From the NCBI GenBank assembly GCA_032718475.1, contig JAUCBJ010009048.1:129019-193018 (forward strand): a stretch of DNA of 64,000 nucleotides, written 5' to 3'. Below the pieces are notes generated by a model. The model had not been told where the DNA came from. It was given only the letters and a program-made list of their open reading frames with translations, and ran no database searches. Every line of letters begins with the position of its first letter. Within the stretch, counting starts at the first letter, position 1. Positions 1-64,000 of this stretch are shown in pieces. This DNA comes from Nemertoderma westbladi (lineage: Eukaryota; Animalia; Xenacoelomorpha). Position numbers and translations under genes: made by a program.

Positions 1-1316
1 TTCGCCGCCTCGCGCGATCTGCGATTTAGTTCGAACTGGAGCTGCATCTCCCTTTCGCGTCGATCTGCTTCCTGTTGTTGTGCCGCTAACTCCGCTTCCT
101 GTATAGCTAAACGAGCGTTTATTTGTCGCGCCTCCAACTTGGCACGAGCGTCGGATGCTGCTTTCTTCCGTGCTAACTCAGCTGCGTTTACCGCCGCAAC
201 TCGTGCTAGCTCGTCAGCTGCCGCCTGTCGTGCTAGCTCGTCGGCTGCTGCCGCCTGTCGTGCTAACTTGTTGGCTGCTGCCGCCGCGGCCGCTTCTCGC
301 GCTAAGTCCTCCTCCAGTCTCCGCATCTCGGATGCTTCGAACTCAGCCTGCGCTTGAAGTTTCGCAAGTTTCGCTACATCCTCTCTGCGCTGTTTTTCTC
401 TTTCGATGGCGATCTGCGCCATCTGCCGTTGCGCTTCTTCCTCGACGACTTGTTGTCGGCGTGCGACCTCCTGTTGTTGTCGAGTAATTACAGACGCTGT
501 TCTACTAACTTCGCCAACGTCGCCAACGTCGCTCCGTACACTAACGAACGATCTATCCAGTGGTGGAATTTGGTAGGCTCGCGAGCCTTCCGTGGATAGA
601 ACTTCCGTCGTCCCTCTCGGTACAACTTCCGGTTCTTCGATCTGTACTCCGCATCTACGAAGAAAATTGGTGAGCGTCCCTAACCTCCCGTCCAGGCAGT
701 ATAGTTCTTCTTCCTCTTCGGGTTGTAACAACGCGTCCGAAACTGACTCACCTAACAGTTGGTCGAGTTGTTCTTGCTGAGTCGATCCTACAACCGACTT
801 AAACTGAATGAGGCTTTCCCTCACACTTACCAACTTATCTATTATCTTTACCTGAGTAAAGTTGTCGCCACGCGACTCTGCAAGTTCGTGTAAACCTTTA
901 AGTTTATCTACGGAAGCATGTACCCTACTTTCTATCCTTACCTGTAAGGTGTAGAACTCGTATCTCGACATCGGGGCGGTTAACTTGCGTAAAACGCGAA
1001 AACCTTCCCCAAAGTTTCGAGTAATCTGGGCCATGTGTCCTCCTATACTCCTAATAATGTTCTCCTGGCTTCCAGTCGAACTTACCATGTCCGGTTCCCG
1101 CGATCTGGTCTGCGGGACGGTAAGGAAATCTTCGATTCTGCCGTCGCCACGCGTTGCGGCTTCCGGTATTTCCGTTCGGGGTACCGGCGACGCACGCGGT
1201 GTGACATCGGTGGAATCTCGGGTTCTCCTTCTTGGTTCGTCTACTGTCGATCTGTCCGGGTCGCACGAGTCATAGTCGGTAGGTGGGTATCGAGTCGAAT
1301 GTGGTGTATCACTCAT
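1..1316 (-). CDS. Gag-like coiled-coil protein, N-terminal 438 aa, open to the window edge and absent from the ORF track
   Basis: Manual translation from the ATG at 1316 gives MSDTPHSTRYPPTDYDSCDPD...EDFLTVPQ...LTAPMSRYEFYTLQVR...QLLGESVSDALLQPEEE...ELARQAAA repeats, with no stop. Clearly homologous to ORFs 62557-63926. Confidence 0.8.
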   Translation of the reverse strand, partial: MSDTPHSTRYPPTDYDSCDPDRSTVDEPRRRTRDSTDVTPRASPVPRTEIPEAATRGDGRIEDFLTVPQTRSREPDMVSSTGSQENIIRSIGGHMAQITRNFGEGFRVLRKLTAPMSRYEFYTLQVRIESRVHASVDKLKGLHELAESRGDNFTQVKIIDKLVSVRESLIQFKSVVGSTQQEQLDQLLGESVSDALLQPEEEEELYCLDGRLGTLTNFLRRCGVQIEEPEVVPRGTTEVLSTEGSRAYQIPPLDRSFVSVRSDVGDVGEVSRTASVITRQQQEVARRQQVVEEEAQRQMAQIAIEREKQRREDVAKLAKLQAQAEFEASEMRRLEEDLAREAAAAAAANKLARQAAAADELARQAAADELARVAAVNAAELARKKAASDARAKLEARQINARLAIQEAELAAQQQEADRREREMQLQFELNRRSREAA

Positions 1317-3908
1317 GTCTATTATATATGTCAAGTACGGGTAATAAAATGTCAAAGTATCAGAATGTCGAAATGTCAAAATGTCGAAATGTCAAACTTA
1401 TCTTGGTATATATATATATACTATATATATATACCCTAACCGGTACAAATAAAATCAAAAGGGTATATAATAAAATATAATAATCTAGCCTACCGGCTAA
1501 ATTTGTACGAATAAGTGAGATAACGGTATACGCTACCAAAATGTAGATCAACAAGTACAAATAATAGGCAAAACAGCAACGTCTAACGGGAAAATAAATA
1601 CCAACAACACTACTAATTAGACAGTGAAACCCACAAATTTTGAGTACTACTATGCTTTCTTAAATTTGAACGACACGAGTCGTAACACTTACGCTCCTTT
1701 GATCTTCCAGTCGTGCAAATTCCCAAATACAAACCGGAGTGGGTCGTTCCGTTTTCGGCGTCGCGGACGAATTTTGTGTCTCCCAAACTTGCGAAAAGCG
1801 GTCTAATCCTCGAAGCGGTCCAGAAATGAGTCCTTGAGTCCTGAAAAGTCGAAGGTGAGAGTTTTACTTCTACTCTACGAAAATCTTCCTAGGTACCGAT
1901 ACAACTTGGTCTTTAAACCCTATGTACCTTTTCAAGTACCGAAAAGTAACACCGCACACACACGGCGTAAAACAAATTGCTACAAACTAACTATTAGCTA
2001 GTCAAATATTAAATACGAAACTACTAGCTACCCTAAAGCCTACTGAAGCAGGGGATGTTCTACAAATTACTAATTTTACTAATTTTAAATTGTAAATATC
2101 TCCTACCTTTTACAATAGCTAACAATATATATTTATATATATATATCTCACTGTAAAGTCCAGTAGTATACCGCTTACCGGATCCTAGTAACGATGTATC
2201 TTACCGTAAGATCTAGTAATGTATACGGGCTCGTACAGTATCTGACAACAAATCCCAGTCCAGGGTATCTAAACAAACAGATACAATACACAAACGACTA
2301 CTGGTGAGGAGCAGAGCCTAGTGTCTATTCTATGTACGTAAGCGGGTCTAATGCCTACGAACTAGACAAAAGGAAACCTGTCCTCTAACCGGTATGGCAG
2401 ATGTACAGTTACAGTAACAGACCAAACTCACGGGAAAACAATCCCCGCGCAGCGAATCCTAACTATCGCTGACAGTCCTAAATACCGTAACTTGCCACGG
2501 TGTGATTTATATGGTTTATATACGAGCTAATGGGTTAACAGACCTAGCGTAACAATACTGATCCCCCTGTACGAAATCAGTCTAAAGAGGGTCGTGCCTA
2601 ATGTAACAATACCGCTGCTCTGACAAAACAACAGTTTAATAACAAAATAAAATACTCCCTTTTTGCCGTAACTAAATATCAGATCCTAATTTTACAAATA
2701 CTAACAGTAAGTTACAGATAAATTCTGCCTAAAAGTAATCTAAAGTGCGCTATAACTAGTAGAACTCTAAGGGTAAATATGTTTTAGGGCGTGTGTGTGT
2801 GGGTGTGTTACAATAAAACAATTTTGGTGTATATTATTTTACTAGGTTTTAGTGATTTTCTGACCAAAAACAATACCGTGCGCTAGCTACGAAAATAAGC
2901 TAGTCGCGTTTTGTAGAACTTTATACTTACAAATGACGTCAAACTCTCTCCGTCCTATCCACAACTCAACCGGGCAATTACGGTGTTAGTAACTACACCC
3001 GTGATCGGCACAAATACCAGATTCTGGTTGTAAGATAAGAAATAGGGGTTAATCGCTACCGTACGTTAGCTGATCTGGTATACAAATTTGATTCTAGAAC
3101 TTTGTTGCTGCGGTAGTTAGCAGCAAATACCTATCAGTACGTGGCAAGGCGCGGTAGGATATTAATAAACCTCCCTAGGTCAAGCGGTGTGCCGGTAGCA
3201 GAAATACTCCTTGCCTGATCAAATAACTAAGGTTCAGGCAGAGGGGGGGGGGGGGGGGGGGGGGTACTAATGTATGTTCTACAAAGCGAACCAGTACCAA
3301 ACGGTCAGTACTACGAATCACTAAATTATGGAACATATGCTGTCCGTACCTAATGTGTACTCGCGTACTGATGAACGGCAATAGTTCGCACCTTTGAGAT
3401 ATACAGGTTAACCCAGGGATTTGTACTACTGATGGGGGGGCTCTGTCAGAATATAATTATTTGATCCTAAATTTGCGGCGTCCCAGAACAGCATCACGCT
3501 TACCCTGATCTATAGGTCTTACGTCGGGCAAGGACGTCGAACAAAGTCTTACCTTCCTCGGAAATCGGGCGCTGCATGGCAAGTGGAGTATTTCGAAGGG
3601 CGAAGGGGGTGCGCGGTCTAATCTAATGTGGGCGCTAGCGTGTTGTGGACATCATTTCCCTGCGTTGCTGACGGCCTAACGGTCTAGGCGGCCATCTTCC
3701 CAATGCTTGGCTGTCCCAAAGTTGGACGTTCAGAAAAGTACATGTTCAGAAGTTTATAGTATATTTACAGTTTACAAAACTTTATCAAACAGAATTGCCA
3801 AATAGTTTCAACAAGAAACATAATAAACTAAGTGAGAGAGCCAAGTTTAACAAGAGTAGTGATAACTAGAGTAGTTTGATAAGTGATAACCGAAGGCAAA
3901 ACCAGCCC

Positions 3909-4046
3909 TTTATATACTAAATCTGGGACATCAAATCCACTAGAACTTTCTAGAGTATTCCATGGCCTCACATTGGAGCAATAAGATATTCCATGCCCTA
4001 TGATTGGCCCAACTCATCGTTCCATGTGTTGTACGCACCTCATTGG
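3909..4046 (-). promoter_or_regulatory. Pol II promoter of the left element: 3 CCAAT boxes, heat-shock element, TATA
   Basis: Minus strand: CCAAT at 4042-4046, 4003-4007 and 3972-3976; GGAAT-ACTCT-AGAAA-GTTCT with a perfect CnnGAAnnTTCnnG at 3940-3953; TATATAAA at 3909-3916. Confidence 0.7.
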
Positions 4047-4094
4047 TTTGTCTATTTGTATCAAATGAAAATAAATTGCCCCAAAATGCAAATT

Positions 4095-4168
4095 TCCCGA
4101 CTGGGATTCGAACTCGTAACCTATATGTAATGCAACCAACGCCTTAACTATCTGACCACTACGCCACG
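4095..4168 (-). other. tRNA-derived Pol III A/B-box module inside the putative LTR; not a functional tRNA
   Basis: Minus strand TGGTCAGATAG (A-box-like), AGTTCGAATCC (B box), then a T4 run. No complete cloverleaf. Confidence 0.65.
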
Positions 4169-5364
4169 AGATTAACTAGGGGTTTTATATGTACTGATAT
4201 GAATAGGCATATTACATTACTGTAACTTAATCAAAATGCGTCGGATTTTCGAAAGTTTTTACGTTATACTACAAATGCTATCCTATAGTGAAATAATTCA
4301 TCAGATACGGCATCGGCGCCAGAGACTTTTTTGTGTAGAATAAAATTCCGAACAACTTTGTGATGTTACGTTTTTTCATAGCTCTTAGTGTTTTCGAGTT
4401 ACGAGGCTAATTAGTTTTCGGCTAATTAGTACTAATTAACAGTAATATGAGGGCCATAGCGATGACTGAACTTTTTTTAGATCTTGCCGAGATGAACAAA
4501 AAACAACACCGTTGCTAGGGGAAAAACCAAATACTTTTCGAGAAAAATCAATTAGAAATCTTTAATCGCTAATTACAAATTAATTAATTAACAGATTTTT
4601 GCCAAATATTTCTCTGCTGTGCACGCTCGGGCCTTCTATAAGATCGCGCAAACAGAATCGTTCTAGCTTTCGCCGTTCTCCTGGAAAAATCCTTTAAAAA
4701 TCGACCTAAAAAAGATCAAAGCAAAGTGCCTACTTCCGAGGGGGTACACCATAATGCTATCTTATGAGGTTTTACTTTTGTGTTTATGTTGGTTTGCTAA
4801 GTTCCATTAAAAAGGCTACATTATTTATTCCTCATAAGACTCTGTGGAGCCTTTGGCTCTCCAGTGGCAGCCTATTGCTCCAGTATGTCAGTATCGTTAC
4901 CGGTACACGTGCACTCACATTTCCTTCTCATAGAATTCCTTTTCATTTCTTTCTCATAGAGCAGTAGAGGAAGTCTACAAATGCGAACTGTACAACTACC
5001 GGTACTCTACACCTTCAGGTCACAAAAACGAACGAGTCATACTGCCTGTGTGTGCCTGACTGCTGTACCGTACCAGTAGTCAAGTTCCAGTACTGTATCA
5101 CAGTAACAGTAGGCATCGGATGTTAGGCCTTGCTGACTTCTGCTGTAGTGCAGTACAACAGTAGTGCACTACCGGTACTCTACAGCTAGCAGCAAGGGAA
5201 CTAGGTAGCCTGCCGTATGCGCATGCGCATGTTAGGCCTATCCTCAGCCAGTTCGATATGATACTCCTGGGCCAGCTACCATTACGACAGTCTGTTATGA
5301 TAGCCTACTCATGGGCTGCGTGTTGTGAATGCGTTTTAAAATGCCTTTTAAAAATCGTTTTGCA

Positions 5365-5566
5365 GTTTTGAAATCGACTTTAAAATCCATTTTAAATTGC
5401 ATTTTATTTTTTATTTGAATTTTTTTTTCATATGCATTTCAAAATTAGTTTTTTATTTCATTTAAAAATATATAAATATATTATCGTTTTGAAATCGACT
5501 TTAAAATCCATTTTAAATTTCATTTTATTTTTTATTTGAATTTTTTTTCATATGCATTTTAAAATT
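5365..5566. repeat. ~120-bp AT-rich tandem duplication interrupted by the Merlin element; resumes at 7639
   Basis: GTTTTGAAATCGACTTTAAAATCC occurs at 5365 and 5486. Sequence after 7638 matches 5447-5480. Confidence 0.75.
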
Positions 5567-5980
5567 GGTAATAACCGGACTGGGGGCCCTCCAGTCCCAT
5601 TTTTTTTGTCGTTTTTTTGGTGTTTTTTAGGGGTTTCAAATTTCTTTGAATGTGTTTAAAAACACACTAGAGATATAAAACACTTAGAATATTTTTTCAA
5701 AATTGTCAAAAAGCACTTGAGCGCGGAAAAAACACTCTGAAAATTCTCTCTAAAAATGGTCAAATGTAAAAAAAAAAGGCTATTTTTATTTTATTTTAGC
5801 CCCCGCCAGATGAAAGGAGATCAAAATTTAAATAAGATAAAAATATTGCGAAACTCCATTGATTAATTTGAAAATTAGTAAAAAACATTACAATTATAAC
5901 TGTATAAACATACCATAACAAAGTAAATAAACTATATGCATACATTAGGCCTAGGTATATATATATATATATATACATGT

Positions 5981-6057
5981 AATAATAATAATTGATTGCC
6001 TAATGTTTATCACATATTACTTATGTGATAAACATTAGGCAATCAATTATTATTATT
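5981..6057. repeat. Perfect 36-bp inverted repeat with 5-nt loop inside Merlin
   Basis: AATAATAATAATTGATTGCCTAATGTTTATCACATA, loop TTACT, then its exact reverse complement. Lies within a direct duplication (about 5880-6090 vs 6118-6307). Confidence 0.9.
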
Positions 6058-6318
6058 ATTATTAATACAGTAATAGTACATTTCAATAATTATTAAATTA
6101 TAAATAGAAAATTATTAAAAAACATTACAATTATAACTGTATAAACATACCATAACAAAGTAAATAAACTATATGCATACATTAGGCCTAGGTGCTAGGT
6201 ATATATATCTGTATATATATATATACATGTAATATAGTAAGTAATATGTGATAAACATTAGGCAATCAATTATTATTATTAATACAGTAATAGTACATTT
6301 CAATAACACTCTAGGACT

Positions 6319-7447
6319 CTAGTATATATGAGAATTTGAATCTAGTTTTAGTTTCGCGACTAGATCATCGTGGCTACCGTGAGCAGTCAATAAACGTGCG
6401 ACACGCAACCAACCTAAGAGTGGTTCAATGGGTGGGTCGTGTCTATTACAGTTCGTTATGAAAGTAACGAACTGTATCTTATTACCAGCAGTATCACCCC
6501 GGCAAGATACTTGATGAAAATAACGTCGGAGTAGTCGTTTGATCACGGAATGGATGTTCTCGACGTGATTAGTATGAGTGCCGTCCGCTGTAATAAACTT
6601 GGAACCTGAGCATTCATTACCACTGTGGTTGACTACCTTATGGGTAACATCTTCGCGAACAGATTTCCCTAAAGCGAGGTAACTGGAGTGTTTATCAGTT
6701 GTGACAACGGCATGGGGAGCAGCTAAATGTTCGATAGGTGATCTCAATGATTCACCTGAGCGGTCCGGGATATACTGAATAAAACACTTCCGCGACTTTC
6801 TGCTACCTGATGTTGACTTGCTTGGAGATAGCGCGATACTCGTGTGCATCCACTGGGCGCCAGTTTTAACAGTACGTTTTCCTCGGTGGTATTTCCGTTT
6901 TGACGTTACTGTTTCATCGTATTGGGCATCAGTGAATGTACCCTCTGAAGCTTCGTAGTCAGCAGAGTTGTATACTGACGCATACTCCGTAACAAAATTA
7001 ATATAGTCCGTTACGGTAGAACCATTAACGCCGAGCTCCGACTCAATCTCCTTGGGTGCCCATCCGTGGCACACACACCACAACAACGAAAAGGCAGTCA
7101 TGTGGTCAAGTCGACCACCTTCACCAAGATAGGACACGTCATCACCGGAAGATGCGGATTTCTTGATTCCTCGCTTGGCTTGGAACAGGCCCTATTGTCA
7201 GATTGTAGCAGCGATTAACAGTATATCGTACATCGGGACGTAATTTCGAACGTGATCGTCTCGTGGTAGTACTCAACTGCCTACCACATTCGGTGCATGA
7301 TGGCGGTTCGGGGGGCCCAATGCCATGGACACACCACCATTTCCATATCTCATCCGATGTAGAATTTATTATATTGCGATACTTCAGTTGGCTAACGCAT
7401 TCAAAATCGCAGTTACCGGTACTATCTTTGCATTTAAATTGCGACAT
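6319..7447 (-). pseudogene. Merlin DDE transposase split into two frames (7447-7142 and 7137-6319)
   Basis: N-terminal CTECG zinc ribbon. Core motifs QYDET..KRKYHRGKR, PDRSGESL..I, VTTDKHSSY, HKVVNHS and THTNHVENIHSVIKR match IS1595/Merlin transposases. Confidence 0.88.
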
Positions 7448-8009
7448 TATTACCAGATCAGCAGATTACTGTATTACAGCATTCAGTATTACTTACTGAC
7501 ATAGGCAGTTAGGCCTACAGCCTCACAGCAGTACAGGTCTACCTGGCACTAAGCAGGCAGTAGGCCTACTGCGAGTAAACAACACACAGCACAGCAGAAT
7601 AGGTGGAGGGCCCTGAATCCGGATTGTGCCTTAAAATTAGTTTTTTTATTTCATTTAAAAATATATAAATATATTTTTTTGTTATGATACTCATGGGCCA
7701 CCATACCACCTGTCCTAGGAGTGATATAAGATATATCAACCTTCAGCAAATAAACTCTTCAGATTGATATATCGTATATCTGTATGTATATCACTCCTAG
7801 CACAGGTGATATTCTCTGTATATTCCGTTCTCGAACAGACAATAATTATTATAGTATATTGATAAGCAACTGCAATACCCGGATAGCCTACCCAGATAGC
7901 AGCTGAATACAGGAATAGCTGAATAGGCCAAGCTAGACTCATACCACCCTTACTGCAGTACCAACAGGTACCGGTACAATTTAGAAATTAAAAGTGCATC
8001 AATCGTTTA

Positions 8010-8705
8010 ATGGATTCACCACAAACTTCCACCAGTGACACCAACAACCCTTCATCTAGAAACCTTCTACCAACACCCGAGGAACCAAATCCAACTTTAC
8101 CGATAATCCCTGTGAATGAATCCAGTTCCACAGGATATAAACGCAATCCCCCCAAAGTGAACCATCCGGTGTTGGAATGCCGAATATGTGAAGACGTATT
8201 CTCTCTGCAGGGAGAGAAAGTTCCTCGCCTGCTTCTATGTGGCCACAGTTTCTGCCATGTTTGTCTGTGCCATCTGTCTCACAACGGGCGCTACCTGCAC
8301 TGCCCGCTGGACAGACATGTGACAAAACTCGGCGACGCAGGAGTCTGGGATCTAAAGAAAAACTTTGCATTGCTCGATCTTTTAGAGAAGCTATCTACTG
8401 GATTTGGGTTAGAATCATCCGTGGATGAAACCACCAAACCGGTGCAGTGCGATGAGAATGAGGACCATGAGGCTGCCATGTATTGCACCGTATGTAGTAC
8501 CAATCTGTGTCCGGAGTGCGCCAAACAAACGCATTCAACTCGAACCCTCGCTAAACACAAACTGGTACCGGTCGCCGACAAACCGAAACCCCAGCCCATG
8601 TGCCCCAACCATGTCACTCATAGTCAGGAGTTCTTCTGTCTGGAGGAGCAGTGTCAGTCTGAGCCAATGATATGCATTCTTTGTAAGGATTACGGAAAAC
8701 ATCAG
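8010..8705 (+). CDS. TRIM23: TRIM23/ARD1 E3 ligase, coding exon 1 (RING, B-boxes)
   Basis: VLECRICEDVFSLQGEKVPRLLLCGHSFC..CPLDR..GVWDLKKNFALL and CDENEDHEA..YCTVC; donor CAG|GTAGAC, phase 0. Confidence 0.93.
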
Positions 8706-9445
8706 GTAGACAGTCAGACTAGTATTATATTATTATTTTTATTATGTTAAACTAAATCATCAGGTACAACGTGCCATTAATAAGTATTCATGGTATTGGC
8801 ATTTGTTTGTAAAGTAGCACTTTTGGAAATTGTGCTAATACGAGTTGTTACTTAAACGAACGAAAGTTGTGGGTGGGTGAAATGAAAATAAGGATACAGA
8901 GACGGAAAACCTTAAAGACAAATGCAACAAGTACAGTAGTTGCGTTGTTTTATTCCAAAAGTGTAACATTATGAAACACCTACTTAGAAACACTGCATGT
9001 AAATTTTTGTTGTCAAGTACAGAAGTAAGGAGTACATTTTTTGAAATTACTCAAATGTTACAATATGAATTATAGAAAGAATATTAAAGACTACTTCAGT
9101 AGGCCTAGTCCTTGTATTTATGTACTACGTTCTACTTTACTACATAACATACTACGTACTGTGGACTGTGGTCCGGTATACGACTATGCTACAGATACGG
9201 TATGTCTGAATGAATAATGACTAGCTGTTTGTTATGTTTATTAATATCGCCAGAATAACAATAAAATATTAATTTTTTAATTTCAAATTTTTATTTTTAA
9301 TTTAATTTAATAATGGTAGGCCTATTCAGGTAAAATTAGTAAAATCATTAAAATTATAGTTTATTTACAGTACTTACAGTTGGTGCATGTTAATTATTTA
9401 AAAAAATGATTACAGTAAAATTAAATTAAAAACCGGCAAAGCATA

Positions 9446-10048
9446 GGGGCTATTCACATATTACGTAACGCTCAGAAGGGGGGGAGGGGTCTGCCTGAAA
9501 CGTTACTATTTTGTTACAATGGGGTGGGGGGGTTCGGGAATAATCGTTACGTAACGCTGAAATCTGGGTAAGAAAGTAATTTATTTCAATTTGCCAAAAG
9601 TTACAATACAAAACATTTATATTTAAATATGAAAGTCTTTAATATAACTTTCATAAAATTATTATTGATTACAATACTCCCATTGGATGCAATAAATCTA
9701 TAGGCTAGGTAACTAACTACCTGTGCTACCGGTACAATGTACTTTACATGTACATACTGATTATGAGTACGACATACAGACATAATTTCATATTGAAATA
9801 GTTCATGAGTTTCTTTGAATTTGTATTAATTACTATTAATTAAATAATAATAATAATATATTATTAATATAATATATTATGTTAATAAAATAAATCAATG
9901 AATAAAATTATACTCAAGCTAGCGTTACGTTACTAGATAGGGGGGGGGGGGGGGGGGGGTTAACAAAAAATGTTACTATGTGTTACAAGGGGGGGGGGGG
10001 GGGTCAAAAAATGGCAAAATTGGCGTTACGTAATATGTGAACAGCCCC
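9446..10048. mobile_element. MITE (PIF/Harbinger-like) in TRIM23 intron 1
   Basis: 26-bp TIRs GGGGCTATTCACATATTACGTAACGC / GCGTTACGTAATATGTGAACAGCCCC, flanked by 3-bp ATA on both sides. Confidence 0.8.
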
Positions 10049-11465
10049 ATACTTAGGTTCAAGGGCTTCAACAACATACAGTACTAAAGGCAAACCATAT
10101 TAATAAGGGACAATTTTACAATACTCTATAGGATACAACACAACAATACATAGTTATACGGAATATAAATTTGGTACCATAGGTATTTTTATTTTAGATT
10201 TATTTTAAACTTTGTAGATATTTTGAACTATTTTACATTTATTTTAAACTGTTGCAAATTTGTATGCTCTATATAACCTACCGTAAGTGTACCTGTACCT
10301 GGTTTACCGTAAGTGTACCTGGTTTACCGTAAGTGTACCTGGTTTGTTTTTCTCCGGTGTCTTTATTTTAATTAATATTTCACTGTTAAATAATAAATAA
10401 TAATAAAATAAATTATCTTTCAAATTGAGAACTATAAATTATTACGGGAATGTCAGTGGAACACTCTTAGACTGTGATGATTGTATACAGTCTATGTTAA
10501 TCTACTTAGAAATAATACCACAATAAATGAGTTTATTTGATATTATAAAAGTTGGTACAAATGAAGCTGAGGGAGATTAATCAGATTTAGAGTTTCAAAG
10601 ATTCGATTTTGGTAAATGAACAACGAACAAACATTAATAATAAGTAAATATGATTAAATATACATTTTGATTTATAGGTCTTTTTATTTCAAACGCTGTG
10701 GTAATGTTTATATTTTTAAATTTGTTGTTTTAAATATTTTGTTTTATAAATATTTATAAACAAGTTCAATAAATTTATAAATGACTATTTTCATTCATAA
10801 ATTTCACTAACATTAGAAAAAAACACCTGATTGAGTAAGGCAGCATCAGGTGTTGAAGAGTGCAATAAATTGATTAGCAGTAACTATATGGAAGCAATAT
10901 AGTAAAATATCCCTACAGTTCAATTTATTTTGTAACACTACAGTATATCGCTTTATTGTTTATTAAAGAATGGAGCAACAAAAAAAGTACCAAATTAAGA
11001 ATAAGATTACGTATTACATGGGAAAATAACGTAGAACATTTTTTTTGCCATTATTCTCTCGACCCTTTATCAATTAATTATATATATACTTAAATAATTA
11101 CCGCGAGAATGGTTAAAAAAATTATACTTTTTTTCCAAAAAAAAATTATATTATAAGTATTATTTTTTTTATGTGTTTTTTTATAACAAAATTAATTTTT
11201 TTTTTCTATATTTTATTATTAAATATTGATGAACTTTTCCAAAACATTATTAGCTATACATTTTTTTTGTTTTAATGGTAAAGCGGTATGTCTAGTGTTT
11301 AAACGGGATCGCGATGCAATCCCGTTTGCATTTCCCGTTAACAGTCCCGATCCTGACTTTTTTTGGAACGGTCCCGAGTATAAAAATAATAGTGGAGTAA
11401 ATTTCTTGAATATCGATTGAATAGTTTGCACCGGGACAGAAATAGAGTTAGTTTTGATTTGGGGC

Positions 11466-11520
11466 CGAGGTGTACTAAATAATATTTAGTACTTAGTATT
11501 TAGTTATTTAGTACACCTTG
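11466..11520. mobile_element. 55-bp micro-MITE with 8-bp TSD (hAT- or P-like)
   Basis: TIRs CGAGGTGTACTAAATA / TATTTAGTACACCTTG; TSD TTTGGGGC at 11458-11465 and 11521-11528. Confidence 0.8.
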
Positions 11521-12041
11521 TTTGGGGCCTATATCGAATGTATATTGTATATGTCAGTAAACCATCAAGTAATCAATTGTAAGATAATTTTAATAATATA
11601 TTAATATAATGATTTTAATATTTTAATAATATGTTAATAAACAAACCAGTATTCACCTACCTGTATAAATAATTTTAATGATATTACATCTTACTAATAT
11701 TTCAGCAGTGTGAAATAAAGTGATATAATTTTACCAAAAATGCGTTTTATACTAACACAAATACTGAAAACTTGAAGATATTTTTATTCAAAATTCCAAT
11801 TCCGATCTTGCAACTTTGATCTCGTTTAAACACTTATATAGTATGTACGTAAAGATAGTATATATACATAGGCTATACTCATACTGCTTTACTAGTTCTA
11901 GTTACATTAATAATTAAAAAATATATTGATAATATCAGTTTATTACAAATCTTACTATCAAAAAAAGAAGGTGTGATTGAACTCGGTACCTAGAGATTCC
12001 AAGCCCCAACATTTTATAACTTTTTTTACACCATATTATAG

Positions 12042-12833
12042 GGTCACAAACACACTTTGTTGGTCAATATCGCCCAGGAAGTGAGAAACAGTATAACCGA
12101 AACCGTCCAACATATTTCCTCGTTCACTGGCGAACTATCCGACGGCATCCGACGCATTAACGAATGCGTCACCGCCATCGAGGGGTCGGACCGGCTGGAC
12201 ACAGACTCCCGTACCGACAATCGTGTCGCCACGTCCGACCCCGACGTCGGCACTGCAGAGGCAGCGCGATGCCGCGTTCGACAGTATTTCCGCGAACTCC
12301 ATACAACGCTACAACGACAGGAAGATGCGGCCCTGTCGGTAGTGGACGCCTTCGTGCACGAACGACTCAGCGCAATCAGACAGCAGCAAGAGGACATGGC
12401 TATACTGATGAGCCGAATGTCTGCGGCGGGGCTGGACTGCGAGCGCCGACTAGACAGCGCGGACACCGAGTTTGTTTCCTATCGCTCCGACGTGCTCAAT
12501 CTACTAGCTACCGTCCGAACTCAACAATCACAGTACCTCGATCTGTCTCATCAACTACCCCTTGATCCCGCTGTCCCTGTTACCTTCACTAAGGACAACC
12601 GCGCACATATCGGTCCCAAAATAGAAATGCGAGTTGTGTTACTAGGCCTGGACAACTCTGGTAAGACGTCGATTCTGTTTCAATTAAAGCAGAATGAGTT
12701 TGTGCAGAGTATACCAACTATTGGGTTTAATGTGGAGACCGTGGAATATAAGAATCTTCTGTTTACGTTTTGGGATGTTGGCGGAGACCCTAAACTGAGA
12801 CCATTGTGGAAACATTACTACCTCAACACACAG
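12042..12833 (+). CDS. TRIM23: TRIM23 coding exon 2 (coiled coil and first half of the ARF domain)
   Basis: Acceptor TTATAG|GGT; GHKHTL...[31 protein letters not shown]...[33 protein letters not shown]; donor CAG|GTGAGG. Confidence 0.93.
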
Positions 12834-15800
12834 GTGAGGCATAAATAGTAAGTTCTGAACACACAGGTGAGGCATAAATAGTAAGTTCTGAACACACAGG
12901 TGAGGCATAAATAGTAAGTTCTGAACACACAGGTGAGGCATAAATAGTAAGTTCTGAACACACAGGTGAGGCATAAATAGTAAGTTCTGAACACACAGGT
13001 GAGGCATAAATAGTAAGTTCTGAACACACAGGTGAGGCATAAATAGTAAGTTCTGAACACACAGGTGAGGCATAAATAGTAAGTTCTGAACACACAGGTG
13101 AGGCATAAATAGTAAGTTCTGAACACACAGGTGAGGCATAAATAGTAAGTTCTGAACACACAGGTGAGGCATAAATAGTAAGTTCTGAACACACAGGTGA
13201 GGCATAAATAGTAAGTTCTGAACACACAGGTGAGGCATAAATAGTAAGTTCTGAACACACAGGTGAGGCATAAATAGTAAGTTCTGAACACACAGGTGAG
13301 GCATAAATAGTAAGTTCTGAACACACAGGTGAGGCATAAATAGTAAGTTCTGAACACACAGGTGAGGCATAAATAGTAAGTTCTGAACACACAGGTGAGG
13401 CATAAATAGTAAGTTCTGAACACACAGGTGAGGCATAAATAGTAAGTTCTGAACACACAGGTGAGGCATAAATAGTAAGTTCTGAACACACAGGTGAGGC
13501 ATAAATAGTAAGTTCTGAACACACAGGTGAGGCATAAATAGTAAGTTCTGAACACACAGGTGAGGCATAAATAGTAAGTTCTGAACACACAGGTGAGGCA
13601 TAAATAGTAAGTTCTGAACACACAGGTGAGGCATAAATAGTAAGTTCTGAACACACAGGTGAGGCATAAATAGTAAGTTCTGAACACACAGGTGAGGCAT
13701 AAATAGTAAGTTCTGAACACACAGGTGAGGCATAAATAGTAAGTTCTGAACACACAGGTGAGGCATAAATAGTAAGTTCTGAACACACAGGTGAGGCATA
13801 AATAGTAAGTTCTGAACACACAGGTGAGGCATAAATAGTAAGTTCTGAACACACAGGTGAGGCATAAATAGTAAGTTCTGAACACACAGGTGAGGCATAA
13901 ATAGTAAGTTCTGAACACACAGGTGAGGCATAAATAGTAAGTTCTGAACACACAGGTGAGGCATAAATAGTAAGTTCTGAACACACAGGTGAGGCATAAA
14001 TAGTAAGTTCTGAACACACAGGTGAGGCATAAATAGTAAGTTCTGAACACACAGGTGAGGCATAAATAGTAAGTTCTGAACACACAGGTGAGGCATAAAT
14101 AGTAAGTTCTGAACACACAGGTGAGGCATAAATAGTAAGTTCTGAACACACAGGTGAGGCATAAATAGTAAGTTCTGAACACACAGGTGAGGCATAAATA
14201 GTAAGTTCTGAACACACAGGTGAGGCATAAATAGTAAGTTCTGAACACACAGGTGAGGCATAAATAGTAAGTTCTGAACACACAGGTGAGGCATAAATAG
14301 TAAGTTCTGAACACACAGGTGAGGCATAAATAGTAAGTTCTGAACACACAGGTGAGGCATAAATAGTAAGTTCTGAACACACAGGTGAGGCATAAATAGT
14401 AAGTTCTGAACACACAGGTGAGGCATAAATAGTAAGTTCTGAACACACAGGTGAGGCATAAATAGTAAGTTCTGAACACACAGGTGAGGCATAAATAGTA
14501 AGTTCTGAACACACAGGTGAGGCATAAATAGTAAGTTCTGAACACACAGGTGAGGCATAAATAGTAAGTTCTGAACACACAGGTGAGGCATAAATAGTAA
14601 GTTCTGAACACACAGGTGAGGCATAAATAGTAAGTTCTGAACACACAGGGTGAGGCATAAATAGTAAGTTCTGAACACACAGGTGAGGCATAAATAGTAA
14701 GTTCTGAACACACAGGTGAGGCATAAATAGTAAGTTCTGAACACACAGGTGAGGCATAAATAGTAAGTTCTGAACACACAGGTGAGGCATAAATAGTAAG
14801 TTCTGAACACACAGGTGAGGCATAAATAGTAAGTTCTGAACACACAGGTGAGGCATAAATAGTAAGTTCTGAACACACAGGTGAGGCATAAATAGTAAGT
14901 TCTGAACACACAGGTGAGGCATAAATAGTAAGTTCTGAACACACAGGTGAGGCATAAATAGTAAGTTCTGAACACACAGGTGAGGCATAAATAGTAAGTT
15001 CTGAACACACAGGTGAGGCATAAATAGTAAGTTCTGAACACACAGGTGAGGCATAAATAGTAAGTTCTGAACACACAGGTGAGGCATAAATAGTAAGTTC
15101 TGAACACACAGGTGAGGCATAAATAGTAAGTTCTGAACACACAGGTGAGGCATAAATAGTAAGTTCTGAACACACAGGTGAGGCATAAATAGTAAGTTCT
15201 GAACACACAGGTGAGGCATAAATAGTAAGTTCTGAACACACAGGTGAGGCATAAATAGTAAGTTCTGAACACACAGGTGAGGCATAAATAGTAAGTTCTG
15301 AACACACAGGTGAGGCATAAATAGTAAGTTCTGAACACACAGGTGAGGCATAAATAGTAAGTTCTGAACACACAGGTGAGGCATAAATAGTAAGTTCTGA
15401 ACACACAGGTGAGGCATAAATAGTAAGTTCTGAACACACAGGTGAGGCATAAATAGTAAGTTCTGAACACACAGGTGAGGCATAAATAGTAAGTTCTGAA
15501 CACACAGGTGAGGCATAAATAGTAAGTTCTGAACACACAGGTGAGGCATAAATAGTAAGTTCTGAACACACAGGTGAGGCATAAATAGTAAGTTCTGAAC
15601 ACACAGGTGAGGCATAAATAGTAAGTTCTGAACACACAGGTGAGGCATAAATAGTAAGTTCTGAACACACAGGTGAGGCATAAATAGTAAGTTCTGAACA
15701 CACAGGTGAGGCATAAATAGTAAGTTCTGAACACACAGGTGAGGCATAAATAGTAAGTTCTGAACACACAGGTGAGGCATAAATAGTAAGTTCTGAACAC

Positions 15801-18800
15801 ACAGGTGAGGCATAAATAGTAAGTTCTGAACACACAGGTGAGGCATAAATAGTAAGTTCTGAACACACAGGTGAGGCATAAATAGTAAGTTCTGAACACA
15901 CAGGTGAGGCATAAATAGTAAGTTCTGAACACACAGGTGAGGCATAAATAGTAAGTTCTGAACACACAGGTGAGGCATAAATAGTAAGTTCTGAACACAC
16001 AGGTGAGGCATAAATAGTAAGTTCTGAACACACAGGTGAGGCATAAATAGTAAGTTCTGAACACACAGGTGAGGCATAAATAGTAAGTTCTGAACACACA
16101 GGTGAGGCATAAATAGTAAGTTCTGAACACACAGGTGAGGCATAAATAGTAAGTTCTGAACACACAGGTGAGGCATAAATAGTAAGTTCTGAACACACAG
16201 GTGAGGCATAAATAGTAAGTTCTGAACACACAGGTGAGGCATAAATAGTAAGTTCTGAACACACAGGTGAGGCATAAATAGTAAGTTCTGAACACACAGG
16301 TGAGGCATAAATAGTAAGTTCTGAACACACAGGTGAGGCATAAATAGTAAGTTCTGAACACACAGGTGAGGCATAAATAGTAAGTTCTGAACACACAGGT
16401 GAGGCATAAATAGTAAGTTCTGAACACACAGGTGAGGCATAAATAGTAAGTTCTGAACACACAGGTGAGGCATAAATAGTAAGTTCTGAACACACAGGTG
16501 AGGCATAAATAGTAAGTTCTGAACACACAGGTGAGGCATAAATAGTAAGTTCTGAACACACAGGTGAGGCATAAATAGTAAGTTCTGAACACACAGGTGA
16601 GGCATAAATAGTAAGTTCTGAACACACAGGTGAGGCATAAATAGTAAGTTCTGAACACACAGGTGAGGCATAAATAGTAAGTTCTGAACACACAGGTGAG
16701 GCATAAATAGTAAGTTCTGAACACACAGGTGAGGCATAAATAGTAAGTTCTGAACACACAGGTGAGGCATAAATAGTAAGTTCTGAACACACAGGTGAGG
16801 CATAAATAGTAAGTTCTGAACACACAGGTGAGGCATAAATAGTAAGTTCTGAACACACAGGTGAGGCATAAATAGTAAGTTCTGAACACACAGGTGAGGC
16901 ATAAATAGTAAGTTCTGAACACACAGGTGAGGCATAAATAGTAAGTTCTGAACACACAGGTGAGGCATAAATAGTAAGTTCTGAACACACAGGTGAGGCA
17001 TAAATAGTAAGTTCTGAACACACAGGTGAGGCATAAATAGTAAGTTCTGAACACACAGGTGAGGCATAAATAGTAAGTTCTGAACACACAGGTGAGGCAT
17101 AAATAGTAAGTTCTGAACACACAGGTGAGGCATAAATAGTAAGTTCTGAACACACAGGTGAGGCATAAATAGTAAGTTCTGAACACACAGGTGAGGCATA
17201 AATAGTAAGTTCTGAACACACAGGTGAGGCATAAATAGTAAGTTCTGAACACACAGGTGAGGCATAAATAGTAAGTTCTGAACACACAGGTGAGGCATAA
17301 ATAGTAAGTTCTGAACACACAGGTGAGGCATAAATAGTAAGTTCTGAACACACAGGTGAGGCATAAATAGTAAGTTCTGAACACACAGGTGAGGCATAAA
17401 TAGTAAGTTCTGAACACACAGGTGAGGCATAAATAGTAAGTTCTGAACACACAGGTGAGGCATAAATAGTAAGTTCTGAACACACAGGTGAGGCATAAAT
17501 AGTAAGTTCTGAACACACAGGTGAGGCATAAATAGTAAGTTCTGAACACACAGGTGAGGCATAAATAGTAAGTTCTGAACACACAGGTGAGGCATAAATA
17601 GTAAGTTCTGAACACACAGGTGAGGCATAAATAGTAAGTTCTGAACACACAGGTGAGGCATAAATAGTAAGTTCTGAACACACAGGTGAGGCATAAATAG
17701 TAAGTTCTGAACACACAGGTGAGGCATAAATAGTAAGTTCTGAACACACAGGTGAGGCATAAATAGTAAGTTCTGAACACACAGGTGAGGCATAAATAGT
17801 AAGTTCTGAACACACAGGTGAGGCATAAATAGTAAGTTCTGAACACACAGGTGAGGCATAAATAGTAAGTTCTGAACACACAGGTGAGGCATAAATAGTA
17901 AGTTCTGAACACACAGGTGAGGCATAAATAGTAAGTTCTGAACACACAGGTGAGGCATAAATAGTAAGTTCTGAACACACAGGTGAGGCATAAATAGTAA
18001 GTTCTGAACACACAGGTGAGGCATAAATAGTAAGTTCTGAACACACAGGTGAGGCATAAATAGTAAGTTCTGAACACACAGGTGAGGCATAAATAGTAAG
18101 TTCTGAACACACAGGTGAGGCATAAATAGTAAGTTCTGAACACACAGGTGAGGCATAAATAGTAAGTTCTGAACACACAGGTGAGGCATAAATAGTAAGT
18201 TCTGAACACACAGGTGAGGCATAAATAGTAAGTTCTGAACACACAGGTGAGGCATAAATAGTAAGTTCTGAACACACAGGTGAGGCATAAATAGTAAGTT
18301 CTGAACACACAGGTGAGGCATAAATAGTAAGTTCTGAACACACAGGTGAGGCATAAATAGTAAGTTCTGAACACACAGGTGAGGCATAAATAGTAAGTTC
18401 TGAACACACAGGTGAGGCATAAATAGTAAGTTCTGAACACACAGGTGAGGCATAAATAGTAAGTTCTGAACACACAGGTGAGGCATAAATAGTAAGTTCT
18501 GAACACACAGGTGAGGCATAAATAGTAAGTTCTGAACACACAGGTGAGGCATAAATAGTAAGTTCTGAACACACAGGTGAGGCATAAATAGTAAGTTCTG
18601 AACACACAGGTGAGGCATAAATAGTAAGTTCTGAACACACAGGTGAGGCATAAATAGTAAGTTCTGAACACACAGGTGAGGCATAAATAGTAAGTTCTGA
18701 ACACACAGGTGAGGCATAAATAGTAAGTTCTGAACACACAGGTGAGGCATAAATAGTAAGTTCTGAACACACAGGTGAGGCATAAATAGTAAGTTCTGAA

Positions 18801-20433
18801 CACACAGGTGAGGCATAAATAGTAAGTTCTGAACACACAGGTGAGGCATAAATAGTAAGTTCTGAACACACAGGTGAGGCATAAATAGTAAGTTCTGAAC
18901 ACACAGGTGAGGCATAAATAGTAAGTTCTGAACACACAGGTGAGGCATAAATAGTAAGTTCTGAACACACAGGTGAGGCATAAATAGTAAGTTCTGAACA
19001 CACAGGTGAGGCATAAATAGTAAGTTCTGAACACACAGGTGAGGCATAAATAGTAAGTTCTGAACACACAGGTGAGGCATAAATAGTAAGTTCTGAACAC
19101 ACAGGTGAGGCATAAATAGTAAGTTCTGAACACACAGGTGAGGCATAAATAGTAAGTTCTGAACACACAGGTGAGGCATAAATAGTAAGTTCTGAACACA
19201 CAGGTGAGGCATAAATAGTAAGTTCTGAACACACAGGTGAGGCATAAATAGTAAGTTCTGAACACACAGGTGAGGCATAAATAGTAAGTTCTGAACACAC
19301 AGGTGAGGCATAAATAGTAAGTTCTGAACACACAGGTGAGGCATAAATAGTAAGTTCTGAACACACAGGTGAGGCATAAATAGTAAGTTCTGAACACACA
19401 GGTGAGGCATAAATAGTAAGTTCTGAACACACAGGTGAGGCATAAATAGTAAGTTCTGAACACACAGGTGAGGCATAAATAGTAAGTTCTGAACACACAG
19501 GTGAGGCATAAATAGTAAGTTCTGAACACACAGGTGAGGCATAAATAGTAAGTTCTGAACACACAGGTGAGGCATAAATAGTAAGTTCTGAACACACAGG
19601 TGAGGCATAAATAGTAAGTTCTGAACACACAGGTGAGGCATAAATAGTAAGTTCTGAACACACAGGTGAGGCATAAATAGTAAGTTCTGAACACACAGGT
19701 GAGGCATAAATAGTAAGTTCTGAACACACAGGTGAGGCATAAATAGTAAGTTCTGAACACACAGGTGAGGCATAAATAGTAAGTTCTGAACACACAGGTG
19801 AGGCATAAATAGTAAGTTCTGAACACACAGGTGAGGCATAAATAGTAAGTTCTGAACACACAGGTGAGGCATAAATAGTAAGTTCTGAACACACAGGTGA
19901 GGCATAAATAGTAAGTTCTGAACACACAGGTGAGGCATAAATAGTAAGTTCTGAACACACAGGTGAGGCATAAATAGTAAGTTCTGAACACACAGGTGAG
20001 GCATAAATAGTAAGTTCTNNNNNNNNNNNNNNNNNNNNNNNNNNNNNNNNNNNNNNNNNNNNNNNNNNNNNNNNNNNNNNNNNNNNNNNNNNNNNNNNNN
20101 NNNNNNNNNNNNNNNNNNACACACAGGTGAGGCATAAATAGTAAGTTCTGAACACACAGGTGAGGCATAAATAGTAAGTTCTGAACACACAGGTGAGGCA
20201 TAAATAGTAAGTTCTGAACACACAGGTGAGGCATAAATAGTAAGTTCTGAACACACAGGTGAGGCATAAATAGTAAGTTCTGAACACACAGGTGAGGCAT
20301 AAATAGTAAGTTCTGAACACACAGGTGAGGCATAAATAGTAAGTTCTGAACACACAGGTGAGGCATAAATAGTAAGTTCTGAACACACAGGAGGTGAGGC
20401 ATAAATAGTAAGTTCTGAACACACAGGTGAGGC
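12825..20433. repeat. 33-bp minisatellite, about 230 near-identical copies, spanning an assembly gap
   Basis: Unit AACACACAGGTGAGGCATAAATAGTAAGTTCTG. Only two variants were seen (+G near 14650, +GAG near 20391). Confidence 0.98.
20019..20118. other. Assembly gap (100 N)
   Basis: Run of n inside the 33-bp array, so the true array length is unknown. Confidence 1.
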
Positions 20434-20594
20434 TACTGAGATTATTTCTCAGTATGTCCCTACCCCATACATTTACTATGTATATTTCCAATATATCCAC
20501 TATCCAGTATGTCACTGCGTCATTCTAAATTTAAAAAATCACATGACGTCATTCGAATACACACTATAACTATTTTACAATCCTAAAACTTACT

Positions 20595-20662
20595 TGAAAT
20601 AGTTAAGAATCGAACCAGCAGCCTTTACATCCATAACCCGACGCGTTATCCACTGCGCTAAT
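20595..20662 (-). other. tRNA-like A/B-box fragment
   Basis: Minus strand TAGCGCAGTGG...GGTTCGATTCT. Confidence 0.5.
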
Positions 20663-20689
20663 TTGTTACAAGATGAAAGTGTTTATAAT

Positions 20690-20950
20690 TAGGAGCCCGC
20701 TCGACAGGCGGGATACTTACTGTAAGAATCTCAGGGATACATTACTGTAAAAATCTCAGGATATATACACTGACTGACTGACTGACTGATAATTATCTAG
20801 GTTCAGGCACTTCCTGCCTGGCGATTTTGTTGAAATTTTACAAGTAAATTGCTTTGGTGGTTCATAATCGCGTTACAAAATATCAGATCAATTCAATGTG
20901 TGGTATTCGATATATTTCGTTTTTTTGAAATTATTTTGTCGCGAAATTAA
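20690..20950. mobile_element. Possible Helentron/DINE-like non-autonomous element end
   Basis: GC hairpin CCCGC-TCGACAG-GCGGG, short duplication and (ACTG)n microsatellite; the far boundary is uncertain. Confidence 0.4.
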
Positions 20951-21759
20951 AAGCAATGGTAAAGTAACAACTCCTGCCTGAGCTGCTGCAGCAGCTAGCT
21001 GTGTATGAATGGTTGAGTTTAGGGCTGCCTGAGATAGAAAAATTCCATCAAGGCAGAATTTCTTGACTACACCCCTCGTGCTGCTGGCTGCTGTCTGAGT
21101 CTACACATCCTTTATCAGCTCTCAGGGATAGACAGAAAATAGTTGAGTTGTCAATAAACATAATAAAATATACAACTGCAGTAGGATTATATTATTATTC
21201 CACGAATCCTTGGGCTGATTATTTTGTATAGGATATATGTAGAATGTTCTTAAAAATATTATTCTTATTTTTTTTATTACATACGATTAGCATCATTTTT
21301 TAGCTGAAGCATTAATAGTGTAAATTAATTTAATTATATTTTAATACCATTACTACATTGGCATACTGTAAGATAAGTTTTAACATTTCTTACAAATAGG
21401 GGTGCGAGCATAAAACGCAAATCACGCAAATTTAAAAGAACCGGGTGTGTTGTCATAGCAAAGTTTCATTTTTTATTATGTGGGACGAGCCACAAAGTCA
21501 GCTAGCCCCACTCCTTATAGTTTAGTTAGACAATTGTTTAGTTTACTTACTGCTGGCCGACAAGGTTTATTTGTAATAGTCTTGTAAATAGGATTCTTCC
21601 CCCGGGCTCCTTCCAGCCAGCTTGCTGGCTTTCTAGTTAACATTGTGCATAATTGCAAATAATTCACGACAAATAAATAAAATTAGATTCGCTATTGTTC
21701 ATAATTTGCACTTTAGAGCTTCTATGGGCCCACGTTTTGTTGTTTTTTCCATTGCTTTA

Positions 21760-22389
21760 GCTCGGGAAACAACAAGCTCGGCGGCACTAAGCCAGGCCCT
21801 TAAGAACAAGGGATGGACCTCTGAATGGCTGCCTGTTGAAACCGTATCTCACCTCTGGAGAACAGTTGCACTGCCTGTAATTTTATACGAGCTGAGATTA
21901 CACATTGGTTACCTCTCCCAGAACGACATGGATAGACTCGATGCCGCCCACAGAAATGCTCTGCGCAGCTTACTCTACATTGGGCGCTATGTTAGCAACC
22001 CCACACTGGAGCACCTTACGAGCATCAATGCCCTATCAGTGGAAGCAATGCGACAAGCGGTGGGAACCATGGTGCGAATTATAGATTGTCCCAGCAAGGC
22101 TTTACAGGGATCGTTTATTAACTGCTCTGTTGCTAGTCTCGATGGAACCTCTGGGTCACGGTATCGGGGAGTGCTAAACTCTTTTATAAAAGCGCTATCT
22201 ATCTTTCCCCTTCCACAGCTTGAGTCCCTATTGATGTACCGCTATGACAAGAAGTCGCTGTCGAATCGTATTTCGCACGGAGCAGCATTGACTGGGGATA
22301 AGGCCAAGGCCAGCTTTATCGAAGAAACATTTAATCTTAGAACATTGAGTCTCGGAGAAAAAAGAACCAGAATTAGGGAACTTTATTAG
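21760..22389 (+). mobile_element. Non-LTR retrotransposon fragment (region C-terminal to RT) in TRIM23 intron 2
   Basis: LWRTVALPVILYE...DMDRLDAAHRNALRSLL...SNPTL resembles the LINE thumb/post-RT region. Confidence 0.6.
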
Positions 22390-22857
22390 AACTTCGGTAT
22401 TGTGTAATACACTGTGTTCCCTGTGCAGTATTAATGACTCTGCATCATTTGGAAGCAGAGCAAACCCCGAGGTCATAATTCTTTTTTTTTTTTTTTCATT
22501 TGCATCCATCCATGGCTATTTTAAATGCTTTGTTCTTCCTTTTAATTTGAATATATTGTATCCTTTATTTTGTATCACTGGTGCAGTGTGTGAAACTTTG
22601 TTCGCTTTTTATTTCTTATTAACGTGCAGCGAACTTTTACTGTTGTCGGCTGGGTCCGAATTAAATGAATTAATTAATTAATCACTCGTGCCGTAAGGCT
22701 ATAAAGTGAGATTTTATGAACAATGACATATATATAGTCAATTTTTTAATAATATAATAATTGGCATTATAAGGGAGTAATTAAATTGATGAATAACCAA
22801 ATTGATATAAACAAAAGAAAGGCGACCTTTATTAATAGGTGTTTGTTTATATTACAG

Positions 22858-23163
22858 GCAGTTATTTATGTTGTCGACAGTTCAGACAGACGGAGACTCT
22901 TTGAGGCACATCAGGAACTCAGCAAGGTTCTTGCCGAGAAGGACCTAAGAGACGCGTTGCTCCTTGTCTGGGCTAACCGAGTGGGGGAGATGGGGTCTTC
23001 CACAGTGGAAGAGGTAACGGACGCACTCAACCTACACAAGTTGTGCTGCGGACGGAGTTGGTTGGTTCAGCCTTGTAACGCGGTGTCTGGTGATGGTTTA
23101 CATGAGGGGTTAGACTGGCTGAGTCATCAGTTGGTCACTGCTGGGGTCTTCGATGTAGCTTAG
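22858..23163 (+). CDS. TRIM23: TRIM23 coding exon 3 (second half of the ARF domain, stop)
   Basis: Acceptor TTACAG|GCA; AVIYVVDSSD..EKDLRDALLLVWAN..LHKLCCGRSW..GLHEGLDWLSHQLVTAGVFDVA*; AATAAA near 23317. Confidence 0.93.
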   Translation, partial: AVIYVVDSSDRRRLFEAHQELSKVLAEKDLRDALLLVWANRVGEMGSSTVEEVTDALNLHKLCCGRSWLVQPCNAVSGDGLHEGLDWLSHQLVTAGVFDVA

Positions 23164-23639
23164 ACCCTATTTATTGGACGACGTCGGTTTCTGACTTTCT
23201 TGGAACATTGTGGGTATTTACTCTGCATGGACCGTGTAAAATTAGTTAAAAATGTTATTTTGGTGCAACTTTTGTATTTGTTTCGCATACAGTAAGAACG
23301 ATTTACAAAATATATGAATAAATACTTTACTTTACTAACTATAAGTTTGGGTCAGTTTAGAAGGTCAATTAAAATTAATTAATCTGTCAATAAATTAATT
23401 TTTTACCAAAAAATTATATGTTACACTAATTTATATAATTCTATAAAAAAAAATCGAAATAAAATAATGTCTCCTCAAACAAACGATTATATACCAAATT
23501 TTAACACCTCCCATCAAAGTCAATCCTCCATATTAAAGAATCAAATCATCCAATCTCTAAATATGAGTCATGTATGCTAGGCATACAGCTTTCTTATAAC
23601 ATTCGTTGCACAGCTTTGCAAAGTCGGCATTGACGTCCA

Positions 23640-23698
23640 TGTTGGATCGAACTTGTGACCTCCACTTTACAAGTCTGACTCTCTAACCATTCAGCTAG
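23640..23698 (-). other. tRNA-derived SINE-head-like fragment
   Basis: Minus strand TAGCTGAATGG...AGTTCGATCC. Confidence 0.5.
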
Positions 23699-23699
23699 C

Positions 23700-23947
23700 A
23701 ATCGCCTCCGCTTTGCAGGACATTGCTTTCGCCGTGAGGACCAGCCAGTGCATAATCTTGTACTTTGGCAGCCTCATGGAGTGAATAAGCATGGTGGACA
23801 GCCCATGACTTTCTTGAGACGCATCTTAAAGGACACTGGCCTTGAAGATGCGGATGATCTAGCAAATGTCATGGGTGATAGGGAGTTGTGGCGGCGCAAT
23901 TTTGTCGACAAGCCGGCACAGCATTCTTAGAAATGCAGCTGCAATGC
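23700..23947 (+). mobile_element. RTE-like LINE 3' fragment
   Basis: RLRFAGHCFRREDQPVHNLVLWQP...DRELWR; nearly identical to the inverted copy at about 55030-55280. Confidence 0.75.
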
Positions 23948-24473
23948 TAACGTACTCATTACATTATCTTTATGCTGAAACTTAAAAATTTTATGGGCTT
24001 TCCCACTGGCCTGGATTATATAAATAAGTCAAATATGTTTTGAGAAGCATAGGGGGGGGGGGCTGGAGCGCAACACCGGTAGTTGTAGGACTCAACTACT
24101 TTACCTCCGTATAATAATCTATCCGAAGAAGTTAAGCTAAACGAAACTTAATGAGCTTCGTTTTAGTGAGGTTCACCTCCATTGAGTTACTTGAGCACCG
24201 TTTAGAAACTGCGTTGAGGGCTCGTTGTATTATTATTATTAATAACGAAATTAAGTGAGGTTGACGGGGCTAGGTCAGTTAGTTTAGGGGGTGTGCTTTG
24301 ACAATCTAAACAATATCAATGATCATCAATAATCGATAATCAATAATCGATAATAATTGATAATCGATGATCAGTTTAAGTTTCGATCCCTGCCAGTGTC
24401 CACTCAGCCTTTCAAGTTCAACCCCTGGTGTCGATAAAATGGGGCTAGTTGAATTACTGGGACCAAACCTTGG

Positions 24474-27400
24474 GATATGAGTAGCGCCCACCCCTAACCT
24501 TCGGGTAGCAGATAGGAGTAGCACCCACCCCTACCTTCGGGTAGCAGAAAGGAGTAGCGCCCACCCCTAACCTTCGGGTAGCAGATAGGAGTAGCACCCA
24601 CCCCTACCTTCGGGTAGCAGATAGGAGTAGCGCCCACCCCTACCTTCGGGTAGCAGATATGAGTAGCGCCCACCCCTACCCTAGGGTAGCAGATAGGAGT
24701 AGCGCCAACCCCTACCTTCGGGTAGCAGATATGGGTAGCGCCCACCCCTACCTTCGGGCAAATATGAGTAGCGCCCACCCCTACCCTAGGGTAGCAGATA
24801 TGAGTAGCGCCCACCCCTACCCTAGGGTAGCAGATAGGAGTAGCACCCACCCCTACTTTCGGGTAGCAAATAGGTGTAGCGCCCACCCCTACCTTCGGGT
24901 AGCAGATATGAGTAGCGCCCACCCCTACCATAGGGTAGCAGATAGGAGTAGCACCCACCCCTACCTTCGGGTAGCATATAGGAGTAGCGCCCACCCCTAC
25001 CTTCCGGTAGCAGAAATGAGTAGCGCCCACCCCTACCTTCCGGTAGCAGAAATGAGTAGCGCCCACCCCTACATCGGGTTTCGGATAAGAGTAGCGCCCA
25101 CCCCCACCCTAGGGTAGCAGATAGGAGTAGCGCCCAACCCTACCTTCGGGTAGCAGATAGGAGTAGCACCCACCCCTACCTTCGGGTAGCAGATAGGAGT
25201 AGCATCCACCCCTGCCTTCGGGTAGCAGATAGGAGTAGCGCCCACCCCTCCCTTCGGGTAGCAGATATGAGTAGCGCCCACCCCCACCCTAGGGTAGCAG
25301 ATAGGAGTAGCGCCCAACCCTACCTTCGGGTAGCAGATAGGCGTAGCACCCACCCCTACCTTCGGGTAGCAGATAGGAGTAGCATCCACCCCTACCTTCG
25401 GGTAGCAGATAGGAGTAGCGCCCACCCCTACCTTCGGGTAGCAGATATGAGTAGCGCCCACCCCTACCCTAGGGTAGCAGATAGGAGTAGCGCCCAATAG
25501 GAGTAGCGCCCAACCCTACCTTCGGGTAGCAGATAGGAGTAGCACCCACCCCTACCTTCGGGTAGCAGATAGGAGTAGCACCCACCCCTACCTTCGGGTA
25601 GCATATAGGAGTAGCGCCCACCCCTACCTTCCGGTAGCAGAAATGAGTAGCGCCCACCCCTACCTTCCGGTAGCAGAAATGAGTAGCGCCCACCCCTACC
25701 CTAGGGTAGCAGATATGAGTAGCGCCCACCCCTACATCGGGTTTCGGATAAGAGTAGCGCCCACCCCCACCCTAGGGTAGCAGATAGGAGTAGCGCCAAC
25801 CCCTACCTTCGGGTAGCAGATATGGGTAGCGCCCACCCCTACCTTCGGGCAAATATGAGTAGCGCCCACCCCTACCCTAGGGTAGCAGATATGAGTAGCG
25901 CCCACCCCTACCCTAGGGTAGCAGATATGAGTAGCGCCCACCCCTATCCTAGGGTAGCAGATATGAGTAGCGCCCACCCCTACCTTAGGGTAGCAGATAG
26001 GAGTAGCGCCCACCCTTACCTTCGGGTAGCAGATAGGAGTAGCGCCCACCCCTACCTTCGGGTAGCAGGTAGGAGTAGCGCCCACCCTTACCTTCAGGTA
26101 GCAGATAGGAGTAGCGCCCACCACTACCTTCGGGTAGCAGATATGAGTAGCGCCCACCTATACTCTAGGGTAGCAGATAGGAGTAGCGCCCACCCCTACC
26201 TTCGGGTAGCAGATATGAGTAGCGCCCACCCCTACCCTAGGGTAGCAACATAGGAGTAGCGCCCACCCCTCCCGTAGGGTAGCAGATAGGAGTAGCGCCC
26301 ACCTCTACCTTAGGGTAGCAGATAGGAGTAGCGCCCACCCCTACCTTCGGGTAGCTGATATGAGTAGCGCCCACCCCTACCCTAGGGTAGCAACATAGGA
26401 GTAGCGCCCACCCCTACCTTAGGGTAGCAGATAGGAGTAGCGTCCACCCCTACCCTAGGGTAGCAGATATGAGTAGCGCCCATCCCTACCTTAGGGTAGC
26501 AGATAGGAGTAGCGCCCACCCCTACCCTAGGGTAGCAGATATGAGTAGCGCCCACCCCTACCTTAGGGTTGCAGATAGGAGTAGCGCCCACCCCTACCTT
26601 CGGGTAGCAGATAGGAGTAGCGCCCACCCCTACCTTCGGGTAGCAGGTAGGAGTAGCGCCCACCCTTACCTTCAGGTAGCAGATAGGAGTAGCGCCCACC
26701 ACTACCTTCGGGTAGCAGATATGAGTAGCGCCCACCCCTACTCTAGGGTAGCAGATAGGAGTAGCGCCCACCCCTACCTTCGCGTAGCAGATATGAGTAG
26801 CGCCCACCCCTACCCTAGGGTAGCAACATAGGAGTAGCGCCCACCCCTACCGTAGGGTAGCAGATAGGAGTACGCCCACCCCTACCTTAGGGTAGCAGAT
26901 AGGAGCAGCGCCCACCCCAACCTTCGGGTAGCAGATATGAGTAGCGCCCACCCCTACCCTAGGGTAGCAACATAGGAGTAGCGCCCACCCCTACCTTAGG
27001 GTAACAGATAGGAGTAGCGCCCAACCCTACCCTAGGGTAGCAACATAGGAGTAGCGCCCACCCCTACCTTAGGGTAGCAGATAGGAGTAGCGCCCACCCC
27101 TACCCTAGGGTAGCAGATATGAGTAGCGCCCACCCCTACCCTAGGGTAGCAGATATGAGTAGCGCCCACCCCTACCTTAGGGTTGCAGATAGGAGTAGCG
27201 CCCACCCCTACCTTAGGGTAGCAGATAGGAGTAGCGCCCACCCCTACCCTAGGGTAGCTGATATGAGTAGCGCCCACCCCTACCCTAGGGTAGCAACATA
27301 GGAGTAGCGCCCACCCCTACCTTAGGGTAGCAGATAGGAGTAGCGCCCACCCCTACCCTAGGGTAGCAGATATGAGTAGCGCCCACCCCTACCTTAGGGT

Positions 27401-30400
27401 AGCAGATAGGAGTAGCGCCCACCCCTACCCTAGGGTAGCAGATATGAGTAGCGCCCACCCCTACATCGGGTTTCGGATAAGAGTAGCGCCCACCCCCACC
27501 CTAGGGTAGCAGATAGGAGTAGCGCCCAACCCTACCTTCGGGTAGCAGATAGGAGTAGCACCCACCCCTACCTTCGGCGGTAGCAGATAGGAGTAGCATC
27601 CACCCCTGCCTTCGGGTAGCAGATAGGAGTAGCGCCCACCCCTCCCTTCGGGTAGCAGATATGAGTAGCGCCCACCCCCACCCTAGGGTAGCAGATAGGA
27701 GTAGCGCCCAACCCTACCTTCGGGTAGCAGATAGGAGTAGCACCCACCCCTACCTTCGGGTAGCAGATAGGAGTAGCATCCACCCCTACCTTCGGGTAGC
27801 AGATAGGAGTAGCGCCCACCCCTACCTTCGTTTAGCAGATATGAGTAGCGCCCACCCCTACCCTAGGGTAGCAGATAGGAGTAGCGCCCAATAGGAGTAG
27901 CGCCCAACCCTACCTTCGGGTAGCAGATAGGAGTAGCACCCACCCCTACCTTCGGGTAGCAGATAGGAGTAGCACCCACCCCTACCTTCGGGTAGCATAT
28001 AGGAGTAGCGCCCACCCCTACCTTCCGGTAGCAGAAATGAGTAGCGCCCACCCCTACCTTCCGGTAGCAGAAATGAGTAGCGCCCACCCCTACCCTAGGG
28101 TAGCAGATATGAGTAGCGCCCACCCCTACATCGGGTTTCGGATAAGAGTAGCGCCCACCCCCACCCTAGGGTAGCAGATAGGAGTAGCGCCAACCCCTAC
28201 CTTCGGGTAGCAGATATGGGTAGCGCCCACCCCTACCTTCGGGCAAATATGAGTAGCGCCCACCCCTACCCTAGGGTAGCAGATATGAGTAGCGCCCACC
28301 CCTACCCTAGGGTAGCAGATATGAGTAGCGCCCACCCCTATCCTAGGGTAGCAGATATGAGTAGCGCCCACCCCTACCTTAGGGTAGCAGATAGGAGTAG
28401 CGCCCACCCTTACCTTCGGGTAGCAGATAGGAGTAGCGCCCACCCCTACCTTCGGGTAGCAGGTAGGAGTAGCGCCCACCCTTACCTTCAGGTAGCAGAT
28501 AGGAGTAGCGCCCACCACTACCTTCGGGTAGCAGATATGAGTAGCGCCCACCTATACTCTAGGGTAGCAGATAGGAGTAGCGCCCACCCCTACCTTCGGG
28601 TAGCAGATATGAGTAGCGCCCACCCCTACCCTAGGGTAGCAACATAGGAGTAGCGCCCACCCCTCCCGTAGGGTAGCAGATAGGAGTAGCGCCCACCCCT
28701 ACCTTAGGGTAGCAGATAGGAGTAGCGCCCACCCCTACCTTCGGGTAGCTGATATGAGTAGCGCCCACCCCTACCCTAGGGTAGCAACATAGGAGTAGCG
28801 CCCACCCCTACCTTAGGGTAGCAGATAGGAGTAGCGTCCACCCCTACCCTAGGGTAGCAGATATGAGTAGCGCCCATCCCTACCTTAGGGTAGCAGATAG
28901 GAGTAGCGCCCACCCCTACCCTAGGGTAGCAGATATGAGTAGCGCCCACCCCTACCTTAGGGTTGCAGATAGGAGTAGCGCCCACCCCTACCTTCGGGTA
29001 GCAGATAGGAGTAGCGCCCACCCCTACCTTCGGGTAGCAGGTAGGAGTAGCGCCCACCCTTACCTTCAGGTAGCAGATAGGAGTAGCGCCCACCACTACC
29101 TTCGGGTAGCAGATATGAGTAGCGCCCACCCCTACTCTAGGGTAGCAGATAGGAGTAGCGCCCACCCCTACCTTCGCGTAGCAGATATGAGTAGCGCCCA
29201 CCCCTACCCTAGGGTAGCAACATAGGAGTAGCGCCCACCCCTACCGTAGGGTAGCAGATAGGAGTACGCCCACCCCTACCTTAGGGTAGCAGATAGGAGC
29301 AGCGCCCACCCCAACCTTCGGGTAGCAGATATGAGTAGCGCCCACCCCTACCCTAGGGTAGCAACATAGGAGTAGCGCCCACCCCTACCTTAGGGTAACA
29401 GATAGGAGTAGCGCCCACCCCTACCCTAGGGTAGCAACATAGGAGTAGCGCCCACCCCTACCTTAGGGTAGCAGATAGGAGTAGCGCCCACCCCTACCCT
29501 AGGGTAGCAGATATGAGTAGCGCCCACCCCTACCCTAGGGTAGCAGATATGAGTAGCGCCCACCCCTACCTTATGGTTGCAGATAGGAGTAGCGCCCACC
29601 CCTACCTTAGGGTAGCAGATAGGAGTAGCGCCCACCCCTACCCTAGGGTAGCTGATATGAGTAGCGCCCACCCCTACCCTAGGGTAGCAACATAGGAGTA
29701 GCGCCCACCCCTACCTTAGGGTAGCAGATAGGAGTAGCGCCCACCCCTACCCTAGGGTAGCAGATATGAGTAGCGCCCACCCCTACCTTAGGGTAGCAGA
29801 TAGGAGTAGCGCCCACCCCTACCCTAGGGTAGCAGATATGAGTAGCGCCCACCCCTACCTTAGGGTTGCAGATAGGAGTAGCGCCCACCCCTACCTTCGG
29901 GTAGCAGATAGGAGTAGCGCCCACCCCTACCTTCGGGTAGCAGGTAGGAGTAGCGCCCACCCTTACCTTCAGGTAGCAGATAGGAGTAGCGCCCACCACT
30001 ACCTTCGGGTAGCAGATGTGAGTACCGCCCACCCCTATCCTAGGGTAGCAGATAGGAGTAGCGCCCACCCCTACCTTCGGCTGGCAGATATGGGTAGCGC
30101 CCACCCCTACCTTCGGGTAGCAGATAGGAGTAGCGCCCACCACTACCTTGGGGTAGCAGATATAAGTACCACCCACCCCTACCCTAGGGTAGCAGATAGG
30201 AGTAGCGCTAACCCCTACCTTCGGGTAGCAGATATGGGTAGCGCCCAGCCCTACCTTCGGGCAAATATGAGTAGCGCCCACCCCTACCCTAGGGTAGCAG
30301 ATATGAGTAGCGCCTACCCCTACCCTAGGGTAGCAGATAGGAGTAGCACCCACCCCTACTTTCGGGTAGCAGATAGGAGCAGCGCCCACCCCAACCTTCG

Positions 30401-33137
30401 GGTAGCAGATATGAGTAGCGCCCACCCCTACCCTAGGGTAGCAACATAGGAGTAGCGCCCACCCCTACCTTAGGGTAACAGATAGGAGTAGCGCCCACCC
30501 CTACCCTAGGGTAGCACATAGGAGTAGCGCCCACGCCTACCTTCGGGTAGCAGAAAGGAGTAGCTTCCACCCTTACCTTCGGGTAGCAGATAGGAGTAGC
30601 GCCCACCACTACCTTCGGGTAGCAGATGTGAGTACCGCCCACCCCTACCCTAGGGTAGCAGATAGGAGTAGCGCCAACCCCTACCTTCGGGTAGCCGATA
30701 TGGGTAGCGCCCACCCCTACCTTCGGGTAGCAGATAGGAGTAGCGCCCACCACTACCTTGGGGTAGCAGATATGAGTACCACCCACCCCTACCCTAGGGT
30801 AGCAGATAGGAGTAGCGCCCACCCCTACCTTCGGCTGGCAGATATGAGTAGCGCCTACCCCTACCCTAGGGTAGCAGATAGGAGTAGCACCCACCCCTAC
30901 TTTCGGGTAGCAAATAGGTGTAGCGCCCACCCCTACCTTCGGGTAGCAGATATGAGTAGCGCCCACCCCTACCATAGGGTAGCAGATAGGAGTAGCGCCC
31001 ATCCCTACCCTAGGGCAGCAGATATGAGTAGCACCCACCCCTACCTTCGGGTAGCATATAGGAGTAGCGCCCACCCCTACCTCCGGGTAGCAGATATGAG
31101 TAGCGCCCACCCCTACCCTAGGGTAGCAGATATGAGTAGCGCCCACCCCTACATCGGGTAGCGGATAAGAGTAGCGCCCACCCCTACCCTAGGGTAGCAG
31201 ATAGGAGTAGCGCACACCCCTACCCTAGGGTAGCAGATAGGAGTAGCACCCACCCCTACCTTCGGGTAGCAGATAGGAGTAGCACCCACCCCTACCTTCG
31301 GGTAGCAGATAGGAGTAGCGCCCACCCCTACCTTCGGGTAGCAGATATGAGTAGCGCCCACCCCTACCCTAGGGTAGCAGATAGGAGTAGCGCCCACCCC
31401 TACTCTAGGGTAGCAGATAGGAGTAGCGCCCACCCCTACCTTCGGGTGGCAGATATGAGTAGCGCCAACCCCTACCCTAGGGTAGCAACATAGGAGTAGC
31501 ACCCACCCATACCGTAGGGTAGCAGATAGGAGTAGCGCCCACCCCTACCTAAGGGTAGCAGATAGGAGTAGTGCCCACCCCTACCCTAGGGTAGCAGATA
31601 GGAGTAGCGCCCACCCCTACCTTCGGGTAGCAGATATGAGTAGCGCCCACCCCTACCCTAGGGTAGCAACATAGGAGTAGCGCTCATCCCTACCTTAGGG
31701 TAGCAGATATGAGTAGCGCCCACCCCTACCCTAGGCTATCAGATATGAGTAGCGCCCACCCCTACCTTCGGGTAGCAGATAGGAGTAGTGCCCACCCCTA
31801 CCCTAGGGTAGCAGATAGGAGTAGCGCCCACCCCTACCCTAGGGTAGCAACATAGGAGTAGCGCTCATCCCTACCTTAGGGTAGCAGATATGAGTAGCGC
31901 CCACCCCTACCCTAGGCTATCAGATATGAGTAGCGCCCACCCCTACCTTCGGGTAGCAGATAGGAGTAGCGCCCACCCCTACCCTAGGGTAGCAACATAG
32001 GAGTAGCGCCCACCCCTACCCTAGGGTAGCAACATAGGAGTAGCGCCCACCCCTACCTTAGGGTAGCAGATAGGAGTAGCGCCCACCCCTACCCTAGGGT
32101 AGCAGATATGAGTAGCGCCCACCCCTACCTTAGGGTAGCAGATAGGAGTAGCGCCCACCCCTACCTTCGGGTAGCAGATATGAGTAGCGCCCACCCCTAC
32201 CTTCGGGTAGCAGATAGGAGTAGCGCCCACCCCTACCCTAGGGTAGCAGATATGAGTAGCGCCCACCCCTACCTTAGGGTAGCAGATAGGAGTAGCGCCC
32301 ACCCCTACCTTCGGGTAGCAGATAGGAGTAGCGCCCACCACTACCTTCGGGTAGCAGATAGGAGTAGCGCCCACCCCTACCCTAGGGTAGCAACATAGGA
32401 GTAGCGCCCACCCCTACCCTAGGGTAGCAACATAGGAGTAGCGCCCACCCCTACCTTAGGGTAGCAGATAGGAGTAGCGCCCACCCCTACCCTAGGGTAG
32501 CAGATATGAGTAGCGCCCACCCCTACCTTAGGGTAGCAGATAGGAGTAGCGCCCACCCCTACCTTCGGGTAGCAGATAGGAGTAGCACCCACCCCTACCT
32601 TCGGGTAGCAGATAGGAGTAGCGCCCACCCCTATATTCGTGTAGCAGATAGGAGTAGCGCCCACCCCTACCTTCGGGTAGCAGATAGGAGTAGCGCCCAC
32701 CCCTACCTTCGGGTAGCAGATAGGAGTAGCGCCCACCCCTACCCTAGGGTAGCAGATAGGAGTAGCGCCCACCCCTACCCTAGGGTAGCAGATAGGAGTA
32801 GCGCCCACCCCTACCTTCGGGTAGCAGATAGGAGTAGCGCCCACCCCTACCCTAGGGTAGCAGATAGGAGTAGCGCCCACCCCTACCTTCGGGTAGCAGA
32901 TAGGAGTAGCGCCCACCCCTACCTTCGGGTAGCAGATAGGAGTAGCGCCCACCCCTACCCTAGGGTAGCAGATAGGAGTAGCGCCCACCCCTACCTTCGG
33001 GTAGCAGATAGGAGTAGCGCCCACCCCTACCCTAGGGTAGCAGATAGGAGTAGCGCCCACCCCTACCCTAGGGTAGCAACATAGGAGTAGCACCCACCCC
33101 TACCTTCGGGTAGCAGATATGAGTAGCGCCCACTCCT
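24474..33137. repeat. 36-bp hairpin-containing minisatellite, about 240 variant copies, with ~2.39-kb higher-order duplication
   Basis: Unit GTAGCAGATA(G/T)GAGTAGCGCCCACCCCTACC(TTCG/CTAG/TTAG)G. ORF-track twins are offset by 2394 bp (25732/28126, 26382/28776, 27032/29426). Confidence 0.97.
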
Positions 33138-33559
33138 TTGAAATTGAATCGCAGCTTATTGCAATATTAATTAATTTAAATTATTTAAATGTTTTAAATG
33201 TTTGAGGAGTGGATCCCACGCTGGGGATATATATCGGGAGTACTGCATGTCCTTATTGTTATTGTTATTCAGTGATTATTGCAATATTAATTAATTTAAT
33301 TATTCTGGATCTATTTCGATCCTCCTCCCCTACAGTACCTTTTGTTTGACTTGTAAAGAACCATTTTCTTTCGAATTTCATCAATACCAAATAGGTTCAC
33401 TTCAAATATTTTTTGGAGCATGAGATTTTTGTCACCTGTCATTTCAAAATTTGGTTACATATCAAATCATATCACAAATGAACATAATATTAATGTTGAA
33501 ACTGAGACCTATTGTAAATTCGATACGGTGGGATTCATGATGTCGTAGAAAATTGTTGA

Positions 33560-34690
33560 TCTGGATTGCTGCAAAGATCCCATAGAGAGACTGCTACGTG
33601 GGAACCAGAATGGGTTTCACAAACCTGGTTCTTAGAAGGATAATGAATTGACGGTCAATATAGACCGTCAACAAGACAGACATCTGGCTGTTATCCTCAT
33701 TGACTTCATTGAAGGCCTTTGTCTTTGTTTCATTCTCCCGACCACATATTCAGCATAATGGCGTTATATGGGATTCCTGAAGAATTTATTGCAGCTATCA
33801 CATCACAGGTACGATGGTTCCATAATATTTGTTTCTATCGCTTAAATGGTGACACAGGACCATTCTAAGTGTTATGCGGAGTCCTCCAGCGTGACACAAA
33901 ATGCACCATTCTTATTTATAATTGTCGTGGATAATGTTCTGCACACGTCCATAGACCAGAATGACGAAGGGACGATGGTAGGCCTACTCCCTACTGGCGC
34001 CAGAAGTCGAGTAAGTCCAACTAAGCACCTTATTGGTCAACTAACTACTACTTTTCTGTAGGTCGAGCGAGCTCGGACATTACTGATCTAGATCTACTGT
34101 AGACTTTGCTGTTGACTTAGGAGTAGGCCCTACATTAAAACAGGCTGCTTATAGTGTTAGTCTAGTTCTAGTCTAGTCTTTCTTTTAACTACAAGACCCA
34201 GAATTTTGACAGTTAACTTCACAGTCCTTAGGGACTGTCTGATCGTATGAGCATAAGCTCAAGGATGGTGAGCTTATTGGCAAAGTGGACGACTTCTGCA
34301 ATTTGGGATCATGGATCCGGAAGTCGGGTGAAGATCTTAGAATACGTAGGGGAGTGCATGGGATGTTTGTGAGTCAAATAGAATACGTCGGGAACTTAAG
34401 GTTCGATTATTTAGAGCAGCAGTAGTTCCAGTACTCCTCTATGGGAGTCCATGCTGGGCTCTAACTGCTGAGGACACCAAATCTCTGGATGGCACATTCA
34501 CAAGAATACTACGCCGGGTTCTTTGAGTCAAGTACAATGTACACGTCTCCGACTAAAACTACTTTCTACACCCTCATTGGAGGTATTTCATTAGTCTCCC
34601 CTTCAACGGAGCCGCTTCCGCTTTACAGGACATTCCTTTCACCGTAAGGACCAGCCACCGCGCATAATATTGTGCATTGGCAGCCTTAAG
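33560..34690 (+). mobile_element. Degenerate RTE-like LINE reverse transcriptase
   Basis: Broken remnants such as LLRGNQNGF, YGIPEEFI, APFLFIIVVDNVL, VDDFCNLGS, RLFRAAVVPVLLYGSPCW and FRFTGHSFHR. A short related piece lies at about 35800-35925. Confidence 0.75.
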
Positions 34691-34995
34691 CCCATTGAGA
34701 TGCCTATTAACAACGAATTGGCGAAGAGAATAAACCTTTTACATTTTTTGAAAAACCTTTAATTTTGGATTGATAGACAAATAATTTACCGAAATGTTGA
34801 GAATTCTTTAATATTTTGACAGATAATAATTTAAGGATTTATTGAGAATTCTCGGAAGTTTTTGGTTGAAAGACAAATAATTATACTAAAGTCTATAATT
34901 TTGATTGATTTACAAAAATATTGAGAATTAATTTAATTTTTGTACTTTTGAACCTATATACCAGGTTAACTGGTGAACTGTATCGTATTACGGAA

Positions 34996-35161
34996 GAATA
35001 ATGAATTACGGTAGATGATTTGAGTGTTGTCCCGAAAGAATAATGAATTACGGTAGATGATTTGAGTGTTGTCCCGAAAGAATAATGAATTACGGTAGAT
35101 GATTTGAGTTTTGTCCCGAAAGAATAATGAATTACGGTAGATGATTTGAGTGTTGTCCCGA
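34996..35161. repeat. 42-bp tandem repeat, 4 copies
   Basis: GAATAATGAATTACGGTAGATGATTTGAGTGTTGTCCCGAAA. Confidence 0.92.
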
Positions 35162-37262
35162 CATGAGAATTGTCCCCGGATGACTGTCTTACTGCGATTT
35201 CCCAGCGATAAGCGGAGCTGGAACTTGGCAGAATTACACTTTTATGACATCGATCCACTGTTATTCACATTGTTTGTGCCTCTTTTTGACTGTGGTCTGC
35301 TATTTTTTTTCACTGTGTTGTTGCCGTTTTTGGGTGTAGTCACAAATTCCACCTGTTGAGCGGGTATTAATGCCCAAATTGACTTTCCATAACCTCAAAG
35401 CAAAAATTGGAATTAAATATAAAACATGGCCTTAAATGGATTATAACGTGATAATATAATAATATTCTTATTGCTATTCTAATAGACAAATAATATCGGC
35501 ACTAAAATTACAATACGAAATTATAAAATTAAGTCAGCTTCTAAACAATAAATAGAACACATTTCTAAGTAAAATACATGCACCCCGTTGTGGTACACAC
35601 TTAAATGATAAACCATGTCGTGAAGTGATATATTCTACTTTACAAATGTTAATCATAATATTAGATTCAATTACCAAGAAATACTCCAAATATTGATTAG
35701 CTTATCAGAATTTTACATCTGATTTGATTTCCAGAAACCTTGACACCGTATAATTAATAATAATAATAATAACAATAATTTGAAAATCACAAAATACATT
35801 AGAAACTCAAGGTTGGTTATTTAGAGCAGCAGTAGAACACGTACTCCTCTACGGGAGTCCATGCTGGGCTCTAACTGCTGAGGACACCAAATCTCTGGAT
35901 GGCAGATTCACAAGAATGCTAAGTCGGGGTCAGGCACGGGTCACACAATAGTTTTCAACTTTTAATTAAAAGATAGAACATATTGTAGTCTATGGAGAAG
36001 TTCACACATAAACAGTCCACTTTTAAAACGCACTGTTAGTCTCATGTTCTATTTTACTTGAAAGTTGAAAGCTACATTTTTAGCATTAACCAACAGCCAA
36101 TCATTAATATATTAATGATTGGCTATATTATAACATTGACGATTTTGTGGGGATGATTTTGTACTGTATCTGTACTGTCGGAGAATAATTTAAGTTACGT
36201 GTCCAACTCACCCATTGACATTCTCGTTTAATTAAAAAACTTATCTTAATCTGCCCGCAAATCTTGATAAAGTTTTCAGATACGCCGTACGACAACCTTT
36301 TTTGGTTGATTGGGTGAACCCAATATCGGCGCTTATTTCGCCGCCTGTGTAAGGCAGCTAACAGTTGATTGCAACGTTGTCTAATGATTTTGTTGTTAAG
36401 CCGGATTAGCGGCGCGGCAGCGGCTGTCTGTAATCTTATAGGATATCAATTGACAAATACAGACTCGTTGCAACCCGACTTTAGTCTGTCATCTCATCGG
36501 TTTGGAAGGTTGTTCCTGAAATCCTCGGGAAGATATAAAGTATGTTCTATAGTGCGTCCAGTATCTCTATAAATATTTGGTTATGTGATTGATTCATTAC
36601 GATTAGTACAGTTTGATAAAATATGGACCAATCCTAAATATGTTGAAATTAGTTCGTAATGAGTATGTCGGATAAGTCAATAAATTACTAACTAAACAAC
36701 TACCTTAAACTTGTAATGAAACACAGTTCCAGTGATAATAAAACACGTTTTACTAAATATGCATAGTACTTGATAGTGATGAACACCAAAAGTAAATAGA
36801 CACAAGTTCAGGTAGTTAGTTTAATTACATATTAATGTAAATTTAGTGTTAATGGATCCAATAATTTATATAATGTAAGAGTTTAAGTTTTAATTTTGGT
36901 GTTTATCAACAACAATCTATAAAGAGTATATTTACATTGGTCAATCTACAAAAAGTCGCCGAAGTTCAATCTGGTTTGGTGCTGACTTTGAATCTCTCTC
37001 ACATATCACATATCTCATATAAAGTTATAAAGGCAAGTTATTCACACTTTATAGACAAAATAAAATATGACCCATCTTAGTTTTTAGAAATACGGAGGGA
37101 AATTTAAATTTTTTACATAATTCCAAGCGGACTTGCTTACACTGAAGCGAAGCTATAAATATGTTGACCCTTTTTACTTTTGCATTACTGACCAACCTGT
37201 GCAGCAATCCTTCACGAAGTTGATTAACTATACCCACCTGACCAGGATCACCCCTCTAGCGT

Positions 37263-38388
37263 CGACCAACTCGGCCAACATGTTAACCGACCAACTCGGC
37301 CAACATGTTAACCGACCAACTCGGCCAACATGTTAACCGACCAACTCGGCCAACATGTTAACCGACCAACTCGGCCAACATGTTAACCGACCAACTCGGC
37401 CAACATGTTAACCGACCAACTCGGCCAACATGTTAACCGACCAACTCGGCCAACATGTTAACCGACCAACTCGGCCAACATGTTAACCGACCAACTCGGC
37501 CAACATGTTAACCGACCAACTCGGCCAACATGTTAACCGACCAACTCGGCCAACATGTTAACCGACCAACTCGGCCAACATGTTAACCGACCAACTCGGC
37601 CAACATGTTAACCGACCAACTCGGCCAACATGTTAATCGACCAACTCGGCCAACATGTTAACCGACCAACTCGGCCAACATGTTAACCGACCAACTCCGC
37701 CAACATGTTAACCGACCAACTCGGCCAACATGTTAATCGACCAACTCGGCCAACATGTTAACCGACCAACTCGGCCAACATGTTAACCGACCAACTCGGC
37801 CAACATGTTAACCGACCAACTCGACCAACATGTTAACCGACCAACTCGGCCAACATGTTAACCGACCAACTCGGCCAACATGTTAACCGACCAACTCGGC
37901 CAACATGTTAACCGACCAACTCGGCCAACATGTTAACCGACCAACTCGGCCAACATGTTAATCGACCAACTCGGCCAACATGTTAACCGACCAACTCGGC
38001 CAACATGTTAATCGACCAACTCGGCCAACATGTTAACCGACCAACTCGGCCAACATGTTAACCGACCAACTCCGCCAACATGTTAACCGACCAACTCGGC
38101 CAACATGTTAATCGACCAACTCGGCCAACATGTTAACCGACCAACTCGGCCAACATGTTAATCGACCAACTCGGCCAACATGTTAACCGACCAACTCGGC
38201 CAACATGTTAATCGACCAACTCGGCCAACATGTTAACCGACCAACTCGGCCAACATGTTAACCGACCAACTCCGCCAACATGTTAACCGACCAACTCGGC
38301 CAACATGTTAATCGACCAACTCGGCCAACATGTTAACCGACCAACTCGGCCAACATGTTAACCGACCAACTCGACCAACATGTTAACC
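37263..38388. repeat. 25-bp minisatellite, about 45 copies
   Basis: Unit CGACCAACTCGGCCAACATGTTAAC, containing overlapping palindromes AACATGTT and GTTAAC. Confidence 0.97.
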
Positions 38389-39179
38389 ATGCCAACCAAT
38401 CACAACGCCAACCAGAAATAATGCGCTGAAATTCGTTCAAACTCGTTCTACCTCACAACAACACCATAGAGTTTGGCTGAGAATAGGCTATTTGTTTGTG
38501 ATGTAGGCCTATCTAGGTTCATAGTGTGTACTTCAACAAGAAAATGAGTAAGTTATACATAACGAATAAGTAACGAATGATACAGACAGACCATAACGCT
38601 GTATAATACCAGTTAGAATCCTGCACAGAGTGGCCCAATAAATTTTATTTAGCCATTTGTTTTTATAAGAACACCAATTCATCAATATTTATCTGATAAA
38701 CATTGGAAACTAAACTGAAATCAACTAAATTATATTATAAAGCAACACATTGCGAGACCGGTTGTGTTTCTGGGGTAATGTTGGGCGGGTAACATGTTAC
38801 TGGGTCCACCCTTAGCACTAATACTGCCGCCCTCAAGTATTAGTACAGGAATAGCTGTTACTCGCAGGACTATAATAATAATAATATGGATTTTAATATT
38901 TAGTGAGAAAATATTTTTGAAGCTTTTCGGCTCTATTTTTGTAGATTGACATTTACGACTAGGTCTATCTATATCTAAATATAAATATTCATACTGCAGT
39001 TAAAAAAAACAAATGTTTATGTACCCTGTGTGGTGAATGTAGAAGAATAAGAACCATTTAAATTAAAAATAGTTAGTAGAATAATAAAAAAAACACCCAA
39101 TTACAAGGCTTTACTGCTTTAAAAAAATCCACGGGTTAAAAAACCAAGTACAGCACAATGGGAGCCACAAGAGCCGGTT

Positions 39180-39812
39180 TCAGTAGTAGTGTACGTGACG
39201 GTGCTTGTGGTAGTAGGTGCGGGGAGTGGTGCCGTCCCCTCGTCCCGGGGTCTCTACCTCCACGCTGTGGGGGTCGGTGAGGGCGCTGCCCGGGTCCGTG
39301 CCCCCCGCGCCCTCGGAGCGGGGCGGCGAGGCGAACCCGTTGGTGGACGAGCGAACCTGGGAACCCGCTTGGCGGACCTCGGGTTTCGCGTCGCGTTGCA
39401 GCGGTTCCAGCAACTCGGTCCCGGCGGCTACCGGTCGGCGAGACGCCCTGGGGATCCGCGGCGGGCGTTTCGAGGCGCGACACAGCCACACCATAGCGAC
39501 CACTAGTACGAGGAGCACCGCTAGGGGGACACCTATTACGATGGCCCAGTTGAGGCGGTCGTCCTCTGGGTGCGGGGGCGGGGGGAACGGGTTGCCAAGC
39601 AGCACAGTTAGTGTAGCAGTGTCTGTACCCGAGGTACCTGCTGTGGGGAAGAGCCAAGTGCAAACGTACTGGCCTGAATGCTCCGGTTTGGTATGAGATA
39701 TAGAGAGAGAAGACTCACTGAAGGAAGAGTTAACCCGCTGTAGACCGCTGATTACCCAAGGTGCATTGGGTTGGGGTTCCTTGGGGAAGATTAGTAAATA
39801 TTCATCTTGGAT
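39180..39812 (-). CDS. FGFRL1: FGFRL1 coding exon 3 (end of Ig3, TM helix, kinase-less His-rich tail)
   Basis: Acceptor TTTTCAG|ATC; HSGQYVC..ATLTVL; TM IVIGVPLAVLLVLVVAMVWLC; C-terminus PRTYYHKHRHVHYY*, as in the His-rich end of FGFRL1. Confidence 0.85.
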   Translation of the reverse strand: MQDEYLLIFPKEPQPNAPWVISGLQRVNSSFSESSLSISHTKPEHSGQYVCTWLFPTAGTSGTDTATLTVLLGNPFPPPPHPEDDRLNWAIVIGVPLAVLLVLVVAMVWLCRASKRPPRIPRASRRPVAAGTELLEPLQRDAKPEVRQAGSQVRSSTNGFASPPRSEGAGGTDPGSALTDPHSVEVETPGRGDGTTPRTYYHKHRHVHYY

Positions 39813-40264
39813 CTGAAAAACATTAATAAATTAAGAGTGACGGACAATTAATAGGCCTATATATCTACACAGAGACACAATAGGTATAAATGGATATAAT
39901 CCGGTAGAAGGCACTTGATACACAGGCAACATGTAGTCAGTAAACAGGACAATAGCAAAAAGGTTCCCGGGCAAAAGGTACTGAAATAAACATTAAAGGA
40001 GAAAAAGTACCCGGACAATAATAGATGCTACTGCTACTACTAGAGCAAAGGTTCCCGTGTAAAAGGAACCACAAAAGGTTCACCAATAAGATGTACCAAG
40101 ATATTTACGTTTCCCAGACAAATGTTACTCGATACAAAAGGCAGATGATAGATAAAATAATTCTAAACAAAAGGTATAACTGAACGGAACGGAACGTTCC
40201 CAAGAGAGGTAATAAATACTAAATAAAATAAAGCTGTCAGTCCGGGAACGTTTTAGTTACTTAC

Positions 40265-40529
40265 TTTAGTGACGCTAAAGATACTGTCAGTCTTCAACTT
40301 AGTGTACTCTTCTCGGCTGATAACTTTCATCCAAGTTAGTATGGCTGCGGCGCCCCTATCGTATACCGTGCAGATAAAGGAGATAGGCGAGCCGATCTCG
40401 GTGGATTGGTTGTGGGGACGGATAGAAACTATACCGGAAGTCAACCGGGAATCCAACGACTCCACTAGGAGCTCGAAGGTCGCGGAAACCTTCCCGATGT
40501 TGTTCTGGGCTTCGCATCGGTACTCTTCA
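40265..40529 (-). CDS. FGFRL1: FGFRL1 coding exon 2 (end of Ig2, start of Ig3)
   Basis: Acceptor TTTAG|T (phase 2); EEYRCEAQNNIG..PHNQSTEIGSPISFICTV..LTWMK; donor AAA|GTAAGT. Confidence 0.85.
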
Positions 40530-40581
40530 CTAAATCAGATAAAAAATAACAAAATGAACGAAATGTACCTATTTTTTGCAT

Positions 40582-40792
40582 AAGGCCCGTTTTCGCGCAG
40601 CTTTTTTTTTGAGCTTTATTTTTAGTTAAAACAATTTCTAGAAATTAATTACTTCAAGATGAATCTGAGAGTTTTCGAATGCTAAAACCCAAAATATAGA
40701 ATAAAGCTCAAAAAATGCTCAAAAAAAGTTTGATAAAAGTTAAAAAAAAAGCTAGAAATGCAACTCAAAAAAACTGCGCGGAAATGGACCTT
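40582..40792. mobile_element. Small MITE in an FGFRL1 intron
   Basis: Imperfect TIRs AAGGCCCGTTTTCGCGCAG / CTGCGCGGAAATGGACCTT. Confidence 0.55.
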
Positions 40793-41444
40793 CAGTAAAT
40801 AAAATTGGCTTCATTTTTTAGTTATTACACAAATAGGGATTATAGAGTCAGTGGATGTAAAGTACTTACTGTATTACTGTAACCCGGAATAAAAATATAA
40901 TAAACTAAATAACAGGGTAACTTTTCAAGTATTAAATTAAAACACCCAGGTACTAATACTTTTAAATAGTGAAATTTATTTCCCTATATAATTAACTATA
41001 TTAGTAATAAATAGTTATTATTAATAAATTGCCAATTATAATTCACCGCTCAATTCACAGTAGTCGAGGATTCTCCAAAACACAAAACTCTGAATTTTAC
41101 AATTTTGTCATAGACCCTATTGTTTTCTTAAAGGAAATCGCATTGAAATTAACTCTTTTGACCCCCCCCCCCCCCCCCCCCCCCCGCCATAGATGATTTT
41201 CATCAAAATTATTCCGGTGCTTTGCTTAATTAAATTATTTTACAGCAATTCATTTTTCTGACTGAGTTACCGGTACATTATTATAACCAAAACAATAAAC
41301 AAAAAAATCGTTATGACACGGTAATGGTCTATTTGTGAGAGTAATCACTTGCTATTTGCGTCGATTTTCACCTGAAGGGGATGAGTTATAATCGTAACGA
41401 CCCCCCCCCCCCCCCCTCCCCCGTACCGAACTAACTCAACTAAC

Positions 41445-42085
41445 CGATCATTATTTTGGCTAATCCCGGATATAACCAGCACGGCTTCCCCGTTGCTAGT
41501 GGTTACCCCGGGGGGCAGACTATCCGCGGACAGTAAACTCCCGCCGAGGAACCACTTGTAGGCTATTGGCCCATCCCCGTAGGCCGTGCAGTTTATCGTT
41601 AGACTCTCCCCGACTCTTGGCAAAACAACCGAGATTTCTTCCTTCCGTTCAACAAACCGAGGCGCTGTTTGCTCCCGATCTGAGCTGGTAACAACCAAAC
41701 TAAACTCCTGTTCTAGAATTCCATAGCCGTTAATGGCGATGCATTTATATCGCGCTGTGTCTGAGACTTGTAGTTTGTTTATAACAAGTGTGTTGCTATT
41801 TACAGACACTTTTAAGCGGTTATCGAAATTTTGATTTAAATCTTCTCCGTCTTGAATTTCGCCTAATTTTTTCCATCGGAAATCGATTTTTTTGGGCATT
41901 ACCTCGACCGGACAGTACATGGTTATTGAGTCCCCTACCAGTCGGTAGAATGTTCCCGGATTTACGTAGTTGGGTTTACGTTGCGGGGGGAGTTTATCTG
42001 CAGCCCAAACCGAGTGGCGTTCCAATACTACGAGGAAAAGGAACACTGGCAATATGCTACGCCGTGGACGGAAGGATGGCCACAT
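41445..42085 (-). CDS. FGFRL1: FGFRL1 coding exon 1 (signal peptide, Ig1, most of Ig2)
   Basis: Signal peptide; VGDSITMYCPVE..W.K..DTARYKCIAINGYG; APRF..VGESLTINCTAYG..YKW; donor CG|GTTAGT. An acceptor at 42102-42104 implies a non-coding upstream exon. Confidence 0.85.
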
Positions 42086-44763
42086 ATTCCACGCACAGCA
42101 GCTGAAAACAACATAAGGTGCATATTCGTTAATAAGTAAATAGGGGAGGGGGGCCTACTCAATAATAAATAATCTGATACCGGTAATGTATTTTACTGCA
42201 GGACTGCCAGATACTGAGATATCAGGATATGCCTGTATGCTGGGAAATATAATACACGGCACACGGCCCGCGGTAATACAGTAATATAGTACCGGACCGG
42301 TAATACAGTAATAATTCATGTAATTATTACATTATTGTACAGCTGTACAGATGAATTTGGAAACAAGAGTGGTATTGCTGTATTGGTAGAGGTAGGCAGT
42401 CTGGCAGTAGGTACTGGAACTGGAACCATGATTGTTTGCCTATACCAGCTAAGAGCGGGAAGTTCAAAATAATATTATATTTCTTTGAAATTTTAAACTA
42501 ATAGTTGAGTCAATCTAGCAAAAAACCCAGAAGTATTTCGCAATCAATTCGAACCACATATTTTGGATGCTACAGCCTACCTTGTTATGTTAGTTGTTAT
42601 TGTTGTTAATGGTGTAATGACTAATAAAAAGTCTATAATTTTATATTGTGGATCATATGTTTATTCATGGAAATTCTGCGTAAATTTACAAGCCAAATAA
42701 AAGGAACAGTCAGACATTATGGAAGAGTAAGTAGCAAATTAGTAATGTTCCAGAATAATTTAAATAATTTCATAATAAGCTGTGATTTTCAATGGGAAAT
42801 GAGTAATATTTACACTGGCGTGTTACACATTAATTGCTATATATCGGTAACTAGAAATCGCATCAAATTTTTTAAAATATCAAAAATTTCACGATATATA
42901 AAGGTAACTAACTAAATGTAAAAAAATTATACAATTCCACTGCAAGGAAATTTCATAATTTCCATTAATGTTAGCGAAGATTTTTCACATAATAAAATTC
43001 TTATTGCTCTATTGATTTTAGGTGTAATTTATTTATTTATTGTAGTTTAAAAACCACAATAGTTTATAACATAATAAGAATATAACAAATCAATTTTTTG
43101 GAGGATAAGGGTTTTTGAGGTCGATAAATCCGATGGGCGAGGTTACATCCACCCGTTTAGTAGAGAAGTTGGGTAAATAAGCTCTCTATATTGTACCAGC
43201 AAAATTTGTATTAAAAATGGTTATATGATTAGACAAATTTCCGTTGCTCTGGAAACTAAATTGGTAACTGTCTAGAAGTGAATACTTCAGTAAATCGATA
43301 GTAATTAGAGTAAAGTTTGTCTGCACCAAATTTGGAGAAAATCCCACCAATAGACCCCTTGTTGCTATGTAAAATCCATGTTGCTAAGGAAAGAAACAGG
43401 AGATTGAAGGTGATCCGGATAATATATTTTTATAGACTGTTTTGGGGGTATTAACATGGTAATATAGAATTTAAAAAAATTGGTTTGGATGAATTCCGAA
43501 TTTGTTATGGGTTGACCCCCTTTTATGGCTAGATTTACTCGCCTATAATCTTTGGACGTGCGTGCACGTGATACTGAATGAGGAAAAAATGGTTGGAGGT
43601 TTTATATTTATTTTAAAGGCTATGAGTAATTATATTCTTTTTTAAATGTTTAAGTTTAATTTTTTAAGTTATTAATTTTCCGCTCTAATTTACCCAAAAT
43701 CGTGAGAATAATGAGTACTTTTTTCTCTAGGGAAAAAAGTAACAAATAGGATTGATTGATAGGCATTGATTTTACTTTTTCACCCGACGAAAAAAAAGTA
43801 AAATAAAATATTTTTTTGCGTAATTTCTTAAATTTCAAAACATGTGTTGAAAAAGCATCGAAGTAGAATTGGTTTGCAAGTCATTTGGGGTTAAACTTTT
43901 CCACGTATGCCGTACATATCAACGTATCTCTAAACATTACATTGAGCGATTTGACATACCCGTATGCAAACACTTGAGAATACTGTTTCGTGATAGGTCC
44001 AGATGAGATACGGTACGAGATTATTGTCAAGTCAACAGTGTCTCTGTTTGCTGAAGGCCCATAATTACAGTAGTACCGCGGTGTTCCGCAGTTGCCTGTC
44101 AAGCCTAGCCTTGCTGTAGTCGGTCTCTGTCAGTGTCAGTCCGGGTTTTACATTTTTGTTTTTCTAATTGAGAAGTACTATAAAATATTAAATGTTACAA
44201 AATTTCGAGATAAAATATCAATGTGTGATAAAATTGTGTAAGTTTAAATCTTCGATGGGTCAAAAATGACCGCAAGGAGAGCACAAGGGTTAAATCGACT
44301 GCAGTTTTCAAGCCTGCCTCTAGGCTGGTGTAAAGTGATCAAGGGCATCTGCTTAGATTTTGCTTATTTTTCTTTCAAGATTACACGTACATAAGTTTAT
44401 ATCACGTGCTGCGCGAAGGACCCACTTCAGTTATAATATGGTTAAGGTTAAGTTACAACAAATTATAGCTATGGATACCAGCGCAAGCAACCCTCAGCGC
44501 CAAGCCTTTTAACTGCAAGCTAGCTCCCAAACTACAAGCAAATTGACAATGGATCAACAACAAACAACCCTTCCACCCTGGTAGCCAATGAGAGAACCTA
44601 GAGCTTTCGAGTATTTTTAGTAATTATAGGTAGGTAGGTATATTAATGTCATGTAGTATTATAGAATTGGACCAAATGGAATGGTGGGGAATCAGGTCAG
44701 GTCAGTGGGCAGGAGTATGTGAATCCAATAATATTGATTACCAACAATATTATTATTAATTAA

Positions 44764-46553
44764 CTAGAAAGCCTGTGGCCCTTCGGGCCACAGCTTTCTA
44801 GTGCACGTGCAGATGATATATGAATATGTGTGGGAGATTTGAGAACTGCATACGGAACAGACACCATCATTAAATAAAACACCACCCCCATAAGAGATAA
44901 CTGTCAAGTTTCAACTTTAGGCAGATTGTAAATAACAAAATTTCCAGAAAATGATCACTTTCAGATCCACCCTCTACCTGCGGACTGGTGAAATGCAGAC
45001 GGCGCTGCAGTTTGGTAAAGATGGGGTTTATGGTGAAGTAAAATGCCTGCCTTTCAAGTTTCAGCTTAAACAGATTGTAAATAACAAAATTGATGTAGAT
45101 GTTCACATTCAGACATTTCACCCTCTAGCGGTAGACTGAAGAACTGTGGACGACTCTGGGACTCCGTAAAGATACAGAATATGCTGTAGTAGATTCCTGC
45201 CAAGTTCCAGCTCAATAGGATTAAAAAGAACCAAATGGGATGAGGTGTTCACTATCAGATATGTCGCCCTCTAGCGGCAGATGGGGGGACTGTATACAAC
45301 TCTGTGACTCCGTAAAGGTACAGCCTATGCTGTAGTAGATGCCTACCAAGTTTCAGTCTAAACCGTTAGTAAATAACAAAGTTGGAGAAGATGTTAACTT
45401 TCAGACAATTCGCCCTCTAGCGGCTGACGCGGGTAATGTAGACAACTCTGCGCGACTCAGTAAAGATATAACCTATGCTGTAGTAGATGCCTACCAAGTT
45501 CAGTCTAAATGGATTATAAATAACAAAGTTGGAGAAGATGTTAACTCTCAGACATTTAGCCCTCTAACGGTAGACTGGGGAACTGTGGACAACTCAGTGA
45601 CTCCGGAAATATACAGCCTATGCTGCAGTATATAGCTACCAAGTTTCAGCTCAAAAGCATTAAAAACAACCCAATGAGATCAGGTTTTCACTATCGGACA
45701 ATTCGCCCTCTAGCGGCAGATGGGGGAACTTCAGACGGCTCTGAGTATTACGTTGCAACGAGTTAGGGCGAGACCTATCTAACGAGCTATAGTAAGCGAG
45801 ATTTCATCGAGATTAGATGTATAATATTAGATAAAATAATAATACAGTAAGTATAGGCCTACAGAAATAATTAGTTTACTTTTAATATTCATAACAGTAA
45901 AACAAAAATGTTATAAACCTCTCCTTCCATGCAGCCAATGATTGAGAAAGCAGAATTACTCTTGAGCAATTCCCAACAGACAACCCAAACCCACCCCAAT
46001 CAACACTCCAGCCTGCTTGCTCCTTATCTGTGTCCAGCCAGCTAGCTGCGATTTCAATAATTACCTTAACGTTGCTATGATACAGAAAAAAATCCTTCCC
46101 TATTCACTACAGCACTAACCACTAAGAATAGGCCAATTCGATCGTGCTTGGCGAATATGACATATTTATACACTATTTGATTTTTAATCAATAAATAATC
46201 ATACATATTTATATTAAACACTCGAATAAAATAAATACTTTGTGAGAATGGGACACGGCGAATCTACTCATGTTAATTTTATACCAGATGGGATAAATGT
46301 TACCCCTCTAAATAATTAATTACCGATAGAAGAACCGAAATAATTCGATACATTTCGCCCGAACGAACACAAAATACGCATTCACGCAAGCAAACGCGTA
46401 AAATTAGCCTCGAGATTGCGATAGTTTACGTGCTCAGGACGAGAGCTTTCGATCGATGTATCATTTGCTCAGATTGGTGCATGTGTGTCGGAGCGTATAG
46501 CTTGGACAGACTCACAGACTCACAGACAGACAGAGGATATTTATATATATAGA
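44764..46553 (-). mobile_element. Non-autonomous Helitron with an internal ~146-bp tandem array
   Basis: Minus strand A|TCTATATATATAAA start followed by a (TCTG)n-like tract; 3' end hairpin CTGTGGCCC-GAA-GGGCCACAG then CTAG|T. Repeats span about 44900-45740. That both ends belong to one element is inferred. Confidence 0.65.
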
Positions 46554-48373
46554 TTCTGAACAAGACGAGTGAACAATACATGTCTGGGGGGGCAGTGAGA
46601 CTTCTCTGGGGGGGCAGTGCCCCCAAATCCCCCCCGCACGATACGGGCCTGCCGGGTGTCATTGAGATACAGTAGTGTAATTTATTTTCAGCTGCTTTAT
46701 TTCTTCAGCTACTTGCCGACAATAAAAGGTAGCAAAAAGCAAATAAAAATAAAAGTGCACGCTGCACGCACAAGGAAAAATAATTATTATAGACCATAAA
46801 TCTGTCAAAAGTAGTGATTTCCGAGAAATCCAACTGTTTCAATTTGAATTTATTTTTAAACACATTGATAGATCGTGATTCCAGATTCCATTACCTTTTC
46901 AGGAATAGTATTCCAAATAGTATCTACACGGCTACGAAAATGTGTTTCCAGTTGTTTCGGCTTTTTAGCATACAGTACAGTATTATGTACCGTTCCCATG
47001 GTTTCCGTGTCGAATCTCTCGTATCTCATCTGGACCAATTAGGAAACAGTAGGCCTATTCGCCTACAGTACTTGTATGTCAAAGCGCTCAATGTAATCAG
47101 GTGATATAGGTGATATACAGTAGGGGAAACCACCAGTGAATTATGTTGTTTATTTTGATTATTAATGAAACATAATGCAAAAATTACTATACTGGGTACC
47201 GGTAGTCTATTGTAGTCTATTATAATCAACCAACCTTTTTAAGTGTGAATTAATAAGATAAAGCAAATCACAAATGACATCCGATTGCTTAAACGTAATA
47301 ACGTATAAATAAAGAAATGCCCCCAGAACAATAGTCAGTGCTTTCAGTAGGAGCAATAAATAAATTATGTATTTAATGTAGTATATAGGCCTGCTAAGCT
47401 ACATAATTATATTATTAATTTCATTGACAAGTGAACTAAAACATTGTAATTATTATATCACGCACATCAATAATATACAGTTTAGCAAGGCAATTCGTAA
47501 AAAAAGTGTATTATAATATTAAGCTCGAAAACCCTGGAATAAATTTACCAAGAAATATACAAAGAAGTATGATTAATTCCTGAGTGGGCAGTCCAAAAAA
47601 TAATAATGAGAACACCACTTGCTTTAGCTCACTGAATGTGACAGGCTGTCTGGTCTATCTGTATGTGAAAGCCAGACAGACCCACTAGTCTGACAAGCAA
47701 CTGATTATAGACATTACATGGTCTGCCATTTGGAGGCTAATGAGAGGTCACAGTAATCACCCTTTTCGTTCCGTCCCATTTCATATTCATATAAATATTA
47801 TCCTAAATGACATTCTACATTTGCTTGTAATTTAAAATGGAATTGAATGGGGAGCACGGCCAGTTAAACACACACAGAACAGCAAAAATAAGCCACGTTA
47901 ATCGGCGTAATTTGCGGTACACGTTCCAAAGAAATTTTAAGCGGATAAAGACAACATGTTTCATAGGAAGTACAGTCACAGTGTCCCAGGAAATAGTGTC
48001 ACTCATGTGAAAACGATTAGACCCAATAAACCACAAATAAAGGCTAACATATTTAACATAACAAAACATATTACTAAACAAATAGAACACACAGTGATCA
48101 AGCACTGTTGGCTAATTATTTTGACTATGGTTTCTTATATTACAGTAAAGATAACTTACACCACAATATTACTGGTAAGGCCTAATTAATATTTGGTCTG
48201 AAATAATCTTATCAAACTAACGAATTATAGTACATAATATTAGGGGGCGTTGAAAAAGCCCAACAGTACGCTAAATGTGACGGAGTTGTGTGCAAACGAT
48301 GATCCGAAATGCCAACAATTGTTTCATCTTCATCATATCAGGGGCGAGGGGGCATTTGTACCCTTAGTGAGCG

Positions 48374-48675
48374 GTTGGGTGCAACCTTCGCCCGCATACA
48401 ACCTTCGCCCGCGTTCAACCTTCGCCCGGGGTAACCTTCGCCCGCGACCAACCTTCACCCAATAAGATTTGTGTTAGTAAACATTTTAGTTACCAATTTA
48501 CCAATTGAGGGAAAGGAGCAGGTTACAGAGACGGCTTTTTCTAACTAAAACAATGATTGTTTAGTGGGCGAAGGTTTCGGCCGAGCGATAGTTGCTCATT
48601 TTGAGGGCGAAGATTGCTCCGGGCGAAGATTGGACGTTGGTGAAGCTTTCGCGCGGGTGAAGTTTACTGCGTAAC
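48374..48675. mobile_element. Mutator-like MITE
   Basis: 9-bp TSD TAGTGAGCG (48365-48373 and 48676-48684); inverted arrays of AACCTTCGCCC / GGGCGAAG. Confidence 0.8.
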
Positions 48676-51099
48676 TAGTGAGCGATGTTCAGGCGCCATT
48701 GATGTTGACAAATGTTGTATTATCTAGGATACTGTATTGTCACACCTAAGCCATAAGGTACAGTATATTTGTTAACTACAAATTTAATATATTCCTACGG
48801 TATACTGGTAAAATTTAATATATTCCTACGGTATACTGGTAAAATTTAATTACCTTGTGTTTGGAGTCTCCATGTGCCTGGCTGGCAATACTTACAGTCA
48901 GAAGTATAATAAATGAAATCTAAAAAATCAAAGTCCAACCTAATTTGACCCGGGATTGTAATCAATAACCTTGTGGAGGATGGAGCTTACTGTATTACAG
49001 TTAGAGCAACATTGTTGATTACTCTCAAAATTAAAACTGTAACCGCTGTTCTATTGTGTTTAGTTTATTGTTTTGGTTAAAATAACGTGCCACTGTAACC
49101 TGCTCCTTGAGAATTTAACATTGAGGCGGGATGTTAATTCGCCGAGAATATGGGATTTGCGTCCAGTGTCCCTCCTGTCTCCCTACAGCACAATTGTAAT
49201 ACTGTTTAATAATGTGAAACACTGTTTAATAATATATAAATAAAATAATAATGTATAATTAAAAAAATATGCAATAAAATAAAACTGATAAGGTGGGAGT
49301 GACAGTTTGGTACTTGTACGAATGTGCAAATAAAGGACATGCCATCTAAAACATCGATGTTTACATAGTGGAGTCTAACTACATTGCTAAATAGATAAGG
49401 TAAAAGCAAAAGAAAGAATAAGATTATATAATTAATGTATATAGGCATATAAGATGTATGAATAAGGTCATGAAAAGTGTTGCCGAGACAGGCAACAACA
49501 GATCCCATCGAATGAATATTTCGTCTAGGCCAATTAACAATGTTAATTAGCGCGGGGCGGTGTAAGGTTATAGTTGTAATCCAAATTATATAGCCAGTTT
49601 GTTTAAGAAAAAAGGAATTCAAAAGCAGTAAAGTAGAAATGTGTAGTTTACATACTGTGGCACATGGTTTATGGCCACGACCTTTTTATAACTACTGCAC
49701 ACCAATACAAAAGTTTGTGTAAGATACTGTATACACCATGACCCGTAATATAGTGTTATTTTCTGATGACACGGACCCCCCCGCCCAAATTGATATTTAA
49801 TTATATTTTCATGGTTTCAATTTGTTTCTATAAAAATTTCAAAAGGCGCGAATCAATATAGGGTGTAGACCTATATCATTTGAAATGTTTACATGGTTTT
49901 TTTGAAGCGTTGGTACATTCGGTGTTGCGAGTTTGCTCTTGCGAGAGAGGGAATAACATCGCAGGGTCATAATTACTGTATATAGTATATCTATTCCTAT
50001 GTAAAATAAATTAGTAGTTAATTAATATTATATCAATCATATAATAGTCAATTTTAAATCAAAACTGTAATTATAAAAAAAATATTTCCAGGAGAAACTG
50101 TTCAACTAAACCCAGTCAATTAATTAATAAATCCCACAAGTCCAACAAAAACTTTACTTGGCTATGAATGCTATGATTAATTTATTAGCTTACTGCGATG
50201 TTTCAATGCAGTATTTCACTCATAAGCTAATGGCATAGGCGGGCCAACCAGCACGCATTCACCTATCAATTCCAGCCCACCGAGCAAATACTACTGACAG
50301 CTGGAATTTCCTAGTGGTGCAGTGAGGCATGATGTTGCATATTGATTGGGGGCGCCTAACATGCAATGGTAGCTAATGCACGGCCTTCATCGTATAGGCA
50401 GTCGATACTGTTACTGGGAATATTTAGCAAGCGCCGCCTATGCACTATGCAGCCACTGTGGGTGTTTGAGAGATTAAATCCCCCCCATCCGTCTCACCGA
50501 CGCACCACCAGTGCCAGATACATATTTTACCTGGACTAACAACATAGCCAAAGACCAATACAACAACTAACAGTAAGTGTGTCAGCCTAAAAGCAAACAC
50601 CCATTAGCGGTGCACCCACTCAAAGGCACTTCTAAATACTGCACACTTAATTAAATTCGCACTGCTTTTAGACACACAGACACCAAAGTGCCCCCCCCCC
50701 CCCCCCCCCCCTACCTCTTTGATATGTGTTTGAGACGTCTTGATAGGATATGTCCAGGAAGCTGAAAGACTGGGTTTGGTATTGTATTGATTTCTTATGA
50801 AGTGGCTGGTCAAATAAATACCAGGTTTTCAATCGGAATTGATCTATCGGAATTTAATTGAAATTTTATTTACGAAGAATTATTAGATTAATTAAACAAT
50901 ATTTTAATTATGATATTGTATTGACAATATGAATGATTAATTATGATATGAATGTCGGCGTTGTAATTCCGGAATTGAGTTTCAATCAGCAACGTCAATT
51001 AACTTTATTGAATTTAATAAACTTTGCTAACAATATTTATAGTTCTAAAGTTTCCAAGATTATATGTGTGATAGCAGTCGAGAAGTGACTTTGAGCAAT

Positions 51100-51880
51100 T
51101 AGTTTGGCCGAGAGGATTAAAGAATGTCCGTTGCCATATCCTCCAGAATCACCTAGCACTGATGATGTCAAGCCTTTCTTCGTCACTGGTTTGTTAGAGT
51201 ACCATGTGTGACTGTCTCACTCAGTGGTTGAAGTATGGGTTCGATTTGGACATCATGGCACACATCCGTCATCATTTTGTATTTCTCACCTCGTTATGCC
51301 GTGCCGTTATAAATCCACCTGTTTTGCATGTTAGTGCATGTCTGATGTCGAAAGGTTTGCTACAGACACACGTCGTAGGTAGGTTTATTCAATTGGAGCC
51401 CATGCCATATCCTGACTGCATCAGTGAAGTTGATAGTCGGCCTATAGGATATGTAATTCTGACATTCTGTAGTGCATCAGCTGATCAGCACGGTTTAAAG
51501 GGTTGAATGCATTGTCTGCATCTACTGTACAAGTACCTATAGGATGCACTCAGTTGTGGGGCCGCCAAGGATCTCATTCATACTGCAGCATGCACGGCAG
51601 ATACAATTCCTCCCATCAGGTTCCCAGAGAGTTGCAAGGGCCCTGCACAAGCTCTGATGTCATCCCTGAAGGCACTGACAATACTGTACAGTAGTTGTTG
51701 TTATAATACGTCACGTCTTACTAACTCTCCTATTCCAAGCGGTCTAACACCTGGGTTTTTATCAAGACCAAGAAGTCTCCCAGCCAAAATAGGTTCTTAT
51801 GGTGTAAGATCAAATTCTATCGTTGCTAGCTTCTTGGCTTTTGTTAATGTTTCCTTATCAAGAGTTTTCTATCTTATAAC
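51100..51880 (-). mobile_element. Degenerate CRE-clade non-LTR retrotransposon RT fragment
   Basis: Minus-strand RLLGLDKNPGVRPLGIGELVRR, CAGPLQL..GG..SAVHA and DADNAFNPLNR are CRE-type RT motifs; contains stops and frameshifts. Confidence 0.75.
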
Positions 51881-51883
51881 CTG

Positions 51884-52117
51884 TATGAGGCGCCGTTAAC
51901 GCCAAAAGGTCAGCAATAATATTAAAGGTTTTAAAAAGAATATTAGAGAATTTCAAAACATATTTTCGACCGAATTTTTGGCCGAAATATATTGTTACAT
52001 ATTTTCAGCTCTTCAATTTGATGTCATTTTCGGCCGAAATTTCGGCCGAAATATTTTATTACATTTTCAGCTCTTCTATTTTATTACATTTTCGGCCGCT
52101 TTTAACGGCGCCTCATA
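51884..52117. mobile_element. MITE with 6-bp TSD (IS3EU-like termini)
   Basis: 16-bp perfect TIR TATGAGGCGCCGTTAA; AACCTG on both sides. Confidence 0.7.
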
Positions 52118-53023
52118 AACCTGTACTTAACCCTATTAGTACCGGGCTATAAAATGCTGTACAAATACCGGGGGGGGGGGGGGGGGTCATATTGACCCCT
52201 CCCTCTAAAATCTACAAATATTATCGAAAACGTCTGATTTTTTGTTTGTACGTAGGTATCACTAGTCTGGCTCTGGATCAGACCGAAAAAAAAATTTCGA
52301 AAAAATGTACTGGGGTGGTAATATTGCAGCACCAAAATTACAACTAGTGCACAATTTTCACAAAATGTGAAAGTTACATTTTTCGGCTATTTGTTTTTCA
52401 ATACAGGATTTCTGGGGCGCAAAATATATTGGAAAATATTTAAAAATGATATGATTACCTTAAATGGCTGTTTAGTCCTCTCTGCGTAGGAAAAAAATGA
52501 AAAAAACAAGTAACCAGCACTTTTCAGTTAGAACACAAAATTTTTACTTCACTTATACGATGCTATAAATTCACATTTTCAGGTTTTCTAGGGCGCTGAT
52601 TCTAATGGAATACATTTCAAATATGCCAGATCATTGCTACTTGTATTTTTCGGCGTAATTTGGCAAATTTTGGTGCTACCACCAAATTCCGTACCCATCA
52701 TCAAAAAGTACAAGTTTGCGATCCCCAGTGCTGTTTTTATTGATTCCATCGTATTCAGGACCCTCATAAACCCGTATAACGCAAGAAACAAGATGATACT
52801 ATCTACTGATCAATTTACTCATTTTCCAAAATTTGGTGCTGGCACAACAATTTTCACCCACCGGCGAAAAATACAAGTTTGAAAACTCTTATGAAATTTG
52901 TTCTGAATCCATTGAATTCAGAACCCTAACAAACCGGTATAACGTAAGAAACAAGGTGACACAATCAATTGATATATTTGAGGTTATTTATATATTGTAC
53001 ATGGTGTAATATTGAGGTTATAG

Positions 53024-53531
53024 TTGGGTCGCTAAAGGTAGAAGTTCTGTTGGCAGCGTCTTGGAGTAGGCCTACAGATGCAACGAAGGTTACATAATGT
53101 CTGGGAAATCCGAAATAAAATGTATATCTAACTGGAGTCCTAAAGATATATGGGGGCAGTGGTTACCTGGACTCCCACAATGCCATCTGCCGTTGCCGCC
53201 CCCGGGGTCAACAAAAACGTCCGAATTATCTGGAGATACAAATTCAATGTTTCTTTACATCGGTTTGGGAGTTTTGGGTTTTGTGTTGTCGGTGTCGCGA
53301 TTTTCGTTCTAGTAATGGTGCGTCGAAGAGCCAGTGATGGTGACACTAAGCAGACAGACAGTAGCATCGAAGGTTCCGCAGAGAACTCTAAGTATATATC
53401 GTACGATACAGACGGTAACATTCGCGATGGGAGTCTCAACACTGGCTACATGAGAAGTCCAGGGAAATAGTCCAGAGAAATCCTCCCAGTGCCACCGACT
53501 GTAGGGAACATGAGAGGAACATCATTAGAAG
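53024..53531 (+). pseudogene. Disabled exon of a Sushi/CCP-domain single-pass membrane protein
   Basis: GSVLE*AYRCNEGYIMSGKSEIKC..GQWLPGLPQC (CCP half), then a TM segment split by a frameshift near 53288, basic RRR, and an in-frame stop at 53468. Plausible AG/GT borders. Confidence 0.65.
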
Positions 53532-54649
53532 GTTTGTTAAAAATCGTATAATTAATATTAATCTAAATCTTATAAATCTTAAATCGTTAAGGTATTACAT
53601 TATATATATATTACACCCCCCTATGGACATTTTTTGCAAATGGCTATAATTTACGCTTGTTTGTAGTTTTGTATATTTTATACCTTTCGGGGGATTAACA
53701 TTTGGCCAAAGATTGCGTTCAAATAAAAAATTTTCAAATTTGCGTCGCCATCGGCGTCTCTAGCGGCCATCAGCGAAATTGTTAATTTCACTACAAACAC
53801 TACTAGTCTCACAATTTTGGGCGAAAATTTTCGAAACTTGGTTTTTTTGAATCAGCATCCTCGGCTCCACAATTATTAATTTAATTTTAATTTTTAATTT
53901 TATTTTTTTAATTAATTATTATTTAATAGATATTAACTAATTTCAAGAAATTACTATGGCACAATTCGAAATTATAACCGATAACTTTTGATCAAAACCG
54001 GAAAATAAATCAAACAATAAAAAAATTTCGAAAATTGGTTACGAAATGGCCGAGTATAAGTAGTATTTTGAATGTGAAAAATACAATTCCGAGATAAAAC
54101 GCATTTAAAGTTTAAGAACAATATATTTCAAATGTTCCCGCCGCTATTTTCACATATTGGTATCTCCTTTTCTTTTCCCAATGATTATCCCCTATCCATT
54201 TTGTAATTTCTCAATGGATTTCATGAAATTTGGTTCAAATAAACCCCTACCGACTTTTAAGAACCTGTTAAAATAATTTTAGAGTGCTTGTCAAAAAACA
54301 TTTCGCGCAGCACGTGAACAAATTTCATTTTGGCGTATTAATTTGATCGCATACTATTTCGTCATTTAGTAATAAATAGTCATGGAATAATGAGACAACC
54401 TTAAGAAACATTCAAAACTATATAAAAATTTCCACATAATTTTATAATAAGCCTTTACACAGAACATTAAGCTTTGCGCAGCACGTGAATCCTTCGCGCA
54501 GCACTTGAGACACTCGCCCAGAACGTGAATTATTCTCAGAGCCTGTGGAATTTCAAAAAAAATAAGTTTATGGTTGTTTCCCATAATTATTATTACCAGC
54601 TATTGTTATATGATGGTTCACATTTCTTATTACTAGTAGACAACTATTC

Positions 54650-56181
54650 CATTAGACAACTGTTCAATATGTAATACAAAACTCACAACTATATATTAAA
54701 TATATATTAATTACAATTAGCACTTCAGTCAATGGATGAAGACCAATCCACCGATTCAATATACCAGAATATAATAACAGCCCAAAAGGAATCAGCTAAG
54801 AGGCATATTCCCCAGAATCCCAAAAGAAAACAGTATGCGCCATGGCAAAACTCTGAGGTTACTTGTAAGAGAGAAGATCTTAAGATAGCCTACAAGCCTT
54901 AAAGTTAAAACCGAACAACCAACAACCGAAAACATTAACAAGGTTGAGAAAGCTAAGGACGATCTTAAATTGGCCTACAACATCAGCCAGGAAAAGTACA
55001 TTCAGGATACTACTACTAGGATCGGCATGCTGCATTGCAGCTGCATTTTTAAGAATGCTGTGCCGGCTTATCGACAAAGTTGCACCGCCACAACTCCGTA
55101 TCACCCATGACATTTGCTAGATCATCCGCATCTTCAAGGCCAGTGTCCTTTAAGATGCGTCTCAAGAAAGTCATGGGCTGTCCGCCATGTTTATTCACTC
55201 CATGAGGCTGCCAAAGTACAAGATTATGCACTGGCTGGTCCTCACGGCGAAAGCAATGTCCTGCAAAGCGGAGGCGATTTTGTTCTAGTGTCAAGCTTGG
55301 GGGAACCAATGAGAAACCTCCAATGTTATACAAACATACAGGATAAAATTGAAGCAATTACAACTGCTCACAGACAGCAACAATCAAGACTTACCTTGCA
55401 AACTGTAAATGAGGTATCTGGTCGGAAAAGTTGTGCAAAGGGGCGCCTCAAAGCCGATAGTCCTGAAGAACGTGTTGGACTGTGGAAAAATCACTTCAGC
55501 AACTTGCTTGGGCAGCCACCAAACATCGAGGTCAGCCCTACAAGGAAAATATATGACAAGACACTACCTATAGAAACTAAAATTAAAAGCATGTCCAATA
55601 ATAAAGCGAGTCGATTAGATGAAATCCGAGCGGAGGTATGGAAATCAGGAGTGCTAAACAGACCATTATTGAATGTTTGCAACCGGATGTTAAAAGGGGA
55701 AAAGCCACCACCAATTTGGACTAAAGGTCAACTAAAGCCTATCCCCAAGAAAGGAGACCTCGGTATACCAACAAACTATCGTTTAAATTGGAAAGAAGTC
55801 GAAATGATGCCGTTCGTGGAGAATCCATAATTATAACTACCAACAAACTATCGTGGGATCTGTCTGCTTGTGGTAGCTGCCAAAATATACATTAAAATGA
55901 TTCTATATAGGATTAGGCCTTACATAGAGAAACTACTGCGTAAGAGCCAAAACGGATTTCGACTAAGTAGATCAACAATAGCTCAGATACTTGCACTACG
56001 GAGACTGATTGAAGGAATTAAGTCAAAGAATCTCCCCGCAGTCATGACTTTTGTGGACTTCAAGAAGGCATTCGACTCCGTCCATAGAGGCAAAATGCTT
56101 AAAATCCTAAGAGCTTATGGAATACCAGAAGTAATTGTTGCTGGCATTGGATTGTTATATTGTGACACAGAAGCGCAGGTA
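54650..56181 (+). mobile_element. RTE-like LINE fragment (linker and RT N-terminal half), truncated at the Tc1-like element
   Basis: WKNHFSNLLG, NNKASRLDEIRAEVWK, PIPKKGDL..TNYRGI, LRKSQNGFR, FVDFKKAFDSVHR, AYGIP. Confidence 0.88.
55010..55333 (-). mobile_element. 5'-truncated RTE-like insertion nested antisense in the older LINE
   Basis: Flanked by ACATTCAGGATA / ACATACAGGATA (12-bp TSD, 1 mismatch), with a (TAG)n tail. The host frame KYIQD resumes as IQDKIEAI. Confidence 0.75.
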
Positions 56182-58271
56182 CAGTCCCAATCCCAATAAA
56201 CATTAACTTGGTCGTTTTGGCGGCCAAAATGACCAAAATCACCAAAAAAATGTAGTGTATTCCTATGGGCTACTTGGTCGTTTTGGCGAAGCGATTTAAC
56301 TCGAATCAGCTCAATCCAGACAGTCTGTCTCCTTGGCCATCCATTTGGTGGATCTGACTAAATGTCGGCTCGCTTTCATTTTTATTATTGACAGATTGTT
56401 AACTTACCCGGCGCTGAGCCTTGCAGTACTGGAGTCTGCCCACTGAGGCATTGATAGAGTACAAAGTCTTATAAAAGGAGTTAAATGGGGCTTCGTTAAA
56501 GGTGGAGTATGTATAATAATCTGAACGCCCCGAAATTAATTTATGGACGTTCCAAAATTAATTTATGGACGTCCCGAAATTAATCTATCGACCAATCAGA
56601 ATCGTAATGAAATAACTAATTAATGGACGTCCATAAATTAATTTCGGGATGTTAATTTCGGAAATTAATTTCAATAATATTTTTTTTTATAATAAAATTT
56701 TTTTTTAATATTTTTTTTACAATGTTATAATTCGCGGGCACTGCGGGGTGAGTACAAAACAAAGACCCAATTATAAAGACCTGCATAATCTTGTTACATG
56801 TGTTAACTTTCGTTAATTGTTTTGAATCCCCCGTCACGCCTCTGTAACTTGCTCCTTTACTAACCTGCTCCTTTAAATAGCAATGGCACCTAACGCTCAT
56901 GTGGGACCTGTACAAAACAAAGAGGTAAAGTCGCGTACGTCCCAAAGACCGTTAGGTTCCAAAGAGCTTTAGGTCCCATTGCCAGAGAGCGTGAGGTCAC
57001 ATTGCCATTTAAAGGAGCAGGTTAGTAAAGAAGCAGGTTACAGAGGCGTTGTTGGGGAACCAAAACAATAAACGAAAGTTAACACATGTGTTTTGTATTT
57101 GTACAGGTCTTTATTATTTGGGTCGTTGGTCTTTGTTTTGTAGTCACCCGACACTGCGGTGTTGCGTGGGGGCCACCAATCCACCCACCCACACTCAACT
57201 CCCAACTTCCTGGACACTAGGATACTGAGTGAAAGCGTCTGAAACTACTACAGGAACTCCATGACAGACTATGGGCTAGCGATTAGGGACTGGCGCCCTT
57301 GAACATGTAAACTGTAGGGGCCTAGTACCTACTTTACACCTACCTTAAAGTGACCTGTGGGACCAGCCCATTATTAGTGAGGTCGGCATTTCTCTTTATC
57401 CTGCCGCTCTCTTTGTATTACAATAGCATACAGCTAACCAATGGCAATGGTCTCCTCCCAGTGCGGGAAAGACAAGCTGGCTACCATTGGAATGAATAGG
57501 GGAAGGATAATAGGGTGTGTTCGTGTTCCCATCCTAATGTCTGTCGTCTTGGCTCAGCTAAGCTTAAACAGAGCCACAGCCTTACAATAGAGCTTTACCT
57601 AAATACACTTCCAGTGAGCCAAGCAGTAGTGGCGGGTTAGCTCCAAAATGCCCATGTAGGATTTCTTAGTAAAAGGACCATCAATAATAGTCAACCCCAT
57701 CTGCTTCAATTTGAAGAAAATAATTAGATAATAATACTCATAATTAAAACTATTACATAATTATTATAACTCTAGTAAACAAAACAATATATCATTCGGG
57801 GGATGGAATATATAGGTCATCTAATTAATTGTTTAAAGATTAGCAAACAATACAGTGTAATTGAATTGATCAAATCCATAAATAAAACGTGGATACAAAA
57901 TAAAAATCGGGATGCAAAATATAAATTTCTGAGCTAAGAAAGGGAAATTGGATACTGTACAACTTGTCTGGATACAAGCGGTCCGTTTACCTTACAAAAT
58001 GAAAAATAAACGTGCGAAATATAAAACTGTACGGAACTGTCCGGGGGGGGGGGGGGGGGGGGGGTTGGGGAGGGAATGTCCGGAAATCGAAGCCTTTTTT
58101 ATCTGCCAACATCCTGGGCTTTACTTACACTCAGCCTCTATTCACTGGCTGTGATTGACAAGCCAACTTGCCTCAGAAGTTCCTTTCATGAATGCCGCAA
58201 TTTATATTTGGCCATTTTGGTCGTTTTGGCCGCCAAAATGACCAAGTTAATGTTTATTGGGATTGGGACTG
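56182..58271. mobile_element. Non-autonomous Tc1/mariner/pogo-like element, 2090 bp
   Basis: ~57-bp TIRs starting CAGTCCCAATCCCAATAAACATTAACTTGGTC; TA on both sides; no transposase ORF. Confidence 0.85.
56746..57149. mobile_element. Fold-back Mutator-like MITE nested in the Tc1-like element
   Basis: ~155-bp imperfect inverted arms; 9-bp TSD GGCACTGCG / GACACTGCG. Confidence 0.75.
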
Positions 58272-59829
58272 TAGTTGGATTAACATGTGTCCTGCACGGG
58301 TTAGTGTAGCTGATGAGCCAAATCCCGGCGAAACACATATGCAAAAATGTAACCAATGTGATAATTTTACTTACAGTATTTAAACAGGGTTGCGCTTTGT
58401 GTCCCTGCTTAAATAAAACGATGACTACTTACGGTTGAACAGATAGGAACATGTTGTTTCTCTGTTTCCAAATAATTTTACTTGCTTGATATTGGTCTGT
58501 CAAAAACATAATTCGTTCAACTCAAAATTATATTTAAGAGACCGGATCATGCTGAACATGGTTGTATAAAATGCCTTCCTATTATTTTATTTTTATTATA
58601 ATTAGCAACCATGCACTAGACAAATTATCTCATATAGTGTTGCTAAGGAAATGATTGCTTATTTGATCTGGAATGCAATACTATTTTGTTTATTATGTAT
58701 GTGTGTGTGTTTAGCTGGGTTTTGGTGTAGTTAGTTGGATTAACATGTGTCCTGCACGGGTTAGTGTAGCTGATGAGCCAAATCCCGGCGAAACACATAT
58801 GCAAAAATGTAACCAATGTGATAATTTTACTTACAGTATTTAAACAGGGTTGCGCTTTGTGTCCCTGCTTAAATAAAACGATGACTACTTACGGTTGAAC
58901 AGATAGGAACATGTTGTTTCTCTGTTTCCAAATAATTTTACTTGCTTGATATTGGTCTGTCAAAAACATAATTCGTTCAACTCAAAATTATATTTAAGAG
59001 ACCGGATCATGCTGAACATGGTTGTATAAAATGCCTTCCTATTATTTTATTTTTATTATAATTAGCAACCATGCACTAGACAAATTATCTCATATAGTGT
59101 TGCTAAGGAAATGATTGCTTATTTGATCTGGAATGCAATACTATTTTGTTTATTATGTATGTGTGTGTGTTTAGCTGGGTTTTGGTGTAGTTAGTTGGAT
59201 TAACATGTGTCCTGCACGGGTTAGTGTAGCTGATGAGCCAAATCCCGGCGAAACACATATGCAAAAATGTAACCAATGTGATAATTTTACTTACAGTATT
59301 TAAACAGGGTTGCGCTTTGTGTCCCTGCTTAAATAAAACGATGACTACTTACGGTTGAACAGATAGGAACATGTTGTTTCTCTGTTTCCAAATAATTTTA
59401 CTTGCTTGATATTGGTCTGTCAAAAACATAATTCGTTCAACTCAAAATTATATTTAAGAGACCGGATCATGCTGAACATGGTTGTATAAAATGCCTTCCT
59501 ATTATTTTATTTTTATTATAATTAGCAACCATGCACTAGACAAATTATCTCATATAGTGTTGCTAAGGAAATGATTGCTTATTTGATCTGGAATGCAATA
59601 CTATTTTGTTTATTATGTATGTGTGTGTGTTTAGCTGGGTTTTGGTGTAGTTAGTTGGATTAACATGTGTCCTGCACGGGTTAGTGTAGCTGATGAGCCA
59701 AATCCCGGCGAAACACATATGCAAAAATGTAACCAATGTGATAATTTTACTTACAGTATTTAAACAGGGTTGCGCTTTGTGTCCCTGCTTAAATAAAACG
59801 ATGACTACTTACGGTTGAACAGATAGGAA
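58272..59829. repeat. 460-bp tandem repeat, about 3.4 apparently identical copies
   Basis: GTTGGATTAACATGTGTCC occurs at 58274, 58734, 59194 and 59654. Confidence 0.95.
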
Positions 59830-59954
59830 TATAGAATTATATTCCCTAAATGCCGTGGATTTTCAAAATTTTATTTTATTCGAATTAACTTTGTAAAGAT
59901 TGCTTTGAGTTCTCATTAGTATTGGTTCTATCTATTGTGCATCTATCGGTCAAG

Positions 59955-60042
59955 TGGTTCAGTAGCTCAGTTGGTAGAGCGTTGGAAATTATATGTGTAG
60001 TAGGTATCGAGTTCGAATCCTAGTAAGTGCGAATTATTTTTT
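59955..60042 (+). other. tRNA-derived Pol III A/B-box module inside the putative LTR
   Basis: TAGCTCAGTTGG (59963-59974), AGTTCGAATCC (60010-60020), T6 at 60037-60042; stems are degenerate. Confidence 0.7.
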
Positions 60043-60099
60043 GTGCAGAATTTCAACTCATTTAAATTAACCGCTACAAATTAATTGCATTTGTCTGTA

Positions 60100-60247
60100 C
60101 CAATAAGGCTGTAGTTATTTGATTGTAACCAATGTCGTGCAAGTTATATATTAGCTGGACCAATAAGCTATCTTTAAAACCTTGTTAGAACCCATAGAAC
60201 AATCGAGAATTTTCTCGATTGATTGCAGCACAAATTTAGTATATAAA
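60100..60247 (+). promoter_or_regulatory. Pol II promoter of the right element: 3 CCAAT boxes, heat-shock element, TATA
   Basis: CCAAT at 60100, 60129 and 60160; AGAAC-AATCG-AGAAT-TTTCT with a perfect CnnGAAnnTTCnnG at 60204-60217; TATATAAA at 60240-60247. Confidence 0.7.
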
Positions 60248-62556
60248 GGTGCGATTCGTTCATTAGTTATCTCAATCTTATATCCCAATCTTTCTCAGAT
60301 TACCTTATCAATATTCTGTCGTGCTTAGTTTATTCTCAGATTACATTGTATTATAATTGTGTCTTCTGTAATAAAGTCAGAATATTCTCTCAGCTTTTCT
60401 GTTTTACTATGAATTCACTACGGTGAACAAACTCAGGGACAGGATGGCCGGCTAGAGATCGGGCCGCAGCAATGAACGGGAACATCACGGGAATGTAGAC
60501 GAGAGACAACCCGCAATACCATTTTAGAGTTATTCGCCCATCGCCTGAAAGGTTAGACAGCGTTCGATCCTTGCTACCTAAGTATAAGACCAAAAGATCA
60601 AGAGGTAGACGTAGTGACACGCTGCAAGCCTAAAATTACATCATAGGGACTGTACTGTCTTGATTCAGGAAAACCCACAGTAGACCTTCACATTCCTACG
60701 GGGGAGGGAGAGAGAGCAGATACTAGTACGCAGATAGGACGTAGGCACACCGGTACAAGGCATACACATTGGTTAGGGTGCAGCAAACTGTACGCTTAAC
60801 TCTTGCTAAGTACAGGTGTGTGTGCGACTATTTGCAGTACGACGGTGTCTATTACATCAGAACTTGTAGGCTAGGGGGGTTGCTGTGTTTTCACCTGAAT
60901 TGGGATTGTACCGTTCAGGCGGTAGGGCAGTTTACGCTAGGCGCAAATAAATTGAGGCTATCAGGGATATACTAACATCTACCGTGTCCCCGCCAACGCC
61001 CTAATAGGAAGTTACCCGGACTACCTGGGTGACTAAAATTCTAGATAGGAGCCAGGATAGCTATTAGTACCCGTACGCCTACAGTAGTAAACTAACACAT
61101 CTCTTCTTAGTATCAGGGACCTGGTACCTAAAATTGCCGAATTCTGGGCGTAGTATTAACCTTATGCCTGAATTTGAGTCCTGGAAATACGCAAGAGGGG
61201 AAGGAACCTTATCATTCGTGAGTATTGGACCTACAAGTTATAAAATTAGAATATTCGTAAAATGCACACCGTACCCAGTAATTATATATGTGAAGGAGCA
61301 AAACTGTTTTGACCGTTCAGAATTAACACACGCGCGTTAGAAATTATTTACACCTCGAAATATATAAAATTAACTTTGTCCGTACTGTGCTTTGCCCGCT
61401 AGTTAGACATCTCCAAATATCTGCTCTGTACCTAGCTAGCGTCCCTTTGCCCAACCATATAAATCACACCGCGGCAAAGTATACGAGCCCCTTAGTCCGT
61501 CAGTGAGTCAGCCTGATTTTAGGATTCGCTGCGCGGGATTTGTTTTATCGAAGTTTGTCTGCTCGTAGACTGTTTTCTGCCTCACCGGTTATAAGAGATC
61601 GATACTGCAATATATTCGCTTACTTAGGGTTTACTGTTTTGGTGAGAAGGTCGGATTTATGATTTGATTTACAAACTTTACAGTAGGATATTGCAGGTAT
61701 TGTTACCGTCTCTTCCGATAGTAGGAATAGGCGTATCTCTTCCAATTAGTAGGAATGTGTTTTACTGAACTACGGTTCGGTAGGACTAAAGTTATTTGAA
61801 AATTTTGTATTTTGAGGTAAAAATTTGTATTTGATTAGCTAAGTGCTAATTTTTTGAAATAAAATTTGATTTGAACCGCGTGTAAAATATTTTTGGAATT
61901 GAATACCGGTGTTTAAAAGGGTTTAAATACCATATTGTACCGGTACAAAATTTTCGTAAAGTAAAACCTAACTCTTTTGTTTTTCAGGATTCAGAACTCA
62001 TTTCTAGACTGTAACGGGAGCAAGACCGTGTTTAGCAAGTTTGGGAGATAGATAACTCAACAACTTTGGTTGGGAAAATCGCGTTTCGTCCGCAACGTTA
62101 AAAACGGAAAGGTTCACGTCCGGTTTGTATCTGGGAATCTGTTTTTCTGGAGAATTATTGGAGTGGGTGAGTTCGAAAAGTTGCATAAATAAGTTAGGCA
62201 TTACCGTATTAGTTAAAATTATTGTGGGTTCCACTGTCTCAAGTATTTATGCATTCCGTATGATTTCTTTGTTCATTGCTGAATTAGTCCGTATTATTGT
62301 ATTTAATTTACCTTTTGATAACGCATATCGTTATCCGATTTATTTGTTATAAAATTGGCCGCTAGGCTAATTTTATTATATACTTATTCCGTGACATTTA
62401 TTTGCTGTAAAATTGGCCGTTTAGGCTAATTTTATCCATCTGCTATAAAATCGGCCGGTAGGCTAATTTTATATGACTGTAATTAGTACCGTTTAGATAT
62501 AAATACGGTAAACTCGATACTTTGACACTCACTTTACTTGACTTACAACTACCGAA

Positions 62557-63926
62557 ATGAGTGACAAACAAGACTATACGAAGAACACACAAACCGACTA
62601 TGACTCATGTGACGCGGATAAGTCAGCAGCGGGAGAACCACAGGGGAAGACTCGCGAGCCTACCGAACCTACACCGTGTGCGTCACCAGTACACCCAACG
62701 GGAGTACCGGATGCCGTAGTACGAGGCGACGGCAGGACCGAGGACTTTCTAACTGTTCCGCAACCTAGATACAGGGAAACGGAAATGGTAAGTTCAGCAG
62801 GAAGTACAGAAAGTGTGGTTAGAAGCGTCGGAGGTTACATGGCGCATATTACCAGGAGTATTGGAGAAGGCCAACGCATATTAGACGGGTTGACCGCTCC
62901 GATGTCTCGATTCGAGTTCTACACCCTCCAGGTTAGAGTACAGAGTAAAGTATATAAGTCCGTAGATAATCTAGTTGGCCTACAAGATCTAGCTAGACAG
63001 AGACAGGACATGGATACTCAACTTAGAATCCTCGAGAAACTAATGATCACTAGAGAGAAACTGATTCAGTTTAAGTCGACGATTAGACAGATACAACAGG
63101 AACAAGCGGACCAGTTGTTAGGTGAGTCAGTTTCGGACGAATTATTACAACCCGAGGAAGAACAGGAACTGTACCGACTGGATGGACAATTGAAACACCT
63201 GACGGACCACTTACGTATGTGCGGCGAAGACGTCGGCGATTGGGAAACCGTGCCGGAATATACGAGGGAAACTTCACCCGTACGAATCGAATCGGCACCG
63301 GGAATACTGGACCAGTCGTCTGGTGAGTATTCGTAGCGAAATCTGCGAGGGAAGTATAGGCTACGTCAGAAGTTGCTCGACAACAGCAAGAATTCCACCG
63401 ACAACGACAAGAAATGGAAGAACAAGCTCAACTTCTAGTGATGCAGGCAGCAGTAGAGGAAGAGAAGCTACGCGTTGCGAATATAGCAAGAATCTCTCAT
63501 CTACAGGAACAAGCTGAATTAGAAGCAGCTGAAGTAGAAAGGTTAGAAATAGACATTGCCCGACAAGCGGCAGCGGCAGCGGCCGAGGTAGAGCGACGAG
63601 CGGCAGCGGCCGAATTAGAGCGACAAAACACAGCGGCCGAGTTGGAGCGACAAGCGGCAGCGGCCGAGTTGGAGCGACAAACGGCAGCGGCAGAATTACA
63701 ACGAGAAAGGTTAGTTTCGGAGGCGCGGGCCGAAATGAAAACACGGCAAATAAAGGCTCAATCCGCTATACGACAAGCGGAGTTTGAGGCGCAACGACAA
63801 CAAACGGAACAACGAGAGAAGACAGCTAAACTTCATTTCGAACTCGAGAAGAAGGCGAGAGAATTAGCGAACGCCGAGGAAGACCTGGATCAACAAGGCC
63901 CGCGATCGATCGATGAGATCTCGTGA
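62557..63926 (+). pseudogene. Gag-like coiled-coil ORF with frameshifts near 63320 and 63360
   Basis: ORFs 62557-63336, 63323 (VSIRSE) and 63414-63926 align in order with the single open frame of the left copy. Confidence 0.75.
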
Positions 63927-64000
63927 CGGACATGATTTGGACCAGTTGGAGGTAAGACATCGCCAAATTCAGGAACGGAAGAAGGAAGGAAGCGTAGGAG

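Follow-up and report, generated by a model that had tools for sequence, protein, structure and literature searches.

The window, by which we mean the whole 64-kb stretch of DNA that was analysed, is entered from its edges by two copies of a repetitive element, copy A on the forward strand (59830 to beyond 64000) and copy B on the reverse strand (4303 to beyond 1). Both sit in repeats, copy B in another high-copy repeat and copy A in a 460-bp tandem array (58272-59829, 3.4 identical copies) that ends where copy A begins; the words CTGATGA ... GAAAC, which we take to be a hammerhead core, occur once per unit of this array, and a search of Rfam gave no match for it. The rest of the window holds a RING/B-box/ARF gene (TRIM23) and Ig-domain exons (Pfam), and the TRIM23 piece is 51-57% identical alike to lancelet, mollusc, cnidarian, echinoderm and vertebrate proteins, with one partial match at 64% among the 120 matches listed, so that the source is probably an invertebrate to which none of these is closely related. 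Inside the TRIM23 gene lies a 33-bp satellite (12825-20433, about 230 copies) whose unit spans an exon end and a splice donor. Another satellite, of 36 bp (24474-33137), has about 240 copies and higher-order repeats, and mobile DNA of other kinds is represented by an ISXO2-like (IS1595/Merlin type) DDE transposase frame (6319-7191, reverse strand; Pfam PF12762, E 3.4e-11) and by a fragmented LINE reverse transcriptase (55111-56199, forward strand; RVT_1, E 3.3e-13).

Copies A and B have in common one order of promoter motifs, namely an A box, a B box, a T-run, three CCAAT boxes, a heat-shock element (HSE) and a TATA box (Table 1). All of these were found where the original prediction had put them, and the spacings that it gave, 29-39 bp between CCAAT boxes and 22-23 bp from HSE to TATA, agree with those measured in the two copies. 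The distance from the third CCAAT box to the HSE is unequal, 31 nt in copy A vs 10 nt in copy B, and copy A has a second, looser A-box-like match from 59955. For the HSE, which had been described as a four-unit array with a perfect core, the core and 11 of the 12 consensus bases are indeed present, in the form of a perfect GAA/TTC pair, one perfect unit and one unit with a single mismatch, but the strict pattern of three consecutive, perfect, alternating units has no match in copy A or copy B. The three CCAAT boxes of copy A are presumably NF-Y sites, and from the spacing a Pol II start site may be placed near 60265-60270. Further downstream, copy B offers only GATAAA (3786-3781) as a polyadenylation candidate, and a conserved block resembles what we take to be a YY1 site.

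Table 1. Features of copies A and B, in coordinates of the window.
Feature	Position	Strand	Remark
Copy A, likely 5' LTR	59830-60440	+	3' end about 60400-60440, or as far as about 61715
Copy A, tRNA-like type-2 Pol III module	59951-60042	+	predicted unit of about 86 nt
Copy A, A box	59963-59974	+	motif match
Copy A, B box	60011-60019	+	motif match
Copy A, T6 terminator	60037-60042	+	T-run
Copy A, three sense CCAAT boxes	60100, 60129, 60160 (region 60100-60164)	+	spacing 29 and 31
Copy A, HSE	60196-60217	+	four units 60196-60215; 14-bp core 60204-60217; 11/12 consensus bases
Copy A, TATA block	60234-60249	+	16/16 identical to copy B
Copy A, TATA	60240-60247	+	22 nt after HSE core
Copy A, candidate LTR polyadenylation signal AATAAA	60370-60375	+
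Copy A, conserved YY1-site-like block	60441-60455	+	13/15 identical with copy B
Copy A, leader intron (GT-AG, 1436 nt)	60552-61987	+	spliced joint 60549-61986, cut +2
Copy A, second leader exon	61988-62166	+	ends at second donor, GT at 62167
Copy A, ORF1	62557-63926	+	stop at 63336; coiled-coil part in another frame, 63360-63926
Copy B, likely 5' LTR	3700-4303	-	begins TG at 4303; inserted in another high-copy repeat
Copy B, tRNA-like module	4083-4170	-	predicted unit of about 92 nt
Copy B, A box	4166-4156	-	motif match
Copy B, B box	4113-4105	-	motif match
Copy B, T4 run	4086-4083	-	only four Ts, vs T6 in copy A
Copy B, three CCAAT boxes	4046, 4007, 3976 (CCAAT-HSE-TATA region 3907-4046)	-	spacing 39 and 31
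Copy B, HSE	3961-3942	-	14-bp core 3953-3940
Copy B, TATA block	3922-3907	-	alignment with copy A
Copy B, TATA	3916-3909	-	23 nt after HSE core
Copy B, predicted leader intron (about 1.7 kb)	1841-3552	-	donor and acceptor homologous to those of copy A
Copy B, second donor	1692	-	homologous to copy A
Copy B, ORF1	1-1316	-	open for 438 codons to window edge

Over the 47,600 non-satellite bases of the window, the HSE core was found twice vs 0.59 expected and the 10-nt B-box word twice vs 0.07 expected, in each case at these two loci, and four-unit arrays with 11 of 12 HSE bases likewise number two in the non-satellite window, those of copies A and B. The chance of an HSE core within 11 registers is 1.4e-4, and that of three CCAAT boxes in 150 nt is 6e-4. 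Taken alone, CCAAT is at chance frequency in the window (113 vs 103 expected), and so is a loose B-box pattern (20 vs 20).

The stretch or part of it is present in contigs of 6 of the 11 public runs listed, none of them catalogued as RNA or as coming from heat-treated material; four (X1, X3, X4 and X5) were examined. Copy A is hit by 7446 contigs of X1 and 3000 of X3, and 921 bases of copy B by 1415 and 634, with summed depths near 1e5 in both runs and single rare contigs at 11-47; these are summed contig depths that give no copy number and were taken to mean very many copies only, and uncovered parts of runs were not counted as evidence. The two copies, which are 65% identical in DNA over the second exon and ORF1, thus stand for two high-copy families, as expected of the mobile element that had been proposed. 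In family A the depth is level over the module and the CCAAT-HSE part (186k, 200k and 190k in X1; 109k, 114k and 121k in X3), no joint that removes the module occurs among the joints listed, and a 311-nt contig found in both X1 and X3 spans module, CCAAT boxes and HSE (59915-60226; 82% alike, 57 differences, 1 gap). Therefore the possibility, raised with the original prediction, that independent SINE insertions account for the module fails for family A, in which the tRNA-like module is an integral part; there is no further copy of it elsewhere in the 64-kb window. Family B is less tidy, and the same possibility is less clearly settled there, since the module is wholly or partly unaligned in two low-depth contigs (X4, 4045-4192; X3, 4123-4189). 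In X1, the depth of this family is about 10-49k over the CCAAT-HSE-TATA segment vs 68-181k over 4069-4285, and because the depth over the segment counts copies at least 80% alike, most B-like copies must be less than 80% alike there, and their HSE is not covered.

Evidence of selection on the motifs came from the alignment of the two copies and from variants within family B, and in both the motifs were kept above the spacers. The B-box block is identical at 21 of 24 positions and the A-box region at 25 of 43, while the spacer between A box and B box keeps 2 of 10 bases, and the eight spacer segments between motifs score like shuffled sequence or close to it (z -1.6 to 2.0; z values of the blocks are inflated, as block borders were set after the alignment was viewed), in line with the strong spacer divergence that had been noted. 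As a yardstick for near-neutral change we used the fourfold-degenerate sites of ORF1, of which 36 of 68 (53%) are identical; at that rate the run of 13 identical bases in the B-box block has P ~3e-4. Within the HSE, 11 of 12 consensus bases are kept vs 3 of 8 spacer (n) bases, which bears out the earlier remark that the consensus is retained while its spacers differ. Among the best-supported 40 of 143 family B variants, 26 fall in 3900-4303 and none of these touches the 51 bases specified by the motifs (3.3 expected, P 0.027); three lie inside the four HSE units, each of them at an n position. Moreover, the first CCAAT is kept next to different adjoining sequence in two loose ends of diverged B-like contigs. 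We are confident that the motifs are under selection.

One run bears on whether the promoter is used. The leader-intron joint of copy A was found in X4 only among the four runs, in one contig with a depth of 249.8; X4 is labelled 'DNA?' and is read here as RNA, the alternative being spliced DNA copies. On either reading, the region downstream of the TATA box has undergone transcription and splicing, which speaks for Pol II. In the alignment, copy B keeps both donors and the acceptor of copy A, and loose ends of X4 at both donors (60551 and 62166) join sequence outside the stretch, which suggests further spliced messages from downstream reading frames. A 701-nt contig of X4 (60877-61577) has 91 differences, and 14 of those listed are A>G changes lying between 61288 and 61405; this density is likely due to ADAR hyper-editing of element RNA.

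Whether this promoter responds to heat can be considered in the light of a flatworm, Macrostomum lignano, in which mutation of the HSE abolishes the heat response of an LTR (Ustyantsev et al. 2025, PMC12801592), and of the HSE-bearing LTR element ONSEN (PMC3907296). In these LTR promoters, as in the likely LTR promoter of copies A and B, the HSE lies upstream of the TATA box, and the Macrostomum elements and copies A and B are all from invertebrates. On the other hand, the HSEs of Macrostomum are defined as three perfect alternating units and their induction has been demonstrated, with four HSE families rising over 250-fold on heat and two unresponsive (PMC12801592), whereas copies A and B carry a predicted HSE of two adjacent perfect units plus imperfect ones. 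From the motifs we consider the promoter here to be heat-inducible on balance. The competing case, in which the Pol II promoter is real and not driven by heat, the HSE-like array serving, through HSF or some other factor, for basal expression or for expression in the germline or stem cells, seems to us the less probable of the two and still worth serious attention. It would fit the missing third perfect unit, the spliced product in X4, a run of undocumented treatment, and the fact that 2 of the 6 HSE families of Macrostomum are not induced (PMC12801592). However, the retention of 11 of 12 consensus bases with the n positions free, at 22-23 nt from the TATA box in both copies, is harder to reconcile with it, and one Macrostomum family with a single HSE is strongly induced (PMC12801592).

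The Pol III module in front of this promoter does not form a tRNA. ARAGORN and Rfam gave 0 matches to it (only chance-level ones in Rfam), the D-stem pairs in copy A while the T-stem is unpaired though the B box is exact, and a tRNA gene was rejected on the lack of a cloverleaf. No conserved RNA fold was detected in the module, which folds no better than shuffles (z -0.89, -1.64, -0.07 and -0.80). The T6 of copy A follows 17 nt after the B box and the T4 of copy B 18 nt after it, and with a T-run within 20 nt of the B box Pol III is predicted to stop after 85-92 nt, unable to make the template of the element. DNA boxes that are conserved without a conserved RNA speak for a protein-binding role, most simply of TFIIIC, and on these grounds we lean slightly towards a DNA-level role of the module through TFIIIC, rather than a small RNA or a relic. 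Such a site beside a Pol II promoter can be modelled on yeast TFIIIC sites, which block Pol II read-through (PMC4228148), and on mouse B2 SINEs, which act as markers of chromatin boundaries in connection with CTCF (PMC8136502), with the difference that those are host loci or free SINEs and not a fixed part of an LTR. The observed/expected CpG ratio in flanking DNA, 0.88-1.0, makes it more likely that a barrier here would face histone-based silencing than DNA methylation. Since the 3' LTR would carry the module as well, Pol II would have to cross it there, which is hard to square with a strict roadblock.

The suggestion that the module is a source of small RNA was weakened by the lack of a conserved fold. 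In its strongest form it would make the module a small-RNA gene, with a Pol III RNA of 85-92 nt made from U3 and acting in trans as a decoy or regulator. A precedent exists in the miRNA cassettes that foamy viruses carry in U3 (Kincaid et al. 2014, PMC3993851), which, like the module, are A/B-box Pol III units with a terminator, situated upstream of the promoter from which Pol II transcribes a coding retroelement. Both copies have a full set of A box, B box and T-run in sense orientation, and the D-stem still pairs in copy A. But the foamy cassettes fold to stem-loops that give miRNAs, and the module, tRNA-shaped in origin, has no common fold, does not fold beyond shuffles, keeps only 2 of 10 bases between A box and B box and has no match in Rfam, so that we regard a small-RNA gene as unlikely.

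As to the element itself, TATA box, AATAAA and splice donor follow in LTR order (general layout in PMC3601003), and the AATAAA at 60370 with the donor 180 nt later accords with an LTR some 600 nt long. At 61715 the depth changes about twofold and one loose end of X4 occurs, which would agree with a 1.9-kb LTR or with deletion derivatives. Loose ends of other sequence lie ahead of 59830 (three contigs in X4 and one in X5), and an empty site at 4303 is shown by host-repeat contigs that run through it (X3 and X5). In X5, the contig preceding 59830 and another preceding 4303 finish in the same 17 letters, purine-rich at the end, and differ further out; this 17-mer is absent from both flanks in the window, and the two empty-site flanks have no sequence in common with the 17-mer junction beyond one base. 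A common purine-ended 17-mer ahead of both starts is most simply the polypurine-tract region before a 3' LTR, which would make the region U3, and this evidence consists of two contigs, one per family, both from a single run of low depth whose label gives another organism. In the three X4 contigs that precede 59830 the flank consensus is different. We therefore regard the region as the likely U3 of an LTR retrotransposon, a class assigned from the termini, as both copies leave the window and no pol, target-site duplication or 3' LTR end was seen in the part inside it. Troyka elements, with CG...CG ends (PMC12440569), were considered and do not fit the termini of copies A and B.

ORF1, the first reading frame downstream, is 57% identical in protein between the copies over its N-terminal part. 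That of copy A is likely broken, given the stop at 63336 and the continuation in another frame. In copy B a disordered N-terminus is followed by a predicted four-helix bundle (residues 84-221) and a long Ala/Glu/Arg coiled-coil-like stretch, and the structure model is a helical bundle with pLDDT 65.5. Searches for relatives of ORF1 returned no matches for its three pieces in Pfam (11 window proteins scanned), 0 of 1042 and 0 of 814 candidates in a word search, none with HMMER on 1.84 billion representatives, no usable match in the ESM Atlas in 3 of 3 cases, and none at E<=0.001 for the model with Foldseek in PDB or viral libraries; a pattern search of contigs from metagenomes and viruses gave 130 and 19 matches, none of which was confirmed. 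ORF1 may thus be called gag-like by its position only, and being without a known relative it does not separate Gypsy from BEL/Pao.

The same features leave some room for a tyrosine-recombinase retroelement with split direct repeats, of the PAT/Ngaro type, or another element with head-to-tail junctions, whose other end the 17-mer would then be. Elements of the PAT/Ngaro type have a split-direct-repeat structure, and DIRS-1 carries a heat-shock promoter. Neither a primer-binding site nor a CA end was found, no CA-TGG site being common to both copies, copy A starts TA and ORF1 is unassignable, all of which would suit such an element. Against this, copy B starts TG, the 17-mer has a purine-rich end, and the two empty-site flanks share at most one base with the 17-mer junction; we rate this reading as improbable.

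tRNA-derived boxes in LTRs of animals are known from the Helenus (TRIMp3) elements, short non-coding elements of 311-1263 bp from six animal phyla that are thought to use Pol III for their template RNA (Kojima 2024, PMC10886601). If the region is an LTR, copies A and B resemble Helenus and Cassandra in having A and B boxes inside an LTR, here of an animal, that are conserved without a working tRNA fold, and differ from Helenus in being longer than 4 kb, coding and spliced, with a full Pol II promoter and a module that ends in a T-run. They were accordingly rejected as members of Helenus (TRIMp3), which are short and non-coding, on a length above 4 kb and an ORF1 of at least 438 codons in copy B. 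In the same study, such LTRs are proposed to have arisen through insertion of a SINE (PMC10886601), and with its decayed cloverleaf the module could be seen as what is left of a SINE that entered U3 long ago and has been carried along passively, without function; this is already disfavoured and very improbable, since the B-box block keeps 21 of 24 bases next to spacers at shuffle level and fourfold sites at 53%, has its 13 identical bases in a row, and the boxes are free of family B variants among the best-supported 40 of 143. A Cassandra/Helenus-type Pol III promoter for template RNA, perhaps for short non-autonomous derivatives, would match the kind of A/B-box relic in the LTR and the depth steps along copy A, but with T6 17 nt (A) and T4 18 nt (B) after the B box, in an element that is above 4 kb, protein-coding and spliced, it is the least credible explanation.

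Taking these results together, our preferred reading, to which we give a probability of roughly 45%, is that the region is the U3 of a high-copy coding LTR retrotransposon in which a TFIIIC-binding barrier module stands upstream of a CCAAT-HSE-TATA Pol II promoter boosted by heat shock. The promoter would fire at a basal level near 60265-60270 through NF-Y and TBP, and HSF bound to the four-unit HSE would raise this firing under stress. A tRNA-headed SINE or tRNA fragment may have been captured once in an ancestral U3, and each cycle since would have reproduced it in both LTRs, with selection keeping the DNA boxes and not the RNA. Occupancy by TFIIIC could then block read-through transcription and the spread of silent chromatin from the flank, any Pol III transcript of 85-92 nt being a by-product, and protection from flanking chromatin would pay for copies that have landed in repeats.

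The promoter would thus likely work in the manner of Macrostomum and ONSEN, with a Pol III module like that of Helenus or foamy viruses in front. Each module is known separately, and their combination in one protein-coding element is apparently undescribed: our literature search, for which subscription journals and Repbase Reports were mostly beyond reach, returned among the matches listed no report of a coding LTR element with both a Pol III and a heat-shock module, and the accessible parts of the Macrostomum report do not mention a Pol III module (PMC12801592). The novelty claimed in the original prediction therefore holds for the combination only, as HSE-bearing LTRs, tRNA boxes in animal LTRs and Pol III cassettes in U3 were all known. 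According to the accessible parts of Kojima 2024, 'not a few' LTRs in Repbase have tRNA-like parts and only TRIMs under 1000 bp were analysed (PMC10886601), and since the analysis was of short TRIMs only, Repbase may already contain long examples that have gone undescribed. Kojima also expected autonomous partners to use Pol II, long autonomous LTR elements being without the Pol III boxes of TRIMp3 (PMC10886601), and the present element bears on this expectation and on the origin of Helenus.

If the B box works as proposed, the element would have made an anti-silencing device from a housekeeping factor of its host, one hard for the host to disarm, by the same logic as the capture of an HSE, with both stacked in one LTR; with very many copies, TFIIIC sites and HSEs would be scattered over the genome. 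More tentatively, we hypothesise that the large, spliced LTR retroelements of animals include an unclassified lineage in which a hard-wired TFIIIC barrier plus heat-shock promoter forms a portable unit, silencing-resistant and stress-inducible at each insertion, and that such elements could also be the autonomous parents of Helenus-type TRIMs, by deletion and not by SINE insertion into a TRIM, a proposal that we ourselves rate as doubtful. Should the module be only a Pol III relic under weak selection, the element would be a modest addition to two recent papers.

Two stretches of the leader deserve mention. A block within the intron (61453-61591 on the forward strand vs 2516-2386 on the reverse) is 72% identical between the copies and contains two 19-nt identical runs, one of them with a TATA-like word; a predicted long-range pairing within it has 23 pairs, of which one is compensatory in the two sequences. 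This block is a candidate for an internal promoter or a packaging or dimerisation signal that splicing could remove. Just before ORF1 of copy A, a 35-nt near-palindromic unit occurs three times (62342-62472), and one unit aligns in copy B.
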